Shown here: positions 1 to 64,000 of the stretch, piece by piece
Position numbering within the stretch: position 1 is the stretch's first letter
Layout of the letters: each line of letters begins with the position of its first letter
Source: an uncultured Candidatus Micrarchaeota archaeon
Lineage (GTDB): Archaea > Micrarchaeota > Micrarchaeia > Anstonellales > Bilamarchaeaceae
NCBI GenBank assembly: GCA_963804385.1
Contig: CAWDQD010000009.1
Span: 8,890-72,889 of the forward strand
Length of the DNA stretch: 64,000 nucleotides
Direction of reading: 5' to 3'
The notes under the pieces: model-generated
Seen by the model: the letters and a program-made list of their open reading frames with translations, nothing else
Databases searched by the model: none
What the model was told of the DNA's origin: nothing
Position numbers and translations under genes: made by a program

Positions 1-340
1 GTTTCGCGCATGTCGTGGTCTTTCCAGAGCCGTACAATCCGCAGACGAGGATCCTGTGCTTGTCGAGCCTCGGTACATAGCTTTGCCCCATCAGCGAGAC
101 AAGCTCCTCATAGACGACCTTCGTGACATGCTCCTTGAGGCTCAGGGACTCCATCTTCTCGGATTTAAGGGAGCGTTCCTCGATCTTTTTCGATAAGGAT
201 AAGACTAGCTTCACGCTGACATCATTTGATATCAGCACGCGCTGGAGGTCCTTGATGAGCGCCTTGACGTCATCGGCATCAACATACGGCTTGCCGGTGA
301 GTTTGGAAAGCGCTTCGCGGAGTGTTTTCCCTAGATCCAT
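1..340 (-). CDS. srp54: Signal recognition particle protein SRP54, N-terminal part (gene continues beyond window start)
   Basis: Manual minus-strand translation from the ATG at 340..338 gives MDLGKTLREALSKLTGKPYVDADDVKALIKDLQRVLISNDVSVKLV...ILVCGLYGSGKTTTCAK. This has the SRP54 N-domain pattern and the G-domain P-loop. The ORF runs off the window edge. The overlapping plus ORF 123..578 is not supported. Confidence 0.7.
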   Translation of the reverse strand, partial: MDLGKTLREALSKLTGKPYVDADDVKALIKDLQRVLISNDVSVKLVLSLSKKIEERSLKSEKMESLSLKEHVTKVVYEELVSLMGQSYVPRLDKHRILVCGLYGSGKTTTCAK

Positions 341-410
341 AAGCAAAATAGAAATATCTGGAAGGGTTTTAGAGGATGCCGCCCTCATGTTTGCCGTAAC
401 TTTAACGTGG

Positions 411-1058
411 TTATCTTTTTTTAGGTTCGAGGCCCATCTGTTTCCTAATGTGCTCGGGCAAGTTGTCTGCTTTGACAACATCTGCCCTGAAAGCGTAATC
501 CAGGTCTCCAAGCAACTGACTCGGCGAAGTCTCATACATGCCCCGTGCCCTTGGATGATCCAAATCTGGCTGAATTAGCGGCGTGCCATACATGATCCTC
601 GCTTTCTGCAGCACGATATCCGCATAATGTCTATCAATGGATTTTTCAGAATTTCTCATCATCATCAAGACGCCTAGTTGCTCTTCTGGGAGCGGGATAT
701 CGGAGCGAGATTTCATCCTCGTCATAAATCTCATTGCGAGATCAAATACCGATTGGACAATTAAAGGGGCAGCAGCCCGCATATCCTTCATCGCAGGCAC
801 CGCCTCTTCAATACCGAGCCGTAAGATGACCTGGGCGGCAGCGCATCTTGTCTCGTCGTCGTGCTCTGGTTGGAGAAGGCCTAAGAGCGCATCCTTCTCT
901 TTAGAGCGTAAGGGACGTGAATGATACAGATCTAAATGAAGACCAAGTTTCGGTGGGTGCTTCTTAACCTTAACCACAACGATATGCTTTGGCTGTGGAA
1001 TTGGTGTTTGAGGGTGCCGCGGCTGTTTAGTCATGAACATACATATACTACCAAACAA
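411..1058 (-). CDS. Hypothetical protein (215 aa)
   Basis: Long minus-strand ORF between srp54 and the thermosome promoter. I recognise no motif. The true start may be an internal Met (MFMTKQ...). Confidence 0.35.
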   Translation of the reverse strand: MFGSICMFMTKQPRHPQTPIPQPKHIVVVKVKKHPPKLGLHLDLYHSRPLRSKEKDALLGLLQPEHDDETRCAAAQVILRLGIEEAVPAMKDMRAAAPLIVQSVFDLAMRFMTRMKSRSDIPLPEEQLGVLMMMRNSEKSIDRHYADIVLQKARIMYGTPLIQPDLDHPRARGMYETSPSQLLGDLDYAFRADVVKADNLPEHIRKQMGLEPKKR

Positions 1059-1204
1059 TTTATAATCTATACCCTGAGTGCGTATCTTCGGGTTTTCAGG
1101 CCTTACGCTAATTTTTTAAAGGTTTTTTATCAATAGATAGTCAGCTTATTTTAGCCAAGCAACAATTTGAGTCAGCATTTTGAACACTCGAAAGGTGAAA
1201 CACT

Positions 1205-2854
1205 ATGACGAAACAGGTATCAGGAGATCAGGTCTATGTAATGCCTGAGGGATCGCAGCGCGTGATTGGAAGGGACGCGATGCGCGTGAACATAGCCATA
1301 GGCTATGCGGTTGCGAACATCGTCAAGACCACTCTGGGTCCGAAAGGCATGGACAAGATGCTGGTATCGGATCTCGGAGACATCGTGATAACGAACGATG
1401 GCGCGACAATACTCGAAGAGATGAACGTCGACCACCCGGCTGCTAAGCTCATGGTCGAGATAGCGAAGACCCAGGACAAGGAGGTCGGCGACGGAACGAC
1501 CACGAGCGTGGTCATCGCAGGCAACCTGCTTTACCGGGCCGGAGAGCTCCTCAACCAGAACATCCACCCGACCGTGGTGATAAAAGGCTACGAGCTCGCC
1601 GCTAAGAAAGCCGAGGAAGTACTCAACAAGGTGGCCGAACCGGTCACGCTTGCAGACAAGGAAGTACTCAACAAGATCGCGCTCGTCGCTATGGGTTCCA
1701 AGGGCATCGGCAGCGATGACGAGAAGAAGAAGATCGCTCACATAATCTCTGATGCGGTGATGCAGGTCGCTGAGACCAAGAACGGCAAGCTGAAGGTGGA
1801 CCTGGACCTGATAAAGGTCGAGAAGAAATCCGGTGGAGAGGTCCTCGACACCGAGCTTATCCGCGGTGTCCTTGTGGACAAGGAGATCGTCCACTCTGGC
1901 ATGCCGAAATCAGTGAAGGACGCGAAGATACTCCTTCTGGACGCGGCGCTCGAGATCGAGAAGACCGAAGTGGATGCGAAGATCGAGATCACATCCCCTG
2001 ACAAGATGGAAGCATTCCTGCAGCAGGAAGAGAAGATGATGAGGGACATGGTGGACAAGATAGCCGCCACCAAAGCCACAGTCGTTTTCTCCCAGAAAGG
2101 CATCGATGATTTGGTGCAGCACTTCCTGGCCAAGAAAGGCATCGTAGCGGTCCGCCGCGTGAAGAAGAGCGACATGGAGAAGCTCTCGCGGGCGACCGGA
2201 GCGAGCATCGCATCGACGCTCGAGGACCTGAAGGAAACCGATCTGGGTTTCGCAGGCACTGTAGAAGAGCGCAAAGTCGGCGGAGAAGCCATGGTCTTTG
2301 TGGAAAAGTGCAAGGACCCGAAGAGCGTCACCATATTCGTGCGCGGCGGAACCGACCACGTGGTCAGCGAAGTCGAGCGCGCGGTGGTCGATGCGAGAGG
2401 CGCTGTCTCTAGCGCGCTCCAGGACGGCAAATACGTCGTGGGCGGCGGAAGCGTCGAGATGGAGATAGCAAGGGAGCTGCAGACCTACGCCATACAGATC
2501 GGCGGCAGGGAGCAGCTTGCCATCCAGGGCTTCGCAGAGGCGCTTGAATCCATCCCAAGAGCGCTCGCAGAGAACGCTGGTATGGATGTCATAGACACGA
2601 TCGTGGCCCTCCGGAACAAGCACAAGGAAGCCAACGGCAAGACGATCGGGGTCGATGTCATAGCCGGCAAGGTCGGCGACCTCAAACCGCTCGGAATCTT
2701 CGAACCTGCAAAAGTGAAGAAGCAGGCGATCGGCTCCGCCACAGAGACTGCGAGGCTCATCCTCAGGATAGATGATATCATCTCATCCAGGGGCGGCTCC
2801 AAAGGCGGTATGCCTCCAGGCGGTCCTGGCGGCATGGGAATGGACATGGATTGA
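1205..2854 (+). CDS. Thermosome (group II chaperonin) subunit
   Basis: 549 aa. Contains [24 protein letters not shown] and a [17 protein letters not shown]-terminal tail, which are classic thermosome/CCT signatures. An SD-like AGGTGA sits 8 nt upstream. Confidence 0.95.
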
Positions 2855-2865
2855 AAGGAACCCAC

Positions 2866-2905
2866 GGTTCTTTTTGAATCTCCTTTTTTATTTTCTACTT
2901 TTTCT
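2866..2905 (+). terminator. Oligo-T archaeal terminator region after the thermosome gene
   Basis: Consecutive T-runs (TTCTTTTT, CCTTTTTTATTTT, CTTTTTCT) immediately 3' of the stop codon. Confidence 0.35.
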
Positions 2906-2952
2906 CCGGTTTTTATCACCTATTATTATCCTTTCCATCAATCCCTATTACG

Positions 2953-3228
2953 ATGGTGAGGCTGCATATCCGCGTTTCAGGAGATGTACAAGGTGTTTTC
3001 TTCAGGGCAGGCGCGCAAAGCGAAGCCAAGCGGCTCGGTCTCAGCGGCTGGGTCCGCAACGTGGATGATGGTTCGGTGGAAGCGCTGGCAGAAGGCTCCA
3101 AATCCGCGCTGGACGAGTTCCTCGAATGGTGCTCCAAAGGCCCGGCAGGTGCCTCGGTGTCAGAGATGAAATACGAGTGGATGGAAGCCACTGGGGAATT
3201 CAGGGGCTTCAGGATAAGATACGAATGA
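2953..3228 (+). CDS. acyP: Acylphosphatase
   Basis: 91 aa. HIRVSGDVQGVFFRAGAQSEAKRLGLSGWVRNVDDGSVEA matches the acylphosphatase signature (VxGxVQGVxFR ... GWVxN). Confidence 0.85.
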   Translation: MVRLHIRVSGDVQGVFFRAGAQSEAKRLGLSGWVRNVDDGSVEALAEGSKSALDEFLEWCSKGPAGASVSEMKYEWMEATGEFRGFRIRYE

Positions 3229-3244
3229 TATGAAAAAGAAAAAA

Positions 3245-3667
3245 TCAATCGGCAGTGACGCTTCCACCCTTCACTGTCCCACGTCTTCTCGGATCGGAGT
3301 ATCTGTGCGCGAACTTGATCTTCCTGAGTTTCGCTACCGCGCGCTCAAGCTCGTCGAGCTCCAGGTCCTCTTCGAAATGCGATTTCGCCTCGTCCGGTAT
3401 CTCGATCAAGCCGCTGGCCTCGAAGCATATCGGCCGGTCGTCGACATCGGTGATCGAATCGAGCAGGTATGCTAGCGTGGATACCTTCGGGGTAGCATCC
3501 TTTGGCACCGTTATCCTGCCGTCACCCTTCTTGTGATGCGTTTCGATGAAATTCAGGACATCATGTAGCATGTCTATCTCGTCATCCCTGAACCTGTGGC
3601 TCTCCAGCCATTTTATGGCACTGTCGCTGAATACGAATTTCGTCACAACCTCACCTTCCTTAACCAT
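3245..3667 (-). CDS. Hypothetical protein (140 aa)
   Basis: Clean ORF that fills the gap between acyP and pepA. No motif recognised. The opposing ORFs 3230..3475 and 3255..3536 are low-complexity. Confidence 0.4.
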   Translation of the reverse strand: MVKEGEVVTKFVFSDSAIKWLESHRFRDDEIDMLHDVLNFIETHHKKGDGRITVPKDATPKVSTLAYLLDSITDVDDRPICFEASGLIEIPDEAKSHFEEDLELDELERAVAKLRKIKFAHRYSDPRRRGTVKGGSVTAD

Positions 3668-3684
3668 ACTCGATGGTATGCTTT

Positions 3685-5145
3685 TTATCCTTTCTTAAGC
3701 CGCGCGAGCGCCTCGGTGACGAGACGGACGCCGATTCCGCTCGCCCCCTTGTCAAGGTACGGGTGGGGCCATTTCACATAATCCACCGCGGCTATGTCGA
3801 GATGCGCCCATTTGACATCACCTACGAACTCCTTGAGGAACATGGCAGCGGTGATGGACCCGGCTTCGCCCTGCTCGGATATGTTCTTTATGTCGGCGAA
3901 ATCAGCCTTTATCATCTCTCCATACTCTGGCCAGGCAGGCATCCTCCATGCCCTTTCAAATGTTTCATCTCCGGCCTCTATTATCCCGTTCGCGACTCCG
4001 TCATCATTGGAGAACAGGCCTATCGCATGCCTTCCGAGGCTGACGACTATCGCCCCGGTGAGGGTCGCTAGGTCTATGATGGCTTCGGGTTTCTGCTCGG
4101 CCGCATATGCCAGAGCGTCTGCGAGAATCAATCTTCCTTCCGCGTCCGTGTTGAGAACTTCGATGGTCTTGCCGTTGTACGCTTTCACTATGTCCCCCGG
4201 TCTCTGGGCGGAACCGGATGGCATATTCTCTACAAGAGGCATGAGTCCGATCAGCCGGATCGGCAGCTTTCGCCTGGACACCGCCTTGAATACCCCGAGC
4301 ACGTTCATCGCCCCAGTCTTGTCGTATTTCATCTCGTGCATGTTCTGGGCTGGCTTAATGCTGATGCCCCCGCTGTCGAATGTGACTCCCTTCCCCACGA
4401 CGCAATAAAGGGGGAGATCCTTGCCTTTGTTGTACTCTAGTTTTATCAGCAATGGCTCCTCTGCGCTCCCCTGCGCCACAGCAAGAAGCGCGTTCATGTT
4501 CATCTTCTTCATCTTCGCGCGGTCGAATATCTCGATTCCGAGACCCTCCTCTTTCGCCAGGGTCTTGGCCCATTCCGCGACCTTTTTCGGGTTCGCGATG
4601 TTGGCCGGCTGGTCGTCGAGGGATCTGGCATAGTTCTGGGCCTGGGCCATGACATTCCCGGTCTCCAGGCCTTCTTTGGCGCCTTTGTCGTCAGCGCAAG
4701 CGATGATCATCCTCTCCACATCGAACAGCTCGTCCTTCTTCGTCTTGAATTCCGTGCACTTGTAGGACGCGAGCAGCCCGCCTTCGCAGAGCGCTTGGAC
4801 CGCTTTTCCGATGGTGATGCCTTCGGGCAGATCGGATGGAAGGAATACCGACACGTTCTTCTCCTTTCTGCCGACAGAATACCTCACCGCGAATCCGCCC
4901 GCCCTCCTGAAAAAGTCCAGCTTGAACTCATCCTTTTTGCCGAGGCCGATGACGACTAGGTGCTTAATCCCCCCTTCGGTATCGCATGGGAGCACCTGGA
5001 GCAGTTTGCCTTCATATCTCTCTCTTTTCACGCCATCCAGGAACCGTGCGATCTCTTTATCTGGTGCGGTCTCCTGAAAATGAAGGTAGCAGACTATCTC
5101 CCCCTTCATCTTTGCAAAATCAGTTCTGACGAATGAGGTTTCCAT
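3685..5145 (-). CDS. pepA: Leucyl aminopeptidase, M17 family
   Basis: 486 aa with NTDAEGRLILADALAYA (M17 catalytic signature), VGKGVTFDSGG and MKYDKTGA. Confidence 0.85.
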   Translation of the reverse strand: METSFVRTDFAKMKGEIVCYLHFQETAPDKEIARFLDGVKRERYEGKLLQVLPCDTEGGIKHLVVIGLGKKDEFKLDFFRRAGGFAVRYSVGRKEKNVSVFLPSDLPEGITIGKAVQALCEGGLLASYKCTEFKTKKDELFDVERMIIACADDKGAKEGLETGNVMAQAQNYARSLDDQPANIANPKKVAEWAKTLAKEEGLGIEIFDRAKMKKMNMNALLAVAQGSAEEPLLIKLEYNKGKDLPLYCVVGKGVTFDSGGISIKPAQNMHEMKYDKTGAMNVLGVFKAVSRRKLPIRLIGLMPLVENMPSGSAQRPGDIVKAYNGKTIEVLNTDAEGRLILADALAYAAEQKPEAIIDLATLTGAIVVSLGRHAIGLFSNDDGVANGIIEAGDETFERAWRMPAWPEYGEMIKADFADIKNISEQGEAGSITAAMFLKEFVGDVKWAHLDIAAVDYVKWPHPYLDKGASGIGVRLVTEALARLKKG

Positions 5146-5175
5146 GGGAAGGATATTCTCTTCAACTTATAAAAA

Positions 5176-6906
5176 CTATTGGCCCCTTGCCCGCTGCAGT
5201 TGGAACATCTCGATGACTTCGGATGTGGTCGTTATGTCCAGAACGCCTTTGTCCGGCCTCATCTTCACCAGGCGGGGGAACCTGAGGGCGTACCCTTTCT
5301 CTCCGCTCCATCCGCAGGTGTGGTTCGGTGATTGCGTGATGTCATCGAATGCCACTTCTACAACGTATTTCGGTTCCACCCAGAAATCCACTTCTATCCT
5401 GCAATCCAGGTTCATGGCTGGTTTCTGCGTCTTCGTCTCTTCAAGGAGCACCTGCAGGTCCTTCATCTCCTGCTCCGTGAATCCGGTCGCCATCTTCGCT
5501 ATGGTCTCTAGCTTCCCGGAATCCGGATTATACACCGCGAGCAGCACGCCTCCGAACTCGAATTGCGCCCGGGTCCCGTGGCCGAGGTAATACCCCACGA
5601 TCACCCCGTCGATAGTGTCGACCGCCTTCCCGTAGGACTTCTTGAGCTTTATCCATGCGAATTTCCGTTTTCCTGCGTTATATGGTGATTTGAGGTCCTT
5701 TGCCATTATGCCCTCCAAGCCTTCGTTTATCGCGTGCTGGAACAGCTTGTCGAGCTCTTCCGCGTCGTCTATCTCGACGCTTTCACTGGGTTTTATCCTC
5801 TCACCCGTGAATGTTTTGACTATCATGTCCCTGCGCTTGGCGTAAGGTTCACCTGTCATGTCCTTCCCGTCGATGTAAAGTATATCGAACACGAAGATGT
5901 TGAGCGGGAAATCCTTCGATGATTGCTCTATCCCATGCTTCCTTCTCCTGTGCATGGTCTGCTGGAAAGGAAAATAGCGGTGTTTATCAGAATCATAGGC
6001 GAGCGCTTCTCCCTCGAAGATGAGCTCATTTTGGGCCATGGCCTGGACTTCTTTCACTATGTCCGGGAACATCGGGGTCATGCGTTCGAGCTTGCGTGAA
6101 TAGATCTCCACTTTGTTCGCTTTCTTGTGGACCTGCATGCGGAAGCCGTCGTATTTATTTTCGACCCCGCATCTTCCGAGCCTCTCTATTATGGCTTGGG
6201 GATCGCGTAGCCTCTCGGCTAGAGCCGGCATGAGCGGCTTGAACGGCTGCACATGGAATTTCTCTATGGAAGCTGGTTTAGTGTAGAATGTTTTAGCCAC
6301 AAACCCGAGGTCGGTGCAGACATTGTACGCGTGCTCGAGAGGTTCGCGCAGGGATTTGTCGCCTTTTTTAGAGACCGATAGCGCGTCGATTATGGTCGGG
6401 TCTCCTACTCCGAGCCTTAGTCGCCCGAGCACGAAACGCACGACATATCTGGCTTCTAGCGGCGAGGCATTGTTCAGCATCTCCGCGAGGCGCTTTATCT
6501 TCTGCTCCTGGCTTCCTGAGCCTGATGATTCCCCGATCTTCCGCATGGTCTCATACACGCGGACGAGGCCCATCTCGCTCGTGAAAAGCGCGGTCTGCCT
6601 CTTCTTCCCGATAAGTTCCTCAGCCGTGTCTCCCAAGTCTCCGCTCTTCTTGTAGTGCGCTTCCACCTGGCTTTTCGAATATCCCGCAGCGGAAGCGATG
6701 GCTTCTATGGCGAATTTTTCTCCCACTCCGAGATCGAGCCCTTCGTATGGTGGCGCGATTATGCCCTGCACGATGTAGACCAGCTTGTCTATCTCATCCT
6801 TGCCGGTCCTGGCGAACAGGGCTGCGAGCACGTCGGTCATCTCCAGCCTGCCGCTTCGCTTCTCTATCTCGGAGAAGACCTCGGCGACATCGGAGAACAG
6901 GAGCAT
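5176..6906 (-). CDS. lig: ATP-dependent DNA ligase
   Basis: 576 aa. Adenylation motif I VENKYDGFRMQVH (KxDG) and a canonical archaeal ligase N-terminus (MLLFSDVAEVFSEIEKRSGRLEMTDVLAALF). Confidence 0.9.
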   Translation of the reverse strand: MLLFSDVAEVFSEIEKRSGRLEMTDVLAALFARTGKDEIDKLVYIVQGIIAPPYEGLDLGVGEKFAIEAIASAAGYSKSQVEAHYKKSGDLGDTAEELIGKKRQTALFTSEMGLVRVYETMRKIGESSGSGSQEQKIKRLAEMLNNASPLEARYVVRFVLGRLRLGVGDPTIIDALSVSKKGDKSLREPLEHAYNVCTDLGFVAKTFYTKPASIEKFHVQPFKPLMPALAERLRDPQAIIERLGRCGVENKYDGFRMQVHKKANKVEIYSRKLERMTPMFPDIVKEVQAMAQNELIFEGEALAYDSDKHRYFPFQQTMHRRRKHGIEQSSKDFPLNIFVFDILYIDGKDMTGEPYAKRRDMIVKTFTGERIKPSESVEIDDAEELDKLFQHAINEGLEGIMAKDLKSPYNAGKRKFAWIKLKKSYGKAVDTIDGVIVGYYLGHGTRAQFEFGGVLLAVYNPDSGKLETIAKMATGFTEQEMKDLQVLLEETKTQKPAMNLDCRIEVDFWVEPKYVVEVAFDDITQSPNHTCGWSGEKGYALRFPRLVKMRPDKGVLDITTTSEVIEMFQLQRARGQ

Positions 6907-6956
6907 GCCAGCATCTCCCGCTAAATCAATAAAAACAATGCGGACCCTATCTTGCC

Positions 6957-7499
6957 ATGGTTACCATACGGCCTGCCCGCGCAAACGAATCCGGCGCGAT
7001 CCGCGGGCTGGTGGTGTCAGTCCTTAAGAGCGAAGGCATGTTCGACACTTTCTGGCACCTGGACGATTTGGATGACCCCGTGGCCGCCTACCGCGGAACC
7101 GGCGGGGAGTTCCTCGTGGCAGAAGAAGATGGGCATATCGTGGGTACCGCAGCATTCCATCCTCTTCCGCAAAAACTGGCTATCATCCGTCGCTTCTACG
7201 TGTCTGCCGGATTCAGGGGGAAAGGCGTTGGGCGGGAACTGCTTAGTCGCATTGAAGGGTTGTGCAAGGAGCGCGGAAACGCGCTTATAGTGGCGGTATC
7301 TGAACATGGCTTCAAGCGAGCCTTCGGCATCTATATCAAGGACGGCTTCGTGCCATTCAGGACCGAGCCGGAGAATTTCTTAGTCAAGTATCTGGCGCCT
7401 GGAGCTGATATCCCATGGCCACCCGGCAAGATGGCTAAAATGAACTGGTATTTCCAGTGGAAAGGCGATCGTTGGGTGCCGCTGGACGTTTGCGGATGA
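6957..7499 (+). CDS. GNAT-family N-acetyltransferase
   Basis: 180 aa. The acetyl-CoA-binding motif RGKGVGRELL lies in a GNAT-like context (IRRFYVSAGFRGKGVG). Confidence 0.75.
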   Translation: MVTIRPARANESGAIRGLVVSVLKSEGMFDTFWHLDDLDDPVAAYRGTGGEFLVAEEDGHIVGTAAFHPLPQKLAIIRRFYVSAGFRGKGVGRELLSRIEGLCKERGNALIVAVSEHGFKRAFGIYIKDGFVPFRTEPENFLVKYLAPGADIPWPPGKMAKMNWYFQWKGDRWVPLDVCG

Positions 7500-7540
7500 A
7501 CCCATCATCGTCGAGATGCCGCGGAAATGGATTTTCCCGC

Positions 7541-8659
7541 TTATAGCCCTCGGTTCTCGGGGATTCCATTGAATCCTTCTTTTTCAAACCGCTCCGCCAG
7601 TTCCTTTGCTACAGTATCTCCAAACTGCTCCAGGGGGTGTTTCATAAGCCAGGAACTCGGCCCTATGAGGGGTCCGGATATCTTTTTATCCAAAGCCAGC
7701 TGGACGTATCTGAGCGCATCAGCGGAAACGCCGCTGGAATTGGCCTTATCATCCACTTCGAGGCGGACCTCCATATTGTATGGGATGTTGGCCCACATCC
7801 TCCCTTCTATGCGCATGAACATGAGCTTGGTATTGCCAAGGAATGGGATGAAGTCCGATGGCCCCACGTAAATCTGGTCATCCGGCAATCTCTGCTTGAG
7901 CTGCGATTGCACCGATTCGGTTTTCGATATCTTTTTGCTCTGCAGCCTGTCCCGTTCCAGCATGTTGCTGAAATCCGTGTTTCCACCGACGTTGATCTGG
8001 TACGTCTTCTCTATCTTAGTCCCCCGCGAATCGCAGAGCCTGGCCAGGGTCCTGTGGATTATCGTCGCTCCGACCTGGCCCTTGTAATCATCCCCTAAAA
8101 CAGGCAATCCCTTATCCTTGAATCTCTTGGCCCACTGCGGATTGCTTGCTATGAATACCGGCATCGCATTGACCATGCCGCATCCCGTCTCGAGCGCGAC
8201 CTCTGCCCAGAACTCCGTAGCCTTCTGCGATCCGACTGGGAGGTGGTTGAGGATGATCCTGGCGCCCGTCTTCTTTATCTCTGCGATCGCTTCCTTTCTC
8301 AATTGCTCTATCGTCTTGGTCTGTTTTACCGGTTTTATCATATTCTCCACGTAGATGCCTACGCCATCGAGTATCGGGCTCTCCTTGACCGTTCCGGAGC
8401 AGCAAGAGACCGAATCCGTCCACTTGACCTTGTTCGGGTACTCGTATACGGCTTGGCTGAGCGGTTTGCCGACCTTGTTCTCCCCTACGTCAAAAGATGC
8501 GACGAATTCGATATCCTGGACGCTGTAACCGCCGATTTTCTCGTGCATGACCCCGATCACTTGCTCTTTAGGGTTCCTCTTGTAGTACTCAATGCCTTGT
8601 ACCAGGCCAGCGAAACAGTTCCCTACACCAACGACCGCGCATCTGATTTTTCCTGCCAT
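7541..8659 (-). CDS. ino1: myo-Inositol-1-phosphate synthase (Ino1 family)
   Basis: 372 aa. The N-terminus IRCAVVGVGNCFAGLVQGIEYYKRN matches the Ino1 Rossmann signature (VAIVGVGNCASSLVQGVEYY as in actinobacterial/archaeal MIPS). Recalled from memory, not searched. Confidence 0.7.
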   Translation of the reverse strand: MAGKIRCAVVGVGNCFAGLVQGIEYYKRNPKEQVIGVMHEKIGGYSVQDIEFVASFDVGENKVGKPLSQAVYEYPNKVKWTDSVSCCSGTVKESPILDGVGIYVENMIKPVKQTKTIEQLRKEAIAEIKKTGARIILNHLPVGSQKATEFWAEVALETGCGMVNAMPVFIASNPQWAKRFKDKGLPVLGDDYKGQVGATIIHRTLARLCDSRGTKIEKTYQINVGGNTDFSNMLERDRLQSKKISKTESVQSQLKQRLPDDQIYVGPSDFIPFLGNTKLMFMRIEGRMWANIPYNMEVRLEVDDKANSSGVSADALRYVQLALDKKISGPLIGPSSWLMKHPLEQFGDTVAKELAERFEKEGFNGIPENRGL

Positions 8660-8853
8660 ATTTCCACCATTACTTATCTAATGTTAAATAGTAAATATTA
8701 AATAATCCGGTGTATCCCCGATCCGGCGTCAGAACAGCGGATTTAGGGTGAACTCTTCCAATTTTAAAACCACCTGAACTAATGTAATACGCTAGTCCGA
8801 CTAGCTAGACTCTCTCCCTGCGAGCGCAAGGAGCGAATGACGGAGGCCAAATT

Positions 8854-9432
8854 ATGTATTACATCAAAACGGTAAACGACAGGGTAAGGATTCCGCCGAA
8901 CATGTTCGGAAGCGACATAAAAGATGCCATGAACGCCATACTGCGCGAACGCTACGAAGGCCGCATCTACAAGGACATGGGCATCGTCTTGGCGGTCAAC
9001 AATCCAAAGGTGCTTTCAGAAGGTGTCGTCATCCCTGGTGATGGCGGAGCATACTACTCCGTCCAGTTCGAGGCACTCACATTCTATCCGACAGTGAACG
9101 AGGTCTACAAGGCCGAGATAAAGGAGATCGTCGAATTCGGTGCGTTCTCATCGATCGGGCCGTTCCAGGGCCTGCTCCACGTCTCGCAGATAGACCGGGA
9201 GAAATTCTTCTACGACAAGAAATCCAAGACCCTAGGTTCGAAGGCCCTCAAGAGGAACCTGAAGAAGGGCGATGAGGTGCTGGCCAAGGTCTCCACCGTG
9301 AGCCTCAAGTCAACGTCCTCGGATACCAAGATCGGCCTCACGATGAGGCCCGACGGTCTCGGGAAGACCGAATGGCTCGAAGAGAAGGCAGCTCCTGCCA
9401 AGAAGAAGGAGAAACCAGAGAAGAAGGAGTGA
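8854..9432 (+). CDS. rpoE: DNA-directed RNA polymerase subunit E' (Rpo7)
   Basis: 192 aa. RVRIPPNMFGSD...YEGRIYKDMGIVLAV...GDGGAYYSVQFEALTFYPTVNEVYKAEIKEIVEFGAFSSIGPFQGLLHVSQI matches Rpo7/RpoE' with its S1 domain. Confidence 0.85.
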   Translation: MYYIKTVNDRVRIPPNMFGSDIKDAMNAILRERYEGRIYKDMGIVLAVNNPKVLSEGVVIPGDGGAYYSVQFEALTFYPTVNEVYKAEIKEIVEFGAFSSIGPFQGLLHVSQIDREKFFYDKKSKTLGSKALKRNLKKGDEVLAKVSTVSLKSTSSDTKIGLTMRPDGLGKTEWLEEKAAPAKKKEKPEKKE

Positions 9433-9436
9433 TCAC

Positions 9437-9619
9437 ATGAACGCATGCAAGCAGTGCCGCTATATAGTCACGACGAAAGAGAAGGTATGCCCCAAATGCC
9501 AGGGCGAGCTATCCGACAAGTACTCAGGGATGATAGTCGTCCTTGATCCGGAGCGCTCTGAGATCGCGAAGATGGTCGGTCTCAATACGGTCGGGAACTA
9601 CGCGATCAGGGTAAGGTAA
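9437..9619 (+). CDS. spt4: Transcription elongation factor Spt4 (RpoE'')
   Basis: 60 aa. C4 zinc ribbon (CKQC...CPKC), then ...VVLDPERSEIAKMVGLNTVGNYAIRVR, which is typical Spt4. It sits 4 nt after rpoE, the conserved rpoE-spt4 pairing. Confidence 0.8.
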   Translation: MNACKQCRYIVTTKEKVCPKCQGELSDKYSGMIVVLDPERSEIAKMVGLNTVGNYAIRVR

Positions 9620-9637
9620 TTTTTTTTATTTTATACA
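9620..9637 (+). terminator. Oligo-T terminator after spt4
   Basis: TAATTTTTTTTATTTTA directly after the stop codon. Confidence 0.4.
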
Positions 9638-9719
9638 TCTATTCATTTCGTCTTACGACGTATCCGCGCATATAAAAACACCCTGTATCATATCTGATAA
9701 AATAGGAGGTTCGGAGCCA

Positions 9720-10898
9720 ATGCCAGTGAAATCGGGGACTTTTACGGTTGAATCATCCAAGCGGAGCGAGCTCGTATCTTATCCGATACGCGACATCGTG
9801 CAGGAAGCGAAGAAGATCGAGAAGCAGGGCACGCAGATGATATACCTCAATATCGGAGACCCTGCTCCGTTCGGTTTCCGGCCGCCGCAGCATATCCTCG
9901 ACGCCGCAGCGCAGGCGCTTACGCAGAATTATTCAGGCTACGCTCCTTCCGAAGGTGACCCGGAGCTCCGGCAGGCGATCGCCAAGTACGAGAAGACCGC
10001 TCCTGAAGACGTCTTCGTCACGTCCGGTCTGAGCGAGGGCATAGACTTCCTTTTCCAGGCCCTTGTGGACCCAGGAAGGAATATCGTCCTTCCGACCCCG
10101 ACATACCCGCTCTATCTCACCAAGGAGCGCCTAAGCTATGGCACAGTGGAATTCTACGACTGCGATTCGAACTTCGAACCGGACCTTGACAGCCTGCGCA
10201 AGAGCATCACCAAGTACACGAAAGCCATCCTCGTGATAAACCCCAACAACCCCACAGGGGCCGTATATTCCAGGAAGACGCTCGAAGGCATAGTCGATAT
10301 CGCCGGAGAGAGCAAGATCCCTATCATTTCAGATGACGCTTACGAGATGCTGGTGTTCGACGGCGGATACACCAACCTCAGGACGCTCCACAAGGACGTC
10401 CCGTTGGTCTCCGGCAACAGCATCTCCAAGAACTACCTCTATCCGGGCGCGCGTGTAGGATACCTCGCTTTCCACGGAGAAGGGTGGAGCGAAATGAAGG
10501 AGACCATGCAGCGCCTCTGCAACCAGCGGCTCTCGGTCAATTGGGAGATGCAGCGGGCATATCTCGCAGCCCTCAACGGTTCGCATGACCACATAAAACG
10601 CTTCAATGAGGAGCTCAAGAAGCGCCGCGACGTGGTTGTCAAGCGCGTCAAAAGCATACCTGGCCTGAGCCTCGCTGCGCCCAAAGGCGCTTTCTACGCT
10701 TTCATAAAGGTCGAGGATGACCGCTGGAAGGACGATAGCGAGTTCGTGCGAGGTCTGCTGAAGCACGGCGTCGTGACAGTGCCTGGCTCCGGCTTCGCTC
10801 CGACCATGAAAGGCAAATACTTCCGCCTGGTTTTCCTGCCGAAGCCAGAGCAGCTGGAGACCGCGTTCGACAGGATAGAAGCATACATGAAAAGATGA
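9720..10898 (+). CDS. Class I/II PLP-dependent aminotransferase (aspartate/alanine aminotransferase-like)
   Basis: 392 aa. NPNNPTGAVYS motif, a SISKNYLYPGARVGY lysine region, and a TATA-like CGCATATAAAAACACC about 45 nt upstream. Confidence 0.85.
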   Translation: MPVKSGTFTVESSKRSELVSYPIRDIVQEAKKIEKQGTQMIYLNIGDPAPFGFRPPQHILDAAAQALTQNYSGYAPSEGDPELRQAIAKYEKTAPEDVFVTSGLSEGIDFLFQALVDPGRNIVLPTPTYPLYLTKERLSYGTVEFYDCDSNFEPDLDSLRKSITKYTKAILVINPNNPTGAVYSRKTLEGIVDIAGESKIPIISDDAYEMLVFDGGYTNLRTLHKDVPLVSGNSISKNYLYPGARVGYLAFHGEGWSEMKETMQRLCNQRLSVNWEMQRAYLAALNGSHDHIKRFNEELKKRRDVVVKRVKSIPGLSLAAPKGAFYAFIKVEDDRWKDDSEFVRGLLKHGVVTVPGSGFAPTMKGKYFRLVFLPKPEQLETAFDRIEAYMKR

Positions 10899-11027
10899 TC
10901 AATTTTTCTTCTTTTTTGGGCTCTTTTTCTCATTGCTTGGCACGGTACGCTCTACAGGTTCGTGGAGCGGCTTGTCGAGCATGGCATTTATGACTTGGAT
11001 GTGCCTTGAAGCGAGCTTCCTTGGCCA

Positions 11028-13487
11028 TCATTTCTTCTTCACAGCCCCTTTCTTCGCTTTGAGCCTATCACGTAGGGACATGCCCGGGGTCGGCCTGGGC
11101 GGCGGGGGTTCGTCATCCTCGCCTTCTTTTTCCTCGACATCCTCGGTGTCTTCCTTTGAAGCGACCTCAGGCGCCTTGGTCTCGGGAGGGGCGTCTTCAG
11201 TCTCGACCTCTTCATCGCCTGCATCCATCCTGCGTTTCTGCATCTCCACCCTCATGATCTCCTTGAATATCGGCTGCCATTTCTCCCATGCGGCTGCGAA
11301 ATCCACCTCTCCGTGCTCGCTTTCCATGCTGGTTAGCAGCCTTGTGGCCGCGGTGTTCACCTTGAGCACGAAATCGAGCTCTAGAAGCAGCTTGTCGTTG
11401 AGCGTCTGGCTCGCTTTGTAGATCTCCCAGTACATCTTGCCTTTCCAGAACGCCTGGAGGACGTACTGCTCCGGGCTGATGCCGGTCTCTTCGCTGCGCC
11501 GTCCTAACGCAGGAGGCACGAACGCGAGATCCAGCTCCTTCTGGAGCTTCTTCAGGTTCACCTGGTCGAAATCCCACATGGACCCTTCCGGGTTCCTCAC
11601 GAATTTCGGCTCCCACTGGCACGTCTCTATGCTTTCGCCTCTCCTGAAGCGGAACACCTCGACGAATTTTTTCTCATCGATATCGCTCTCGTACTCGAAG
11701 CCTATGAGCCTGTATATGCGCCCCTTCCTCCCGAACCTGACCTTCTTGAGGAAGGTGTACCTGTCCGTTGCGTACATGCTCGCTGCCGGGAGCCCGAACA
11801 CCAGCTCGAGCCTGTCCTGGATATCCCTCAGCGACTCGGCATGGAGGTTGTAGAGCAGGAAGACGCCTGGCTGGGTGTTGAGGAGGTTGATGATGCCCTG
11901 CACGGCCACCCTGGACCTGACTTCGTTGATTATCAGCGCGGCATCGCCCATACGGAGGAGTGCATTGGCCATGGTGACCAGGTCTAGCTCCTTGGTCGTG
12001 GATTCCTCGACATCAGAGCTCTGGACGCGTGCTGCGCCTATGTGGAACCCCCTCTTGCGGAACGCGCGCACAGGTATCTCTTCGATATCCTGGACCGGGA
12101 TTATCCTCCTCCTCGTGCCGATGGATGTGATCTTGGCCGCTGTGAACGCCGTCTTTCCGACGCCTTTGAGCCCCAGGACCGCCTCCGAGCATCCCAGGCT
12201 GACCATCACGTCGTCATAGCCTGCGAAGAACGGGGTCATGGAATGGAAATTGAGGTATTGGGCGTATGTGAACGGCTCCTCTTTCATGATACGGAGCGCT
12301 CCCTGGAGCTCGCCGAAAGTCGCCGGCGGCCTCTGGAGGTGGCACCTCATCGATAGCCGTTTCAGCACGACATCCACTATAGGGTTGTTCTCGTCGAACT
12401 TCCTCGTTCCCTTGAGCGTATACACGATATTCTTGAAGCATCTTTCGAGGAGATCGCGGTTGTACCGGAAAAGCGTGTGGCAGAGGCCGAATTTCCTGTG
12501 CTCGATATAAAGAGGAGAGTTCTCGCTGTCGATATAGATATCAGTGACATTCTCCTTGTCGAGCGAGAGATTCTCGATATGGGCTCCGAGTCCGACCACC
12601 CATGCCGCGCATTCACGGCCCATGGCTATGGCCTGCTGCGGGGTTATAGGTGTGCTGTCCATGATGGCCTTGTCCATGAAATACTGGCGGTATTCCCTGG
12701 TCTTGAGGTTCATGAGTATGTCCCAGTCCACGTTCATGAACTGCTCCTTGAATTGCTCGTTCACGGTGGTCTTGAGGAGCTTGTTCAATTCGGGGTTCAG
12801 GAGGTCTATGCCGTTATTAGTCTGGACATAAAGGTAGGATTCAGCACCCGGGATCTCGTATATCTGCACTTCCACTCCGAAAGGGAGCGAATAATGCGCG
12901 TCAGGATCCTTGACCGGTATAGCGTCTTTCGGGATTCCAAGGACGAGCGAAGGGACGAAATATAACGTCTTGAGCCCGACAAGTTCCAGGAACGCGGCCC
13001 TCAGGTCCCCGGTGTCTTTGACCAGGTTGTAGAGGCGCGTCGCGGTGTACCTCTTGAGGATGCCCGCGACCCAGGCCTTATACGTCTGGTACCCCTTGAG
13101 GTAGATGGATTTCTCGGGTTCACCTTCGTCGTAGCTGCTGAGCTCCTGAGCCGCGAGGAGGGGGTTGAGGAAAACGTATTCGTAGAACCTCCTGAGAACC
13201 TTCCTGCGGTTATCATAAGCAGGATCCTGCTTGAGCCCATATATCTCCTCTTTGAGCAGTATCGTCTCGAGCTGCCTTATGAATGCGGCGTATTGCGTGA
13301 GGACGAGGGTCTTCTCCTCGTCGAGCTCCACCACTATCTCTTCCTCGTACCTGATAGTCTTGATAGGGGATTCGGTCGTTGACAGGTCTTTGAGGTGCAG
13401 ATTCAGGAACTCAGGAGAAGCGAATTCGTACGGGCATTTCGACAGGTCTACGATAGCCCTGTTGCCTTCGAGGTATAAATTACACAT
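11028..13487 (-). CDS. FlaI/GspE/VirB11-family secretion ATPase homolog with ~440-aa N-terminal extension and acidic, Lys-rich C-terminal tail
   Basis: 819 aa. P-loop LGLKGVGKT (GxxGxGKT), followed by RRIIPVQDIEEIPV (compare ...IEDTxEL). The C-terminal region ALIINEVRSRVAVQGIINLLNTQPGVFLLYNLHAESLRDIQDRL aligns by eye to the GspE/FlaI Walker-B/His-box region (IIVGEVRGxEA...LQAMNTGHxG..TiHAxS). The tail is DEEVETEDAPPETKAPEVASKEDTEDVEEKEGEDDEPPPP...KAKKGAVKKK. Confidence 0.5.
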   Translation of the reverse strand: MCNLYLEGNRAIVDLSKCPYEFASPEFLNLHLKDLSTTESPIKTIRYEEEIVVELDEEKTLVLTQYAAFIRQLETILLKEEIYGLKQDPAYDNRRKVLRRFYEYVFLNPLLAAQELSSYDEGEPEKSIYLKGYQTYKAWVAGILKRYTATRLYNLVKDTGDLRAAFLELVGLKTLYFVPSLVLGIPKDAIPVKDPDAHYSLPFGVEVQIYEIPGAESYLYVQTNNGIDLLNPELNKLLKTTVNEQFKEQFMNVDWDILMNLKTREYRQYFMDKAIMDSTPITPQQAIAMGRECAAWVVGLGAHIENLSLDKENVTDIYIDSENSPLYIEHRKFGLCHTLFRYNRDLLERCFKNIVYTLKGTRKFDENNPIVDVVLKRLSMRCHLQRPPATFGELQGALRIMKEEPFTYAQYLNFHSMTPFFAGYDDVMVSLGCSEAVLGLKGVGKTAFTAAKITSIGTRRRIIPVQDIEEIPVRAFRKRGFHIGAARVQSSDVEESTTKELDLVTMANALLRMGDAALIINEVRSRVAVQGIINLLNTQPGVFLLYNLHAESLRDIQDRLELVFGLPAASMYATDRYTFLKKVRFGRKGRIYRLIGFEYESDIDEKKFVEVFRFRRGESIETCQWEPKFVRNPEGSMWDFDQVNLKKLQKELDLAFVPPALGRRSEETGISPEQYVLQAFWKGKMYWEIYKASQTLNDKLLLELDFVLKVNTAATRLLTSMESEHGEVDFAAAWEKWQPIFKEIMRVEMQKRRMDAGDEEVETEDAPPETKAPEVASKEDTEDVEEKEGEDDEPPPPRPTPGMSLRDRLKAKKGAVKKK

Positions 13488-13528
13488 GCGTTAGCTATCG
13501 GATTAGAATATTTAAATGCTGTAGCTTC

Positions 13529-15124
13529 TCAGTTGGTCGAGTTGTCGTCTGATTCGTTTCCTGAGGGATTGTTGTCATCGCCCGTGGAATCATCGTCCTC
13601 GGCGGCTTTATCGCTTGCGGGTTCTTCCGTCGGCTCTTTTGGCGCATGGGTCGTTTTGGGCTGTCTCTTGAAGGTTACCGTCTCTTCTGCGTGCCCCGGG
13701 GAGATGACGAGCCGAGCCTCCTGCTTCCTGTCCCTGGATTTAATGAGCAGCCTGTGATTGCCATCCGGAAGTTCCATCCTGAGCGGGGTGACGCCGAGTT
13801 CAAGCGGCTCTTTTTCAGAAGTTACATCGTATACAAAGCTTCCAGCCGGATCGCTGTTTATCTTTATCGCGAACTTCTTCTCGGCGGGTACGGTGTTTTG
13901 AACTTGCTCCGGCGGAGCGGTCTCCCGCGGTGCATCCTGCATGGTAGATGTAACCCTTGCCTTGAGTTTTTCATAGTATGGCCCGTAGAATCTCGAGAGA
14001 TCTTGGTACGTCGACACGGCCAAGGCGCTCATACCTGCCAGCACGGCGGTAAGGAGAAGCTTTCTTGCCACATGGCTGCCAGCCGCCTTGGTCTCATGTC
14101 TGGGCGGCGGGGTCCTTACGATCGGCTCATCCGGTTTTTCATCGAGTCCTACCCTTAGGAGGTCGCCTCCTAGGCTCACAAGAGAGATGTCTTCGCCATG
14201 GAGGATGGCTTCTCGGAGCTCTCCGATATTCGCGTATCTGTCCTCCTTATTCTTTTGCATGGCTTTGAGGATGATATCTTCCGCTGCTTTAGGGATAGTC
14301 AACTGAGGATATCTTACGCTCGGAGGCACCACCGCGTTATGGATCTGCATCATCAGGACCTCGAGATTGGCAGCATCCTGGTCCGCCTTATTAGATGAGA
14401 ACGGCACCTCGCCGGTCAGCATATTGTGCATTATGATCCCGAGAGCGTATATGTCGACTCTGTGGTCCATGGAATCTCTCTTGGTTATCTGTTCCGGTGC
14501 CGCGTACTGCGGTGTGCCGGCAAACATCCCCGTGGCGGTGTGCGGACCGTCCTGCCTGTCCATGAACTTGGCAATACCGAAATCGAGGACCTTGACGATC
14601 TCCCGTCCTTCGTTTTCGACAATGAAAATGTTCGGGGGTTTTAGGTCGCGGTGCATTATGCCTTTCGCGTGCGCCGCTCCAATGCCGTCGCATACCTGGA
14701 GCATGATACGCCTCGTATCCTCCCAGTTGAGCGGTCCGTTATCCCTGAGGTAGGTCTTGAGATCCTTTCCATCCAGGTATTCCACGACCATGTATGGCCG
14801 TCCCTTATACTCGTCTGCGGCGAATATCCGGATGACGTTCTCGTGCCGTATGTCTGCCATGGCCCTGGCTTCGATCAGGAAACGCTCTTTGGCGCTAGGA
14901 TCAGATGTATTCATGATCTTGATAGCGACCTTGGTTTGGCTATTGAGATCCAAAGCAGAGTATATCTTTCCCATGCCGCCTTCGCCTATCAGGTCTTGAA
15001 TGGCGTATCTCTGCTGGATTATCGCCCCGGACATAGGATCGCTCTTAAGCAACGGGCGGCCTGCCATCCCTGCCTTTTCGGTAGGCTCTGGGTGAGGCGT
15101 AGGTTCTTTCCTAATAGGAGGCAT
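13529..15124 (-). CDS. Hanks-type serine/threonine protein kinase with C-terminal TM segment and extracytoplasmic domain
   Basis: 531 aa. Gly loop IGEGGMGKIY, VAIK, catalytic loop HRDLKPPNIF, DFGIAK, APE (GTPQYAAPE). A predicted TM helix LLLTAVLAGMSALAVS lies near aa 350. Confidence 0.85.
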   Translation of the reverse strand: MPPIRKEPTPHPEPTEKAGMAGRPLLKSDPMSGAIIQQRYAIQDLIGEGGMGKIYSALDLNSQTKVAIKIMNTSDPSAKERFLIEARAMADIRHENVIRIFAADEYKGRPYMVVEYLDGKDLKTYLRDNGPLNWEDTRRIMLQVCDGIGAAHAKGIMHRDLKPPNIFIVENEGREIVKVLDFGIAKFMDRQDGPHTATGMFAGTPQYAAPEQITKRDSMDHRVDIYALGIIMHNMLTGEVPFSSNKADQDAANLEVLMMQIHNAVVPPSVRYPQLTIPKAAEDIILKAMQKNKEDRYANIGELREAILHGEDISLVSLGGDLLRVGLDEKPDEPIVRTPPPRHETKAAGSHVARKLLLTAVLAGMSALAVSTYQDLSRFYGPYYEKLKARVTSTMQDAPRETAPPEQVQNTVPAEKKFAIKINSDPAGSFVYDVTSEKEPLELGVTPLRMELPDGNHRLLIKSRDRKQEARLVISPGHAEETVTFKRQPKTTHAPKEPTEEPASDKAAEDDDSTGDDNNPSGNESDDNSTN

Positions 15125-15234
15125 GTTATAATTTATGTTCAGAAGTATTTTTAAACCGCTACCCTAGGGCTATTATCACAACTAGGTCTGGAAATGATTG
15201 ACCTGGCAGTAGCAGGGATAATAGGGAAAGATGC

Positions 15235-16974
15235 TCAACCGGTTTTCTTCTTCTCGTCTTCTTTGGCCAGCACTCCTTCCACGATGGCAGCGTACGCCGG
15301 TCTTGTCAGCAGGTAGCCCAGGATGGCGCCCAGTATCGTGGATTCGGAGAAACCTATTATCTCGACAAGCAGAAGCCCGGAGAGTAGCCTTGAGAAGAGC
15401 AGGGGCACCATGGTGAAGATAGCGACCACGATATTAGTCTTGATTATGCTGAAAGCCATGTCTATCTTCTCACGCGTGGTGTGGTGCTCGTCTTTCTTGA
15501 GCAATTCGTCTGTTATGATTATCTGGGCGTCCACCCCCACGCCTATGGCTGCGATGATGCCCGCCATGGTCGGAAGGTCTATGGTGAACGCTCCCAATAT
15601 GGATAGCAGTATAGCGAGCTCGGCCATGCTGATGAGGACGATCGGCATCGTGGCGGCCAGGTTCCTGTACCGAACGCCGATCATGATGGCTATGAGGATG
15701 AGCGAGCATGCGATGGTTATCAGGCTCAGCTTGAGGAATTCGCTCCCCAGCGTTGCAGGGATGACAGTCTTCGAGCCGAGTGTTATCTGGACCGGCAAGG
15801 CGCCTCCTTTGAGTATGGACTCTATGCTTTTCACGCGGTCGTCCACCGCTTGCGCTTTCAGGTTGGGGTCGGTCACGCTCACGGCGCCCGTGATGATGAA
15901 GTTATAGTTAGGCACTCCGGATGTGACCCCAGAACTCAGTATCGGAGCCGTGAGGAGCCCTACCGAATCCAGCTCGTCGAGCACAAGGACCTGGCTCGCT
16001 GTCCGCTGGAATGACGGGACCATCTTGGCATCCGGCATCTGCACGAGCGTGAACCCGCGTTCCGTGAGCATCTGTTTGACCTGCGCGGAAGCGTTCTCGC
16101 TGATTATGGCTTCGGTCTTGTTATCTGCAGGGGTGACATTAGTATCGTTTTGGATATCGTCGACTATGTAGACGGGGATATTGCTGTTCCCGAGTTTCAG
16201 CGCATCCCGTATCGCGCCCAGCGCCTCCTTCTCGTTCGAATCCGAAGGGGTGCCATTCTTTAGGGTCGCCCTGCTCAGGAATAGCGCAGCATCAGATGGC
16301 CGGTCGAGGTACATATATACAGGGTAATCCTGCTTTCCCTTGGCTGCGTCTGCGAACTGCTTGGCGCCTACGTCGTCGACGGAAAACGCCACGCCCCAAT
16401 CCGGCACGCCGCCGCCCCCGCTTTGCAGGAGCTGGGTTCCGGTCAGAGGGCTGATGGATGTGCGGAAAATATGATCGCCGCTCACGGCTATCTTCCCGTC
16501 GACTACCCCGGTGTAGACCCCCTGCTCGGAGAGCGTGTTTTCCACGAAGTTGATCGTATTCTCGTCGTTGCTGGGCACTTCGACGTACAGCTGGTTGTCG
16601 CCGATGGCCTGCACCTGCACTTCGCTCAGGCCTAGCACGCTGACCCTGTCCTTCACTGTCTGGACGATCTCGTCCATGGTGGACTGGTCGACCGCCTGAT
16701 CGAGCGTTACCGGGATCCTCGTTCCTCCGACAAAGTCAATGCCGAACTTCAGGCCGTTGACGTATATGCTCGAAAGCGCGAGGAGCACTATCAGCGCGAG
16801 GCCTACGAGTTTGATATGCGATTCCTTCCAGAAAAGCGATAGCGAACCGAAGACGATGACTCCGGTCATTATGATGACTCCGGACAAGGGTGTTTTGTAG
16901 TAGACTATCCCAGCCAGGAATACCAGGAACAGGAGCACCAGGGAGACGAGTTTCTTATCATCAAACAAGTTCAT
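15235..16974 (-). CDS. secD: Protein-export membrane protein SecD
   Basis: 579 aa. N-terminal TM, a large periplasmic-type domain (GIDFVGGTRIPV), and a C-terminal 6-TM bundle (IAAIGVGVDAQIIITDE). Immediately downstream of secF with a 14-nt overlap. Confidence 0.75.
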   Translation of the reverse strand: MNLFDDKKLVSLVLLFLVFLAGIVYYKTPLSGVIIMTGVIVFGSLSLFWKESHIKLVGLALIVLLALSSIYVNGLKFGIDFVGGTRIPVTLDQAVDQSTMDEIVQTVKDRVSVLGLSEVQVQAIGDNQLYVEVPSNDENTINFVENTLSEQGVYTGVVDGKIAVSGDHIFRTSISPLTGTQLLQSGGGGVPDWGVAFSVDDVGAKQFADAAKGKQDYPVYMYLDRPSDAALFLSRATLKNGTPSDSNEKEALGAIRDALKLGNSNIPVYIVDDIQNDTNVTPADNKTEAIISENASAQVKQMLTERGFTLVQMPDAKMVPSFQRTASQVLVLDELDSVGLLTAPILSSGVTSGVPNYNFIITGAVSVTDPNLKAQAVDDRVKSIESILKGGALPVQITLGSKTVIPATLGSEFLKLSLITIACSLILIAIMIGVRYRNLAATMPIVLISMAELAILLSILGAFTIDLPTMAGIIAAIGVGVDAQIIITDELLKKDEHHTTREKIDMAFSIIKTNIVVAIFTMVPLLFSRLLSGLLLVEIIGFSESTILGAILGYLLTRPAYAAIVEGVLAKEDEKKKTG

Positions 16975-18115
16975 TTTCCTTCACCTTCCTGTGCTCCACG
17001 TACGTCAGTACCGTGACCGCATTTATGCCCCATGTGGCGAACATATCGCCGAAGATGCCCGCGAGGCATACCGCGGATATCTCATAGTATGTCGGGATGT
17101 GCGTGAGTATCGAGAGTATGAACAATCCTCCGAAAGACACGACTGCCGCCAGGCTCATTGTAAGGCCGGTCTTCATGGCATCGAAGGCATTATCGCGAGG
17201 CTCTCCTTTCCTCTTCACCAGCCTGGTAGTAAGGAGGATGTCCGTGTCGAGCGAGAAGCCCACCAGCATCAGCAGGGCCGCGAAGGAAGCCAGGGTCAGT
17301 TGGATGTGGAACAATCCCATGGCGCCCATTGCTATCACGACGTCGCAGAGCGCTCCGGTGAGCACCGCCAGGCTCGGGACTATCGTCCTGAAGAAAAGGA
17401 ATACGAGGAGGGCGCTGAGCAGTGCCGCCCATAAAGAAATTATCAGTATGCTGCTTATGAAGCTCGAAGAGAGCACTGGGCTCACTATCTGGATGGATAT
17501 GGAATCGTATTGCACCAGATTGCTCAGCGGTCCGGTGACCGAATCCTGGTAGTTCGAATAGACAGCATCGTATGATTCGGTGAACCTCTTCTGGAGGTCG
17601 TTCGTGCCGCTGATGTTCAGATCCGCTCTGTTCACCTTAGCGAGAGCGAACATCTGGTCCGAGATGTTGTCGAGCTGAGCTTTCTCCTGCATATACTGGC
17701 TATTATAGCTAGAATTCGTGTAAGCCTGGACCTCGAGCTGCGATACCTTGGGGAGAAGAGCATTGAAGCTCGTCTTGAGGCTCTCCGCTTCCACAAGATC
17801 CTTGCTCTGCGGGACCTCTATCTCGGTCTGATATCCCAATGTGGTGGGGAACGATTGCACGGTCGCGTCTATCCCTTCCGCAGCGAGCTGGCTCTGGAGC
17901 TGCGGCGCGTCCACGCTCTTGTTCATGGAGAGCGTTATCAGCGTGCCTCCCTGGAAATCCACACCCATCTTTATCGATGGTATGTAGAACAGGGATATGA
18001 CTATCAACAGTAGCGGCGCTATTGCTAATAGCTTGTAGTTCCCCTTGTAGATATTAGGCAACATCAGAATCAATAGGGGAAAATAGTACGATAACGCATA
18101 AAAACCCTCCCGCAA
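16961..18115 (-). CDS. secF: Protein-export membrane protein SecF
   Basis: 384 aa. GVDFQGGTLITL motif and a C-terminal multi-TM domain. Archaeal secF-secD order and overlap. Confidence 0.75.
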   Translation of the reverse strand: MREGFYALSYYFPLLILMLPNIYKGNYKLLAIAPLLLIVISLFYIPSIKMGVDFQGGTLITLSMNKSVDAPQLQSQLAAEGIDATVQSFPTTLGYQTEIEVPQSKDLVEAESLKTSFNALLPKVSQLEVQAYTNSSYNSQYMQEKAQLDNISDQMFALAKVNRADLNISGTNDLQKRFTESYDAVYSNYQDSVTGPLSNLVQYDSISIQIVSPVLSSSFISSILIISLWAALLSALLVFLFFRTIVPSLAVLTGALCDVVIAMGAMGLFHIQLTLASFAALLMLVGFSLDTDILLTTRLVKRKGEPRDNAFDAMKTGLTMSLAAVVSFGGLFILSILTHIPTYYEISAVCLAGIFGDMFATWGINAVTVLTYVEHRKVKENELV

Positions 18116-18196
18116 GCATCTGCCCCTAGCATGCTTATCGGTTTTTCTGATGGATGGAGGCCAAATCCGGATTCACCACCACGGAGCCGAACCGGT

Positions 18197-18308
18197 TGAA
18201 ATAAAATGGACTTGGGGGGACTCGCACCCCCGGCCTCTCCGATTCTCTGAACTTTTCGACGGGTTTTTCCCTAAAAAGTTTATGCGAACGGAGCGCTCTG
18301 CTGCTGAG
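18197..18308 (-). tRNA. tRNA-Ala(CGC) with ~39-nt intron at the canonical 37/38 position; non-canonical D- and T-loops
   Basis: Hand-folded from the minus strand. Acceptor GGGCTTG/CAAGTCC with G3:U70 (the Ala identity pair). D-stem GCTC/GAGC. Anticodon stem CTCCG/CGGAG. Loop TT-CGC-A is interrupted by TAAACTTTTTAGGGAAAAACCCGTCGAAAAGTTCAGAGAA. T-stem GGGGG/CCCCC. Discriminator A, then a T-run. The D-loop lacks GG19 and the T-loop reads TGCGAGT instead of TTCRAAT. Confidence 0.55.
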
Positions 18309-18321
18309 CTACAAGCCCGGG

Positions 18322-18332
18322 TATTGATTGAT
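18322..18332. promoter_or_regulatory. TATA-box element (TCTATAAAA) plausibly serving tRNA-Ala (minus) and the VIT gene (plus)
   Basis: AT-rich TATA-like octamer about 20 nt upstream of the tRNA 5' end on the minus strand and about 70 nt upstream of the VIT-family ATG on the plus strand. Confidence 0.3.
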
Positions 18333-18400
18333 TCTATAAAACCAGGCGGATTGAATTATTCTAAGCAAGTATTATTAAATTTGTACGGCAGGTCCACACG

Positions 18401-19141
18401 ATGGCAAGCAGGAAAAAAGAGAGCGATAAGGCGCCACAACGCAGGCCGCCCGAACCGCACAAAATAGGTCAAGGCGCGATTTTCCGAGATATAATACTCG
18501 GGGGTCAAGATGGGATCGTGAATATCCTAGGAATCATGCTCGGGGTTGCGACAGCCACAGGTTCGAGCCAGTTCGTCCTCCTCTCGGGCCTTGCAGCGAC
18601 ATGCGCAGAAAGCGTCAGCATGGCCGCAGTCGCGTATACGTCGAGCCGCGCCGAAGCGGAGCATTATCGAGCCGAAGTCGAACGCGAGAAATTCGAGATG
18701 AAGAGCCTCCCCGAAATAGAACGGCAGGAAATAAGGGATATCTACAGGGTCAAGGGATTCGAGGGGGAGCTCCTCGAGCAGATCGTGGATAAGATATGCT
18801 CTAAAGACGAAATCTGGCTGGACACAATGATGAGGGAGGAGCTGAAGCTCGAGAACCCAGAGGACGGGATGTCTCCTCTCAAGCGCGGCATCCTAGTTGG
18901 GGCAAGCGCACTTATCGGCTCGTTCATACCTATCGTGCCATTCATGGTCCTGGCTCCGCAGCAGGCGCTCCTCCTGGCTTTGGTGGCATCGCTCGCGATA
19001 CTGTTCATAGTGGGCGCCATCAAGAGCAATATGGCATCCGGAAAATGGCTTCGCGGCGGTCTCGAACTGATGCTGATCGGAGGCGCGGCAGCGGCAGCGG
19101 GATACATCGTGGGGTTGGTGTTCCAGATAAAAAGTCCATAA
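18401..19141 (+). CDS. VIT1/CCC1-family iron/manganese transporter
   Basis: 246 aa. GGQDGIVNILGIMLGVA...CAESVSMAAVAYTSS is the N-terminal VIT signature. A central cytoplasmic helical segment and a C-terminal TM bundle follow. Confidence 0.7.
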   Translation: MASRKKESDKAPQRRPPEPHKIGQGAIFRDIILGGQDGIVNILGIMLGVATATGSSQFVLLSGLAATCAESVSMAAVAYTSSRAEAEHYRAEVEREKFEMKSLPEIERQEIRDIYRVKGFEGELLEQIVDKICSKDEIWLDTMMREELKLENPEDGMSPLKRGILVGASALIGSFIPIVPFMVLAPQQALLLALVASLAILFIVGAIKSNMASGKWLRGGLELMLIGGAAAAAGYIVGLVFQIKSP

Positions 19142-19226
19142 TCTCTTTTTTAATCTTTCAAACACATACCCTTATAAAATGAATTTACACAAGTTTATAG
19201 GTACATAAACAAATGGGTGGATTATT

Positions 19227-22200
19227 TTGAAAAGGCGCGAGCTCTCGTGGAATAATTACGGTGATGCCAGGTCGATCCCTGGACTCAGCACCGCCTCAGC
19301 CGCGAGTATGGTTCTTAGGGCCCACCATCCGTTCGCGTTAGACAGGATTCCGGATTTCCGAAAAGAGAAGTACAACGCCCCGAGTGCTGATGGCATCAAC
19401 ACTCTGGTGCGCACGATACCCGGCAAGAACGGGTTCAGCCATCCTTCCCTAGAAGGCATGGCATTCGATCCCGACGACATCCGCAAGGCAACCGCCGCCT
19501 TGCGCGAAGCGGACGAATCCATATTCGTATCTAATCACCATGGCACTCCCAATGCTCCGGGAACTACGCTCGCCGCCCGGCTGATAGCCTCAGAGGATTT
19601 CAGGGCTGCAACAAGAAAAAAAGATCTGGACGGCCAATTGCGCATCTGCCTGGAGGAAATCATATTCGAGATATGGGTTTACAACCATACTACGCTCGGG
19701 GTGGATCCCGCTGATGCAGAACGCGACGTCAGGCTTGACATGTCAGATGCGAAATGCGCCATCGCGGAGCTCAAAGGGGGGCATGTAGAGACTCCGCTCG
19801 CCACGCAGCTCCATTCTATGTTCAGCTGGTCTGGCATGTCGCAGTTCCATCTCGCCATGCGGATACTGCTATCCTGGCGGTACCCGGATCGCGATCCAAA
19901 CGCGTCTCTGCACAAAGGCGCCCGCGCGGATCAATCCGGAGACACGGAGACCGAGCTTGAAGTATCCCAACTCCTAGATGTAAGCGATGGGACTCCAGCC
20001 AAAAGCGCGACCCACTCGGGTGCCCCGCCCATACCTCAAGAAGCCATTCCAGTTGAAATCACGCCAGAGATCGATTCGGATCAACTCATCTTCTTGGATC
20101 AACGTGAACCGGAGCCTGAGAAACCAGCAGACCCGCTCGCCCAAAGGTTCGGCGAATGCTTTACCAAACCCATAAATCGGGAGGGTATCGAGCAGCTGAG
20201 GCGACAACTGCGGGTCGATCTGGACGTGATAGCAGATCTCACAGATTCAGTATCCGATGCGAAGCGGCATAATATAGAAGCAGCGATGCCGATCGTGGAG
20301 CGGCTCATAGAAGAAGAGTGGCCTAGAATGAGGGGCATAGACTTCGATCTCCAAGATATCCCCGAATCCAAAACCGATGATGCCGGAACCAATCCAGTCA
20401 GGATGCGCCTCATGCAGAGTATGTCTGAAAGAGCACGATCGAGAATGGTAATGCATCTGGATTTTTTCGAGCATGATCCTAAAAACGAGAGATCGATAAA
20501 GTATCTTGCCGATCTGACACGCGCGATAATCGCATATGAGAAAACCTTGAGGAAACTGGCGTTCATGGACCCGACCAAGCCCATCAACCAGGTAGAGGAT
20601 GAAGCTCTGGCGCTAGGGCCCGGCATGATTAAAACAGGAAGAGTATTGGAATTCATTTCAGAAGGTGTGCTAGCCCCTCGTTTTGGTGAAGACCGTCCGG
20701 CCCCCAGGCGTGTTACTAAGGCAATGATGGACTCGCTCACACGCACTAATAGATATATGATAGCTCAGGTGGTGGGCGCCGAAGATGTCACTGATGGATC
20801 GCTATCCGTTTTCCTGAACATGGAGGCTGGCGTCAGGGAACTGCGGCTTCGGAATGTAGTGGCGTCAGCCTGGACCCAAGGAAATTGGAGGGAGGACGTC
20901 GCGCGATTCGATGCAGCCTGCATGGAGATATATGACAAATGCGGTCTTCCCCATTCAAAAATCCAAGAGCTCCGCATAGCGTTGTCAGATCCGTCCAACC
21001 TCTCAGAAGACCAACGTGAAATCATAGCATCTTTCTTCGGTATATCGCCTAGCCATCTCAAGCAGGAATATGCCCTTTCCTTCTACATCTGGTTGCGCGG
21101 AGAGCCCGAATCTCTAACAGACCACTGGAAGCGCGCATTCATGGCTCCGGAGCGACTGGAGGCCCTCAAGACCGCTATCATCAAAAAGAAACGGCTCAAA
21201 GCTGATGATCGGGTTATCCTCGCAAGGATACTGGGGAAAGAACCTAAATCCCTTTCGGGGGAGGATCTCGCGAATTCGGGTCTTGTGCAAGAACGCATAG
21301 ACGAGCTCTCGGCGTTCCGCTCGAAATGGTTCTCTGAAGATCGGAATGAGCGCTTATCGCAGTGGCGCAACGGGTTCAACGACCTTTTCACCGCGGCCAG
21401 CATGGCGCACAAGCTCAGGTTCGTTCCTGACGCATCTTATACTCCAGAGGAATCCGGTTTGCTCGCGGCCTTGGGCGGGAAGAGTTCTCCATCGGAGCTC
21501 ACTCCTGAAGATCTGGATAGGATCAGAAGGGATCTGGCCAAGCATGTAAGCATGAATGGAACGTATTATCAGCCGGCCATGCTCGGGTTCACTAGCATCG
21601 AGGATCAATTAGGCGCGGATTCGCTCCTTCTGGCAGCGCGCAGGCAAGCGATGTTCAACATCATGCTCGACGCCTTTTCGGTGGAGCGCGCGGATGTCAG
21701 GTCCGAGTTCGATGATCATTCCTTCGTCAGCGTGGCTGCGAAAGGAGTTTCCGAAGCCAATGAGGACTCATGCTCATCAGTACGCCTCACCCTGGCCGAT
21801 GGCCGTACCATCACCCTGGACGCGGTTTTCGATGGCGCCGGCGGCAAAATCCGTGGGGCGGAAGAAGGCGGCAGGACGAATGCCCAGCGCGCGAGCGCCA
21901 TAGCCAAGAACGTATTCGAGATCTCTGCAGCCGCAGGATGGATATCCACTCCGGAGGATGTGCGCCGCACGCTCGTCATGGCCGATCTTGCCATAGTATC
22001 AGAGCAGTTGCGGTCGAAGCAGCGCTCCGATGTGAACCGCGAGAACGACATGGCGACCACAGCATCGGTCACATTCATCAGCGGCAAAGAATTCTATGGC
22101 ATACACGCGGGGGACAGCGTCTGGAAAATCATGCGCAACGGGGAAGTCATGATGCAAAGCAGGCCCCATGACGCCATTTACCAGCTCCTATGCTCTGCCC

Positions 22201-22643
22201 ATTCCATGGTGGCAGATGAATGGAAAGCCGCGAACAGGAAAACCGAGGGTCTGGGTCCGGATGAGGCATCGGCGTTCGATCATGCTGTGGGGACCAAATT
22301 GGCAGAGCTGCGGGGATACGGCGGCGCGCTCGTGATGAGCGCAGTGGTCTCCACACTCGGCGACCCGACCCATATACACATCAATAACGAGGATCGGGAT
22401 CCCGGGCCAATCCTGCTGCAAGATGGCGACCTGGTTCTCAACGGCTCCGACGGGCTCCACAAGCGCGTTTGCGATCACGAGATCATAACGATTGTCAAGG
22501 AGGCGCAGGGGGACCTGGCTCTCGCCTCCGGGCATCTCGCGGCCCTGGCAGACGGGCGCATGCCCAGACGCTGCAGCTGCGAGGTCTCAGGAGTCGAGGA
22601 TGACAGGACGTTCGTGCTCAGGAAGGTGGAAGACACACATTAA
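19227..22643 (+). CDS. Large (1138 aa) protein with C-terminal PP2C/PPM-type Ser/Thr phosphatase domain; ~800-aa N-terminal region of unknown function
   Basis: C-terminal motifs are AKGVSEANEDS, TLDAVFDGAGG (DGxGG), IHAGDSVW (GDSR-like), LNGSDGLHKRV (DG) and EDDRTFVLRKV. The start is uncertain: TTG at 19227, or ATG at 19308. Confidence 0.6.
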   Translation: MKRRELSWNNYGDARSIPGLSTASAASMVLRAHHPFALDRIPDFRKEKYNAPSADGINTLVRTIPGKNGFSHPSLEGMAFDPDDIRKATAALREADESIFVSNHHGTPNAPGTTLAARLIASEDFRAATRKKDLDGQLRICLEEIIFEIWVYNHTTLGVDPADAERDVRLDMSDAKCAIAELKGGHVETPLATQLHSMFSWSGMSQFHLAMRILLSWRYPDRDPNASLHKGARADQSGDTETELEVSQLLDVSDGTPAKSATHSGAPPIPQEAIPVEITPEIDSDQLIFLDQREPEPEKPADPLAQRFGECFTKPINREGIEQLRRQLRVDLDVIADLTDSVSDAKRHNIEAAMPIVERLIEEEWPRMRGIDFDLQDIPESKTDDAGTNPVRMRLMQSMSERARSRMVMHLDFFEHDPKNERSIKYLADLTRAIIAYEKTLRKLAFMDPTKPINQVEDEALALGPGMIKTGRVLEFISEGVLAPRFGEDRPAPRRVTKAMMDSLTRTNRYMIAQVVGAEDVTDGSLSVFLNMEAGVRELRLRNVVASAWTQGNWREDVARFDAACMEIYDKCGLPHSKIQELRIALSDPSNLSEDQREIIASFFGISPSHLKQEYALSFYIWLRGEPESLTDHWKRAFMAPERLEALKTAIIKKKRLKADDRVILARILGKEPKSLSGEDLANSGLVQERIDELSAFRSKWFSEDRNERLSQWRNGFNDLFTAASMAHKLRFVPDASYTPEESGLLAALGGKSSPSELTPEDLDRIRRDLAKHVSMNGTYYQPAMLGFTSIEDQLGADSLLLAARRQAMFNIMLDAFSVERADVRSEFDDHSFVSVAAKGVSEANEDSCSSVRLTLADGRTITLDAVFDGAGGKIRGAEEGGRTNAQRASAIAKNVFEISAAAGWISTPEDVRRTLVMADLAIVSEQLRSKQRSDVNRENDMATTASVTFISGKEFYGIHAGDSVWKIMRNGEVMMQSRPHDAIYQLLCSAHSMVADEWKAANRKTEGLGPDEASAFDHAVGTKLAELRGYGGALVMSAVVSTLGDPTHIHINNEDRDPGPILLQDGDLVLNGSDGLHKRVCDHEIITIVKEAQGDLALASGHLAALADGRMPRRCSCEVSGVEDDRTFVLRKVEDTH

Positions 22644-22725
22644 TTGACCAAAGCAAACATTTATATATTGTATCCCACTAAATTATATCATAAGACACAT
22701 TAATCCAAACCTTGAGGTGAAATGA

Positions 22726-23718
22726 GTGGCTGAAAAACAAACTGGTCCAGTGGCGGAAAAAAAGCCGAGCATAAAACAGATTGCGGCTCAACTACGAGAG
22801 GATTTCGGAAAATTAGGCGGTCCTCTCGCAGATGCTTTGCTCATTGTGGCAGCGCAAGTCGAGGCCAATAAGGCCGATCTAAAGAGCCAAGTCGAGACCG
22901 ATACAAGCGAGATGCGCGGATACGCAAACGGAGCACGGACTTCGGCAGGTAATGCAGCTGCATCTGCTGAACAAACTAAGGTTTCACTCGCAACAATGCA
23001 ATCGGAGTATGCTGCGTTCATCGCTCAATTGGAAACCGCAGGAGATGCAATCGGGTCAAGTGCTGCCAAAGCCGAGGCAGCGGCTATAGATGCGAAATCT
23101 TCATTGGAAACAATACAAAAGCAAACGACTCCTCTTACGGATGCCATTGAGACCTTGACTCATGGCGAAGCTAAAGGTGTTGGAGCTCTCCTGCAGATTC
23201 TTCAAGCTGTCGGTAAGACTCCAGATATAGTCGATGCCGCAGTAAAGAAAGTTATCTACATAGATGCAGAGATCACAGAAACTGGTGACGGCAAACAAAC
23301 CGCCGGGCAGGAAGGAGATAAGGCTATGGCCGGTGCAGAGAGCACAGGAAAAGCTCCAGCCAAAAAAATCGTTAGGTTGGAAGGAGATAAGGCGATGGCC
23401 TATATCCGGTACGGCTTGTCTTTTGTATCTCTGACAGCTGGCAATGCGGTCAAATCAGCGAATAAAGCTGTCGAATTAGCGAATGACGCTAAATCTGGTC
23501 TAGATGCGCTCGGTGCCGCTGTCGCAGAAGGATTCAAAGCGGTCGATGCCAAACTCGCTCTTATAATGTATGATCTGGCTCAAGCCGGAATAAACTTCCA
23601 GGAAGAGTACGTGGCTGGAATCGAGCAACCGAGTTATGAGGCTCCAAAAACAAAATCAGCAGCTCCACAGGAGCCTGCTGGTGAACCAACATCTAATAAA
23701 GGTGATTCTGATGGCTAA
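22726..23718 (+). CDS. Alanine-rich, predicted coiled-coil hypothetical protein
   Basis: 330 aa. GTG start with GAGGTGA SD and an upstream TATA (ACATTTATATATTG). 26% Ala, internal repeat EGDKAMAxxxxxG. No TM segment. Confidence 0.5.
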   Translation: MAEKQTGPVAEKKPSIKQIAAQLREDFGKLGGPLADALLIVAAQVEANKADLKSQVETDTSEMRGYANGARTSAGNAAASAEQTKVSLATMQSEYAAFIAQLETAGDAIGSSAAKAEAAAIDAKSSLETIQKQTTPLTDAIETLTHGEAKGVGALLQILQAVGKTPDIVDAAVKKVIYIDAEITETGDGKQTAGQEGDKAMAGAESTGKAPAKKIVRLEGDKAMAYIRYGLSFVSLTAGNAVKSANKAVELANDAKSGLDALGAAVAEGFKAVDAKLALIMYDLAQAGINFQEEYVAGIEQPSYEAPKTKSAAPQEPAGEPTSNKGDSDG

Positions 23719-24760
23719 AGGAATTGATTTGACTGCGCTTGTCGCAGCGGCGAAGGCAAGAACTGGAAAACCAGGAACGGATCTGAAAGGCAAAGCCCCG
23801 CTCACAGATGCAACTGTGCAGACTAGGGCTCCAGCTTTTGCAGCTGACGGGTCTGAAGATGCAACCCGCACTGTTGACCTCACGGCGACAGCTAAAGCAA
23901 GCGCCGACGCGACCATTGAAACCCCAGTAGCTCAAATCCAGGCACCTTTTATGGAATCAGCTTCTGCACAGACAGATGCTCCTCCAAAGGTAGCACATCC
24001 GGCCCCTCCAACGCAAACACAGGAGATGCGTGCATTCCCTTCTTCAGAAGAAGTTCAAGCTGAAACGTCATCAACGTCCTCAGACGGGGCCAGCGTACAT
24101 CAGACAAGTGCTCCTGCTGAGGAATCTGCATCGGAGAGCGCAGGTCCAACGGAAAAACCGCGGACACTTGACGAAGCAATCAGAAAAATTGATGATCTCC
24201 ACGCTCTAATCGGCAACTTATTTGAATTAGTTGTGGGAGCAATGCCGCTAGATGCCGTGAAGAAAATCATTCCGGCCATAAGAGCAAGCGGCGGACTGGT
24301 CAGCATCGTCGATGATGCGACAACCCTTCTCGTTGGCGCAGATGCCGAAAACGTGCTGGCACCATATGCGCAAGGGGTGCGCGATGGCGCGGCGAGCATT
24401 TTGGACGAAATGAATTTCCAAAGCCCGGACCATGTAGAGATCCTCAGGACGGCTGTCATAAGTTTGCTTCTCGATCCTGATCTCGATAGCGACGATGTGA
24501 AAATGTTGGCAGAAACCCGCGGTGCTGACCACGTCAAACAGGTCATAGCAGGCCTGGCAGACGACCCGAGCATCATAAGATCGATTTTGATCAAAGATGC
24601 GGCAGCAAAAAGCGGAATCGAGCCATCGCAGGTAACTGATCCAAAAGATGACGACGTGGCCAAGCAAGCCGCCCAATGGGTGGAAACCGAAACCGTAAGG
24701 TTCACTGAGGCAGCAAAAACGTGTATCGATTCTTGGGCTCAGATAATTGGAGGGGATTGA
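23711..24760 (+). CDS. Hypothetical protein, Ala/Thr/Pro-rich disordered N-terminal half plus globular C-terminal half
   Basis: The start ATG overlaps the upstream stop (ATGGCTAA). 349 aa. No recognised motif. Confidence 0.5.
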   Translation: MAKGIDLTALVAAAKARTGKPGTDLKGKAPLTDATVQTRAPAFAADGSEDATRTVDLTATAKASADATIETPVAQIQAPFMESASAQTDAPPKVAHPAPPTQTQEMRAFPSSEEVQAETSSTSSDGASVHQTSAPAEESASESAGPTEKPRTLDEAIRKIDDLHALIGNLFELVVGAMPLDAVKKIIPAIRASGGLVSIVDDATTLLVGADAENVLAPYAQGVRDGAASILDEMNFQSPDHVEILRTAVISLLLDPDLDSDDVKMLAETRGADHVKQVIAGLADDPSIIRSILIKDAAAKSGIEPSQVTDPKDDDVAKQAAQWVETETVRFTEAAKTCIDSWAQIIGGD

Positions 24761-24762
24761 AT

Positions 24763-25989
24763 ATGGTTAAACTAAGTGATTTGAAGAAGGGTTCGAAGCC
24801 TGATACGAAAGATGCTAAGCCAGGTGTCGCTCCATCAGTGGCATTTGCTGATAGGACTGTTCCGGAAAGTCCGAGAGCTGCTCCAGTAGCACCTGCCAGC
24901 GAGCAAGAGATAAGCGTGAGCGATTTATCACTCCAGGCAGATGTTCCAGACATGCCAGCATCGCCACCAGAGGACCGGACTGTCAGGGAGACCCCGGCTC
25001 CAGTGGCCGTGGCGCCAACTGACGATGTCAGGGGTAGACTGGCGGCAAGATTAGCAAGGCCAGCTCCTGTGCAATCAGGCACTGGATTCGCAGAAACCGT
25101 GGCAGCAAGGTCCACACCTTCAGAACTCCCAGCAGTTAATGAACCCGTAGAAGAGCCCCCTGAACTCCCGGTAGCCGCATTACCCCGATCCGGTGGCAAT
25201 GCTAAATTGCCTAAGGAAAAGAAATGGGTAAAGCCGGTCATTTATCTCGCCGCGGCTGCCGCGATAGCGATAATCGCCATGTATCATGGCTGTGGCAAAA
25301 AAGTCGTCCCTCCGGCTACAAAGCCATGCGCGGATCCGACTCCAAAGACCTGCGATCTGCGCAGCAGCCCGTTCGCCATGTTCTTCGATGAGAAAACATG
25401 CGGTTACTGTGGCGAGACCGACCCAGATGGTCGTTTTGTCAGGAAGGACTGGATGACCCCGGCGAACTGCCCAGTGGTGTTCTCATGCGGAAACGGCAAA
25501 GTCGACAAGAACGAACCCTACCCGGTTTATGTGAAGGGTAAGGACGGCACATTCGAATTGAGTGTCACCAGCGTGAGCGAATCGTGCAATCCCAAAGCCC
25601 CGAACTATTGCGAGGTTGATTGCCCGAAACCAAAACCAAAGACACACGCGGCTCCGAAGCCCGTTGCAGACAAACCGGTGCATGCAGACTTGCCGGATTG
25701 CGCAACAACCGACAAGACCAGGATGAGGGATGCCATGACCCAGATAAGGGGCAGCATGTTGGATGTAAGGGGGGGTGTTGACACTAAACACGCCGATGTG
25801 GTTGGAATCAAATTAGATGTCAGCTACAAGGCCTTGATAGAGTCAACTGGCGACGTGTCATTGGTATCTGCGTCCACGCAGCAGGGTTATGATATCAAAG
25901 GTCTGGTTAAGATGGGTTCAGTCAAGGTGACCAGCGGCGCTGCGGATTGCGAATTCAAGTATACCACGTCGATTCCGGCCTCTAACTAA
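24763..25989 (+). CDS. Type-II membrane protein: Pro-rich cytoplasmic N-term, single TM, Cys-rich ectodomain and conserved ~95-aa C-terminal domain (paralog of 27482..28648)
   Basis: GGAGGGG SD 6 nt upstream. TM WVKPVIYLAAAAAIAIIAMYH. The ectodomain has CGNGKVDKNE plus many Cys. C-terminus DCATTDKTRMRDAMTQIRGSM...VSYKALIESTGDVSLVSAS...ADCEFKYT is about 50% identical to the C-terminus of the 27482 gene. Confidence 0.5.
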   Translation: MVKLSDLKKGSKPDTKDAKPGVAPSVAFADRTVPESPRAAPVAPASEQEISVSDLSLQADVPDMPASPPEDRTVRETPAPVAVAPTDDVRGRLAARLARPAPVQSGTGFAETVAARSTPSELPAVNEPVEEPPELPVAALPRSGGNAKLPKEKKWVKPVIYLAAAAAIAIIAMYHGCGKKVVPPATKPCADPTPKTCDLRSSPFAMFFDEKTCGYCGETDPDGRFVRKDWMTPANCPVVFSCGNGKVDKNEPYPVYVKGKDGTFELSVTSVSESCNPKAPNYCEVDCPKPKPKTHAAPKPVADKPVHADLPDCATTDKTRMRDAMTQIRGSMLDVRGGVDTKHADVVGIKLDVSYKALIESTGDVSLVSASTQQGYDIKGLVKMGSVKVTSGAADCEFKYTTSIPASN

Positions 25990-26100
25990 TCTTTTCTTCT
26001 TTTTTCAATTCTTATCCTCTTCTCTCCGTCGCATCAGAGAGATATGTTTATAAACTGTTTTACACAAATTTTAATTAACTAAAACATATTAGGTGGGGTA

Positions 26101-27480
26101 ATGGGGTTCTTAAATCAAGCACGGAGCGGTCAGATTGCGCCCAGCTCCAAGCAACCCATGAAACCGATGAACCACCCACTCGCCGAAGCGCTGCAATCGC
26201 CCAACGATGGGCCCGACACGGAAGTGCCTACGATCAAGAGGCCAGCCCGTCATGCGCCACATCCGCAAGCAAAGGAGCAATCCAAAGACGAGCTCGGGAT
26301 ATATGCTTTCAGGACGACTTTGAAGAAGAGCGGCCTAAGCAGCCAGCAGATATACGAAGAGGCAGACAGGTTCTTCAGAACGGATCCGCGCGTGGATGCC
26401 TTCATACGAAAACACGGCGATAATCTGTCAAACATGATAGACGAAGCGATATCAGCCGTGCGCAGAGGCGAAGCACCTACCGGGGACATGCTGCTCGCGC
26501 TTCATATGAAAGACCTCATCGAATTCATACGTGAATGCGAAGACAATGCCCGAGCTTTCGGAGACATCCACGCTGCGATTGAGCAGCCTACCACCGGGAA
26601 AGTCGATTCGTTGCCCCTTCAAGCGATAGAAGCTCCCATATCGCCCGAGAAAGATACTAAGAAAAAAGAATTGACCGCCGGGGAGGCGGTCTTGCGTTTC
26701 ATCACGAACCCGGCCATCCGTAATATCGCAGAGGCCGCGTTGTTCGGCATAGCACTCCATGTGGTGGGGGGCTTCCAGGAGGTCTCATACGGGATCGACA
26801 AGGCGCTCCACTCGCTCGATCTTCCAGCAATGGACCTCCATACCGGTTTTCTGGAAAACGTGTATGCTCTGGTTACATTGTCCATCTCTTTTGCCACGGA
26901 GCTGATCCGGGGTAGGGGCGCGCGTGATACGAATGCGAAATACAAGCGGGTAGTCGACGAGCTACCGGGTACGGTCAAGAAGGCGTACCGCGAGGTGCTC
27001 TCCACCCTTTCCTCTATAGCCCGGGGTCATGCACAAGGGAATAAACAGCTCGAAGCGCTCAGGGCAGCCTTAGAGCGAGAATCGTTCTTCTATCAGATAG
27101 ACGTGCTCCATCATCATTCTTACGGAGTGCCTCTCTATGCGGCTATAGATTGCTCCGGACTGAATCCGAAGGTGCCGGTGCCAGAGGCGATCTCGCTCGC
27201 AGAAGCCAAGATCATGAGGCCGAAGATCGAGCAGCTGGCTATGCATATCGATAATGACCCGCTGCGACGGGAGGCATTCAAATCCTTGTACAATACCGAC
27301 GCGGTTTTCAGGAGGAAAGCAGACGAGTTCCTGGCTGTAGACGACGAGAAGCGTTTCTTGAATTTCAAGCATTTCGCGGAAATATGCAGGCCGATCAAGA
27401 AGGTCGCGGACCCGGAGCGGTTCATCAAAGCACTCAGGGGCGACCTCATCTCCATGAACGGCCTGCCTGCGGTTGATTGA
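26101..27480 (+). CDS. Hypothetical protein (459 aa)
   Basis: AGGTGGGG SD and an upstream TATA (ATGTTTATAAACTG). No recognised domain. It is the first gene of a two-gene operon; the downstream gene starts 1 nt after its stop. Confidence 0.5.
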   Translation: MGFLNQARSGQIAPSSKQPMKPMNHPLAEALQSPNDGPDTEVPTIKRPARHAPHPQAKEQSKDELGIYAFRTTLKKSGLSSQQIYEEADRFFRTDPRVDAFIRKHGDNLSNMIDEAISAVRRGEAPTGDMLLALHMKDLIEFIRECEDNARAFGDIHAAIEQPTTGKVDSLPLQAIEAPISPEKDTKKKELTAGEAVLRFITNPAIRNIAEAALFGIALHVVGGFQEVSYGIDKALHSLDLPAMDLHTGFLENVYALVTLSISFATELIRGRGARDTNAKYKRVVDELPGTVKKAYREVLSTLSSIARGHAQGNKQLEALRAALERESFFYQIDVLHHHSYGVPLYAAIDCSGLNPKVPVPEAISLAEAKIMRPKIEQLAMHIDNDPLRREAFKSLYNTDAVFRRKADEFLAVDDEKRFLNFKHFAEICRPIKKVADPERFIKALRGDLISMNGLPAVD

Positions 27481-27481
27481 C

Positions 27482-28648
27482 ATGAAAACATACTCGAGGA
27501 TACTTGGGCAGAAGAGCATCGCTGGAAGCGTATTGACGTCCTTGCCAGCAGTTGCTTGCACTGCCGCAGTGCTTTTCTGGAGATGCAGCCCTACCGTTGA
27601 GAAGCGGATGGATGCCGACCAACCCAGGAACGGCGATCATGTCTGCGAGCAGAGCGAAGCGTATCCCAAGAAAATGGGTCCTGACCGCCTGTTCACCAGC
27701 GAGAGGAATCCGAATTACTCCAAGTCCGATTGCCATGATGGCGATGGGGTCTATGATAATGCCCTAGAAGGCCCGGATTCCATAGATTCGCGGCTGAAAG
27801 CGGCACGCGAGCAACCATGCATACCCGGAACCCCTGCCCCGGGCACGACGATAAGCCGTCCCATGATATCAGCGAGGCCAGGGGAGATGGTAATCCGTTC
27901 TGAAGAGGAATGGACGCAGATGGTACGCGATCCATCCGTCCTGCCTCAGAGCATATACTATCCCGCATCAGGAAACGACGGCTTCAAGCGCCCCTGGCTC
28001 TATCAAGAGACCTGCGATACCAGTCCGGATGTCCCAGATTGCGCACCTAACGTGAACGGTAAATGCTATTGCGCGAACCATGCGAGCTGCCCGCCCCGTG
28101 CGTCGACCTGCAAAGACGGGAAATTGGAACGCGGAGAGCAATGCGATCCCACTTACAAGAAAGCGCCCCGCGGCGGTTGCGACGAGGGTTCCAGATGCAC
28201 CAACCAGTGCAAATGCATTCCTGCTAGCGAATGCGGAAACGATAAGGTGGAAGATGGGGAGGACTGCGACCCTCCTGGTTCTTCCTGCACGACCAGCGGG
28301 GGGCAAGATGGCAAGTGCAGTTCGCATTGCACGTGCAGGGGGAAACAGAATCCCGCCATGCCGGACTGCAAACAAGTCGATAAATCCAGGGCGAGGGATG
28401 CAATGACCCAGATAAGGAACAGCATGCGGGACGCACTTGACCGGATTTACCAGCAATACCCTGGCATGTCGAAGCCCCTGAAGGTCAGCTATCTGGCACT
28501 GGTCGAATCGACCGGAGATGTGTCGCTGAAGTCTGCGTCTGCGCAGGGCAAAAGCGTGAAAGGCCTGGTGGGCATGAGTTCGGTCAAGGTGAACAACAAT
28601 GCCACCGCAGACTGCGAATTCACGAACACCGAATCCCTCGCGAAGTGA
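27482..28648 (+). CDS. Secreted/membrane-anchored cysteine-rich repeat protein with conserved C-terminal domain (paralog of 24763..25989)
   Basis: N-terminal hydrophobic signal anchor (SIAGSVLTSLPAVACTAAVLFW). Two Cys repeats (GEQCDPTYKKAPRGGCDEGSRCTNQCKC and CGNDKVEDGEDCDPPGSSCTTSGGQDGKCSSHCTC) resemble the CGNGxxExGExCDDG...C repeat of DUF4215/myxo-type, as I recall it. The C-terminus DCKQVDKSRARDAMTQIRNSM...VSYLALVESTGDVSLKSAS...ADCEFTNT matches the 24763 gene. Confidence 0.5.
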   Translation: MKTYSRILGQKSIAGSVLTSLPAVACTAAVLFWRCSPTVEKRMDADQPRNGDHVCEQSEAYPKKMGPDRLFTSERNPNYSKSDCHDGDGVYDNALEGPDSIDSRLKAAREQPCIPGTPAPGTTISRPMISARPGEMVIRSEEEWTQMVRDPSVLPQSIYYPASGNDGFKRPWLYQETCDTSPDVPDCAPNVNGKCYCANHASCPPRASTCKDGKLERGEQCDPTYKKAPRGGCDEGSRCTNQCKCIPASECGNDKVEDGEDCDPPGSSCTTSGGQDGKCSSHCTCRGKQNPAMPDCKQVDKSRARDAMTQIRNSMRDALDRIYQQYPGMSKPLKVSYLALVESTGDVSLKSASAQGKSVKGLVGMSSVKVNNNATADCEFTNTESLAK

Positions 28649-28690
28649 GGAATGCGCACAGTTTAATTCCCCCTTTCTCATATCATCCAT

Positions 28691-29386
28691 ATGGCAAAAG
28701 GCAGGGTATCTGAACCGAGAAACATCCTCCTGGACATAGACGACACTCTTTTTCCGTCCACGGAGTTCTCCTCCCTTGCGCGACGGAACGCATTGAACGC
28801 CATGATAAGCATGGGATTGGACTCGGATTTCGAGACCATGCACTCAAAGCTCGAAGCCATCATCTCGAGGCATGGCTCGAATTACCAGAACCATTTCGAC
28901 GATCTGTGCAAGGAACTGGGGGTCAGACGTCCTGGCCGTTATATCGCCGCGGCGGTCGCCGCCTACCATGATACGAAAACCGCCATCCAGCCGTTCCCTA
29001 AGGCCCCGCTAACCCTGATGAGGCTCAAACAGGACGGCCACAAGCTCTATGTCGCGACGAACGGGAATTCCATAAAGCAGTGGGACAAGCTCATCAGGCT
29101 CAGGCTAGCGCTCTTTTTCGATGATGTATTCGTGTCCGAAGAGCTCGGCGTGCAGAAGGGGAAGGTATTCTACGGCAAAATCCTCAAGGCCCTGGGCTCA
29201 AAACCGCACGAATGCGTCATGGTCGGGGACCGGGAAGACCTCGACATCGTCCCTGCTAAAGAGGTAGGCATGAAGACCGTCCGTTTCATCTCAGGAAGGT
29301 ACGCTAAAGGAGCGACCATCGCGGATCGCACCATCAAAGACATCGGCGACCTGGCGATGGCGATAAGGAGATTGCCAGGTCCATAA
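28691..29386 (+). CDS. HAD-superfamily hydrolase
   Basis: 231 aa. Motif I LLDIDDTLF (DxDxT), motif III K, motif IV GDREDLDI. Confidence 0.7.
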   Translation: MAKGRVSEPRNILLDIDDTLFPSTEFSSLARRNALNAMISMGLDSDFETMHSKLEAIISRHGSNYQNHFDDLCKELGVRRPGRYIAAAVAAYHDTKTAIQPFPKAPLTLMRLKQDGHKLYVATNGNSIKQWDKLIRLRLALFFDDVFVSEELGVQKGKVFYGKILKALGSKPHECVMVGDREDLDIVPAKEVGMKTVRFISGRYAKGATIADRTIKDIGDLAMAIRRLPGP

Positions 29387-29421
29387 AACCCTTATAAAAC
29401 CATCAACGCAATACCTTTTCC

Positions 29422-30291
29422 ATGTATACCCGGCTGATGTTGATCGGTTTGATAGCGTTCACGCTCCTCCTGGCAGGCTGCTCGAGCAACCGCACTACTG
29501 TAACGTGCAAGGAGAACAAGGATTGCCAATCCTGGCAGTTCTGCAACACGAGCGCATCGTCGCCTGTCTGCACCACACTCGCCGGATACTGCAACTCGAA
29601 CGACGTATGCACCCAGAAGGACCCGCTCATGACATGCGACCTGCAAACGACCCACCTCTGCGTCTATTCGGGGGGCAAATGCAGGACCAACGCCAACTGC
29701 GATAACTGGCAGGTGTGCGATTTGAACCAGACGTGCAGGGCGGCCCCTGGCTACTGCGATTCAGATTCCCAGTGCAACCCTGTCTTCGAGTACTGCAACC
29801 CATCATCGCACCAATGCGGCCCAGCGCCTGGGTACTGCGCTTCGGACACCGATTGCGATTCCTGGAAAAAATGCGACGTCCCAAGCAAGCACTGCATCCT
29901 GATACCTGGCATGTGCGATCTCGATACGGACTGCCAGTCCTGGCAGACCTGCGACGCTAAAACCCATGCATGCGGGCCCAAGCCGGGCTATTGCATCGGG
30001 GATGACGATTGCACGGCATGGGAAAAATGCGATGTCAGCACGGACAAATGCGTCGCGAGGCAGGGCTACTGCATGGCGCAGAACGAATGCACCGATTGGC
30101 AGGACTGCAGCGGCGATACGCACCAGTGCGTCGCCCGCAGAGACCGCTGCGGCACAACCTCGGACTGCGGTTCGTGGGAGTATTGCGACGTCCCCAACCA
30201 CAACTGCAAAGCGCAGATCGGTTTCTGCGATGCGAACACGGATTGCGTCTCCGGCGAGGTCTGCAACCAGCAGACCCATGTCTGCCAATGA
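29422..30291 (+). CDS. Lipoprotein composed of ~9 tandem ~28-aa cysteine repeats
   Basis: Lipobox LLLAGC after an N-terminal hydrophobic segment. Repeat unit C-x2-3-[DN]-C-x-[SN]-W-[QEK]-x-C-[DN]-x3-x-x-C-x3-PGYC, e.g. CASDTDCDSWKKCDVPSKHCILIPGMC, CDLDTDCQSWQTCDAKTHACGPKPGYC, CIGDDDCTAWEKCDVSTDKCVARQGYC. Confidence 0.6.
   Translation: MYTRLMLIGLIAFTLLLAGCSSNRTTVTCKENKDCQSWQFCNTSASSPVCTTLAGYCNSNDVCTQKDPLMTCDLQTTHLCVYSGGKCRTNANCDNWQVCDLNQTCRAAPGYCDSDSQCNPVFEYCNPSSHQCGPAPGYCASDTDCDSWKKCDVPSKHCILIPGMCDLDTDCQSWQTCDAKTHACGPKPGYCIGDDDCTAWEKCDVSTDKCVARQGYCMAQNECTDWQDCSGDTHQCVARRDRCGTTSDCGSWEYCDVPNHNCKAQIGFCDANTDCVSGEVCNQQTHVCQ
29480..30270 (+). repeat. Tandem ~84-nt coding repeats (Cys-repeat lipoprotein)
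   Basis: Recurrent nucleotide blocks such as ...GATTGCCAATCCTGGCAGTTCTGCAACAC..., ...GACTGCCAGTCCTGGCAGACCTGCGACGC..., ...GATTGCGATTCCTGGAAAAAATGCGACGTC..., ...GATTGCACGGCATGGGAAAAATGCGATGTC.... Confidence 0.6.
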
Positions 30292-30325
30292 CCAATTTTT
30301 ATCCTTTCACTTATTATCTAATCCC

Positions 30326-31162
30326 ATGAGCGTTCGTTTCGGTCCTGCGGGCATCCCCATCCAATGCGAAGGGAACACCACGCTCGATGGCATCCGCTGC
30401 TGCAAGGAGCTGGGTCTCGATGCCATGGAGATGGAGTTCGTCCAGGGAGTGCGCATGCGCGAGGACTCCGCCAGGGAGGCCGCGAAGGCAGCTCAAGAAT
30501 ACGACGTTTCGCTGTCATCCCACGCCCCTTATTTCGTCAACCTATGCAGCGGCGACCCGATCAAGGTGGCCAACTCCAAGAAGCACATCCTCTCATCGGC
30601 CCGCATAACCGCCCTGGCAGGAGGCAATATAACCGTCTTCCATCCGGGGTTCTACCAGAAGCTTACGCACGAGGAAGCGTATCTGGTAGCGAAGAAGAAC
30701 CTGTCCGAGATAATATCCGAACTCAAAGCGCAGAACATCAGAATCCGTCTAGGCGCCGAGACCGTAGGGAAGAAAAGCGCGTTCGGCGGCCTGGACGAGA
30801 ACATACGGCTCGCGCAGGAGCTCGAGATGGTGGTGCCTGTCGTGGATATAGCGCATATCCACGCGAGGGGGGACCTCCGCTTGGCGGGCGAATCGGATTA
30901 CAAGGCGCTGTTCGACAAGCTCGAGAAATCGCTCGGCGATTATGTGCACAGCTTCCACTTCCATTTCTCGGAGATACACTATTCGGACAAGGGCGAGCTC
31001 AACCACCTCCCCATCGGGAGCAACAACGAGCCGCCGTTCAAGCCCCTCATGAAGGTGCTCGCCGAGAACGGCTATTCCGGGACGATAATATGCGAGACCC
31101 CGAAGCTCGACTCGGACGCGCTGCTCATGAAGAAAGAGTTCATCGCGAAGGCAGGCAAATAG
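30326..31162 (+). CDS. nfo: Endonuclease IV-family AP endonuclease (xylose-isomerase-like TIM barrel)
   Basis: 278 aa from the internal ATG. HAPYFVNL (compare HxSYLINL), GAETVGKK (ENTAG-like), VVDIAHIHARGD (CIDTCHAFAAG-like), HFHFSEIHYSDKGE (HLNDSK-like), IICETPK. The ORF-track start 29966 overlaps the upstream gene and is rejected. Confidence 0.7.
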   Translation: MSVRFGPAGIPIQCEGNTTLDGIRCCKELGLDAMEMEFVQGVRMREDSAREAAKAAQEYDVSLSSHAPYFVNLCSGDPIKVANSKKHILSSARITALAGGNITVFHPGFYQKLTHEEAYLVAKKNLSEIISELKAQNIRIRLGAETVGKKSAFGGLDENIRLAQELEMVVPVVDIAHIHARGDLRLAGESDYKALFDKLEKSLGDYVHSFHFHFSEIHYSDKGELNHLPIGSNNEPPFKPLMKVLAENGYSGTIICETPKLDSDALLMKKEFIAKAGK

Positions 31163-31171
31163 AGGCGACGC

Positions 31172-32068
31172 ATGCTGCTCATAGATTTCCTCGACGGAGC
31201 TTCTTCCTATCTGCACACGAAGCAGGATGAACTGAAGAAACTCGAGACGCAGTACCGCAAGATATACGATCCGGACCTCGTGCGCGAGATGAAGGTGATC
31301 CGCCGCGAAATCGCGAAGAAGCACAACGAGATCAGGGCGCAACTGCTCCTTAACCTAGAAGAGTTCCGCGCATTGAACCGATATTTCCCGGAGCTGCTAT
31401 CCGCTTTCATGGAGGATGAATACGTCGGGAAGGTCCTTCGGGACAAAGCATGGCTTCTGGATTACAAGATGGTCCCACCGGAGGTAGCAGCGGCCAAGCT
31501 CCAGGAGCTGCGCGGCTGGCGCATGCAGCTGCGGTCAGCCAAGGAAGCCCTCCGCGGGTGGGTCGGTCCGGTGCATTCCAAGGAATTTATCTCATCATAC
31601 CCGGTCCTCAGGGCGCATCTCAAAGGCGATATGGACAGGCAGGACGTCCTGCATGCGATAGACGACCTGGATGACGCATTGCGCAGGGAGGGCTGGCTCG
31701 TGCTCATAACCGACAGCCTCATCAAGATACCCCTGGCGAAATTCATGAACAACATCATAAGCCTCCGCTACGATGAGCAGAAGGCGAGGATGGATCTCGC
31801 CAAGGCGCGGGGTAGGGGGACGATCGCGGAGACGCGGGCGCAGCGTTCCCTGGATGAGCTCCTCGCGAAGAAGGATCATTACGAGAGCGTGATAGCCCAG
31901 ATACTGCTCTCGAATCCACGATACCTGTCCAGCCTCAAGAAGCAGAAGCAATGGCTCTCCCGCGGGAAACCCGACCCCATAGTGCGTTTCGCGCAGAATG
32001 TCACGCCGCATGCCCTGAGGGAGAGGGCGTGGCTGGACGAGATGAGGAAGAGGATAAGCCAGAAATGA
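31172..32068 (+). CDS. Hypothetical protein (298 aa), predicted all-helical
   Basis: Clean ORF 10 nt after nfo. No recognised motif. Confidence 0.5.
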   Translation: MLLIDFLDGASSYLHTKQDELKKLETQYRKIYDPDLVREMKVIRREIAKKHNEIRAQLLLNLEEFRALNRYFPELLSAFMEDEYVGKVLRDKAWLLDYKMVPPEVAAAKLQELRGWRMQLRSAKEALRGWVGPVHSKEFISSYPVLRAHLKGDMDRQDVLHAIDDLDDALRREGWLVLITDSLIKIPLAKFMNNIISLRYDEQKARMDLAKARGRGTIAETRAQRSLDELLAKKDHYESVIAQILLSNPRYLSSLKKQKQWLSRGKPDPIVRFAQNVTPHALRERAWLDEMRKRISQK

Positions 32069-32069
32069 G

Positions 32070-32591
32070 TCATCCGAGCTCTTTCATCCGCTGTTCTATC
32101 CTAGCTTTCAGCATGGGTGTGAGGCGGGGGTCGTTCTGCAGGAACAGGGAATAGAAATTCATGAGCAGCGCCTTGGTCTTCTTCGGGTCGCTCTCGTAAG
32201 CCAGCTTCAGGTGCTTCCCGCACCGCGGGTCGTCCTGGAACATGTAGCAGAGCGCCAGGAAGAAATGGGATACCGGGTCGTTCGGCTCGATGGCGAGGGA
32301 ATTCTTGAACGCTTCCTCGGCGCCTACCATATCGAACATCTCGAAGTGCGCCATGCCCTTCACTATATAGTATTTCGATCTCCGCCCTATCATCAGGGCG
32401 CGTTCGAAGCATTCCATTGCGGCGTCGTAATTCTTCATCTTCAGGCTGACCACGCCGCGCAGGTACCATAAGTCATCGCTGCCGTCGCTCTGCAGGATCA
32501 GGCGGTCAATCATGCTGGCCGCTTCCTTGTATTTCTTCTGGGCGAGCATGCTCTTAGCTTCATCGACGCTATCCATGGTTTTTTCTCTCAA
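32070..32591 (-). CDS. TPR-repeat protein
   Basis: 173 aa. W-LG-Y-A-F-P helical repeats (LWYLRGVVSLKMKNYDAAMECFERAL..., GMAHFEMFDMVGAEEAFKNSLAIEPN). Confidence 0.65.
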   Translation of the reverse strand: MREKTMDSVDEAKSMLAQKKYKEAASMIDRLILQSDGSDDLWYLRGVVSLKMKNYDAAMECFERALMIGRRSKYYIVKGMAHFEMFDMVGAEEAFKNSLAIEPNDPVSHFFLALCYMFQDDPRCGKHLKLAYESDPKKTKALLMNFYSLFLQNDPRLTPMLKARIEQRMKELG

Positions 32592-32652
32592 GGAAACCTT
32601 TTAAAGTGTTATATGCAGAGTATTATCGTGAATAGCGTAAAAAAGTGGTAAT

Positions 32653-32937
32653 ATGTCAGCAACGTTCGCAGAAAAAAAGGACGCCGAGATCTCGCCGGTA
32701 GAGAAAGCCCCGGAGCTAGCCTCCCAGGTCATAAAGCGCGGGTCAGCGGAATTGCACACTCCTATAGACGCGCTCGGAACATGTTCCATGAACATGCGCA
32801 TACCTTCAGAAGGGACTTATCATAGCGTGATGACCGCGGATTTCAAGATGCGCGTCGCAGCCAACGTCCAGCAGTTCATGCTCGAAGGCACGACTCCGCT
32901 TCCGGAGCGCTTCGTGAAGATGCTCCAGTCCGTCTAA
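32653..32937 (+). CDS. Small hypothetical protein (94 aa)
   Basis: ORF with a TATA-like TTATATGCAG about 45 nt upstream. No motif. Confidence 0.3.
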   Translation: MSATFAEKKDAEISPVEKAPELASQVIKRGSAELHTPIDALGTCSMNMRIPSEGTYHSVMTADFKMRVAANVQQFMLEGTTPLPERFVKMLQSV

Positions 32938-32944
32938 TCCCCAG

Positions 32945-33502
32945 GTGGGCCGTTTGGAACTTGTCGCAGACGCATCAACCTATTCAATAAACCGCGGAGC
33001 CATCGGCTTGGCCATACTCGCATCCTCGATCATCGTGCTCTTCGTCATCCCTGTCTCGATGGCGGTGCAGCCGCCCCAGTACCTTGCCGCATTCAAGCCG
33101 GCCCTGGAGGCGGAGGCTGCCGGTTCGGTGGCTCTGCTCTTCATGATAGCGCTTTTCCTGCTGGGCAGGGGGATGCTGCTCAAGATGCCGTTGCGGGTCT
33201 ATAACGAAGGCCTGCTGATCCAGCCGATGCTCTCCACGACGCCATCTATCGTATCATACGCGGATATAGCCAGTATCGAGCTCTGGCATGGGACAGATAA
33301 GAAAAGCGGCTGCAGGGTCCTCTCCAGGGATGGCAAGCGCATCACTAGCGTGGAGACGTTCCGCGACAAGACATGCGCGAAGGAATTCGCCGGGCTCATC
33401 ATCCCCCCGATCGAGGCCGCAGGCTTCACTGTCCGGAGCGAAGAGGACGCCAGCTCGTTTTCGGTCATTTTCAGGCGCGGATCTCCGGCGGCATCCCAAT
33501 AA
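32945..33502 (+). CDS. Hypothetical membrane protein (3 predicted TM helices)
   Basis: 185 aa. Hydrophobic segments AIGLAILASSIIVLFVIPV, VALLFMIALFLLG. Confidence 0.45.
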   Translation: MGRLELVADASTYSINRGAIGLAILASSIIVLFVIPVSMAVQPPQYLAAFKPALEAEAAGSVALLFMIALFLLGRGMLLKMPLRVYNEGLLIQPMLSTTPSIVSYADIASIELWHGTDKKSGCRVLSRDGKRITSVETFRDKTCAKEFAGLIIPPIEAAGFTVRSEEDASSFSVIFRRGSPAASQ

Positions 33503-33555
33503 TAAAGCTTTTTGATTAATCTTTATCCAAACAAATCCAAATTGAGGTATATCGA

Positions 33556-34878
33556 GTGGGCAAGAACATCCAGACGACAAGCAAGAGGCCATTCATCTTC
33601 GTGGCATTCCTTCTCATAACCGCAGGCTTCGCCTGCTGGTCCTTCAACACCTTCGGGTATTATTGGACCGTACTGATACCGAACGTCCTCCTGCTCTACA
33701 TAACCACGGTCCTCCTGGTCGTCTATATGGATGGCTCCCACAAGTACGACAAGCCGCCTCCACGCAAGGAATTCGCCCCCGTCACGGTGATTATACCTTC
33801 ATACAACTGCAAGGACCTCATAGGCCAGACCATAGACTCGTTGAAGGCCTCCGAGTATCCGGACGGCATAGAGATACTGGTCGTCGACGATGGCAGCACG
33901 GACGGGACGCGGGACATGCTCAAGGGCATAAAGGGCATCCGGCTGGTCCTGAAGGACAAGAACGAAGGGAAGGCGGAAGCCCTCAACGAGGCGATAAAGA
34001 TCGCCTCCCACGACTACGTCTTCTGCGTGGATTCGGACTCCTATGTTTCAAAGAACGCCATCCGCGACATGATGGCCAAGATGCTCAATGACGATAGCGT
34101 CGGGGCTGTCACATGCTTCGTCAAGGTGTCAAATAACAAGTCCCTGCTCGGCAAGGTGCAGGAGATAGAGTATTTCGTGGGTTTCGGGTTCTCGGCGATA
34201 ACAAATTACATGCTGGACGCCGTGTTCGTGACCCCCGGTCCGATGACGCTCTTCAGGAAAGACGCCCTCCTCAGCGTGGGTTTCTTCGACGTGGGCAACA
34301 TCACCGAGGACCTCGAGATGGCATGGCGGCTCCGCAAGGCGGGGTACAAGATAACCTATGCCTACGAGGCTGTGGTATACACCCTGGTGCCCCAGACGCT
34401 CAGCGCGCTCCTGAGGCAGCGGATACGCTGGTACCGAGGCAAATTGAGCAACATCTCCAAGCACAGGGACATGTTCCTGAATCCGAAATACGAGTATTTC
34501 GGCATGTTCATCATGCCATTCTCGCTCGCTAGCGAACTGGCCGCGATGGGCACCATCTACTTCATAACGTACATGGTGGCATACACGCTCTTCTGGAACG
34601 TGCAGGTCATACTCGCATATATCCACACCAGCAGCCTGACGCTCGCGAACCTCATCACAGGCCTGTTCGGTTCCAGCGCGGGCATATTCATGTTCCTGAT
34701 CGTGGTCATCCCATGGATATACGCGATCTGGGTCAGCCACAAGCTCGGCAATAAGGCGTTGTCCATCATGGACATCCCGGCCTTGGGTGTCTTCCTGTTC
34801 GTATACAGCGTCTTCCTGTCCGGGGTCTACGTTTATAGCCTGTTCGAGGAGATATACGGAAGCGACTATCTTTGGTGA
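33556..34878 (+). CDS. Family-2 glycosyltransferase, membrane-integrated (processive synthase-like)
   Basis: 440 aa. DDGSTDGT, DSDS, QRIRWYRG (QxxRW). TM helices flank the catalytic domain, a cellulose/chitin/hyaluronan-synthase-like architecture. Confidence 0.8.
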   Translation: MGKNIQTTSKRPFIFVAFLLITAGFACWSFNTFGYYWTVLIPNVLLLYITTVLLVVYMDGSHKYDKPPPRKEFAPVTVIIPSYNCKDLIGQTIDSLKASEYPDGIEILVVDDGSTDGTRDMLKGIKGIRLVLKDKNEGKAEALNEAIKIASHDYVFCVDSDSYVSKNAIRDMMAKMLNDDSVGAVTCFVKVSNNKSLLGKVQEIEYFVGFGFSAITNYMLDAVFVTPGPMTLFRKDALLSVGFFDVGNITEDLEMAWRLRKAGYKITYAYEAVVYTLVPQTLSALLRQRIRWYRGKLSNISKHRDMFLNPKYEYFGMFIMPFSLASELAAMGTIYFITYMVAYTLFWNVQVILAYIHTSSLTLANLITGLFGSSAGIFMFLIVVIPWIYAIWVSHKLGNKALSIMDIPALGVFLFVYSVFLSGVYVYSLFEEIYGSDYLW

Positions 34879-34882
34879 ACAC

Positions 34883-35533
34883 ATGAATCTCGACATATTC
34901 CTGAAGGCCGCGCTGATAACCGGCGTGCTGGTGCTGGTATCTCTCATCGTCGGCAGCTACATAGAAGGCGCTGCGTACAGCAAGCTGAACAACGACCTGC
35001 TCAAGATTAGCGAGGACAACGAAGCGGTCCTCATAATGCAGTCGTTCGAAGGGGACAACAGCACGCAGATATGCAGCATGATCGCGAGCCAGACGGATTC
35101 AATGAACGGCAAGATATACAATCTCCGTTCGGATCTAGAAGCGCAGAACAGCATGAGCATCCTCACCGATTACGATCTGATCAGGAGCGAATATTTCCTC
35201 GCCAACGCACGCCTCCTCTCGCTCACCAAGATGTATGACCGGCAGTGCGGCGGAAGCGACAACATCGCGCTCTTCTTCTACACCAGCGAGAAGGAGTGCC
35301 CCGACTGCTACGCGCAGGGCCGCATATTGGACCAGGTCCGGGCAAGCTGCAAGAACGCGCAGGTGTTCTCGTTCCCTGTGGATGTGGACATGAGCGTGAT
35401 AAAATCGTTCATGGCATACTACAACGTGTCCAAATCCCCGTCCGTGGTCATCGACACGCCTTCGAACGACATAGTCCTCTCGAACGTGACCAGTGCCGAT
35501 GATATCATGCGGCTTATGAATTGCACGAATTGA
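34883..35533 (+). CDS. Membrane-anchored thioredoxin-fold protein (CPDC motif)
   Basis: 216 aa from the internal ATG. N-terminal TM LITGVLVLVSLIVG. FFYTSEKECPDCYAQ fits the thioredoxin/DsbA-like FxxxxCxxC pattern. The start is 5 nt after the GT2 stop. Confidence 0.45.
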   Translation: MNLDIFLKAALITGVLVLVSLIVGSYIEGAAYSKLNNDLLKISEDNEAVLIMQSFEGDNSTQICSMIASQTDSMNGKIYNLRSDLEAQNSMSILTDYDLIRSEYFLANARLLSLTKMYDRQCGGSDNIALFFYTSEKECPDCYAQGRILDQVRASCKNAQVFSFPVDVDMSVIKSFMAYYNVSKSPSVVIDTPSNDIVLSNVTSADDIMRLMNCTN

Positions 35534-36499
35534 TCATTCCATCTCTATGGTTCCCGGCGGCTTGTTCGTGATGTCGTAGACAACGCGCCCTACCGAGCGG
35601 ATCTCATTCGTGATGCGCGTGGATATCTTCTCGAGCACATCGTGCGGTATCGGTGAGAAATTAGCGGTCATTCCATCGAGCGAGCGCACCGCCCGCACGA
35701 TGACTATGTACTGGTACGCCCTCTCGTCCCCGCGCACGCCGACGGTCTTCGAAGGCAGCAGGGCCGCGAAATACTGCCATGGCCTCTCCATCCTTCCAGC
35801 TGCCACTGCAGCGTCTATCTCATGCTCGGCGATGTCGCAGGCGTCCTGGACTATCTTGACCTTCTCCTCGGTTATCTCGCCCACTATGCGGACCGCCAGA
35901 CCCGGTCCGGGGAACGGCTGCCTCTGGTGGATGGTCTCCGGCAGGCCCAGCTCCTTGCCAACCATCCTGACTTCGTGCTTATAGAGCTCGCGGAGCGGCT
36001 CGCAAAGCTTCATATCCATCTTCTCTGGAAGGCCGCCCACGTTGTGATGGCTCTTTATGGTGTCGCGTCCCAAGCCCCCGCTCTCTATCCAGTCCGGAGC
36101 TATGGTGCCCTGCACGAGGTATTTCGATTTGCTCTTTTTGGCCTCCTCCTCGAATATGCGTATGAACAGCTCGCCGATTATCTTCCTTTTCCTCTCCGGG
36201 TCGCTTACTCCTTCGAGCGCGTCCAGGAATCTCTTTTTGGCTTCCACGACCTTGAGGTCCACTCCGACGCTGTTGGCGGTCTCCACGACCTTCTCGGTCT
36301 CCCCCTTGCGCATCATGCCAGTGTCCACATAGACGGCGTGCAATCGGCCCGGGGCCGCGTGGACGGCCAACGTGGCGGCTACGAACGAATCCACGCCGCC
36401 TGATACGGCGGTGATCGCACGCTCGTCCCCTATCGCGGCCTTTATCTCCTTTACGGATGTCTCGATGAATTTTTTAGGGTTGAAAGGCATATCACGCAC
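35534..36499 (-). CDS. guaA: GMP synthase (glutamine-hydrolysing) subunit B, ATP-pyrophosphatase
   Basis: 321 aa. PP-loop SGGVDSFV, GMP-synthase C-terminal dimerisation region. Archaeal split guaA-B type. Confidence 0.85.
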   Translation of the reverse strand: MRDMPFNPKKFIETSVKEIKAAIGDERAITAVSGGVDSFVAATLAVHAAPGRLHAVYVDTGMMRKGETEKVVETANSVGVDLKVVEAKKRFLDALEGVSDPERKRKIIGELFIRIFEEEAKKSKSKYLVQGTIAPDWIESGGLGRDTIKSHHNVGGLPEKMDMKLCEPLRELYKHEVRMVGKELGLPETIHQRQPFPGPGLAVRIVGEITEEKVKIVQDACDIAEHEIDAAVAAGRMERPWQYFAALLPSKTVGVRGDERAYQYIVIVRAVRSLDGMTANFSPIPHDVLEKISTRITNEIRSVGRVVYDITNKPPGTIEME

Positions 36500-37265
36500 C
36501 TTTTAGGGCATCTGAGATCGTGGTCAACTGCTGGGGCATCCCGAGCATGCTGGCCGCGGCATCGATGAAGAGGAAGATGATAGCCAGCTTGAGCACTGCG
36601 ACCACCAGCGCCATGACGAATCCAGGTATGGGGCCGATGCGATGCGCGATGGAATACGACCTGCCAGCCACCATTATGGATAGATAGATGTTGGCGGCTA
36701 TGAGACAGATCCCGCCCAGCAGCTGGAGGCACGGTATCGGGAAGAAGATATAGAGGCCCGAAACGAACGCCGTGGAAAGTGCCACGACCGATGATAGGTA
36801 GAGCTGCTGCGCGAATGTCGCTTTGCCCCCCATCATGCGCAGGATCCGGAATACGCCGTATTCAAAAGCCAGGGCGAGCAGGACGCTTACCGGCAGGTAG
36901 ACTATGAACGAAAGCAGGACCGGGGCGATGAGGGCAGCCGTCCCGACGGTTGGCTGCGCAGTCCCTATGGCATCCTGGATGGCCTGCGATTCCGCGTTCG
37001 CCATATACGCTGAGCCGACGATGGCCACCACGGAAGTGAGGAATGTTATCAGGCCTCCGAGGAGGAAGACCTCTACCGCCAGGCGCTTATCTGCATCCGG
37101 TATGGCATTCTCCAGCACGCTGTCTATGTCGTGATAGTTGAAGAGCCGCTTCGCGCTATCCCAGGGCTTCATCATCCTCCTGAACGTCGCGATCAGGCCC
37201 AGTATGGCACCTCTGACCCGCTCCCGGAAACTGGGCTTGGCATCTGATTTCTTGCTGGGCATCAC
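36492..37265 (-). CDS. Yip1-like multi-TM membrane protein
   Basis: 257 aa, five predicted TM helices. The topology pattern resembles the Yip1 domain. Low-specificity call. Confidence 0.45.
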   Translation of the reverse strand: MMPSKKSDAKPSFRERVRGAILGLIATFRRMMKPWDSAKRLFNYHDIDSVLENAIPDADKRLAVEVFLLGGLITFLTSVVAIVGSAYMANAESQAIQDAIGTAQPTVGTAALIAPVLLSFIVYLPVSVLLALAFEYGVFRILRMMGGKATFAQQLYLSSVVALSTAFVSGLYIFFPIPCLQLLGGICLIAANIYLSIMVAGRSYSIAHRIGPIPGFVMALVVAVLKLAIIFLFIDAAASMLGMPQQLTTISDALKGA

Positions 37266-37314
37266 ATACCTATGAGTGGGTCGCTTTTAAATAAATTGGC
37301 AGCCTTCACTCTCC

Positions 37315-38556
37315 ATGCGAATCGTGGCCGATCTGCATGTGCACAGCAAATACGCCCGCGCCACCAGCTCGCGCTGCGACATACCCGGCCTGTGCGAAGG
37401 CGCAAAGGTGAAAGGCATAGATGTGATCGCGAGCGGAGATTTCACGCACCCGGCGTATTTCAGCGAGATTCGCCGAGATCTTGGACCCTCCGAAGACGGG
37501 ACCGGCCTCTATCCCTATTGCGGGGTCAGATTCATCCTCTCCACCGAGATAAGCCTCATCTATTCCAGCAAACTCGGCCCGAAGAGGATGCATCATCTGG
37601 TGCTCGCGCCTTCGCTGGATGTGGCGGCGCAGATCAATGACGAGCTGGGCAAGCGCGGCAACCTCAAGAGCGACGGGAGGCCCATACTCGGGATATCTTC
37701 CCCGGAATTCGCGGATATCCTTCTCTCGATTTCCCAAGAAATATCCATCATACCCGCGCATGTCTGGACCCCCTGGTTCTCTATATTCGGCTCGAAATCC
37801 GGCGTGGACACCGTGGAGCAGGCGTTCGAGGACAAGGCGGACAGGATATTCGCATTGGAAACGGGTTTGTCGTCGGATCCTGCCATGAACTGGATGCTCA
37901 GCTCTCTGGATAAATTCTCGCTCGTGTCCAACAGCGACGCGCACAGCCCGGAGAAGCTTGGCAGGGAGGCGAATGTTCTTGATGTTCCGGAAGCCTCTTA
38001 CCGCTCGATCATGGAGGCGATAAAGACACGCAAGGGGTTCGTCAAGACATACGAATTCTACCCCGAGGAAGGGAAATACCATTACGACGGCCATCGTGAC
38101 TGCAAAGTGCTCCTCTCGCCTTGGGAATCGAAAGATAAGAAGGATATCTGCCCTGTCTGCAGGAAAAAGGTGACCGTGGGCGTGCTCCACCGCGTCGCTG
38201 ACCTTGCCGACCGCAAATTCGGATTCAAGCCCGAGAACGCGGTCCCGTTCCAGCATATAGTGCCCCTCACGACAGTGATATCTAAGGCCATCAAGAAACC
38301 CGAGACGTCTATCCGGGTAGCTGAGGAATACGGCAAGATGATAAGATCATTCGGGACCGAGTTCGCCGTATACGAATCCGACGAAGCCCGGATCCGGCAG
38401 AGCGCTCCGAAAGAGATAGCCGATGCGCTCATCAAGGTGAAATCCGGAGAGGCGAGATGGGTCCCTGGCTACGACGGGGTCTTCGGCGAGCTGGTGCTCG
38501 ATGATAGCAAACCAAAAGCGATAGACAAGAAGCAGAAGAGCCTGGACGACTATTGA
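37315..38556 (+). CDS. PHP-domain protein with C-terminal zinc finger, Endonuclease Q-like
   Basis: 413 aa. N-terminal MRIVADLHVHSKYARATS (PHP HxH). C4 zinc finger CPVCRKK near aa 280. The size and architecture match the archaeal EndoQ / TIGR00375-type family as I recall it. Confidence 0.5.
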   Translation: MRIVADLHVHSKYARATSSRCDIPGLCEGAKVKGIDVIASGDFTHPAYFSEIRRDLGPSEDGTGLYPYCGVRFILSTEISLIYSSKLGPKRMHHLVLAPSLDVAAQINDELGKRGNLKSDGRPILGISSPEFADILLSISQEISIIPAHVWTPWFSIFGSKSGVDTVEQAFEDKADRIFALETGLSSDPAMNWMLSSLDKFSLVSNSDAHSPEKLGREANVLDVPEASYRSIMEAIKTRKGFVKTYEFYPEEGKYHYDGHRDCKVLLSPWESKDKKDICPVCRKKVTVGVLHRVADLADRKFGFKPENAVPFQHIVPLTTVISKAIKKPETSIRVAEEYGKMIRSFGTEFAVYESDEARIRQSAPKEIADALIKVKSGEARWVPGYDGVFGELVLDDSKPKAIDKKQKSLDDY

Positions 38557-39176
38557 GTTTTCTTTCTTGGTCTATCCTTAGCGTCCTCTGTACCGAACAT
38601 GTTCATCAATATCGGGATGGCATAGATCGATGCCGCGAACCCTGCTAGGAATCCTGTGAAGAGCCTCATGGCATTCGTGCTCTCATAGACGAAGGGCAGG
38701 AAACCGAACTCAGATATGAGTTGTATCGTGCCATCCAGCGCCAACGGGACTATCGCGAGTATGAGCCAAATCGCGGGCCAGACCTTCTTCTCATTGATGT
38801 CGCGGAAGAGCGGATAGATGAGGGCGGCCAGAAGCATCGCGCCATATATCCCGACATCCCGCGAGCACACCGGCATCTTGTAACCGATGATGGTCGTGGT
38901 GCCGCTCGTGTACTCCTCCTTTATCGTGGCGCTGTCGGCCGCGGTATCCACGAACACGGAATCCTGCGGGGTGCAGTCCCCTATCCAGTAGTTTTTGCCG
39001 TCGCTGAAGACGCACAGCGAGCGCGATATCTTCTGGTGGCAGGTGTAAGAGAACGCCTTATAGAGCACGCTCGTGTCCTGGCTGAAAGAGAGGATGGGGG
39101 TGACGATGATGAGGCCTACCAGTAGCGCGAAGAGAAGTACGTAAATCCCGTAGATATATGCCTCCCGAGTCATCAA
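38550..39176 (-). CDS. DUF2085-like membrane protein
   Basis: 208 aa. The N-terminal TM is followed by a C-x-CHQ-x-C...DC motif. Additional TM helices. Confidence 0.4.
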   Translation of the reverse strand: MMTREAYIYGIYVLLFALLVGLIIVTPILSFSQDTSVLYKAFSYTCHQKISRSLCVFSDGKNYWIGDCTPQDSVFVDTAADSATIKEEYTSGTTTIIGYKMPVCSRDVGIYGAMLLAALIYPLFRDINEKKVWPAIWLILAIVPLALDGTIQLISEFGFLPFVYESTNAMRLFTGFLAGFAASIYAIPILMNMFGTEDAKDRPRKKTQ

Positions 39177-39246
39177 TACCGCCGTACTACGATAAAGAAA
39201 GGTTTTTTAATTAAATTCCCGAATATGCAACTCAAGGTGATCTAGA

Positions 39247-39498
39247 ATGACAGCTAGGCTTTCGAAACTGTACGGCATGGATATCTTCACAGATTCCGGG
39301 AAATTCATCGGCAACGCCCAGGATTTCATCGTGGATCTCGAGACCGGAGAAGTCTCAAGGATATTGCTCGAACCAATCCCGAGCGGCAAGGAAGACGCCA
39401 AGAAATCTCTCCGCGACAAGAGCATCCTCTACAAGAACGTGAAATCGGTCGAGGACGTGATAGTAGTAACAAAGGGTCCGACTCCGGGAGCGCAATAA
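39247..39498 (+). CDS. PRC-barrel domain protein
   Basis: 83 aa. LYGMDIFTDSGKFIGNAQDFIVDLETGEVSRILLE is a typical PRC barrel. Confidence 0.6.
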   Translation: MTARLSKLYGMDIFTDSGKFIGNAQDFIVDLETGEVSRILLEPIPSGKEDAKKSLRDKSILYKNVKSVEDVIVVTKGPTPGAQ

Positions 39499-39514
39499 CC
39501 CGGAGGTTTTCCCG

Positions 39515-39697
39515 ATGAGCACATTGACTAATGTGTTGGTGCTTATCGGTGCCCTGATCATAGGGATAGGTGTCACGTATTTCGGCACCTCCCTGATCCC
39601 CGGCATCGACGAGACGACGCAGATAATCATAGCAATCGTACTCTCCGTGTTCGCATTCATAGCCCTCTATTTCATGACCAAGAGCAGAGGGGGCTAA
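39515..39697 (+). CDS. Small 2-TM membrane protein (60 aa)
   Basis: Two hydrophobic helices. SD-like CCGGAGG upstream. Confidence 0.35.
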   Translation: MSTLTNVLVLIGALIIGIGVTYFGTSLIPGIDETTQIIIAIVLSVFAFIALYFMTKSRGG

Positions 39698-40182
39698 AGC
39701 CATCTTTCTATCCTTCTTTTTATCTCTTTAGTGGGCCTGACCGCCACCATCCCTTCTCCTGGCTGACCGTATACCACCAGGTCATCTTCACCCGCTTTCA
39801 GTATGAACGCCAAAGCAGTCAGGTCCTCTTCCCCGTCTATGAATACGGCGCCCCCCTTCTCCATGAGCGCTTCCGCATCCTTGATAAGGATGTCCGATAC
39901 CGTGCCAGCGGGGTTATCGTATCTCATCATGCTCTTGTACGCCTTTTTCAGGATGTCCAGGGTGTCGTTATCCACATCCGTCCTCTTTGAATGGTAATCG
40001 AAAACCGCGAGGTGCGGCCTTATGCCGAGCGACAGGAGAGTCGCGGTGCACACGTCCCCGATGGAGATTATACGCCTGAAGCGCTCTCTCATGGTGAGCT
40101 TCTTGAATTCGTTCGAATCCCTGAAAAGCTCCCCGATGGGTTTTTTGAGCTCGTTTTTCACTTCCTCGCTTATTTGCACCAT
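39694..40182 (-). CDS. DUF359-family protein, probable GTP-dependent dephospho-CoA kinase
   Basis: 162 aa. KKPIGEL, ISIGDVCTATLL, FIDGEEDLTALAFIL and VVYGQPGEGMVAV match the conserved DUF359 blocks. Confidence 0.6.
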   Translation of the reverse strand: MVQISEEVKNELKKPIGELFRDSNEFKKLTMRERFRRIISIGDVCTATLLSLGIRPHLAVFDYHSKRTDVDNDTLDILKKAYKSMMRYDNPAGTVSDILIKDAEALMEKGGAVFIDGEEDLTALAFILKAGEDDLVVYGQPGEGMVAVRPTKEIKRRIERWL

Positions 40183-40260
40183 TATCTATGATACGCGCCC
40201 TGGATTATTATTGGTACCCTGCTACGAAAGGCTTTTATTGCTGGCAAGCCAACTCTGATT

Positions 40261-40650
40261 ATGCCTTCCCGGCCCGTGGTGCTCGACACGAACTTCCTTC
40301 TCGTGCCGTTCCAGTTCAAGATCGACGTCCTGCGCGAGCTCGACTTCCTGGTGGATGTCAGCCACTATTTCGTGATCTCATCTAGGGCAGTGAAAGAGCT
40401 CGAGGCCATTGGCAAGGCGATTGGCAAGGACGGCATGGCGGCGCGGCTTGCGCTCAAGATGGTCCGGGCGAACGGAGACCGGATAAAGATAGTCGAGAGC
40501 GATGTGGAAGTGGACGACTGGATAGTCGAGTTCGCGAAGGCGAACCGCGCAATCGTCTGCACCAACGACAGCGGCCTGCGCAGGAGATTGAAATCCGCGA
40601 AAGTGAAGGTCGCTGCCATGAAATCCAGATCCAGGGTGGCTTTCGTATGA
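40261..40650 (+). CDS. PIN-domain nuclease
   Basis: 129 aa. VVLDTNFLLVPFQFKIDV (the first PIN acidic residue) and IVCTNDSGLRRRL (the distal acidic residue). Confidence 0.6.
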   Translation: MPSRPVVLDTNFLLVPFQFKIDVLRELDFLVDVSHYFVISSRAVKELEAIGKAIGKDGMAARLALKMVRANGDRIKIVESDVEVDDWIVEFAKANRAIVCTNDSGLRRRLKSAKVKVAAMKSRSRVAFV

Positions 40651-40973
40651 GCGACATGGACATGCTCCCTATCGTCTGCTTCGGAGGCCTGCTACTCGTG
40701 CTCGTGATACTGTTCGCAATGTTGGCCCTCGGATCCGGGGCGTTCACCTATCGCAAGCGCAGCGAAGGCCCGAACACATGCCTCAGCGTCACCGCGAGGC
40801 GCAACCTGGCGCGCGTCTGCCTGGTGGTCAGGATCGGCAACGATGACATAACCTTCGAAAGGAAAAGGATAAGGAAAGGCCAGAGCGTGGATTTCGCCTA
40901 CCCCGCCACCAAGAACCCCGGAAAGCTCACCGTGGAAGTGGAATCAGGGAATGTCCGGAGCGTCGAGGTCTGA
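40647..40973 (+). CDS. Small membrane protein (108 aa)
   Basis: 4-nt overlap with the PIN gene. One N-terminal TM helix. Confidence 0.35.
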   Translation: MSDMDMLPIVCFGGLLLVLVILFAMLALGSGAFTYRKRSEGPNTCLSVTARRNLARVCLVVRIGNDDITFERKRIRKGQSVDFAYPATKNPGKLTVEVESGNVRSVEV

Positions 40974-41005
40974 AGCATTTAAATGCATGGCTGCGTATCT
41001 GCCTC

Positions 41006-41950
41006 ATGATCCTGCTATACCAAGGTGAAGGGTCTGACGCCAATTTCCACTATCATTCGGGCGTGGACATAGACCATGCGTTCCTGCTCATGGACGGGAA
41101 AAGGAAAATCCTTCTTGTGCACGAGATGAACGCCGCCGTGGCCAAAGCGACATTCTCAGGCAAGGTCGTCGTCTACCGAGATGCGATGGCAACGCTCTCG
41201 AAGCTCCTGAAAGGCAAAACCGTCCTTTATGACAGCGATTCCATGAGCGTGCATCTCTTCTCCAGGCTGAAGAAAATCTGCAGGTTCAAGGATCATTCCC
41301 AGGAGCTCGCCCGGATGCGCATCGTGAAATCCCCCGAAGAAGTATCGAGGATCGCGAAGTCCGCGAGATGCGCGAAGGAGATACTCGAATCCCTCGAGAT
41401 AAATAAAGGGATGACAGAATTGGATGTGAAAAAGCAGCTTCTTCTCGCGACATTGGAGCAGGGGCTGGAGCTCTCGTTCGAGCCAATCGTGGCCGCTGAC
41501 ATCGACTCTTCATTCCCGCATTCGCATGCAGGGAAAAAGAGGATCGATTCACTCCTTCTGGTGGATTTCGGAGTGAAATACGAGCATTACTGCTCCGATC
41601 TCACCCGCTGCTTCATCCTGGACGGAGACAGGAAGAAGAAGGAGCAGTACGAGAGACTGAAAGACATCTGCTGGTTCATCGTGGATTCTTTGCCCCAGAT
41701 GAGCAAGGGGAGCGAGGTCTCGGCGCTCGCCAACGACCTGATGGCCAAGGCCGGATTCCCAAAGATGATCCATTCGATAGGCCATGGGGTCGGTCTGGAA
41801 GTGCATGAGCAACCGGGTCTGGGTCCGAAATCTACGGATTCTGTCTCTAAGGCAGCGATGGCGATCGAGCCAGCATTCTACCTTTCCAGATACGGGATGA
41901 GATACGAGGAGACCGTATACAATGACGGGAAGAAAGCCCGTGTGCTGTGA
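41006..41950 (+). CDS. M24-family metallopeptidase (Xaa-Pro aminopeptidase/prolidase-like)
   Basis: 314 aa. HSIGHGVGLEVHE and the metal-ligand pattern D...D...H...E...E are typical of M24. Confidence 0.8.
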   Translation: MILLYQGEGSDANFHYHSGVDIDHAFLLMDGKRKILLVHEMNAAVAKATFSGKVVVYRDAMATLSKLLKGKTVLYDSDSMSVHLFSRLKKICRFKDHSQELARMRIVKSPEEVSRIAKSARCAKEILESLEINKGMTELDVKKQLLLATLEQGLELSFEPIVAADIDSSFPHSHAGKKRIDSLLLVDFGVKYEHYCSDLTRCFILDGDRKKKEQYERLKDICWFIVDSLPQMSKGSEVSALANDLMAKAGFPKMIHSIGHGVGLEVHEQPGLGPKSTDSVSKAAMAIEPAFYLSRYGMRYEETVYNDGKKARVL

Positions 41951-42982
41951 CTACCAGACGCCAGGCTTGTATAATGGCTGTAGAATAGAGATCGGATCAT
42001 CGATTTCTGCCATTGATAAAAGAGCAATCGCACCTGAATGATGCAGGTAGCGCCTGTCTGGACCCCGGTTGCGGTCATCGGAAACCACGCCTCGGTATTT
42101 TTCCCGGATGAAAGCCAATACGGAATCCGGATCCTTCTTCACGCCAACCAGTCGCGTGTGCTCGGCTTTGTCTTGGTGTTTGTTTCGTTCGTATGCCGCT
42201 TCCATCTCGGCGAGCGTATACTCAGTGGCGATCAGGAAAACGTAGAGTGGCGCATCTTCGGTAGCCCAATCGAAAATACGCGAGTGGATGCAGGCAGAAG
42301 ATATACGGTCATCGCTTAGACCCATCTCCGGGGTCAGCTCTTCTGATTTGTATGCGTCATAAATCGGTTGATGACCTGCTATTATGCCTTCGGTGAGCGC
42401 GAGCGCGCCTCCATGCAGTTGGTAAGTATTAGGATACGACGCCCCGCCCCTCAATCCGATGACGAAATAGCCGTCCGCGGTCTCGATTATCCCCCCCACC
42501 GCGATTCCGTTGAATCCGTCTATCGATGCTCCGTGTCGGACCAGTTGTGTTTCATAGCTATGCCGCGGTCCTATCAAAACGGATGGCGTGCCATCCGGCT
42601 GGAGGGTGTGCTCGAGTTCATTCGCAGCCACGTCGTTCCACCATGGCAATGTTATCTTTTGCGCGTGCACCGGATCGATGCAGAGCAATTCGAGGGCCGC
42701 TCTGAAACGGGCGTCTTCTATATACATACCCTTAACGGTATCCGTCATCTCCCCGAGGTTGTATCTATCAAACTCTTTTCCGGTGGTGGTTCGATATCTG
42801 GAAATTACATCTTGGCCCAACCCATCTAACATTACCTTTGCTTCCCTGACTTTGGGTGGCTTTATGGATCCTGGTCTTCCCCCGAAATATCCATGACTTA
42901 GTTTATCCGCTGAGAGCTTGGAAGGGTATTTCGTGAGCGTATCGCGTTCGAATAGTTTTGACACATTTGTCATAATATACAT
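41951..42982 (-). CDS. Hypothetical protein (343 aa)
   Basis: Clean ORF. No recognised motif. Confidence 0.45.
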   Translation of the reverse strand: MYIMTNVSKLFERDTLTKYPSKLSADKLSHGYFGGRPGSIKPPKVREAKVMLDGLGQDVISRYRTTTGKEFDRYNLGEMTDTVKGMYIEDARFRAALELLCIDPVHAQKITLPWWNDVAANELEHTLQPDGTPSVLIGPRHSYETQLVRHGASIDGFNGIAVGGIIETADGYFVIGLRGGASYPNTYQLHGGALALTEGIIAGHQPIYDAYKSEELTPEMGLSDDRISSACIHSRIFDWATEDAPLYVFLIATEYTLAEMEAAYERNKHQDKAEHTRLVGVKKDPDSVLAFIREKYRGVVSDDRNRGPDRRYLHHSGAIALLSMAEIDDPISILQPLYKPGVW

Positions 42983-43260
42983 ATGAATATAACAATATAA
43001 AAATATGCCCGCCCGCTTTGATTTGGGTGGCTGGACGACTCGGCCCTAAACTCGACCGGGGTATCATGGTGGTCGAGCCTACGTTCTGCCTCTCGGGATA
43101 CGGGATGAGGCATAAAGCTTTGCTCCTAATCTCCCCTAAATTGACGACTTTGGGAGCAGGATTTGGACTTTAGGAGCAGATTCGACTTTGGTAGCAAAGC
43201 TGAGGCATAGGAAGACAATATATATTTCCCACAATAATATGATACTCTGAAGGTGACTAG

Positions 43261-43581
43261 ATGTCTGCATTCGAAGGGCCGGAAGATGCCGCAGAATTGA
43301 TAAGCTACCAGGATGGCTCGGTCGTCAGCCGGGAGATCGTCAAAGGTGCTGGAGGCACCATCACGCTTTTCGCTTTCGATGTAGGGCAGGGCCTTAGCGA
43401 GCACACCGCGCCGTTCGATGCGTTGGTAATGTTGCTCGATGGCGAGGCGCAAATCACAATCAGCGGGAAAATCTCACTCGTCAAAACCGGCCAGATGGTT
43501 CTCATGCCTGCAGGGAAACCGCATGCGCTCAAGGCGAAACAAAGATTCAAGATGCTGCTGGTAATGTTAACCAAGAAATGA
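43261..43581 (+). CDS. Cupin-domain protein
   Basis: 106 aa. G(x)5HxH-like and GxxxxxxxPxGxxH motifs (SEHTAPFDALVMLLDGEAQI ... MPAGKPHAL). Confidence 0.65.
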   Translation: MSAFEGPEDAAELISYQDGSVVSREIVKGAGGTITLFAFDVGQGLSEHTAPFDALVMLLDGEAQITISGKISLVKTGQMVLMPAGKPHALKAKQRFKMLLVMLTKK

Positions 43582-43649
43582 GATTATCCATCATCTTGTG
43601 GGAAAAATCAGTTAAAAACGCATTTTAGCAGTTATAACCCCAAAACGAT

Positions 43650-43666
43650 AGGCACATATATAAGCT
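43650..43666 (+). promoter_or_regulatory. TATA box (CATATATAAGC) of tfb promoter
   Basis: Canonical archaeal TATA about 45 nt upstream of the tfb ATG. Confidence 0.4.
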
Positions 43667-43705
43667 ATGTGCATATCTTATTGCAAATTGCGGAGCCTAT
43701 TTCGA

Positions 43706-44620
43706 ATGAGTTCAACATCACCTAACTGTCCAGAATGCAAAAGCAAGCGTATAATTCGTGATTATGAGAAGGGCGAACTGCTGTGTTCCAGCTGCGGCCT
43801 TATAATCTCAGAGAATATCCACGATATGGGTCCTGAGTGGAGAGCTTTCGACAGCGAACAGAAAGAAAAGAAAGCGCGAGGCGGAGCCCCGATAAAGTTC
43901 ATGAGGCCGAACAAGGGCCTCGTCACCGAGATAGACCAGTACAACCGCGACATCCGCGGCGGCAAGATAAGCCCGAAGAAGCAGGCGCAGCTCTACCGCA
44001 TGAGGAAATGGCATAAACGAGTTTCTATCTCAAGTTCTATGGAAAGGAACCTCGTCATCGCGCTGTCCGAGCTCGATCGGGTCGCTTCATCGCTTGGCCT
44101 GCCAGATAATATCAAGGAAAGCGCAGCCCTTCTTTATCGGAGAGCGGTGAAGGCGGAACTCATAAGGGGAAGGCTGATCGAGAGCGTGGTCGCTGCGGTG
44201 ATCTATGCCATCTGCAGGATCCAGGGCATTCCCAGGACTCTTGATGAGATTTCCAAGGCATCCGGTATCCAGAAGAAAGAGATCGGACGCGCCTACAGGT
44301 TCATCAAAACGGAACTGCAGGTAGATGTTCCTCTTACAAACCCGTCCCAGTACATCTCGAAATTCGCCACGGCGTTAAAGCTCGATGGCGAAGTGCAGGA
44401 AGAAGCGGTGAAGCTCATCGGAAAAGCTCTGCGAAAAGGCCTCATATCAGGAAGAGGACCGACCGGGGTTTCCGCTGCCGCGCTTTACATAGCTAGCGCC
44501 ATGCACGGCGAGAAGAAGACCCAGAAAGAAGTCGCGGACGTCGCCGGCGTCACAGAAGTCACGATCAGGAACCGCTACCGCGAGCTCAAGAAGGAGCTCG
44601 GCCTGAAAGTCAATCTGTAA
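43706..44620 (+). CDS. tfb: Transcription initiation factor IIB (TFB)
   Basis: 305 aa. N-terminal Zn ribbon CPECKSKRIIRDYEKGELLCSSCG, B-finger/linker, and two cyclin folds (LGLPDNIKESAALLYRRA, GRGPTGVSAAALYIAS). Confidence 0.9.
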   Translation: MSSTSPNCPECKSKRIIRDYEKGELLCSSCGLIISENIHDMGPEWRAFDSEQKEKKARGGAPIKFMRPNKGLVTEIDQYNRDIRGGKISPKKQAQLYRMRKWHKRVSISSSMERNLVIALSELDRVASSLGLPDNIKESAALLYRRAVKAELIRGRLIESVVAAVIYAICRIQGIPRTLDEISKASGIQKKEIGRAYRFIKTELQVDVPLTNPSQYISKFATALKLDGEVQEEAVKLIGKALRKGLISGRGPTGVSAAALYIASAMHGEKKTQKEVADVAGVTEVTIRNRYRELKKELGLKVNL

Positions 44621-44645
44621 CTCGCAAAAGAATTCGGGTAAAAAA

Positions 44646-44765
44646 TGCAGGGGACAGGATTCGAACCTGTGAAGGCACTAAGCCAAAAGATTTCCCAGAC
44701 CGCGATCGGTTAGGGAACGTCGGGCTCTTAAGTCTCTCGCGTTTGACCAACTTCGCTACCCCTGC
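44646..44765 (-). tRNA. tRNA-Leu(UAA) with ~35-nt intron adjacent to anticodon loop and long variable arm
   Basis: Hand-folded. Acceptor GCAGGGG/CCCCTGC, discriminator A. D-loop AAGTTGGTCAAA. Anticodon stem AGAGA/TCTTT with loop CT-TAA-G|intron|A. Variable arm T-GGC-TTAGT-GCC-TTC. T-arm ACAGG-TTCGAAT-CCTGT. A 3' T-run follows. Confidence 0.75.
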
Positions 44766-44843
44766 GTATTGCAGAGTATATGATGATGAAAAAGTAAATA
44801 AACCGGTCTTAAAAGGGAGGTTCTAAAGGAACCGCAGGTTCCT

Positions 44844-45587
44844 TTAACCGTACATCGAGCCGCCTTCGCTCGCCGGAGGCATGCCCTTCTTCTTAGAGAT
44901 CTTGGCTTTGACGACCGCTTCCCGGAGTCCTTTCGAGAACTCGACCGCTTCCTTGTCGAGCTGGTTGGTGTTTATCTGGACATTGAGGATTTTCGATAAA
45001 ACACGTATCACGTTCGATGCGGCCTTCGGGTCGAGAAACTCTTCTGACGATTCGGCCAATATGGTCGTTATCGGGAAATGCTCGAGCGTGCCTTTGGTGA
45101 GCAGTATGCCGGTCACCCCGGTCGTTGCGCCTTCCCGGATGGGCTTGGCGATCTTCCTGGCGACAGCATCTTTGACTATAGCCGAATCGCTCGATATGAT
45201 ATAGACGCCTTTCTTCTCGTCCTGGAGCGATATGCCGCCCAGGCATATTATAGATGAGGCTCCGACGGATTTGGCGAACTCGAATATCTTTTCCGCGACA
45301 TCGAGCGAGGATCCGACCGGAATGGTCATCTCGGATATGACGACGAGCATATTGTATTTTTCTGAGTAGTGGATGCGGGCCGGGGGCATGGGCTTGAAAT
45401 CATGGATGGCCGCAAGGGGAGCGAACTCGGCGCTCGACACATATCCTACGAATTGCATCTGGAGCGCATCGACTATCTGCGATGCGGCGACGCTTCCGAC
45501 GAGTCCGGTGCCCGGGAGCCCAATCACCAGCGTCGGTTTCTTCAGGTTTTTCAAATCCACGGTCCTATGTATCTGTACGTCGCCCAT
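44844..45587 (-). CDS. PAC2-family protein (proteasome-assembly-chaperone-like)
   Basis: 247 aa. N-terminal LVIGLPGTGLVGSVAASQIVD resembles the PAC2/DUF75 signature of archaeal PbaA/PbaB-type proteins. Confidence 0.5.
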   Translation of the reverse strand: MGDVQIHRTVDLKNLKKPTLVIGLPGTGLVGSVAASQIVDALQMQFVGYVSSAEFAPLAAIHDFKPMPPARIHYSEKYNMLVVISEMTIPVGSSLDVAEKIFEFAKSVGASSIICLGGISLQDEKKGVYIISSDSAIVKDAVARKIAKPIREGATTGVTGILLTKGTLEHFPITTILAESSEEFLDPKAASNVIRVLSKILNVQINTNQLDKEAVEFSKGLREAVVKAKISKKKGMPPASEGGSMYG

Positions 45588-45610
45588 GGTTACTCTTGGA
45601 GTGACAAACG

Positions 45611-45620
45611 TTTTTATATC
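45611..45620 (+). promoter_or_regulatory. TATA box (TTTTTATATC) for sec61-beta, leaderless spacing
   Basis: The TATA centre is about 27 nt before ATG 45642. Confidence 0.35.
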
Positions 45621-45641
45621 ATTCGTATCTCATTCCATCTA

Positions 45642-45806
45642 ATGGCACAGCAAAGCGTGTCCATGCCGATGGCTTCGGCTGGCATAATAGGGTTCTCCAA
45701 AGACATCAAGATCAGCGGCCTAGAGGTCGACCCCAAGCTACTCATCGTTGGCGTCTTCGCCATCGTCATAGCCGTGCATGTCATGGCGGCATTGATATCG
45801 TACTGA
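45642..45806 (+). CDS. Preprotein translocase subunit Sec61-beta (SecG)
   Basis: 55 aa. SAGIIGFSKDIKISGLEVDPKLLIVGVFAIVIAVHVMAAL fits the archaeal Sec61-beta family (GLxRYxDE...I.P.xVl..x..fi.. TM). The longer ORF 45369..45806 is rejected as a read-in. Confidence 0.6.
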   Translation: MAQQSVSMPMASAGIIGFSKDIKISGLEVDPKLLIVGVFAIVIAVHVMAALISY

Positions 45807-45816
45807 AAACGCCACT

Positions 45817-46944
45817 TCATACCCGCTTAGCTTCAGCCATGAGCCTCTTTATCTTACCGCCGTCTTTATCCCTGACGCTCTCGTCAGCGAGCACGAGTAT
45901 GCGCATCCTGTCCTCCTCAGCCACCTTGAGCGATTCGACCAGTTTCGAGAGCTTTATGATCGGTTGCAACTTGCCGTCGATCTCGACTTTGAGCTCGATA
46001 GGCTTGAAGAACTGGTGCGGATAATCCACAATGACCTCCGTCCCCAACCGGGCCGAGATGGCAGCGCCGAGTTTCCTGCATCTGGCCTCGTTCCATCCCT
46101 CCTTCGGGAACGAGCAGACTTCCTTGTAGAGTTTTCTCTCGAGGAGGGCCTTCGCGTAGACGCCTCCTTTCTTGGAGCGCCTCATCTGCGCCATCGCCTC
46201 TTCGTCATCCATCTCTTCGAATCTCTCGGGTTCCAGGGTTCCGTCTTCTATGGAACCTTCGATCGCGCGATAGAGCATGGCGGTGGCTATGCGCACGGTC
46301 CGATGCATGTAGACCGCGGAGAACATCATGAATCGCGCCACAAGCAGGTATTCGGCTGCCTCGAAACCTCCTTTGCCTATGCAGAGCTGCCCATCCCTGA
46401 TTATGAGGGTGTGCACTATCCGGTCCATGTCTATTATGCCGTAGGCCACCCCGGTGTTGAGCGCATCGCGCTTCAGGTAGTCCATCCTGTCGGCGCCCAG
46501 ATCCGAGGTCACGATAGCGCCTTGCGGGGTGCTTCCGATGCCCGCTATCTCGCGCGGATCGAAATTCTCGGATATTATGTCCGCGAGCTCGCCCTTGGTC
46601 ATCCTGTTGACCCCCCGCTTCTCATGGTCTCCTATGTATTTCTTCACCACGTCTTCGCCTTCATGCGAGAAAGCGGTGTGGCCTATGTCGTGGAGCAGGC
46701 CATATAGCTTCACTTTGCGGACATCGTCCTCAGGAAGCCCGATCTTGCGCGCGATGACCGATGAGAGGTGCGCAGTCCCGAGCGAATGCTCGAACCGGGT
46801 GTGCGTGGCCCCAGGATAGACCAGGTTCGTGATGGACATCTGCTTTATCCTGCGCAGCCGCTGGAAAGCTGGGCTGTCTATTATCCTTCCCTCGAGCTCA
46901 TCGAACTGGATCGTGCCGTGGATGTCGTCTTTGATTATCATCAT
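45817..46944 (-). CDS. HD-domain phosphohydrolase (dGTPase/SAMHD1-like)
   Basis: HTRFEHSLGTAHL, LLHDIGHTAFSH, DRMDYLKRD. Start chosen at the internal MMIIKD overlapping the upstream stop (TGATG). The ORF-track start 47022 would overlap the upstream gene by 79 nt. Confidence 0.8.
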   Translation of the reverse strand: MMIIKDDIHGTIQFDELEGRIIDSPAFQRLRRIKQMSITNLVYPGATHTRFEHSLGTAHLSSVIARKIGLPEDDVRKVKLYGLLHDIGHTAFSHEGEDVVKKYIGDHEKRGVNRMTKGELADIISENFDPREIAGIGSTPQGAIVTSDLGADRMDYLKRDALNTGVAYGIIDMDRIVHTLIIRDGQLCIGKGGFEAAEYLLVARFMMFSAVYMHRTVRIATAMLYRAIEGSIEDGTLEPERFEEMDDEEAMAQMRRSKKGGVYAKALLERKLYKEVCSFPKEGWNEARCRKLGAAISARLGTEVIVDYPHQFFKPIELKVEIDGKLQPIIKLSKLVESLKVAEEDRMRILVLADESVRDKDGGKIKRLMAEAKRV

Positions 46945-47693
46945 CACACCGGAGCGAACACGCCCTTCTTCTTCTCGAGTATTTCGCCCGCTTCGGACAT
47001 TATGCGGAGCACGGCCATGCATCCTTCGGGGTCGAGCTTGGTCGCGGCAGAAACCGATGAGGCATCCATGTCCTCGGTGAGGGCCTTGCTTATCGTAATT
47101 TGCGCCTGGTTGAGGTAGCCTCTTGTGACCACGTAGAATTTGCCGTCGAAGCCCTTCACTCCGGCCACAGCCCCGTTCTTCATCTCCTGCGATAGGCTTT
47201 CCGACAGCGTCCTGGCCTGGTTCCTGTCGTTCATTACTATGAACCCTTGGCTCTTGAGGAGGCTGGTAAGGTCGTTCGGAGACGCCTGGACCTCCTGGGG
47301 CGTTGGTGGCGCCCTGCCTTTCTGCGCGAGCAGGTAAGCCTTGTCGCTGATATTGTAGACCCCATCCTTGTATTTCGTGCTCTTGAAAACGTTCACGAGA
47401 CCCTTGCGCTCAAGCTCCGCGAGCACTGGTTTCTCGTCCTTGCCGAGCACTTTATTGACATACGCCGGGACGCGCTGCTCGAAACGTATGGCGAGGAGCT
47501 TCATGAGCACCGCGCTTTCGGCACCGCTGATTTGATCCGTCTTCGCTGGCTTTGGCTCTTCCTGGCCAAGCGGCAATGAAAGTAGGTAATATCCTGGTTT
47601 GAGCGGGAATAATTCTATCTCGTCATGGTTTGAGAGATCCTGGGGCAGCTCGATGTACGAATTGTCCTGCCTTTTGATCACCCGCACCCGCAT
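46944..47693 (-). CDS. Hypothetical protein with N-terminal SpoVT/AbrB-like swapped-hairpin motif
   Basis: 249 aa. MRVRVIKRQDNSYIELPQDL is AbrB/MazE-like. Confidence 0.4.
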   Translation of the reverse strand: MRVRVIKRQDNSYIELPQDLSNHDEIELFPLKPGYYLLSLPLGQEEPKPAKTDQISGAESAVLMKLLAIRFEQRVPAYVNKVLGKDEKPVLAELERKGLVNVFKSTKYKDGVYNISDKAYLLAQKGRAPPTPQEVQASPNDLTSLLKSQGFIVMNDRNQARTLSESLSQEMKNGAVAGVKGFDGKFYVVTRGYLNQAQITISKALTEDMDASSVSAATKLDPEGCMAVLRIMSEAGEILEKKKGVFAPV

Positions 47694-47721
47694 ACAGGTG
47701 ATTCCGCGTCTTCATTTTAAA

Positions 47722-48849
47722 TCATTGTCGGCGGGTGACGAGCTGCGCGAGAACCTTTCCCGGTTCATGCGGCTTATGCGCAGGCCTTAAGTGCGGAAGG
47801 ACTGTTCCGGCATCGAGTTTTCTGGCGGAAATCCTGTTATGGGCATCCGTCGCGGCTTTGTAGGTATCGGTTCCGGGTTTCTCGTGCAGGATGATCTTCC
47901 CGAGTATCATCTGGACGCGGTCGTCACCTATCCTGCCAAGGCCATCCACCGCATCTTCCTTGAGGCTCTGGCTTCCGATTTTGAGGGCATGCAAGAGCGC
48001 ATTCTCAGCGCTCCATTTGATAGTATCTAGGTTCTGCTTATCCTCGAAATCGATGAAAAGCTCGTCGAGCTGATCCGGTCGTTTCGCGAAAGAAGCGAGT
48101 TGGTGCGCAGCGGATTTAACTTCCATGCTTTCAGCATCGTAGCCTATCTTCCATTTGAGTATCGTCTCAATCGCCGCATATGTCATATCTATGAAAAGCG
48201 TCTGCGGCGAACTAGGTTCATTTGAAGTGAAATCCGCTTCTATAACCCCGGGCGCATATTTCGCGAGCAGGTGCTGTCGGTCACCCTGGGCAGCTTCGAG
48301 CTCTTTTGTGACTGCATACCTCTCGCAAGCCTTCCTGGCAATCTTCCTGACATCCGGATCCCTGTCATTCTGCGCGGCTTCGACCGCTGCAACCACATCT
48401 TTGCTGTCCACATTGCTGAGAGCGATATCTGCGGCGCACTTCCTACTGTCATTGTCGCCCGACTTGATGGCTTCTATGAAAGCCAAGCCAGCGATCTTCG
48501 CGAAGAACTCGTTGTCCACGCCTTCAATGACTTTGCCGGAATTCATTCTAGCCACTTCAGCCGCGATTCTCACAACGTATATGTACGTGTTTTCGTTTCT
48601 TGGGTCGCGGAGCACCCCGATCAAGAACTCATACAGTTTTTTGGCGTCTGAATAATCATTAAGCTTGTCCAAGCCCTCCTTCATGGCTCTGGCCGTAAGA
48701 ATGTCGCCCTTTAGCATCGCTTCGATGGTGCCTTTCCAGATGGCAGCGACCTGCTCACCGCTAGGTCTGCCCGAGAGAATATTTTTGGCGCAGGCCAAGG
48801 CAGCATTATCGCCTTTGGCTATGCCTTCACTGAGTTGCGTATTATCCAT
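47722..48849 (-). CDS. HEAT-repeat (PBS-lyase-type) protein
   Basis: 375 aa. Repeated x-RxxAAxALGxIG-like helical pairs (VRKIARKACERYA, DAVDGLGRIGDDRV, RKCAADIALSNVDSKD). Confidence 0.6.
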   Translation of the reverse strand: MDNTQLSEGIAKGDNAALACAKNILSGRPSGEQVAAIWKGTIEAMLKGDILTARAMKEGLDKLNDYSDAKKLYEFLIGVLRDPRNENTYIYVVRIAAEVARMNSGKVIEGVDNEFFAKIAGLAFIEAIKSGDNDSRKCAADIALSNVDSKDVVAAVEAAQNDRDPDVRKIARKACERYAVTKELEAAQGDRQHLLAKYAPGVIEADFTSNEPSSPQTLFIDMTYAAIETILKWKIGYDAESMEVKSAAHQLASFAKRPDQLDELFIDFEDKQNLDTIKWSAENALLHALKIGSQSLKEDAVDGLGRIGDDRVQMILGKIILHEKPGTDTYKAATDAHNRISARKLDAGTVLPHLRPAHKPHEPGKVLAQLVTRRQ

Positions 48850-48995
48850 CTTAACCGATACCTTTTGGGATTACTGGTATTATACTGTTATTTATTTAGA
48901 ACTTTCATGTATTTAAGGGTTTCGTTTTTCTATAAAATCCCCTAGTGACGTATATCCAGCAAAGTATCTAATACCTTGATACTCAAGTTCTAATC

Positions 48996-49457
48996 ATGCA
49001 GGATTTGAGCAGATTCAGCTTCGGCGCGACCTCTGCGATTACCGGAAGCCTGGCCCTAATGATCGGGTTGGACCAGCTCGCGGTCTCCAAACTGGGGATA
49101 ATAGGCGCGCTGCTGGTCCTCGCGATCTCCGATAATATCGCGGACTCGCTGGGGATGCACATCTACGCGGAATCGAAATCGAAGGACCATACGCATGTCA
49201 ATACGCTGACGAATTATCTGACCCGTCTGGTCGTAGCGCTCATCCTGGTGGTTTTTGTGGTCGTATTGCCATTGACCTATGCGATCGCCGCATCGTTAGT
49301 GTTCAGCCTGATGGTGATCGGGGTGCTGAGCTATCTCATCGCGAAATCCCATGGCATGAACCCGAGCCGTGTCGTGGCCGAGCATCTGATCGTGTTGATA
49401 CTGGTAGTTTTCGCGAGCCAGGTCATAGGCTCATCGATCAGAGCGTTGTTCGCTTGA
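48996..49457 (+). CDS. VIT/DUF125-like membrane protein
   Basis: 153 aa. FGATSAITGSLALMIGL...ISDNIADSLGMHIYAESKS parallels the VIT-family N-terminal block of the gene at 18401. The remainder is TM helices. Confidence 0.45.
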   Translation: MQDLSRFSFGATSAITGSLALMIGLDQLAVSKLGIIGALLVLAISDNIADSLGMHIYAESKSKDHTHVNTLTNYLTRLVVALILVVFVVVLPLTYAIAASLVFSLMVIGVLSYLIAKSHGMNPSRVVAEHLIVLILVVFASQVIGSSIRALFA

Positions 49458-49504
49458 CCAGCGTTCGGGTCTATGTTTTTAATAACGAAGAAACCATATC
49501 TACC

Positions 49505-50812
49505 ATGGCGATTTCTCCATTCGAAGAGAGATACCGGACAGAGATGAACGCGATTTTCGACGAGGAGGCGAAGCTCCGCAGATGGATGGCTGTAGAAGTG
49601 GCGCTGGCGAAAGCGCATGCCAAGCTCGGGAACATCCCTAAAGACGCTCCGGGAAAGATAGAAGCCGCTGCCAAGAATGTCCAGCTCAAGAGGGTGCTTG
49701 AGATAGAAGCCGAGATACATCATGATCTCATGGCCATGGTGAAGGCGCTCACCGAGCAGGCAGGGGATGCTGGCAAATACGTGCATCTGGGCGCCACGAG
49801 CTATGACATAGAGGATACGGCTACAGGCATGATATTCGTAGAAGCCATGGAGCTGATCGGAAAGCGCATGGCTGCGTTGGGTACGGTCCTGAAAAAACTC
49901 GCGTTGGATCACAAAGAGACTGTATGCATAGGACGGACCCATGGCCAGCATGCCGTGCCGACCACGTATGGCATGAAGTTCGCTTTATACTACAAAGAGC
50001 TCCAGAGGGATATCGAACGTCTGGATGCCGCTAAGAAACGCATCGCCGTGGGCAAGATGTCCGGAGCTGTCGGGACCATGGCGACATTCGGCAAAGACGG
50101 CCCGAAGATACAATCCATGGTCATGAAGGAGCTGGATCTCCAGCCTCCAGCGGTCACGAACCAGGTCATACAGCGAGACCGCCATGCGGAAGCTTTATTC
50201 GTGCTGGCACTCACTGCAGCCCTATGCGAGAAGATGGCCAAGGAGATCAGGAACCTCCAGCGGAGCGAGATCCTCGAGATATCCGAGGCGTTCTCGGCCA
50301 AGCAGGTCGGTTCCTCCACCATGCCTCAGAAGCGCAACCCCCATAGGAGCGAGCGGGTATGTTCGCTTGCGCGCCTGGCGAGGGGCAATGTCCAGACCGC
50401 ATTGGAGAACATCCCCCTCGAGCACGAGCGCGATCTCACCAACAGCGCGAACGAGCGGGCGATTTTCGGCGAAAGCTTCGTGTGCGTGGATTACATGCTC
50501 ATCGAGATGGCGAATATACTATCCGGCCTGGTTTTCTACCCCGAGAACATCAAGGCCAACCTCGAGCATACCAAAGGCCTCATAATGTCCGAACGCCTGA
50601 TGATCGCGCTGACGGAAAGGGGCACGGGCAGGCAGGAGGCGCACGAGCTTGTCCGCACCCTAGCGCAGGAGGCGTTCTCCAAGAGCAGGAACCTGAAAGA
50701 CCTGGTCCTGGAGCGCAAGGTCCTTCCCAAGGATGATGCGGAGAAGGTTTTCGACTATGCCACGTACATAGGGAACGCGGTCAAGATTGTCGAGGAAGCG
50801 GTAAAGGATTGA
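49505..50812 (+). CDS. purB: Adenylosuccinate lyase
   Basis: Fumarate-lyase signature GSSTMPQKRNP. The PurB-type N-terminus ISPFEERYRTEMNAIFDEEAKLRRWMAVEVALAKAHAKLGNIP. The ORF-track start 49454 was trimmed to the ATG at 49505. Confidence 0.9.
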   Translation: MAISPFEERYRTEMNAIFDEEAKLRRWMAVEVALAKAHAKLGNIPKDAPGKIEAAAKNVQLKRVLEIEAEIHHDLMAMVKALTEQAGDAGKYVHLGATSYDIEDTATGMIFVEAMELIGKRMAALGTVLKKLALDHKETVCIGRTHGQHAVPTTYGMKFALYYKELQRDIERLDAAKKRIAVGKMSGAVGTMATFGKDGPKIQSMVMKELDLQPPAVTNQVIQRDRHAEALFVLALTAALCEKMAKEIRNLQRSEILEISEAFSAKQVGSSTMPQKRNPHRSERVCSLARLARGNVQTALENIPLEHERDLTNSANERAIFGESFVCVDYMLIEMANILSGLVFYPENIKANLEHTKGLIMSERLMIALTERGTGRQEAHELVRTLAQEAFSKSRNLKDLVLERKVLPKDDAEKVFDYATYIGNAVKIVEEAVKD

Positions 50813-51773
50813 CCTGCTGGCCCTCTTCAAGCAAGAATCCGTACGCTTTCGGGTTGATCATTTTGAAAGGGCAGGGTGTCGGGGCCGGACTCTGATCAGC
50901 CATACTTCTCCAAAAATTCAATCCCCATTTGCCGAACTCGTTGGGTTCGAAAATCCCCCGTTCACTCCTTCCGCTCGCCAATAAACTATAGACGATAGGA
51001 TAGATCCCGAACAACCCCGCATCAACGATTTCCTTTCGTTTCGGTATGAGCGCTTCGCATTCTCCAGGGTATAAGTTCCTCGCGACCCGCACTATCTCCA
51101 ATGCCTGTATCAATGAAAGGATTTCGAGGCTATGGATCGCATGCCTGGCGCTAATTGACAATAGCGAGATGTCGATGGCCCTGGTCTCGAAAAATACCGT
51201 GGAGCCATGCGAGACATGGTAATTGAATTCCGGATGGGCGATGGCTATGCCTTTTCCAAACGCCTCTGCCTCTATTCTCGCCAAATCCGGGTTGAACTCG
51301 CGTTCCAACCGATCCACTGTATCCCTGAAATTGGTCGCCGCTACCTGGGATTCTGCTTTCAACCTGTAAAACTCCCGCATCGCATTCCTGCGCCGTTCTA
51401 TCACGCCAGTCTCATCATCCACGAAATCCGAATAGGTAGCGGTATGGACTTTACCATGCCTGCGGAAGAACCTAAACTCGCGTGCATTGCAGAAATTCTC
51501 CGGGAAGAGCGACTTTGCTACGACGAGACTCAAAAATTTATATAGATGATAATGCAGTTCGGACGAATCAAATCCATACGTGCGGCTGCATCCATGAAAC
51601 CCTATCCCGAACTCCTGCGAATGCCCTGCTTGATACTCTTCGACGATCTGCAGCCTCTCCACCATCCCATCGTATGGCGAGGATGGCGCACGTATCCTGC
51701 TGACGCGTGCCTCATCGGTCTTGCACATCAGCTTGCGCTTCCCGTCCACAGGCTGCGCGTATTTTATGAGCAT
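50781..51773 (-). CDS. Hypothetical protein (330 aa)
   Basis: Long clean ORF. Its 3' end converges on and overlaps the purB 3' end by 32 nt. No recognised motif. Confidence 0.4.
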   Translation of the reverse strand: MLIKYAQPVDGKRKLMCKTDEARVSRIRAPSSPYDGMVERLQIVEEYQAGHSQEFGIGFHGCSRTYGFDSSELHYHLYKFLSLVVAKSLFPENFCNAREFRFFRRHGKVHTATYSDFVDDETGVIERRRNAMREFYRLKAESQVAATNFRDTVDRLEREFNPDLARIEAEAFGKGIAIAHPEFNYHVSHGSTVFFETRAIDISLLSISARHAIHSLEILSLIQALEIVRVARNLYPGECEALIPKRKEIVDAGLFGIYPIVYSLLASGRSERGIFEPNEFGKWGLNFWRSMADQSPAPTPCPFKMINPKAYGFLLEEGQQVNPLPLPRQS

Positions 51774-51801
51774 ATGTTATAATTAGTGTCGAAATGATTA
51801 T

Positions 51802-51824
51802 AAAATGGCTGTCGGAGCCATTTT
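51802..51824. promoter_or_regulatory. Perfect 9-bp inverted repeat (AAAATGGCT-N5-AGCCATTTT) overlapping a TATA-like element in a divergent intergenic region
   Basis: AAAATGGCTGTCGGAGCCATTTT lies about 30 nt upstream of the minus gene start (51773) and about 115 nt upstream of plus gene 51938. TTATAAAA overlaps the left arm. Confidence 0.3.
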
Positions 51825-51937
51825 CTTTCCTGCATAACAGCATACTATCCAATTCAGTTCCATTGAGGTGGCGGTCAAGGATTGATTTTTATATGATGCG
51901 TTACATGTCTATACCAATTCGACCAGAGGGATAGCAA

Positions 51938-52753
51938 ATGGCTGTGATTTCCGGATCAAAGATGTACATATATGCTGCTATAGGGGTTGGGCTCCTTGGT
52001 GCCCTGTTCTCTCTAGTGGGCGGTGGCGGACCGCTTTCGATAATTGGAGGCCTTCTATGCCTTATCGGATCGGCATTGGGGGTCATGTTCTGGAAATTCG
52101 GATATATTTTCGTCCCTCTCATCACGCAGAGGACTAACATAATCATGATGAGCGACCTCGGTTATGAGGTCCCCCCGGCCCAAGACGTCATAATCAAGAG
52201 CGTCAACGGCGTTTTCTATGCTTCGGCGTTCCTCGGTCTTAGCATATTCGAGTCGGCGACGGAGAAAAGCAGCGAGGAGACGATCGCATACAGCCAGTTC
52301 TTCGAGAGGGCGATATCGAACATCAAATACGTCACCAAGATAGCATACATGCTCTATGTCGAGGATGTGGGCGAGAAGAGGAAGGTCATAGAGACCCGAA
52401 GAGCGGAATCCCAGCTGCGATTGGCCCGCGAACGCGACAAGCCACAGCCTGACGTGCTCAGGATAGACAAATACGAGCGCGAGGTCGCCATATGGGACAA
52501 CCAGCTCCAGCGCCTGATCAAGGGCGTGAAGCCCATGGGCATAATAGCATACGCCCAGACTTGCGCAGTCGGCCTCAGCAAGGATGCTGCGGTCGCATTG
52601 GCTAGGACCCAGGCGAACGAGCTCAAGACCGTGCTGGCCAACGCGCTCAACGTCGAAGTCGTGACGCTCACAGGAGACGAGATGCTCAAATGCTTCGAAT
52701 GGGAGAGATTCTACCCAGTGACGGCGCAGGAGCTTGAAGAGAGCGTGGTTTAA
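51938..52753 (+). CDS. Membrane protein, 2 N-terminal TM helices plus cytoplasmic coiled-coil domain (first gene of HerA/VirB4-like ATPase operon)
   Basis: 271 aa. TM1 IYAAIGVGLLGALFSLVGG, TM2 IIGGLLCLIGSALGVMFW. The downstream gene starts 3 nt after its stop. Confidence 0.5.
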   Translation: MAVISGSKMYIYAAIGVGLLGALFSLVGGGGPLSIIGGLLCLIGSALGVMFWKFGYIFVPLITQRTNIIMMSDLGYEVPPAQDVIIKSVNGVFYASAFLGLSIFESATEKSSEETIAYSQFFERAISNIKYVTKIAYMLYVEDVGEKRKVIETRRAESQLRLARERDKPQPDVLRIDKYEREVAIWDNQLQRLIKGVKPMGIIAYAQTCAVGLSKDAAVALARTQANELKTVLANALNVEVVTLTGDEMLKCFEWERFYPVTAQELEESVV

Positions 52754-52755
52754 AG

Positions 52756-54339
52756 ATGGCAATCGGCGGAAGGCTCAAGCTAGTCAAGCTCTCCAACAGC
52801 GCTATTTCCAGGCGCAACCCGCTCGTGCGGCCCCCGGAGCCACCCATGGAGGTGCTCTTCGGGGATCCCACCAACTCGATTTACATCGGCAGGACGAAGG
52901 TCTTCAACGTCCCGTTCTACTGGACGTACGAGAATGTCGCGAACCCGCACATCGCCGTGGTCGGGATCTCAGGTTCAGGTAAATCATATTTCATCAAGAC
53001 CTTCCTCCTACGTTCAGCTTTCGTATGGAACAGCAACGCGCTCATAATAGACTGGGCCGGGGAGTACAAGGACTGGGTCAAGCAGACGAACGGCAAGGTC
53101 ATCTCCCTAGGAAAGGGGTCGTACCTCAATCTGCTCGATCTAGGCGGCATGAAGCCGTACGACCGCATCAAGCAGATCATCCGGACGCTCGAGCTGCTAA
53201 CAGACATATCGCAATACCCGGAGCAGAGGCGGCTCACCGAGCAGGCCATCGAAAAGGTCTACATGGAAGGAAAGTTCAAGATGGACGCTTACGAGCAGAA
53301 AGACGAGCTCGGAAAGCCTCTCGCCGCACCGACGCTCAAAGACGTCGTCCGGGTGCTGACCGAGACCGCGCAGGTCGGCTCGTACGAGTTCCCGGCAGAG
53401 CTCGAGAACGCCATCTACCGGCTCAAGCAGTTCACCAAGCCCGGCGAGGATTTCTTCGCCCAGCAGAGCACTGTCCGACTGGACGAGATCATAAGCTCGG
53501 GGCTCGTGGATCTCGACCTCTCGGGGCTTCCTGACGAGACGGCGCGTGCCCTGGCAGCGCTTACGCTCCTCCAATTCATCAAGGAGAAGATGCGCCTCGA
53601 AGGGTGGTCCAATGTCAAGGGTCTCCGGCTGCTCATAGTCCTGGATGAGGCCTGGAAGATAGGCAAGGAGGACAACTCCGACGCGGTCATGATCGTCCGT
53701 GAAGGCCGTAAATACAACTTCGGCATGATAATCGCGTCCCAGAACCCCACGGACATAAGCGAAGCCATATTCAGCAACGTGGGCACGACATTCATACTCA
53801 AGGTGAAATTCGAGAAATTCCTGGATTACCTGCAGGGTTCCCTGAATTTCTCCAATTATATGCGTGATGAGATCAGCCGCCTGGGTGTAGGCCAGTGCGC
53901 GGTCAACATGTCGCTCACACTTCCGATCCCCTACCCATCCACATTCCTTGTGGATAGGATCGAAGGCGAGGAGCCTAGCAAGGAGTACTTCCTGGATCTC
54001 ACCGGGGTGCTCACAGACAAACAGAGGAGGGATGTGTCCGTGTCAAGAAGCGTCTCGTTCCTGAAGGAGGATTTCAGGAGGAAGCTGAGGCAATTCGGCC
54101 TCTTGGATGATAAGATAGAGGAGCTCACGAAGCTTTTCGAGAAAGGCAACCGCCGCATGGATGTCGTTTCGTTCGTCATACTGCTCGAGCGCGACGGTAT
54201 CGCGAGGCGCAACATCAGCGATTTCCTGAAGGATGCCGGTCTGGATGACATAACGATAATCAACATCTTCGGCAAGGTAGACCTCAAGAAGAGCGGCGGG
54301 GTAGGCCGTGAGATAAGCCAGGTAGTGCTAGAGGAGTGA
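52756..54339 (+). CDS. HerA/VirB4-like (DUF87, FtsK-HerA superfamily) P-loop ATPase
   Basis: 527 aa. Walker A HIAVVGISGSGKSYF. Walker B LLIVLDEAWKIG. EGRKYNFGMIIASQNPTDI, the arginine-finger/sensor block typical of HerA/VirB4/TraC-type ATPases. Confidence 0.7.
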   Translation: MAIGGRLKLVKLSNSAISRRNPLVRPPEPPMEVLFGDPTNSIYIGRTKVFNVPFYWTYENVANPHIAVVGISGSGKSYFIKTFLLRSAFVWNSNALIIDWAGEYKDWVKQTNGKVISLGKGSYLNLLDLGGMKPYDRIKQIIRTLELLTDISQYPEQRRLTEQAIEKVYMEGKFKMDAYEQKDELGKPLAAPTLKDVVRVLTETAQVGSYEFPAELENAIYRLKQFTKPGEDFFAQQSTVRLDEIISSGLVDLDLSGLPDETARALAALTLLQFIKEKMRLEGWSNVKGLRLLIVLDEAWKIGKEDNSDAVMIVREGRKYNFGMIIASQNPTDISEAIFSNVGTTFILKVKFEKFLDYLQGSLNFSNYMRDEISRLGVGQCAVNMSLTLPIPYPSTFLVDRIEGEEPSKEYFLDLTGVLTDKQRRDVSVSRSVSFLKEDFRRKLRQFGLLDDKIEELTKLFEKGNRRMDVVSFVILLERDGIARRNISDFLKDAGLDDITIINIFGKVDLKKSGGVGREISQVVLEE

Positions 54340-54346
54340 ATTTGAT

Positions 54347-54847
54347 ATGAAAATCTGCATCTCATGCCAGAAGGATGTCGAAGGCAAGAAGGCATACCCG
54401 GTCAAATGGGACCGGTTCCTCAACCTCATCCTTGTGATCAAGAAGAAGCTCCATGTGGCTCAGATGAACGAGCTATACGTCTGCGAAGATTGCCTCCAGA
54501 AGCACCAGGAGCGCAGGAGCGCCTTCGAGCGGAGCATGATGCTCGCAGGGGTGCTGGCAGGCATAATCATCCTCCTCATCCTATCCACATTCATCCTGGG
54601 CGGGAAATTCGATGCATTCGCCTTCTTCGCAGGAATACTCCTGGCGCTGGTGATGCTCCTGTTCCCACTTTTCAGGTATGCACCCGCGGTAGAGGGCATG
54701 CAGGTGAAACCCTTCGGCAAGCAGTTCTCCATCCCTTTCATATCGAAACCGGTCAAGGCCGAACCCGTTCCCAATCCAGAGCCGGTTAAAGCGCCCGCCA
54801 AAAAAGCATACAAACCAAAGCAGAAAAAGAAGAAAGAGGTGCTCTGA
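54347..54847 (+). CDS. Zinc-ribbon-containing 2-TM membrane protein
   Basis: 166 aa. CISC...CEDC ribbon. Two TM helices (LAGVLAGIIILLILSTFILGG, FFAGILLALVMLLFPLF). Lys/Pro-rich tail. Confidence 0.5.
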   Translation: MKICISCQKDVEGKKAYPVKWDRFLNLILVIKKKLHVAQMNELYVCEDCLQKHQERRSAFERSMMLAGVLAGIIILLILSTFILGGKFDAFAFFAGILLALVMLLFPLFRYAPAVEGMQVKPFGKQFSIPFISKPVKAEPVPNPEPVKAPAKKAYKPKQKKKKEVL

Positions 54848-55635
54848 TGCCGCTTCCGATACCCCAGAAAACAGATCAGAAACCCGGAATGCAGAAACCA
54901 GCAGCGGGGGCCAAGGAGGAGAGCCACCCGCCCCAGGTCGATGGGTTCAAGCTCAAGGGCAAGCTCGAGAAGGGCAAGCTCAAGGACCTGACGAATGTCC
55001 TGCGCTCGATATCGTTCCTCGAGATAGCTTCGGAGAAGGATGCGCTCAATGTCATATACGTAGAGAGCCGGGACATAAACAAGAACCCCTACCTATTCTC
55101 CATCATCAAGATACGCGAGGAAGAAATCGAGGTGCTCTACACAATCCCGCCAGAGATCGGTCCCAAGAAGCGCCGCGTCGATGTCGTCAGATACCTGCTC
55201 AACATACTCTCGCTCATGGAATCGTATTATAGCGTGGATAACAAGACACTCTACCAGCTCGTCGAGGACGCCATAAAGGAGCTCGCAGGCTCCGTTACGA
55301 TGGATTACACAAAGCTCTATACGGCATACGATTCGATGAAGAAAGAGGTGGCGGATTACACGAAGAAGATAGATCGGCTCACCGAGCAGAGCCAGGCGCT
55401 CACATCCCAGAATTACGAGCTAAAAACGCAGAACGATGAGATCCGCCTCCGCCTGAAGCAGCTCGAAGGGATGTCGGACGATTCGCTCAAAACGAAGCTC
55501 CAGGAATGGATATCTGAGCACAACGGCTCGATAAGCATCCCGGATTTCTCCAAGAACTATAAGGTGGCGGACGGGCGTGTTGAGGATATGCTCAACAAAC
55601 TCGTCAGCGAAGGATACATAGAAGTAATACAATAG
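54847..55635 (+). CDS. Coiled-coil protein with C-terminal winged-helix-like segment
   Basis: 262 aa. The start overlaps the upstream stop (TGATG). Heptad-rich segment KKIDRLTEQSQALTSQNYELKTQNDEIRLRLKQLEG. The C-terminus ...VADGRVEDMLNKLVSEGYIEVIQ is wH-like. Confidence 0.5.
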   Translation: MPLPIPQKTDQKPGMQKPAAGAKEESHPPQVDGFKLKGKLEKGKLKDLTNVLRSISFLEIASEKDALNVIYVESRDINKNPYLFSIIKIREEEIEVLYTIPPEIGPKKRRVDVVRYLLNILSLMESYYSVDNKTLYQLVEDAIKELAGSVTMDYTKLYTAYDSMKKEVADYTKKIDRLTEQSQALTSQNYELKTQNDEIRLRLKQLEGMSDDSLKTKLQEWISEHNGSISIPDFSKNYKVADGRVEDMLNKLVSEGYIEVIQ

Positions 55636-55648
55636 GTACAGGATCTTT

Positions 55649-58207
55649 ATGCCTGATCTGGCGAGCACGAAAATCAAGAGAAAAATATACCGCTTTGAAA
55701 TTAAGCGGCGCTACACGTACGAAGGCCACTATCGCATCAAGGAGCGGCCTCCTATTGAGCGCATAAAGGATGCCCTCCGCAGCTTCACGGCTCCCAAGAA
55801 AGAAGAGAAGCGAGCGGTCGTCGCATCAGCTCCGCCTCCAGGCGGATTCAATTTCCTGGTCATGGGTGCGGCGATAGCGGTCGCCCTCATAATATTGCTG
55901 CTTGCAGGGCTATATCTCGCTGTCCAGGCGGTCCCGAGCGCCGGCGCTTTCCAGCCGGAGATAGACCGGGGTGTCATCAACGCGACCGTAGACCACGGTG
56001 AGATCCTGACGTTGGGGGATCGCATTACCCCGTCGCATGTGGCCTCGGTGTTCGTCAATTATGATACCGCGAATCTACAGAACCTCACGGTGCAGTTGAC
56101 CGCCTACGATCAACGCATCCCATCCGAGGTCTTCGTGCTCGTCTCGGATCGCTCCGAAGAGACCAAATCTTATCCCGATTTCGTGCGGATCCTGAGGTCT
56201 GACCTCGCGACGCGCCAGATACTCCTGAACGAGATCACGATACAGCAGCTTGCGACCCTTCCGGAAGGCGCCATGGTGATTGTCCCGTCGGGGGTGGTGC
56301 CTGAAGGGCTCTTAGGCGTCGACAGCCCCGTCACGATGGACAGCCTGGCAAGCAAAGGCGTCATCGTCATCTATATCGGCCAGCCTTTCACATACATGCT
56401 CAATGGCAGCCTTTCGGTACTGACGCCCCAAGACACACTCAACTCATTACCCGTTTCATTCGATGAGAGCGCAGATATCAGTTCGACCCCGGATTTCCAT
56501 CTAAAGCAGCCGCTTTACCGTGTATCCGCACTTGGCGGATGGACCGCCAACATGATCTATGGCTCCGTCAGCGTGCTGGAAAAAGGCGACGGAGCATTCA
56601 TATTCGTGCCGCAGACGTTGGATTCAGGATGGGATAACGCGACGGTGGCCGCAGACGATATCGCGACGATGGTGTTCGACACCCCGTGGATAACGCCCGA
56701 TGGCGACCCCAGCAGCTATGTGTTCACGAACCAGACGCAATATTCAGGCAGTCGTTACTTCTTCACCAACACGTTCACTCCTGCGAACGCTACGATCAAA
56801 GTGGAATTCATAGGATATCCGCTGGTTTCCAGCAATCCTGTCCGCGAGACGGTCCTGCTCAGGGCGGAATCGATGACAAGCAACGCCCTGGTGGTGGAGC
56901 AGAGCGGGCAGGTGATACCATATAACGTCACCGGGCAGCCGACCAGGATGAACGCGCGCCTGCGCGAACCAATCGCTGCGCAACCCGACATGTTCCTGAA
57001 CATATTCGATGTCAATGGCACCGAAGCGGAAAGCGTCCCAGAGGGTAACATCAATGTCCAATCCGATGAATCTTTCGATCCGCATATAGACGTCGATCGC
57101 GGCGAGTACATAGTCCGTCTCATGGACGATTCAGGCAAGGTGTACGCCCAGACCTACATGGATGTCGTTTCACCCGATATCCAATACGCCGGAGAGGATC
57201 AGCAAAAACAGTCCCTCTATAATTTCAACATCGAGCTGGCTGGCCAGCCATACACCCTCAGTGACCTGTCGGTGTCCGTAGATGAGGGCCAGTACGGCAC
57301 CTTCAAGTTCAATAATGTCAACAGCATCCAGGTGGATGTCACGAACACCGGCGGCCAGTCGCTTCCGTACGGGAACCACAGCTTCAGTTTCACGGCCGGA
57401 GATTACAAGACCGTCATCTACGTCCCCCATACCAGAGCCCAGACGCTCTTCGACAACCCCCTGTTCTGGCTGGTCGGCATCTTCACTGTCGGTATAGTAG
57501 GCATCGGCGTCTTCTTCGCCAGGCAGGAGGACGTGTTCTTCTCGATAGACATACCGGACTTCCCGCCCGTGGCTCGGACCCGGATACCATTATCGCCCGA
57601 CGTCGTCATCAGCATCTTCACTAAGATTAACGACACCTACAGATGGCAGAACACCCCCCTCACAGCCAACGAGGTCAAGAACGGTTTCAAGGACATATTC
57701 TTCCAGGGCAAGCCCATCATAATCACGGATTACAACGTCGAATACCTCCTTGATGACCTGGAGAAGAAAGGCCGGGTGAAGGAAGCGCTCGGCTACTACG
57801 GGCTCAGCGAATGGGCCGATAAGACGAAACGAAGCATGGATTATATGGCTCTGATGAGGCGCTTGAGGGACATCTGCGTCAACAACGCCATCCCCTTCAC
57901 CGGCCTTGGTGAGTCCGAGGAGGCCGATAGCGTGATAACCGTGGTCGGCCAGCAGATGTTCGTGCACTTCTTCGATAAGAGCTCGGACGTTTCCCAGATA
58001 ATCGGGAGTTCGCTATCCACGATAAGCAAGGGCATAACGATAATCCTATTCAAGAACAACAGCGAGAAGGAGGCGTTCCAGAATATGCTGGTCTCCTCGC
58101 CTTCGGCCGCGCCTATGATAACCAAGATGGAAGCGGAAGGCGGATCGTTGCAGTTCCTGACGGCCGAAGAATTCGAGAAGATGCTCATGGAATTCAAATC
58201 GATGTGA
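55649..58207 (+). CDS. Large (852 aa) bitopic membrane protein: basic cytoplasmic N-tail, TM, ~500-aa extracytoplasmic sequon-rich domain, second TM, ~230-aa cytoplasmic C-domain
   Basis: TM1 FNFLVMGAAIAVALIILLLAGLYLAV, TM2 LFWLVGIFTVGIVGIGVFFA. At least eight N-x-S/T sequons lie between them (NATV, NLTV, NGSL, NQTQ, NATI, NVTG, NGTE, NHSF). Confidence 0.55.
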   Translation: MPDLASTKIKRKIYRFEIKRRYTYEGHYRIKERPPIERIKDALRSFTAPKKEEKRAVVASAPPPGGFNFLVMGAAIAVALIILLLAGLYLAVQAVPSAGAFQPEIDRGVINATVDHGEILTLGDRITPSHVASVFVNYDTANLQNLTVQLTAYDQRIPSEVFVLVSDRSEETKSYPDFVRILRSDLATRQILLNEITIQQLATLPEGAMVIVPSGVVPEGLLGVDSPVTMDSLASKGVIVIYIGQPFTYMLNGSLSVLTPQDTLNSLPVSFDESADISSTPDFHLKQPLYRVSALGGWTANMIYGSVSVLEKGDGAFIFVPQTLDSGWDNATVAADDIATMVFDTPWITPDGDPSSYVFTNQTQYSGSRYFFTNTFTPANATIKVEFIGYPLVSSNPVRETVLLRAESMTSNALVVEQSGQVIPYNVTGQPTRMNARLREPIAAQPDMFLNIFDVNGTEAESVPEGNINVQSDESFDPHIDVDRGEYIVRLMDDSGKVYAQTYMDVVSPDIQYAGEDQQKQSLYNFNIELAGQPYTLSDLSVSVDEGQYGTFKFNNVNSIQVDVTNTGGQSLPYGNHSFSFTAGDYKTVIYVPHTRAQTLFDNPLFWLVGIFTVGIVGIGVFFARQEDVFFSIDIPDFPPVARTRIPLSPDVVISIFTKINDTYRWQNTPLTANEVKNGFKDIFFQGKPIIITDYNVEYLLDDLEKKGRVKEALGYYGLSEWADKTKRSMDYMALMRRLRDICVNNAIPFTGLGESEEADSVITVVGQQMFVHFFDKSSDVSQIIGSSLSTISKGITIILFKNNSEKEAFQNMLVSSPSAAPMITKMEAEGGSLQFLTAEEFEKMLMEFKSM

Positions 58208-58285
58208 CATTCGTTTATGGGCAGCTGAATTGTGTAATATTATGGAAAAGAAAGGTTTATAAGTAGTTTTGGCTTATAGTCATCC

Positions 58286-59485
58286 ATGCAAGCGTTAGCG
58301 GATAGGATTCCTACAAGGCCCAGCATTTACGGAAAACCACCCCAACCGCTGATAGATCGCTATCCGAAAGCGTACAAGATTCGAGCGCCTTACAATTTTA
58401 AGATGTACAGCGCCCAAACCACGGAATTCGCCGAATTTTTCAGGGAACTGGTGAAAGACGCGAAGCAGCCATTGGATCCTGCAGAGCTTCGCAGGCTCAT
58501 GGCAATAGGCCTTATCAGCAAACCTCCGAACGACATCGCCATAGAAGCTGCAGGCAGGGAAATCGTGATACGCGGGCTCCACAAGTATCTGGCTGGCTGC
58601 ATATTTCTCCGAAGCGTATATCTCCACTATAATGGTGATTCGGAAAAAGCGAACGACTTCAGTTTGAATGCGATAGGGAATATCGAAAAGTGGAAATATT
58701 GGCCATTCGAATTAGACCTCACCAACATGGAACGTTCGATATCCGCTTTTCATGCTTTGGCACATTTCATACCCGGGTCCAATCCAAGAGAAATCGGGGG
58801 GATGCTTGCTGCTTTTTATGCTGTGGAAGGGCAGCAGACCGAAATTCAAAGCGACGTGAATATCAATCCGGCCGTTTTAGACGCATTGGCAATATATATA
58901 CGTCAAAGAAAGAAGGACGACCTTCTCTGGTCTATATTTCCCTATGCTTTTGACAACAGTTATGCCGTATTAGGGAATACGCTTTCAGATAGCCACATCG
59001 GAACTTGCGATATAGAGACAAAATTCACAAGCGATCATATTGCAGTATTGCTCCAGCATCCCTGCGAAGCGGACCATCTGGAGAAGGCCAAATTGATGCT
59101 GGACCGAGGCGTGCGGGTCGAACGGCCTTTGGGGCGATTGCTCATAGACGAAATGCAATTCTCTTTGTTCCAATGGGTTCCTGGCCAGAAGTTGGATCAT
59201 ATGTACGGCGCGGCAGATGTCTGGGAAGCGTACGGGAGATTCGTAAGATCGTGCCACAATAATGGTATCGCTCTCGATGACGCTGCAGGGAGGAACGCCA
59301 TCTGGAATGGAAGAGAAATAACCGGAATCGATTTCGAGCACACCTGGTTTTCAGAAGAGGCAAAGCCTCTGGAATGGGCCGACCGCAGGAAAGGGATAGA
59401 GCGGATCAGAACGGAGCTTGGTTACGATTTTAAACCGGTATATGCGGCATTCAGAAAGGGATATGACGCTTCAGAGCATCTCTAA
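58286..59485 (+). CDS. Hypothetical protein (399 aa), possible atypical kinase-like fold at C-terminus
   Basis: Clean ORF with an upstream TATA (AAGGTTTATAAGTAG). The C-terminal block GIALDDAAGRNAIWNG...ITGIDFEHTWF loosely resembles a protein-kinase-like catalytic loop plus a DFG-like segment. Weak. Confidence 0.4.
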   Translation: MQALADRIPTRPSIYGKPPQPLIDRYPKAYKIRAPYNFKMYSAQTTEFAEFFRELVKDAKQPLDPAELRRLMAIGLISKPPNDIAIEAAGREIVIRGLHKYLAGCIFLRSVYLHYNGDSEKANDFSLNAIGNIEKWKYWPFELDLTNMERSISAFHALAHFIPGSNPREIGGMLAAFYAVEGQQTEIQSDVNINPAVLDALAIYIRQRKKDDLLWSIFPYAFDNSYAVLGNTLSDSHIGTCDIETKFTSDHIAVLLQHPCEADHLEKAKLMLDRGVRVERPLGRLLIDEMQFSLFQWVPGQKLDHMYGAADVWEAYGRFVRSCHNNGIALDDAAGRNAIWNGREITGIDFEHTWFSEEAKPLEWADRRKGIERIRTELGYDFKPVYAAFRKGYDASEHL

Positions 59486-59851
59486 TACTGGTTCCGCGTT
59501 CATGGTCAACTTCATGTATTTAGCCTCATGCGGCATCACCCATCTGAATTCTGTGTGCTCTCCGGAGAGCACCACATCATTGCCGCGGGATTCGCCTTTG
59601 TACACGATATAGACTGAATGCTTCTCGTCCAGCTCTTTCTCATAAGTAGCCGATGTTATCATGAAAAAGGACAGGTTCTGCGCGCTCAGGCCCGTTTCCT
59701 CGCGCGTCTCCCTGAGTGCGGTATCCTGGGGGTTCTCGCCCCATTCCACCCCGCCTCCGGGGAACTCCCATAGTTCGCTCTTGCGCTTCAGGAGGAGCAC
59801 CCTGCCCTCGTTGAAAAGGACAAGATACGCGTTGAGTTCCTGGACCTTCAA
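59471..59851 (-). CDS. NUDIX hydrolase
   Basis: 126 aa. Nudix box GGGVEWGENPQDTALRETREETGL. Confidence 0.8.
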   Translation of the reverse strand: MKVQELNAYLVLFNEGRVLLLKRKSELWEFPGGGVEWGENPQDTALRETREETGLSAQNLSFFMITSATYEKELDEKHSVYIVYKGESRGNDVVLSGEHTEFRWVMPHEAKYMKLTMNAEPVLEML

Positions 59852-59855
59852 AAAC

Positions 59856-60542
59856 TCACTTCTTCTTCTCGAACAGTTCCGCGATGCCTTTCTCGTCTAT
59901 GAATTCCATCATCTTGTTGCAGCGCTCGCAGCGGAATTCGCACCCTGCGGCCGATTCGAAATTGGTGATGCTCTCGGTGCCGCATGAGGGGCAGAAATAG
60001 AACTCCGAGCCTGCATCTGCTCCTAGGTGGCTCATCTTCGAATTATGGCTGGTCACCCACCTTTCCATCCTCTCGTGGTTGAGAGACCAGCTATACGAAT
60101 ACCATCCGGTTTCGCTATCCTTTTCACGGATGTAGTTCACAAGCCCTTCATTATGGAGCTTATTGAGGGTGGCGCGAACATCGCTTATCTTGATTTTGAG
60201 CCTTTTCGCCAGATCCTCGTCGCTCAGGTTGCCTGAGAAATTGCGTACGATGGCGAGCGCGTTCTCGCCGCCAATCCCTATGAGATCCTGCCTGATCCTG
60301 CAGTCGCTGAGTATCGTGATGACCCTCCTCATGAGGGCCTGCTCCTCTACTCCGCTCATGCGCACCGGTTTTGGCGCTTCCGGAGGGGAAATCGCCTTCT
60401 TGGCGATTTTCAGCTTCTTCGTCGGAGCCTTCTTAGGCGTCGCCTTAGCCTTCTTAGGCATTGCCTTCTTTAGTGCCGCCGTTTTCTTCGGAATAGGAGT
60501 TTTCTTAGATTTCTTGACTACCAAAGTATCACCAGTACACAC
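59856..60542 (-). CDS. tfe: Transcription factor E alpha (TFE) with Lys-rich N-terminal extension
   Basis: 228 aa. Winged helix (LSDEDLAKRLKIKISDVRATLNKLHNEGLV) plus C-terminal Zn ribbon CPSCG...CERC. The N-terminal ~60 aa is KKSKKTPIPKKTAALKKAMPKKAKATPKKAPTKKLKIAKK. Confidence 0.7.
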   Translation of the reverse strand: MCTGDTLVVKKSKKTPIPKKTAALKKAMPKKAKATPKKAPTKKLKIAKKAISPPEAPKPVRMSGVEEQALMRRVITILSDCRIRQDLIGIGGENALAIVRNFSGNLSDEDLAKRLKIKISDVRATLNKLHNEGLVNYIREKDSETGWYSYSWSLNHERMERWVTSHNSKMSHLGADAGSEFYFCPSCGTESITNFESAAGCEFRCERCNKMMEFIDEKGIAELFEKKK

Positions 60543-60621
60543 CGTGCAACATATATTTACGCATTTTTCATATATAAAGCTATTGTTTTACGCTTTCTGG
60601 TGTGTTGTGGGCCCTTATTGT

Positions 60622-61797
60622 CTATCCGGGCACCTTCCTCCCCAAGATGCGGTTGTACGTCTTAATCATCATGTCTACACTGGCTTGTATGGTGTATTTC
60701 TTGGAGGTCCTGCAGCCCGCATCGCCCATCCGTTCCCGAAGCTTCTTATCAGAGAGGAGCTTGTCGATTGCCCCTGCCAACTCGCCGGGGTTGCTCGGTT
60801 CAACCAAAAACCCCGTCTTTCCGTCCTGGATGACCTCTTTCGGGCCCAGCTTCCGCACTCCGACAACCGGGCAGCCCATGTGCATGGCCTCCACGAATGT
60901 CATGCCGAACGTCTCCGTGTCTGAAGCGGATGCGAAGACATCGGCGCATGCGTACGCCGCCCCCAGTTGCTTATCAGCCACGAATCCCGTGAAGATGACA
61001 TTCTCGAGCCCCATTGTGGCCGCAAGGCTCTTGAAATTCCGGATATACGGCCCGCCACCGGCAATCACCAGGATCGTATCATTCCGTTCCATCATTCCGA
61101 ATGCTTCCAGGAGGACATCGAGCCGCTTCTCGAAGCTTATCCGTCCTAGATAAAGGACGATTTTCTTGCCTTTGGGGATGTTGTGGGCTTTTTTGAAAGC
61201 CGAGACGTCTTTCGGAGAGCATGCGAGCTTCCGCATATCTATCCCGTTGGGAACGTATTCGACATTGCGCAGGCCATATGACCGCAGCTCTTCCACCAAC
61301 TCCATCGTGGGTGCGGTCACGGCATCAGCGTTCCGGAACATGTACTTCACGAACTTCTTGGCCGTGTATTCGCTCAACCTCCTCAGGGGCTTGGGGAGTT
61401 TCCCATTCAGTAAGTGGGGGACATAATCCGGGAAATGCGTATGGTAGGTGATGATAGTGGGTATATGCTTGCGTCCCGCAGAGATCACTCCCTGGAGCCC
61501 GAGGTTTATAGGTGCGTGTGCATGTACGATGTCCGGTTTTTCCTCTCTAAGGATGGCGCTGACGCGGCCATAATCCATGGATGCTATGCGATAGCCTTCG
61601 TAGAACGGGAATGGTACGGATGGCATCCAATGTATCTTGAAGTTGCCATTCACCTGTTCCGTCCGCATCGGTCCCTGCCCTGGGGCGAATAGCACGATCT
61701 CATGGTTTTCGGACAGGACGCCTATCGCATCATGGATGTAGGCGACCACGCCGTTGGTCTGCGGCAGGTAGGTATCCGTGAATATCGCTATCTTCAT
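60622..61797 (-). CDS. Family-4 (GT-B) glycosyltransferase
   Basis: 391 aa. MKIAIFTDTYLPQTNGV, EAxxxGxPVV and the E-x7-E region are typical of group-1 glycosyltransferases. Confidence 0.85.
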   Translation of the reverse strand: MKIAIFTDTYLPQTNGVVAYIHDAIGVLSENHEIVLFAPGQGPMRTEQVNGNFKIHWMPSVPFPFYEGYRIASMDYGRVSAILREEKPDIVHAHAPINLGLQGVISAGRKHIPTIITYHTHFPDYVPHLLNGKLPKPLRRLSEYTAKKFVKYMFRNADAVTAPTMELVEELRSYGLRNVEYVPNGIDMRKLACSPKDVSAFKKAHNIPKGKKIVLYLGRISFEKRLDVLLEAFGMMERNDTILVIAGGGPYIRNFKSLAATMGLENVIFTGFVADKQLGAAYACADVFASASDTETFGMTFVEAMHMGCPVVGVRKLGPKEVIQDGKTGFLVEPSNPGELAGAIDKLLSDKKLRERMGDAGCRTSKKYTIQASVDMMIKTYNRILGRKVPG

Positions 61798-61833
61798 GGC
61801 AAATCAAGCGTGAAAGAAGAATAAAAAGATATG

Positions 61834-63117
61834 TTATCCCGTGCCGTTGCTGGGTGCAGTGCTGGTGGTCGTGTTGTCGATGTAGTTCATGAACGCGTTG
61901 GCCTGTGCTTCTGTCGCGTTGTCTACGTGCGTCGAATTGCCCGTCTGATTCTGAGGCATCGATGGCAGCGTAGTTGTCACATTGGTTTGTGTCTGATTGA
62001 TCTGCGGTATCGGCATGGCAGCCTGTTCGCAGAGCTGGACTTTGCTGGAGTTCATAATCTCGGAGCAGTACGTATCGTTCTTATTCGCTCCCGCGAGTTC
62101 TATGAAGCAATCGTCCTTGTACGAAGCATCAGTCACATCATCGCATATGGAGCTGTTTTTCAGCAAAGGCACCAGTGACACCAAGCATTGGTCCTTTCTT
62201 GCCCCGGCTATCATGCAGATGTCCGAGCGTTCCTGCTCCATCGCCTCGGTGGCGATGCATTTGTCCCGTTCATCACCGGTTTTTTCCGTGACGCATGATA
62301 CGAGGTATGACTGCTCATTCCTTTCATTCATCAGGACTGCCACTGCATCGCCGCTCATGTTCTGCGGAGGGGTTATCGTGACCTGTGCATTCGGGATCAG
62401 AGAGATGAGTTGGAACTCCGAGGTATAATTGATTCCATTGTAAGTGTAGTTGAATGACCTGTCATAGAGGTAGCCCGTCTGATTGTCTACGCACATGCTC
62501 CAGTAGAATATCTTCGGGGTCGTGGCTCCGACTCCGAATCTGGCCGCATCATCTAGGCTCATATTGGTCATGTTCAGGACGTACCGTATGGCGTCGCAAC
62601 CATGGCCGTTGATGCTCTCTTTGGTGACGGTCGGATCGAGCATTATGTATCCCCTATCCAGCAAGTATGTCGTATCAACATCGTTGGCATCTATGATTGT
62701 GTCATTGAAATAGTTGATGCTTATCGAATCGAGATAATTCTCCACGTCCGCATTCCCAGAGATATAAGAGCACCCCTGCTCATCGCCGTATGTGATGCAC
62801 AGTATCGTGCCGTTCTCCAAATAGTATATCTCCTTCGTGGATATGGGGTTCTGCACGATGGCTTCCCTTTCGGCGCCTTGATCCAAGAGCGTATAAGTGG
62901 TGTTATACCCGTTTGATATATCGCTGAACGAGTAGGAATACGTTTTCTGGCCTTTTCCGAAAAGCACCGCTTTATGGAGTATCGATTCGGCCGCGGTCAT
63001 ATTCGGAGGCTTTGCAGGGGCTGTCGGGGCCGCCGGCATCGTGGTGAACACGATATATAACGCGAAAACCACAAGCACTACTATAACTGCCAGGAGTATC
63101 TTCTGCTGGTATTCCAT
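61834..63117 (-). CDS. Membrane-anchored, heavily sequon-decorated surface protein
   Basis: 427 aa. N-terminal signal anchor ILLAVIVVLVVFALYIVF. At least eighteen N-x-S/T sequons. Lies next to the GT4 gene. Confidence 0.5.
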   Translation of the reverse strand: MEYQQKILLAVIVVLVVFALYIVFTTMPAAPTAPAKPPNMTAAESILHKAVLFGKGQKTYSYSFSDISNGYNTTYTLLDQGAEREAIVQNPISTKEIYYLENGTILCITYGDEQGCSYISGNADVENYLDSISINYFNDTIIDANDVDTTYLLDRGYIMLDPTVTKESINGHGCDAIRYVLNMTNMSLDDAARFGVGATTPKIFYWSMCVDNQTGYLYDRSFNYTYNGINYTSEFQLISLIPNAQVTITPPQNMSGDAVAVLMNERNEQSYLVSCVTEKTGDERDKCIATEAMEQERSDICMIAGARKDQCLVSLVPLLKNSSICDDVTDASYKDDCFIELAGANKNDTYCSEIMNSSKVQLCEQAAMPIPQINQTQTNVTTTLPSMPQNQTGNSTHVDNATEAQANAFMNYIDNTTTSTAPSNGTG

Positions 63118-63236
63118 ATTCTCATCCTCTAGTCCGGCATCTGTGCCAACAGAGTGCCAAAGAACTATCGTAACCCTTTGTAACCATCCTTCTTAAATCT
63201 TTTTCTGCATCTCAATATATTATCAACGGTGACTTC

Positions 63237-63674
63237 ATGGGAATGCTAGATTCTATACTTGGAAAACAGGAAATGAAATCAGAGCCTTCGGTAGCATCAG
63301 GGAAATCAACCAATCCGTTCGCGGTTAGCCTCTCGTTCGCTCCGTTGCGCTTGGCTGCCAACAAGGCGAGTTCCATCAGTCTCGTCGTGAAAGTGAAGAA
63401 CATCTCATCAGACCCGCAGATCGTCTCTGTCGACGCCCTGCTGCCAAAAGACGTCATGATCGGTTTCGATCCGGCATGCATAAACAAAGCCGTCGAGAAA
63501 CGCGTGGGCGAGCTCAAGTCCGGAGAGACCAAAGACATCCAGATACTCGTGTGGTCCAACAACCAGACCAAAGAAGGCACATACCCCGTCGATGTCACTG
63601 TCTTCTCCCATTACATCGGGTACGACAAGGTCATGAGCTACATCAAGAAGAATACGACTCTGAGAGCGGCCTAA
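63237..63674 (+). CDS. Hypothetical protein (145 aa), beta-sandwich-like (CARDB/DUF11-like pattern)
   Basis: Alternating hydrophobic pattern LVVKVKNISSDPQIVSVDALLP...GETKDIQILVWS. Weak. Confidence 0.35.
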   Translation: MGMLDSILGKQEMKSEPSVASGKSTNPFAVSLSFAPLRLAANKASSISLVVKVKNISSDPQIVSVDALLPKDVMIGFDPACINKAVEKRVGELKSGETKDIQILVWSNNQTKEGTYPVDVTVFSHYIGYDKVMSYIKKNTTLRAA

Positions 63675-63932
63675 TCATTGGAGCTTGTTCATCAGCTCGT
63701 ATATTATGTTAGCGACCGCGAGCCCTTTCTCAGTGAGTTTCACTATCCTTTTCTTGCCTTTGCTCTCTATGGTCGCGAGCCCGCCTTTCTGCAGTTCAGA
63801 GACCAGATGCGTCACATAGACGTACGAAGTATCGCTGCTTTTCGCTAGCTTTGAGAGATGCCAGGCGCCTTCGGTATCTCGTAAAAGGGTCATTATGCGA
63901 CAGGGTTTGGGTCTCGCGAACAGCTGGAACAT
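63675..63932 (-). CDS. Winged-helix (ArsR/MarR-like) transcriptional regulator
   Basis: 85 aa. CRIMTLLRDTEGAWHLSKLAKSSDTSYVYVTHLVSELQKGGLA (HTH) followed by a beta wing (KGKKRIVKLTEKG). Confidence 0.6.
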   Translation of the reverse strand: MFQLFARPKPCRIMTLLRDTEGAWHLSKLAKSSDTSYVYVTHLVSELQKGGLATIESKGKKRIVKLTEKGLAVANIIYELMNKLQ

Positions 63933-64000
63933 GCGCGCTATTTACCGGCGCTACTTTTAAATGCCTTAAGTTTGGGAAATCCAATGGCTTTAGCCATAGG

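Follow-up and report, generated by a model that had tools for sequence, protein, structure and literature searches.

Six genes lie on the plus strand of the window (the whole stretch of DNA that was analysed, 64 kb), namely a giant gene with a PP2C-like domain (g0), two coiled-coil genes (g1 and g2), the membrane-protein gene g3, the orphan g4 and the signal-anchored g5, and they are followed by a gene for a HAD hydrolase. The organism is a tiny, symbiotic-type archaeon of the Micrarchaeota (DPANN), and its tRNAs are intron-bearing. The features of the locus are as follows:

19139-19226, plus strand: leader and putative promoter of g0, with TATA-like TTATAAAA (19172-19179), TTTACACAA (19184-19192) and GGGTGG ahead of the TTG start
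19227-22643, plus strand: g0, a 1138-aa protein, predicted cytoplasmic, with an orphan N-terminal region of ~840 aa and, at its C-terminus, a putative Ser/Thr phosphatase domain of PP2C type
22644-22725, plus strand: conserved promoter and 5' leader of g1-g2-g3, with TTTATATA (22660-22667) and GAGGTG (22714-22719)
22726-23718, plus strand: g1, a 330-aa Ala-rich coiled-coil protein with a GTG start (translation and orthologue alignment)
23711-24760, plus strand: g2, 349 aa, in which an N-terminal AAAKAR helix and a disordered central part precede a conserved, helical domain at the C-terminus
24763-25989, plus strand: g3, a 408-aa single-pass membrane protein, predicted N-in/C-out (translation and Kyte-Doolittle hydropathy scan)
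25681-25986, plus strand: first copy of the shared C-terminal domain (CTD), g3 residues 307-408 (BLASTP, alignment, hhalign, tblastn)
25990-26100, plus strand: g3-g4 intergenic region, with a T-rich tract, TTTATAAA (26047-26054), TTTACACAA (26059-26067) and AGGTGG (26091-26096)
26101-27480, plus strand: g4, a 459-aa orphan with an N-terminal MGFLN/D motif, then a disordered, variable stretch and a conserved domain of ~400 aa
27482-28648, plus strand: g5, a 388-aa signal-anchored protein (translation, Kyte-Doolittle scan, orthologue alignment)
28349-28645, plus strand: second copy of the CTD, g5 residues 290-388 (AlphaFold2 and alignment)
28691-29386, plus strand: HAD-family hydrolase (PF00702, E 9e-18)

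The open reading frames of g1 to g5 were confirmed at these positions, within the two operons of the initial annotation. The unit, however, starts one gene before the operon proposed there, with g0, which is always present. The division of the locus into two transcription units is plausible, in view of the T-rich tract after g3, TTTATAAA and AGGTGG before the ATG at 26101, and a g3-g4 gap that is retained in 6/6 genomes. In this gap, the T-rich tract (a putative archaeal terminator) follows the g3 stop codon and is in turn followed by a nearly invariant block of ~50 nt. TTTACACAA occurs twice in 64 kb, upstream of g0 and of g4, where 0.16 occurrences are expected; the g0 leader is nearly identical in genome L001. 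The g1-g2-g3 leader has a mean column identity of 82% across six genomes and is among the few stretches that blastn still aligns to the most distant relatives. No stable RNA fold was predicted for this leader (z about 0) or for the g3-g4 intergenic region. Such strong conservation of the promoter and leader blocks would imply regulated expression as two units.

A conserved cluster in a small Micrarchaeota clade

Synteny comparison showed that the order of g0 to g5 and the HAD hydrolase is identical in 5/5 fully comparable relatives, in all of which the g0 orthologue lies immediately upstream of g1, and a partial cluster is found on two further fragments. In six genomes, 29-45 nt separate g5 from the HAD hydrolase gene with no gene in between, while one extra gene lies between them in the L015 fragment. 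Database and metagenome searches confine the cluster to a tiny subclade of Micrarchaeota, in which its site between VIT1 and HAD/AP-endonuclease genes is retained. The suspicion that the cluster is strain-variable does not hold, as order and content are kept in 5/5 relatives with enough contig; variation among relatives is seen in the sequence of the CTD and in how many cysteine repeats g5 has (0-2). Judged by this comparison of sequences, the locus is a lineage-specific, conserved six-gene cluster with an adjoining HAD hydrolase, and it belongs to the syntenic core genome of a small Micrarchaeota clade, not to a variable island. The cluster had also been described as a duplicated module of two operons, but the paralogy is limited to the CTD of ~95 aa, and g4 shows no relationship to either g1 or g2.

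That the five proteins g1 to g5 are orphans was borne out, with no Pfam, NCBIfam, PHROGs or PADLOC family for any of them and no family match in a PDB sequence search. Orphan status might suggest an island of mobile, viral or defence type, or artefactual similarity and reading frames, and the gene callers of public assemblies do split g3/g5 into calls of 203 aa and 96 aa plus an antisense ORF of 179 aa. Against this stand zero PHROGs matches for the cluster proteins, a sole PADLOC match that is a coiled-coil artefact (E 0.002), a GC content of 52-54%, like that of the flanks, and the conserved syntenic position; in addition, orthologue dN is well below dS and the two CTDs match each other at E 2e-24. 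Within the limits of sequence analysis, an island or artefact is thus refuted, and its probability is negligible.

Proteins encoded by the cluster

For g0, the hydropathy scan predicted no transmembrane (TM) helix. Its putative phosphatase domain gives weak matches: PF13672 scores 20.4 bits (E 4e-4), below the curated cut-off of 24; PF00481 scores 15.2 bits against a cut-off of 20.3; NCBIfam Stp1 scores 40.5 bits (E 2e-10) against a cut-off of 230; and Stp1-type/PP2C phosphatase chains in the PDB match at E 0.008-0.03. Weak PP2C_2 matches were also found in the g0 orthologues of L001 and L005, and visual inspection of the translation shows NED, FDGAGG, AGDS, GSDGL and EDDRT in the order expected of PP2C motifs.

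The genes of the two coiled-coil proteins g1 and g2 overlap, with the g2 start lying 8 nt before the end of the g1 stop, and the orthologues of both have Pfam matches to generic coiled-coil families only; no PDB relative was found for g2. The GTG start reported for g1 is common to three orthologues, with a GAGGTG Shine-Dalgarno motif 6 nt before it. The EGDKAMA motif is indeed present twice, as the product of a window-specific insertion, but the alanine content stated as 26% was measured at 19.7%.

The g3 protein begins with MVKLSDLKKG and a P/A-rich cytoplasmic tail of ~150 aa, followed by a K-rich stretch, a TM helix at residues 155-173 (25225-25281, Kyte-Doolittle), a cysteine-rich ectodomain at residues 177-290 (25291-25632), a P/K-rich linker and the CTD; an identical protein is on record (P0006). 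In g5, a short N-terminus precedes a TM helix at residues 13-31 (27518-27574), in which C-T-A-x-V-L-F-x-R is invariant across orthologues, and then come a conserved cysteine-rich N-domain at residues 45-206 (27614-28099), two cysteine-rich repeats (28109-28216 and 28232-28336) and the CTD. The membrane anchors assigned earlier were thus found again as one hydrophobic helix each in a Kyte-Doolittle scan, which is not a dedicated predictor. Because this single TM helix precedes 12 cysteines in g3 and 24 in g5, the CTD is probably outside the cell, as the description of both as surface proteins had supposed.

Repeats of the CGNxKVExGExCD type had been ascribed to both proteins, whereas the window holds just two matches to C-x3-K-x-E-x-GE-x-CD, at 28109 and 28232, and both lie in g5. 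The g3 ectodomain is distinct and conserved and has ten cysteines, and only its start, CGNGKVD, resembles the repeat; accordingly, hhalign found nothing in common between g3 and g5 outside the CTD. The g5 repeats resemble, at the level of the motif, the Myxococcus-type cysteine-rich repeat (TIGR02232 / DUF4215, PF13948; CGNGxxExGExCD...), as they start C-G/K-N/D-x-K-V/L-E-x-G-E-x-C-D and hold six cysteines in about 35 aa. Unlike that repeat, however, their copy number ranges from 0 to 2 among g5 orthologues and g3 lacks them, and neither g3 nor g5 matched TIGR02232 / PF13948 in Pfam and NCBIfam at E up to 0.1.

The g4 protein gave no Pfam match in any orthologue, and a search of 5.8 billion proteins with a metagenome scan returned cluster members only. 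It had been regarded as soluble, but its conserved domain contains paired hydrophobic segments (about residues 200-275; 26698-26925), so that it may be membrane-associated, the pair possibly forming a membrane hairpin. The N-terminal motifs of g3 and g4 are like each other and co-vary by genome, as MGFLDD/MGFLDD, MRKLSDI/MRRLSDI and MGILDGLK/MGILDGLK.

A C-terminal domain and its concerted evolution

The similarity between the C-terminal ends of g3 and g5 withstood proper alignment, with 56% identity over 98 aa in BLASTP (E 2e-24) and 99.7% probability over 94 columns in hhalign (E 9e-26), and tblastn found exactly two copies in the window. It had been stated that the domain has no name, and no Pfam, NCBIfam or PDB sequence match was found; from 1.84 billion cluster representatives, its profile retrieved no more than 20 proteins. 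According to these searches, the CTD of ~95 aa is a previously undescribed domain in which two otherwise unrelated surface proteins end. AlphaFold2 modelled the domain alone as a confident helix and three-strand fold (pLDDT 82.8, pTM 0.72), with the helix predicted at 12-36 and strands at 44-52, 57-65 and 89-97 in domain numbering, and in the full-length g5 model the CTD reaches pLDDT 76-91, whereas the rest of g5 is below 50. Two cysteines are invariant in the CTD alignment.

No significant structural neighbour of the CTD was found by Foldseek; among its best-ranked PDB matches, none of them significant, the named folds that recur most often are the C-terminal domains of TonB/TolA (clan TolA-TonB-Cterm; 6sly, 7zc8, 6fip, 9dc4, 6s3w and 1lr0). 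The layout is similar as well, with an N-terminal anchor, a Pro/Lys-rich spacer and an alpha/beta domain of ~95 aa (~90-100 aa in this clan) that contacts, or in g3 and g5 would contact, a partner beyond the membrane, and hhalign aligns the beta-hairpin VSYLALVESTGDVSL of the CTD with VKVKFDVTPDGRVDN of TonB. It could therefore be imagined that the CTD is a remote TonB/TolA-type domain and that g3 and g5 are TonB-like transducers of energy or force reaching an outer layer, but this is improbable. The Foldseek superpositions have a best E of 0.24 and TM-scores of 0.28-0.45; hhalign against E. coli TonB ~143-239 gives 0.75% probability over a 15-residue hairpin only; and both CTDs and five distant CTD-like proteins gave no match to TonB_C (PF03544) or NCBIfam tonB_Cterm at E up to 10, a search in which HMMER speed filters may drop very weak matches. 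Furthermore, the order of secondary-structure elements differs from that of TonB, with the long helix first in the CTD, an invariant cysteine pair brackets the domain, no ExbB/ExbD- or TolQ/TolR-like protein was found among the cluster proteins with Pfam and NCBIfam, and the archaeon that encodes it has no outer membrane.

It has also to be considered whether the CTD acts as a C-terminal signal for sorting, secretion or attachment, comparable to bacterial T9SS CTDs or archaeal PGF-CTERM, that a single machinery would recognise and that would be removed or modified later. The domain does form the very end of two exported proteins that are otherwise unrelated; there is a third CTD-bearing protein in L015, and small stand-alone CTD proteins exist (P0013). 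However, a sorting signal is expected to be conserved, and the CTD is the fastest-evolving part of both proteins, which are already anchored at their N-terminus. The last 100 residues contain no hydrophobic segment and no basic tail as in PGF-CTERM, the model is a helix with a three-stranded sheet and not the beta-sandwich of a T9SS CTD, no family match was found, and no sortase-like or secretion gene was detected within the cluster by Pfam and NCBIfam. This explanation is therefore very improbable, even more so than kinship with TonB.

The pair had been called co-evolving, and the g3 and g5 CTDs are in fact mutual nearest relatives in 5/5 genomes with two in-frame copies. Within-genome identity is 59, 89, 82, 76 and 37%, and the best cross-genome values are 52, 64-67, 26 and 24%. 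At the DNA level, the similar tracts are 300-340 nt long, are 78-93% (about 90%) identical and end at the stop codon, and the two copies in L005 are 93% identical despite assembly frameshifts. The dS of the CTD pair within a genome is 0.18-0.29 in L001, L003 and L006 compared with 0.77-3 between genomes, and in L001 and L003 the converted tract appears to have overwritten the g5 cysteine repeats with the g3 linker. In the window and L008, dS of the pair is saturated at about 1.4 and the within-genome excess is modest, which suggests that conversion is episodic. Meanwhile, the CTD diverges quickly between genomes (15-68% identity, versus 55-81% for the g5 N-domain), and its dN is 2-5 times higher than that of the rest of the ectodomains, although dN/dS is below 1, with no sign of diversifying selection. 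The closer relationship of CTDs within than between genomes, together with the low within-genome dS, indicates that recurrent gene conversion between g3 and g5, about 2.7 kb apart, keeps this fast-evolving domain similar within most genomes.

Long-lasting concerted evolution has been described for duplicated genes of prokaryotes, such as the two copies of mtrA in methanogens (PMC4632066), and has been surveyed more widely in such genes (PMC6053082). As outlined in these two sources, paralogues of one genome resemble each other more closely than orthologues of different genomes do, in several lineages, which is attributed to repeated gene conversion, and the same pattern is seen here. Unlike the mtrA case as it is outlined there, a single domain (a tract of ~300-340 nt) is homogenised in two otherwise unrelated genes, and this domain is the fastest-diverging part of g3 and g5.

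A proposed link between surface contact and Ser/Thr signalling

The association of a PP2C-type protein with membrane proteins resembles the bacterial Stp1/PknB modules, which comprise a PP2C phosphatase, Hanks kinases and membrane receptors: the best named match of the g0 domain is Stp1, and Hanks kinases are encoded nearby in three cluster genomes, as adjacent pairs in L008 and L015 and at 13529-15124 in the window. The linkage in the window is weak, as the kinase lies 4 kb from the cluster with SecDF and VIT1 genes between. Unlike Stp1, g0 is 4-5 times longer, has the orphan region of 840 aa and scores far below the family cut-offs; unlike Stp1/PknB modules, the cluster has no PASTA or FHA domains, and no kinase is an always-adjacent integral member.

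The reading preferred here, to which we assign a probability of roughly 40%, is that the cluster builds a membrane-spanning complex in which surface contact is coupled to Ser/Thr phospho-signalling. Gene order suggests that the six products may associate in one complex, in which g3, with its long cytoplasmic tail, and g5, with its short N-terminus, would be two membrane arms and the two CTDs their membrane-distal tips. The tips might form a pair, or else both might bind a single partner that changes rapidly, for which a host cell-surface molecule or the cell's own S-layer is a candidate. The N-terminal motif shared by g3 and g4 may dock both arms on a scaffold of the coiled-coil proteins g1 and g2 and on g0, and such docking would couple surface contact to phospho-signalling, with the Hanks-type kinases encoded nearby.

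A different and rather unlikely explanation is that g3 and g5 are stalks tying the S-layer to the membrane, with the CTD as the S-layer-binding module; both stalks would have to fit one fast-evolving lattice protein, which would explain CTDs that are matched and yet variable. Anchor, spacer, distal globular domain and concerted evolution fit this explanation equally well. The stalk protein SlaB has a C-terminal anchor and a coiled coil, in contrast to g3 and g5, whose anchor is N-terminal and whose ectodomains are cysteine-rich, and no sequence relationship between SlaB and g3/g5 was detected. A preprint on the Micrarchaeota S-layer leaves open how the S-layer protein is anchored and raises the possibility that, as in Sulfolobales, a further protein is required as a stalk anchored in the membrane; the SlaB-type stalks cited there have in common with g3 and g5 that they are extracellular spacers, fixed in the membrane and bearing an interaction region at the far end (10.1101/2021.04.28.441871). 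However, the cluster is found only in a very small subclade, whereas the preprint searches for the S-layer in Micrarchaeota at large and generalises to them in its title (10.1101/2021.04.28.441871). In addition, no S-layer gene was identified adjoining the cluster, and S-layer stalks leave the PP2C protein, the coiled-coil proteins and the long cytoplasmic tail unexplained.

Taken as a membrane-spanning complex, as preferred above, the cluster is a candidate cell-contact device, that is, a complex that would serve in surface contact or as a receptor and be linked to Ser/Thr phospho-signalling, as far as can be deduced from its genes. More speculatively, it might be a previously unknown, Micrarchaeota-specific host-contact machine in which matched, hypervariable tips set the recognition of a partner surface and relay it through the docking motifs to the scaffold and the giant PP2C protein, with the CTD representing a new fold family. 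If this were true, gene conversion would keep the CTD pair matched while it diverges between lineages, and the fold of the CTD would be one that is also used, stand-alone or in tandem, in a few other organisms.

Gene cluster, relatives and genomic setting

The six genes g0–g5 lie on the forward strand of the window, and the start codons chosen for them match the N-termini of the orthologues.

Genes of the cluster and the gene 3′ of it
19227-22643, +: g0, 1138 aa, giant protein with a PP2C-like domain
22726-23718, +: g1, 330 aa, GTG start, coiled-coil protein
23711-24760, +: g2, 349 aa, coiled-coil protein
24763-25989, +: g3, 408 aa, membrane-anchored Cys-rich protein
26101-27480, +: g4, 459 aa, orphan protein
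27482-28648, +: g5, 388 aa, membrane-anchored Cys-rich protein
28691-29386, +: HAD hydrolase, 3′ of g5

A search of 5.8 billion proteins found five relatives of g5, two of g3 and, by profile, three of g4. The sole species-representative genome with a g5 relative was that of the uncultured Candidatus Micrarchaeota archaeon MFD01689.bin.2.62 (one locus in a scan of genome contigs), whose contig is collinear with the window between VIT1 and GMP synthase, a distance of over 20 kb; a metagenome scan with the g4 profile returned no contigs beyond those already known. The order PP2C giant–g1–g2–g3–g4–g5–HAD is kept in all five contigs carrying a g5 relative, with a BLASTP orthologue for every gene, and two fragments holding parts of the cluster (L015 and L016) represent at least two additional genomes. 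The earlier idea of a strain-variable cluster does not agree with this constancy; the conserved order, together with the fragments, shows that the cluster is core genome of a small clade and not a strain-variable island. What varies among the relatives is the number of Cys repeats in g5 (0, 0, 1, 2, 2 and 2 copies among six orthologues), the length of the disordered tails and the sequence of the CTD, the ~95-aa C-terminal domain common to g3 and g5.

In public assemblies, g3 and g5 are often miscalled, which has concealed the family in protein databases. For instance, the long-read contig L005 has frameshifts (7258-7784), the start is truncated in the public call of L008 (about 4490-5075), and in L017, a public contig with the same sequence as the window, the calls for g3 and g5 (1602-2889 and 5258-5548) consist of 203- and 96-aa fragments and a 179-aa antisense ORF. 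The GC content across the cluster region is 52–54%, the same as in the flanks, and contigs from four public assemblies or sequencing runs match the window at 100% identity; a look for population variation found none, the four other contigs of the same population all being 100% identical to the window. This population is present in Microflora Danica samples (ERZ25039480, ERR11594402). That the cluster is a mobile element or an artefact is the least probable of the explanations considered, with next to no weight given to it. Two tRNA genes were detected with Rfam (18207-18318, −, 112 nt; 44646-44765, −, 120 nt), and ARAGORN in bacterial mode reported no tRNA in the window; going by their length, both presumably carry introns. 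Such introns are typical of archaea, and the window DNA is archaeal.

In the flanks, a Hanks-type Ser/Thr kinase is encoded at 13529-15124 (−; Pkinase E 9e-56), and two kinases of 600–700 aa flank the cluster in L008 and in L015. The window kinase is adjoined by an 819-aa protein without a Pfam match (11028-13487, −), and SecD/SecF lie at 15235-18115. On the other side, a 289-aa protein (29422-30291, +) matching Pfam DUF5885 (E 1e-9) begins with a lipobox-like segment (LLLAGC) and contains some ten GYC-x2-D-x-DC-x-W-x-CD repeats. Its gene is at most the third one downstream of the cluster in all genomes readable there (seven) except L005, and the protein's 60–68% amino acid identity to L008 and L015 is far above the conservation of the cluster proteins. 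Farther away, a HerA/TraG-like P-loop ATPase (52756-54339, +; DUF87 E 6e-16) is located two genes upstream of an 852-aa protein without a Pfam match (55649-58207, +); in L005, a DUF87 protein is directly downstream of the HAD gene.

It had been proposed that g1–g3 and g4–g5 form two transcription units, and this is plausible in view of promoter-like elements before g1 and g4 and a T-rich tract after g3. Upstream of g1, a putative TATA box, TTTATATA (22660), is followed by GAGGTG; 3′ of the g3 stop, the T-rich tract is followed by a second one, TTTATAAA (26047), and by AGGTGG directly before the g4 ATG, and the remaining gene junctions overlap or are spaced by 1–2 nt. The leaders of g1 (22644-22725) and g4 (26035-26100) are the best-conserved DNA of the cluster, with a mean column identity of 82% over six genomes in the former and a nearly invariant block of ~50 nt in the latter; they are detectable by blastn in the most distant relatives, unlike most of the coding sequence, and are nearly invariant across six genomes in which synonymous positions of the genes have reached saturation. 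No structured RNA was predicted in the leaders (z-scores 0 to +1.45), and they are therefore regarded as promoter/operator DNA with open ribosome-binding regions. In addition, the 64-kb window has only two copies of the 9-mer TTTACACAA, upstream of g0 (19139-19226) and of g4, where 0.16 occurrences are expected and a count of two was reached in 2 of 100 shuffles; it may be a common operator, a candidate site for a regulator.

Cluster proteins and the common C-terminal domain

The C-terminal region of g0 is PP2C-like, with matches that are below curated cut-offs (PF13672, E 4e-4; NCBIfam Stp1, 2e-10; PDB Stp1 chains, 0.008–0.03), and the usual PP2C metal-binding motifs are readable by eye; its first 840 residues gave no match. 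For g1, g2 and their orthologues, only generic coiled-coil matches were obtained (Pfam, NCBIfam, PHROGs and PADLOC for the full proteins, Pfam for the orthologues), while g3–g5 matched no family in these four libraries, and profiles of g1–g5 found nothing among PDB sequences. The alanine content of g1, previously put at 26%, was measured as 19.7%. A window-specific insertion of ~22 aa in g1 (residues ~203-235, window about 23330-23400) gives rise to a second copy of EGDKAMA, which is single in all g1 orthologues in the alignment. No Pfam match was found for g4 or its orthologues; in four of six orthologues, its conserved pair of hydrophobic segments is above the TM threshold.

The single TM helix ascribed to each of g3 and g5 was recovered in a Kyte-Doolittle scan (residues 155-173 and 13-31, respectively). 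The helix of g3 is preceded by a K-rich stretch and a 150-aa P/A-rich tail, while that of g5 has seven invariant residues, which hints at contacts within the membrane. Past the helix there are 12 cysteines in g3 and 24 in g5, and these counts suggest disulfide-bonded ectodomains. The Cys repeat C-x3-K-x-E-x-GE-x-CD, which the initial annotation placed in both proteins, was matched only twice in a six-frame regular-expression search of the window, both times in g5; the g3 ectodomain is of its own conserved type, with ten cysteines.

The paralogy of the two CTDs is well supported (BLASTP 56% identity over 98 aa, E 2e-24; profile–profile probability 99.7% over 94 columns), and tblastn finds exactly two copies in 64 kb. 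Since hhalign of g3 against g5 found nothing in common outside the CTD and, by the same method, g4 is not homologous to g1 or g2, the duplication concerns one domain and not, as had been supposed, the operons. A third family member is located 3′ of g5 in L015 (457-1329), from the higher-GC relative GCA_040754495.1; its 290 residues comprise a short N-terminus, a TM helix, an ectodomain of the g3-like CGYCG/CGNG type and a CTD, and the CTD-bearing set can therefore expand.

An alignment of eight CTD sequences has three invariant positions, two of which are cysteines close to the two ends of the domain. AlphaFold2 on this alignment gave a model with a mean pLDDT of 82.8 and a pTM of 0.72, in which a long helix precedes a beta-hairpin and a third strand; when g5 was modelled at full length, the CTD is the sole confident part, and the N-domain and repeats are unusable. 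As initially claimed, the CTD has no name: it matches no family in Pfam or NCBIfam, even at E up to 10; its profile had no match among PDB sequences, and no Foldseek hit in PDB or BFVD reached E 0.001. The best Foldseek hit in PDB was a TonB C-terminal domain (E 0.24, TM 0.28), and several TonB/TolA C-terminal domains were within the top 50; hhalign against the E. coli TonB domain gave a probability of 0.75%. A TonB-like transducer is improbable, and TonB is a lead for the g3/g5 CTD on layout only. That the CTD is a sorting signal appears still less probable.

When 1.84 billion cluster representatives were searched exhaustively with the CTD profile, 20 proteins were returned at E up to 0.001. 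About eight of them are g3 and g5 proteins of the cluster itself, several are repetitive sequences and false positives, and a few look like genuine distant members. The distant CTD-like proteins include a lipoprotein-like protein of 165 aa and two in which the domain is present as a tandem pair; one of the latter also has a signal peptide and TPR repeats and is encoded next to a transposase. Three of these proteins (P0013 on L010, P0016, and P0021 on L011 and L012) are on short contigs with a GC content of 60–65%; the neighbours of P0013 and P0021, a helicase-associated/endonuclease gene and a transposase, are uninformative, and the source organisms may be bacterial. Taken together, the profile search and the family searches indicate that the CTD is rare and unnamed.

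Concerted evolution within the cluster

The CTDs of g3 and g5 are mutual closest relatives in every genome with two readable copies, which agrees with the co-evolving module first suggested. The identity within genomes is 59% in the window and 89, 82, 76 and 37% in the others; across genomes, the CTDs of this comparison are 15–67% identical. Between genomes the CTD is the fastest-changing part, with 15–68% identity compared with 55–81% for the g5 N-domain, a dN two to five times higher and dN/dS below 1. Comparison of the g3 and g5 copies by blastn shows discrete tracts of 300–340 nt with 78–93% identity that end at the stop codon. Two frameshifts, which are probably assembly errors, interrupt the g3 copy of L005; it nevertheless shares 93% identity with the g5 copy. 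In L001, L003 and L006, dS between the CTD copies is 0.18–0.29, while between orthologues it is 0.77–3; therefore, homogenisation takes place at the DNA level, by gene conversion, and not solely through selection on the protein. In the window and L008, dS between the copies is saturated (about 1.4), and conversion is old there, the copies still being slightly closer than orthologues.

The g5 proteins of L001 and L003 are without Cys repeats and have a g3-like linker instead (HGKPAATV vs HAKPAATV). Because this linker is inside the conversion tract, it is probable that a long tract overwrote and erased the repeats. Rapid change between lineages, paired with conversion of a single domain inside each genome, is a pattern that usually marks interaction surfaces.

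Meanwhile, g3 and g4 have a common N-terminal motif, M-x-x-L-[SDN]-[DQG]-[LIA]-[KR] (24763-24792 and 26101-26130), which co-varies within genomes and is nearly identical in L005 (MGFLDD/MGFLDD), L006 (MRKLSDI/MRRLSDI) and L008 (MGILDGLK/MGILDGLK); the pair in the window is MVKLSDLK/MGFLNQAR. The motif is possibly another element that conversion or co-evolution keeps matched, and might serve as a docking peptide. The tails of g3 and g4 are rich in Ser/Thr. Thus, g3 combines a g4-like N-terminus with a g5-like C-terminus, a makeup that suggests two parallel arms of one assembly.

Proposed function

The products of the cluster could form a membrane-spanning assembly in which g3 and g5 would be two surface arms ending in matched CTD tips, and a possible membrane-hairpin protein, cytoplasmic coiled-coil scaffolds and the phosphatase would be the other parts. 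The tips would either touch each other like-with-like or both fit one fast-changing partner, as is expected from fast divergence together with within-genome homogenisation; in a DPANN archaeon, the obvious candidates for such a partner would be a host cell surface or the archaeon's own S-layer. We favour a contact or receptor complex coupled to Ser/Thr phospho-signalling, at a probability of about 0.4. The more specific proposal, that the cluster is a machine with which a DPANN archaeon recognises its host through a hypervariable pair of tips matched by conversion, is doubtful. The main rival, in which g3 and g5 tether the S-layer, is rated equally low; the open question of how the S-layer is anchored in Micrarchaeota (10.1101/2021.04.28.441871) speaks for it. 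Both this tether and the receptor complex are more likely than a TonB-like transducer, a sorting signal, or a mobile element or artefact. A merely structural role, as for an S-layer tether, would narrow the interest, though the cluster would then still inform research on the archaeal envelope.

Surface proteins that are membrane-anchored and disulfide-rich, a signalling partner of the PP2C kind and concerted evolution of paralogues (PMC6053082, PMC4632066) are known in kind. All five orphan families and the CTD are, by the searches made, undescribed in the libraries used, and we found no paper on them and no account of the cluster in the literature. The g3/g5 pair is also a tidy example of two genes, unrelated elsewhere, in which conversion affects one domain only.

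Attachment to other cells is the way of life of DPANN archaea; to our knowledge, the molecules that make and sense this contact are almost unknown. Five ‘hypothetical proteins’ now become a defined conserved unit with clear parts, namely two surface arms, a new and confidently modelled tip domain, a common cytoplasmic motif for putative docking, a PP2C-like phosphatase and strongly conserved promoters, and the cluster offers concrete targets for study in Micrarchaeota enrichments.

Follow-up and report, generated by a model that had tools for sequence, protein, structure and literature searches.

The stretch of DNA analyzed here (the window, 64,000 nucleotides) belongs to a Micrarchaeota (Bilamarchaeaceae-like) chromosome and contains, between positions 51938 and 58207, five plus-strand open reading frames (ORFs), g1 to g5, whose coordinates were confirmed exactly. 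The gaps between them are 2, 7, -1, and 13 nt, in agreement with the tight, co-directional packing described in the initial annotation, and the five genes form one operon, which is both genuine and conserved. Inspection of the sequence ahead of g1 located a TATA-box-like element, TTTTTATAT (51886..51894, plus strand), some 45 nt before the start of g1, as a putative promoter of the operon. A Shine-Dalgarno-like GAGGG stretch lies downstream of this element and ahead of g1.

The Motor ATPase

The second gene, g2 (52756..54339, plus strand), encodes a soluble 527-amino-acid P-loop ATPase of the HerA clade (CedB/CedD/VirB4-like), as judged by matches to Pfam, NCBIfam, and PDB. All three motifs previously quoted for this protein were found: the Walker A motif GISGSGKS (aa 70-77; 52963..52986), the Walker B motif LIVLDEAW (aa 293-300; 53632..53655), and EGRKYNFGMIIASQNP (aa 316-331; 53701..53748), which aligns with HerA-type chains in the conserved sensor/arginine-finger region of the HerA/VirB4 clade, all on the plus strand. 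A helical domain of approximately 100-120 aa follows at the C-terminus (nt 53983-54336, plus strand), and g2 has no N-terminal domain of its own. The Pfam gathering cut-offs are exceeded for DUF87 (59.6 bits against 23.2; E 6e-16), AAA_10 (54 bits against 27.5; E 2e-14), and P-loop_TraG (38.6 bits against 25.8; E 7e-10), which bears out the earlier assignment to DUF87, and g2 is a member of the HerA/VirB4 clade of the FtsK-HerA superfamily. Matches to TrwB/TraG fall below the cut-offs and cover only the P-loop, as does the match to FtsK_SpoIIIE (20.0 bits against a cut-off of 24; aa 50-86).

Among NCBIfam models, the best for g2 are VirB4_plasma (72.8 bits), CedD (71.6), and CedB (70.7), all over aa 40-380; the PADLOC DndH model scores 71.6 bits, and HerA models cover only part of the protein (aa ~250-390). 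The equivalog cut-offs of CedD and CedB (600 and 700 bits) are not approached, and g2 is a homolog of these proteins rather than an ortholog. Ced-type ATPases nevertheless stand, as had been suggested, as its nearest characterized relatives. The best matches among solved structures are HerA-type ATPases (PDB, E 4e-12), and the PADLOC match is to DndH/DptH-type ATPases (E 6.5e-21). The DEAW variant of Walker B had been taken for a VirB4 flavor; when the Walker-B/sensor segment was compared with solved structures, it fitted HerA-type chains (E 3.5e-8) better than a VirB4 (4ag5, E 0.058), and DEAW is unusable as a VirB4 marker. One ortholog (P0319) carries an intein directly ahead of the Walker B strand.

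A Detached Anchor and N-Terminal Domain

The 271-aa product of g1 (51938..52753, plus strand) is predicted to comprise two transmembrane (TM) helices (aa 6-63) and a cytoplasmic alpha/beta domain of about 200 aa that includes a helical hairpin (TM prediction and an AF2 model with a pLDDT of 66.6). The two TM helices proposed for it earlier were recovered, and what had been read as a coiled coil is this hairpin inside the alpha/beta domain. The statement that no partner of the ATPase carries a recognizable motif also has to be withdrawn for g1, which is homologous to the N-terminal part of fused ATPases. On the basis of these fused relatives, of profile comparisons, and of a weak top match in Foldseek to TrwK/VirB4, g1 is the TM anchor of the ATPase together with its N-terminal domain, of VirB4/CedB type, detached from the motor.

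The fused relatives (P0349 and others; approximately 880 aa and 33% identical to g2) combine two TM helices, the N-terminal domain, and the ATPase in one chain. Comparison of the g1 profile with their N-termini by hhalign gave a probability of 97.2% (E 1e-10); the soluble part of g1, with the TM helices removed, still gave 86% (E 5e-6), and a reversed control gave 0.9%. A g1-like intermediate at a further locus (L086) matches both HMMs (6.6e-23 and 1.1e-11); the N-terminal domain of P0371 is matched by the g1 HMM (E 1.9e-4). The fused relatives, in turn, cover nearly the full length of the CedB model (E 7e-42), and their N-termini alone match the N-terminal domains of CedB (E 3e-6) and VirB4 (E 4e-5 to 2e-3); one of them adjoins a protein with a Pfam CedA1 domain. 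Family-model searches returned no direct match between g1 and CedB, so the link between the two is transitive. Foldseek, run with the g1 model, placed TrwK/VirB4 chains in five of its eight top positions (best E 0.013, probability 0.91). The architecture of a Ced-type ATPase (TM anchor, VirB4-type N-terminal domain, and motor) is present here, divided between g1 and g2. The UniRef name of one g1 ortholog (P0199) is SPFH/Band 7, and no Band_7/SPFH domain supports that name for g1.

The Partner Proteins

The 166-aa product of g3 (54347..54847, plus strand) is predicted to have a cytoplasmic Zn-ribbon-like head (CxxC...CxxC) and a membrane hairpin of two helices (aa ~62-115), the second followed by YxPAxE. 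Its tail is rich in lysine, and the protein carries a conserved RRKxFE motif. Of its earlier description as a Zn-ribbon protein with two TM helices, the hairpin is upheld; in the Zn ribbon, the second Cys pair is not conserved in all orthologs. No family in Pfam or NCBIfam matches g3. A pilin of the VirB2/CedA1/TedC kind was considered and rejected, as its two helices come after a cytoplasmic Zn-ribbon head of 60 aa and are followed by a basic tail; Pfam CedA1 gives no match, and any relationship to pilins would be very remote.

Alignment of orthologs divides the soluble 262-aa product of g4 (54847..55635, plus strand) into three parts: a conserved N-terminal domain (aa ~30-140), which contains the motifs VESRDIxKNPYLFS and YTIPP; a coiled-coil segment (aa ~141-212); and, at the C-terminus, a putative winged helix (aa ~213-262). 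The coiled coil had been recognized correctly, and the winged helix is supported weakly, by Pfam matches to EAP30 (E 0.005) and HTH_41 (E 0.007) and by its best PDB match, the winged helix of CdvB (2xvc, E 5e-4). The coiled coil has weak matches to DivIC/FtsB, ZapB, GpsB, and YabA, and g4 was assigned to no known family.

The largest protein, g5 (852 aa; 55649..58207, plus strand), was not assigned to a known family either. Described earlier as bitopic and sequon-rich, it is sequon-rich, but topology prediction gives two TM helices (aa ~69-93 and ~604-623), with both termini inside. A basic cytoplasmic N-terminus is followed by an outside region of about 510 aa, predicted to contain a beta-sandwich, a class-I-glutamine-amidotransferase/ThuA-like alpha/beta domain, and further beta-sandwiches (that is, Ig/FN3-like and ThuA-like domains), and the cytoplasmic C-terminus (aa ~644-852) is predicted to hold a winged-helix-like domain and a small alpha/beta domain. 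The outside loop carries 9 of the 11 sequons (4.5 expected; p ~0.02), and the same pattern holds in 72 orthologs (1.47 sequons per 100 aa in the loop versus 0.38). It is a two-pass protein and probably a surface glycoprotein.

Conservation across the Micrarchaeota

The locus was compared across 80 Micrarchaeota species genomes, counting it where the contig was long enough. Order and strand of g1-g2-g3-g4-g5 are kept, with g1 present in 77 of the 80 genomes, g3 in 76, g4 in 77, and g5 in 74; the missing partner genes belong to loci at contig ends. Median intergenic gaps over these loci are 0, 4, 4, and 10 nt. The flanking genes vary from genome to genome while the five stay together, an arrangement far beyond chance, and the operon is a core chromosomal feature of the Micrarchaeota, a group of tiny DPANN archaea. 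The literature that was searched yielded no account of this operon.

The motor is strongly conserved (63-98% identity over the 80 species) and better conserved than the adjacent purB in the same genomes (e.g., 68% versus 55% identity in L059). The fastest-evolving member is g5 (26-85% identity). At distant loci the ATPase is accompanied by g1-, g4-, and g5-like genes, with g4 homologs downstream of it at two of them (L081 and L085), and g3 is restricted to the core Micrarchaeota loci.

Genomic Context

The operon is chromosomal and flanked by housekeeping genes; in many species purB or TFE adjoins it. The neighborhood scan covered the flanks from 47.7 to 63.1 kb and ten ORFs between 33.5 and 47.7 kb. 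Neither the operon nor these scanned parts contain a relaxase, a VirD4 coupling protein, an integrase, or any mobile-element context, nor did the scanned parts yield a pilin or prepilin peptidase, as had been noted before. NurA, Mre11, and Rad50 are likewise absent from the scanned flanks and the ten ORFs, in line with the initial annotation. No tRNA, integrase, relaxase, repeat boundary, or division gene adjoins the operon, whose GC content is that of its surroundings. The best plasmid matches reach no more than 24-28% identity, over partial lengths, and phage matches are not meaningful. The view that the genes are chromosomal rather than an integrated plasmid is therefore upheld by the housekeeping flanks, by the lack of mobile-element genes in the scanned parts, and by the lack of a close plasmid or phage relative.

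No protein of the operon has more than two TM helices. Other window ORFs with at least two predicted TM helices encode SecD, SecF, VIT1, a GT2 glycosyltransferase, a DUF2085 protein, a 60-aa protein with a sub-threshold DUF2157 match, and three proteins without a family match; a further multi-TM ORF, minus-overlapping (60163-60924), lay outside the family scan. No VirB6/CedA/TedA-like channel of 5-7 TM helices was found in the operon or among the scanned multi-TM ORFs of the window, and no VirB2/CedA1-like pilin was detected in the operon or among those ORFs.

Comparison with Known Systems

The Ced system imports DNA and is induced by DNA damage. Like the Ced system of the Sulfolobales (CedA, CedA1, CedA2, CedB, CedD, and CedE), the Micrarchaeota operon is chromosomal rather than plasmid-borne, and its HerA-clade/VirB4-like ATPase likewise combines a motor with a VirB4-type N-terminal domain and a TM anchor; no family model fits g2 markedly better than those of CedD and CedB. 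DNA import requires CedB and CedD, whose N-terminal domains correspond to that of VirB4 (PMC11868833, PMC9905601); in Ced, too, the ATPase is spread over more than one polypeptide, with CedB and CedD jointly covering the VirB4 N-terminal domain (PMC11868833). Unlike Ced, the operon separates the anchor and N-terminal domain (g1) from the motor (g2), encodes no homolog of CedA/CedE (VirB6-like, 5-7 TM) or of CedA1/CedA2, and includes three proteins (g3, g4, and g5) unrelated to any Ced component. The scores of g2 lie about ten-fold under the Ced ortholog cut-offs, and the operon belongs to DPANN Micrarchaeota rather than Thermoproteota and is far more conserved. The Ted system of the Thermoproteales (VirB6-like TedA, VirB4-like TedB, and the VirB2-like pilin TedC) is a domesticated chromosomal derivative of a type IV secretion system (T4SS) without a relaxase (PMC9905601). 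The operon likewise is chromosomal, has a VirB4-family motor, and has no relaxase, but it includes no pilin, no channel homolog, and no linked ParA/VirC1, HerA, or Rad50 genes.

Similarity to bacterial VirB4/TrwK/TraC lies in the P-loop of g2, which matches VirB4 models, and in the model of g1, which best fits TrwK/VirB4 chains; here a separate membrane-anchored protein carries the N-terminal domain, the sequence of g2 is nearer the HerA/Ced branch, and VirB3, VirB6, VirB8, VirD4, VirB11, and relaxase are missing from the operon. In the ultra-small-celled Patescibacteria, a relaxase-less chromosomal VirB4 system is kept group-wide and is essential for epibiosis (PMC12102498), and the Micrarchaeota operon resembles it as a relaxase-less VirB4-family system kept chromosomally across the group. 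The resemblance to Ced, Ted, and conjugative modules proposed earlier therefore holds through the motor only, since a VirB6/CedA-like channel and a VirB2/CedA1-like pilin were not detected in the operon or among the scanned multi-TM ORFs of the window. HerA-NurA and HerA-based defense ATPases belong to the same clade as g2 and provide its top matches among solved structures, but the Walker A motif of g2 (aa 70-77) lies too near the N-terminus for a HAS-barrel domain ahead of it, and the partners are membrane-bound instead of a nuclease or effector. With FtsK/SpoIIIE and EssC/EccC, the operon shares the superfamily, a presumed membrane-tethered hexameric pump, and small membrane partners with extracellular domains; it differs in its N-terminal domain, and the similarity is at P-loop level only, below family cut-offs.

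Proposed Function

We propose, with a probability of roughly 0.75, that the operon encodes an envelope machine powered by a split CedB/VirB4-type motor. The g1 protein would supply the N-terminal domain of VirB4/CedB type along with two TM helices, and g2 the P-loop motor and C-terminal helical domain; the g2 hexamer would thus be tethered to the membrane by g1, with g3, g4, and g5 assembled around the motor. The outside region of g5 could reach the S-layer, and its cytoplasmic tail would contribute a winged-helix-like domain. Since the operon encodes no VirB6/CedA-like channel, the conduit would have to come from multiple copies of g1, g3, and g5, with their 2+2+2 TM helices. ATP hydrolysis would drive a polymer through the membrane, with DNA the foremost candidate; DNA as cargo is a tentative assignment, short of even odds, made by analogy with CedB/CedD-dependent import and VirB4. 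Taken as a whole, the account of a membrane-embedded translocation machine with a split motor, its partners, and a polymer that is most likely DNA has, in our judgment, about an even chance of being correct. The best reading of the operon is a translocation machine derived from Ced/T4SS, in a chromosomal variant found throughout the lineage, and what is new is the recognition of g1 as the detached anchor and N-terminal domain of the motor rather than an unrelated partner.

It is unlikely, but deserving of consideration, that the apparatus serves host contact or protein export, assembling a surface structure or moving proteins or host-derived material instead of DNA, in parallel with the part that VirB4 plays in pilus biogenesis and in the secretion of effectors, with the FtsK-like EssC of type VII secretion, and with the chromosomal T4SS of Patescibacteria. 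The large, surface-exposed, predicted glycosylated g5, with its Ig/FN3-like and ThuA-like domains and the rapid evolution expected of a contact surface, is consistent with such a role, as is an operon free of relaxase, nuclease, and recombination genes. Micrarchaeota belong to the DPANN archaea, a group that includes several known episymbionts; the Patescibacteria system is needed for epibiosis (PMC12102498), and in Nanohaloarchaeota, VirB4/TraG-like ATPases are linked to giant surface proteins (PMC10266531). Yet the closest characterized relatives, CedB and CedD, serve DNA import, and no gene for a secreted substrate or pilin is apparent. Micrarchaeota of the Anstonellales/Bilamarchaeaceae type, reportedly with fairly complete biosynthesis, may need hosts less (PMC8561730) and still keep the operon. 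Somewhat less probable is a DNA translocase anchored in the membrane like FtsK, which would clear or segregate chromosomes at division, with g4 as a link to the division machinery. The occurrence of one conserved locus in each of the genomes examined, its housekeeping synteny, the very slow evolution of g2, and the intein in P0319 would suit this role. Inteins favor essential, conserved proteins. The CdvB (ESCRT-III) match of the g4 winged helix and the division-protein matches of its coiled coil point the same way, and a chromosome-handling role in archaea was proposed for the FtsK-HerA superfamily by Iyer et al. (2004), as cited in PMC4158269. The coiled-coil matches are generic, however, the N-terminal domain is of VirB4/CedB rather than FtsK type, the FtsK_SpoIIIE match is sub-cut-off and confined to the P-loop, no division gene adjoins the operon, and the large extracellular g5 has no obvious part in segregation.

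The HerA-type and DndH/DptH-type matches of g2 might suggest a repair helicase (HerA-NurA-Mre11-Rad50) or a HerA-based anti-phage module, which we consider very improbable: beyond the missing HAS-barrel and the partial alignment of the HerA models, SIR2, DUF4297, and other effectors are, like NurA, Mre11, and Rad50, absent from the operon and the scanned neighborhood, each of the four partners is a membrane or adaptor protein for which PADLOC gave no match (g2 alone was matched), and defense systems are patchy and fast-evolving, whereas g1-g5 are conserved lineage-wide. VirB4-like ATPases are typical of conjugative elements, and one remoter short-ATPase relative (L084) has a tRNA and an integrase 5.5 kb away; but a remnant of a conjugative plasmid or other mobile element is hardly credible for an operon with the unremarkable borders and GC content described above, only remote plasmid matches, and a place beside purB or TFE in many species.

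The proposed translocation machine may also be considered in relation to the Micrarchaeon ARM-1, in the envelope of which cryo-tomography revealed a barrel-like docking platform of ~21 nm that is the entry point of host nanotubes and to which no gene has been assigned (PMC11329633). The lineage-wide conservation of the operon, its envelope-spanning architecture, and the unassigned ARM-1 structure lead us to raise, as a speculation rated below both host contact or export and chromosome handling, that the operon encodes the Micrarchaeota side of an envelope complex for macromolecule exchange between episymbionts and hosts. In a docking platform such as the ARM-1 barrel, g5 oligomers would form the outside barrel, and the split motor of g1 and g2, with g3 and g4, the base in the membrane and cytoplasm. 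Such a complex, if real, would be the archaeal counterpart of the T4SS that Patescibacteria require for epibiotic growth.

Operon Structure and Conservation

The five co-directional genes at 51938-58207, here called g1 to g5, were recovered as plus-strand open reading frames (ORFs) at exactly the positions reported in the initial annotation. They are g1 (51938-52753, 271 aa), encoding a protein with two transmembrane (TM) helices; g2 (52756-54339, 527 aa), encoding the ATPase, in which all of the ATPase motifs quoted earlier were found; g3 (54347-54847, 166 aa); g4 (54847-55635, 262 aa); and g5 (55649-58207, 852 aa). The intergenic gaps, in order, are 2, 7, -1, and 13 nt. Reading the sequence, we noted a TATA-like element (TTTTTATAT) approximately 45 nt upstream of g1 and another directly upstream of the following gene (58286-59485), which suggests that g1 to g5 form a single transcription unit. 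This following gene, also on the plus strand, encodes a 399-aa protein with weak similarity to Bud32-like kinases (E = 1.5e-4); it has no counterpart in any of 80 related loci and is outside the conserved module.

A scan in which each species was represented by a single genome detected relatives of g2 in 158 genomes, of which the best 80 were retained and inspected. All 80 belong to the Micrarchaeota, including Anstonellales, Bilamarchaeaceae, and Micrarchaeales, and their ATPases are 63-98% identical to g2; proteins that are identical or nearly so stem from metagenome-assembled Micrarchaeota genomes carrying the label Candidatus Bilamarchaeum or Bilamarchaeaceae. When all window proteins were searched against these loci by tblastn, the order and strand of g1-g2-g3-g4-g5 were found to be kept at every locus with sufficient contig (g1 accompanies g2 in 77 of 80 loci, g3 in 76/80, g4 in 77/80, and g5 in 74/80), with median gaps of 0, 4, 4, and 10 nt. 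The flanks differ among the same loci: purB lies upstream in 43 and TFE downstream in 32, and the two immediate neighbors of the operon in the window are hardly ever retained. The conservation of neighborhood that had been proposed as a check is observed in the form of a constant five-gene order within changing surroundings. At the most divergent end of the set, identity is 63% for g2, about 46-50% for g1, and about 26-35% for g3, g4, and g5, and g2 is better conserved than purB from the same genomes (68% versus 55% in L059; 77% versus 71% in L030). One ortholog of g2, P0319 (1026 aa, 61% identical), carries a LAGLIDADG-endonuclease intein directly before the Walker B strand, with junctions GIKLF/CLDGEEK...SSN/CVVDEAWK, at a point equivalent to window position ~53632. 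Taken together, gene order, flank variation, gap lengths, relative rates, the comparison with purB, and the intein indicate a strongly constrained core gene set rather than a fast-evolving accessory island. A further ortholog, P0320 (1196 aa), probably also bears an intein, to judge by how long it is and by its match in two stretches.

The ATPase and Its Detached N-Terminal Half

The main new result is that g1 is the N-terminal half of the ATPase. When 1.84 billion representative proteins were searched exhaustively, a graded series of relatives emerged. Some of these, ~880 aa long and sharing about 33% identity with g2, are single chains with two TM helices and a domain of ~200 aa ahead of the ATPase. 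A profile of 74 g1 orthologs aligned with the N-termini of these fused relatives over 244 columns (hhalign 97.2%, E = 1e-10), and did so after removal of its TM helices (86%, E = 5e-6; column-reversed control, 0.9%). There was also a direct match (E = 1.9e-4) between the g1 hidden Markov model (HMM) and the N-terminal domain of one fused protein, and a g1-like protein from the distant locus L086 matched both the g1 HMM (6.6e-23) and an HMM of the fused N-termini (1.1e-11). Detection of distant g1 homologs required a broader HMM built from the loci; a narrow one, whose input sequences were 66-94% identical, gave no match to any ATPase representative.

The fused relatives in turn match described motors. 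Residues 102-641 of the fused protein P0349 correspond to positions 75-587 of the 590-position CedB model (E = 7e-42), a near full-length alignment, and the fused N-termini alone match the N-terminal region of CedB (E = 3e-6) and the N-terminal domain of a VirB4 model (E = 4e-5, 1e-3, and 2e-3), with model coordinates in agreement. Neither g1 alone nor an artificial concatenate of g1 and g2 gave a direct NCBIfam match to the CedB or VirB4 N-terminal domain. When a moderate-confidence structural model of g1 (pLDDT 66.6) was compared with 350,542 PDB chains using Foldseek, the top match was TrwK/VirB4 of plasmid R388 and VirB4 chains made up five of the eight best matches, at a best E value of just 0.013 and with low TM-scores. 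The link from g1 to the CedB/VirB4 N-terminal domain is thus transitive, passing through the fused relatives, and is supported from three independent directions. We conclude that g1 and g2 together amount to one protein of the CedB/CedD/VirB4 kind, comprising TM helices, N-terminal domain, and motor; for g1, in which the initial annotation recognized no motif, this is a correction. The label "SPFH/Band 7" attached to a g1 ortholog in UniRef was rejected.

The g2 protein scores above the Pfam cut-offs for DUF87, AAA_10, and P-loop_TraG. Its best NCBIfam matches are to the VirB4 of mycoplasma integrative and conjugative elements, CedD, and CedB (71-73 bits over aa 40-380), all far under the equivalog cut-offs, and the NCBIfam HerA models cover just the C-terminal half of the motor. 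Compared by sequence with solved structures, g2 is closest to HerA-type ATPases (E = 4e-12; VirB4, E = 3e-5), as is its Walker-B/sensor segment taken alone, so the earlier argument that the DEAW Walker B marks a VirB4 flavor fails. These structure matches are consistent with earlier work that assigned CedB and CedD to the HerA clade (PMC11868833). Since Walker A lies at aa 70-77, g2 itself lacks an N-terminal domain, be it a HerA HAS-barrel or one of VirB4 type.

At the other end of the protein, several Micrarchaeota lineages encode, directly 3' of g2, an additional copy of its final ~75-100 aa that shares 47-56% identity with g2 aa ~428-527 (L052, 5898-6197; L057, 8538-8834; L072, 8604-8894; L074, 8735-8953; L076, 5400-5618; L077, 9025-9243; L078, 8602-8898; L080, 2539-2829), so that the C-terminal helical domain behaves as an independent module. 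Overlong ATPase matches at these loci, at first suspected of containing inteins, reflect these downstream copies, and what looked like a g1-g2 fusion in L072 was produced by runs of N.

Partner Proteins and Distant Loci

The g3 protein has a CxxC...CxxC zinc-ribbon-like head, a conserved RRKxFE motif, a two-helix membrane hairpin, and a lysine-rich tail; the second cysteine pair is lost in some orthologs. It matched no family, was found in core Micrarchaeota loci only, and is specific to them. In g4, a conserved N-terminal domain is followed by a coiled coil and by a putative winged helix at the C-terminus (55483-55632, aa ~213-262). Among PDB sequences, this winged helix is matched best by the CdvA-binding winged helix of the ESCRT-III protein CdvB (2xvc, E = 5e-4), with an additional weak Pfam match to EAP30/Vps36, and from these similarities it may hint at a role in protein-protein contacts or a link to division; other g4 matches are to generic coiled coils. 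The N-glycosylation sequons of the window's g5 cluster in the loop that separates its TM helices, a bias also seen across 72 orthologs; this supports a two-TM topology in place of the bitopic arrangement originally proposed. Searching PDB sequences with a g5 profile found nothing.

Archaeal loci with a more distant ATPase (37-46% identical) keep part of this set. A g1 homolog adjoins the ATPase in L081, L083, L084, and L085 and lies nearby in L086; L081 and L085 also have g4 homologs after the ATPase, and in L083 and L086 the ATPase is flanked by g5-like proteins. The part of the operon that is conserved thus reduces to a kernel of g1-g2 accompanied by g4, g5, or both.

Genomic Context

The operon lies among housekeeping genes, encoding adenylosuccinate lyase, TFE, TFB, GMP synthase, a PAC2 proteasome chaperone, an HD hydrolase, an M24 peptidase, glycosyltransferases, and SecD/SecF, and GC content is even throughout the window. 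No integrase, relaxase, pilin, or prepilin peptidase, and no NurA, Mre11, or Rad50, was found in the operon or its flanks (47.7-63.1 kb), nor did any turn up among the ten ORFs examined in the 33.5-47.7 kb interval or the multi-TM ORFs examined in other parts of the window; the earlier statement that relaxase, pilin, and prepilin peptidase are missing nearby holds for these regions. A tblastn search of 72,556 plasmids and 50,697 phage records returned just partial matches to the P-loop region (24-34% identity). A VirB6/CedA-like channel and a VirB2/CedA1-like pilin are absent from the operon, and neither was detected among the multi-TM ORFs of the window.

Proposed Function

The genes g1 to g5 form a conserved operon whose CedB/VirB4-type motor is split and would be anchored in the membrane through g1, and with envelope-spanning partners and cytoplasmic adaptors, in a chromosomal, housekeeping context. 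The complex would translocate a polymer. By analogy with VirB4, with CedB/CedD-dependent DNA import (PMC11868833), and with the Ced/Ted systems (PMC9905601), its most likely cargo is DNA, a reading to which we assign a probability of roughly 0.35-0.4. Unlike Ced/Ted and type IV secretion systems (T4SS), the operon has neither channel nor pilin, and g2 scores against CedB and CedD at the level of a homolog, not an ortholog; both points argue against simple membership in those systems. The initial picture of a trans-envelope translocation system akin to them stands as regards a chromosomal, widely conserved, Ced/T4SS-related machine, with the relationship confined to the motor and translocation itself something we infer.

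Other roles were weighed. One in host contact or protein export, which would parallel the relaxase-less T4SS needed by Patescibacteria for epibiosis (PMC12102498), seems unlikely. An FtsK-like role in the cell cycle, suggested by the extreme degree of conservation and by the resemblance of the g4 winged helix to that of CdvB, we consider rather improbable, and repair, defence, or a mobile element is much less likely than any of these. With respect to host contact, a barrel-like complex of unassigned identity has been seen in the envelope of the Micrarchaeon ARM-1 at the docking site of host nanotubes (PMC11329633); any connection between that complex and the operon is speculation, and the supplement of the cryo-ET paper holds no HerA, DUF87, or VirB4 entry. 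We found no description of the operon in the literature searched, including the Ced/Ted papers, an archaeal dark-matter survey, and the LFLS genome paper, nor is it mentioned in the Mia14 paper or a 2025 Micrarchaeota genome paper.

DPANN archaea make up a large and mostly uncultivated share of archaeal diversity, and we know of no gene-level account of how they exchange material with other cells. The operon is a concrete candidate for such exchange, being conserved at every place that could be examined among the best 80 of 158 species genomes. The CedB/VirB4-type motor family powers DNA import in Sulfolobales and bacterial conjugation; here the motor has been rebuilt, with its N-terminal domain detached and with three partners that match no described family. 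If DNA is moved, Ced-like exchange would reach from hyperthermophilic Thermoproteota to DPANN, and a VirB4-type motor would be able to work without a VirB6-like channel or pilin; a host-contact or cell-division role, if true, would be no less informative. In either case, the g1/g2 split and the natural fused relatives offer a clean system for studying motor-membrane coupling by the VirB4 N-terminal domain.

Other Features of the Window and Related Loci

In the metagenomic locus L087 (168-3890), a 60-aa ORF and a 291-aa protein in which Pfam recognizes a CedA1 domain precede the fused protein P0371, and the locus looks like an uncharacterised Ced-like one. The C-terminal ~190 aa of seven fused CedB-like relatives (P0349, P0357, P0360, P0361, P0371, P0399, and P0404; alignment A5) comprise a winged-helix-like segment and a block with invariant GG..H, E, D, ExET, and K residues; its likeness by eye to a PD-(D/E)xK nuclease was unsupported by Pfam or PDB profile searches. 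L084 encodes a short ATPase relative of 370 aa, accompanied by a g1-like gene of its own (1123-2455), and, 5.5 kb from it, a tRNA gene abutting a phage-type integrase (7256-9113), so that this branch may be carried on an integrated element.

Two further membrane proteins of the window matched no family: a multi-pass protein with six predicted TM helices (36492-37265, minus strand), and one with four (48996-49457, plus strand), located 2.5 kb upstream of the operon and kept in the closest relative, L001, only. A 427-aa ORF (61834-63117, minus strand) with an N-terminal TM or signal-like helix and no Pfam match is likely a surface glycoprotein, as suggested by many N-x-S/T sequons and cysteines seen by eye (uncounted). 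ARAGORN predicted zero tRNAs over the entire window; Rfam identified two tRNA genes on the minus strand (18207-18318, 112 nt; 44646-44765, 120 nt), both presumably intron-containing.
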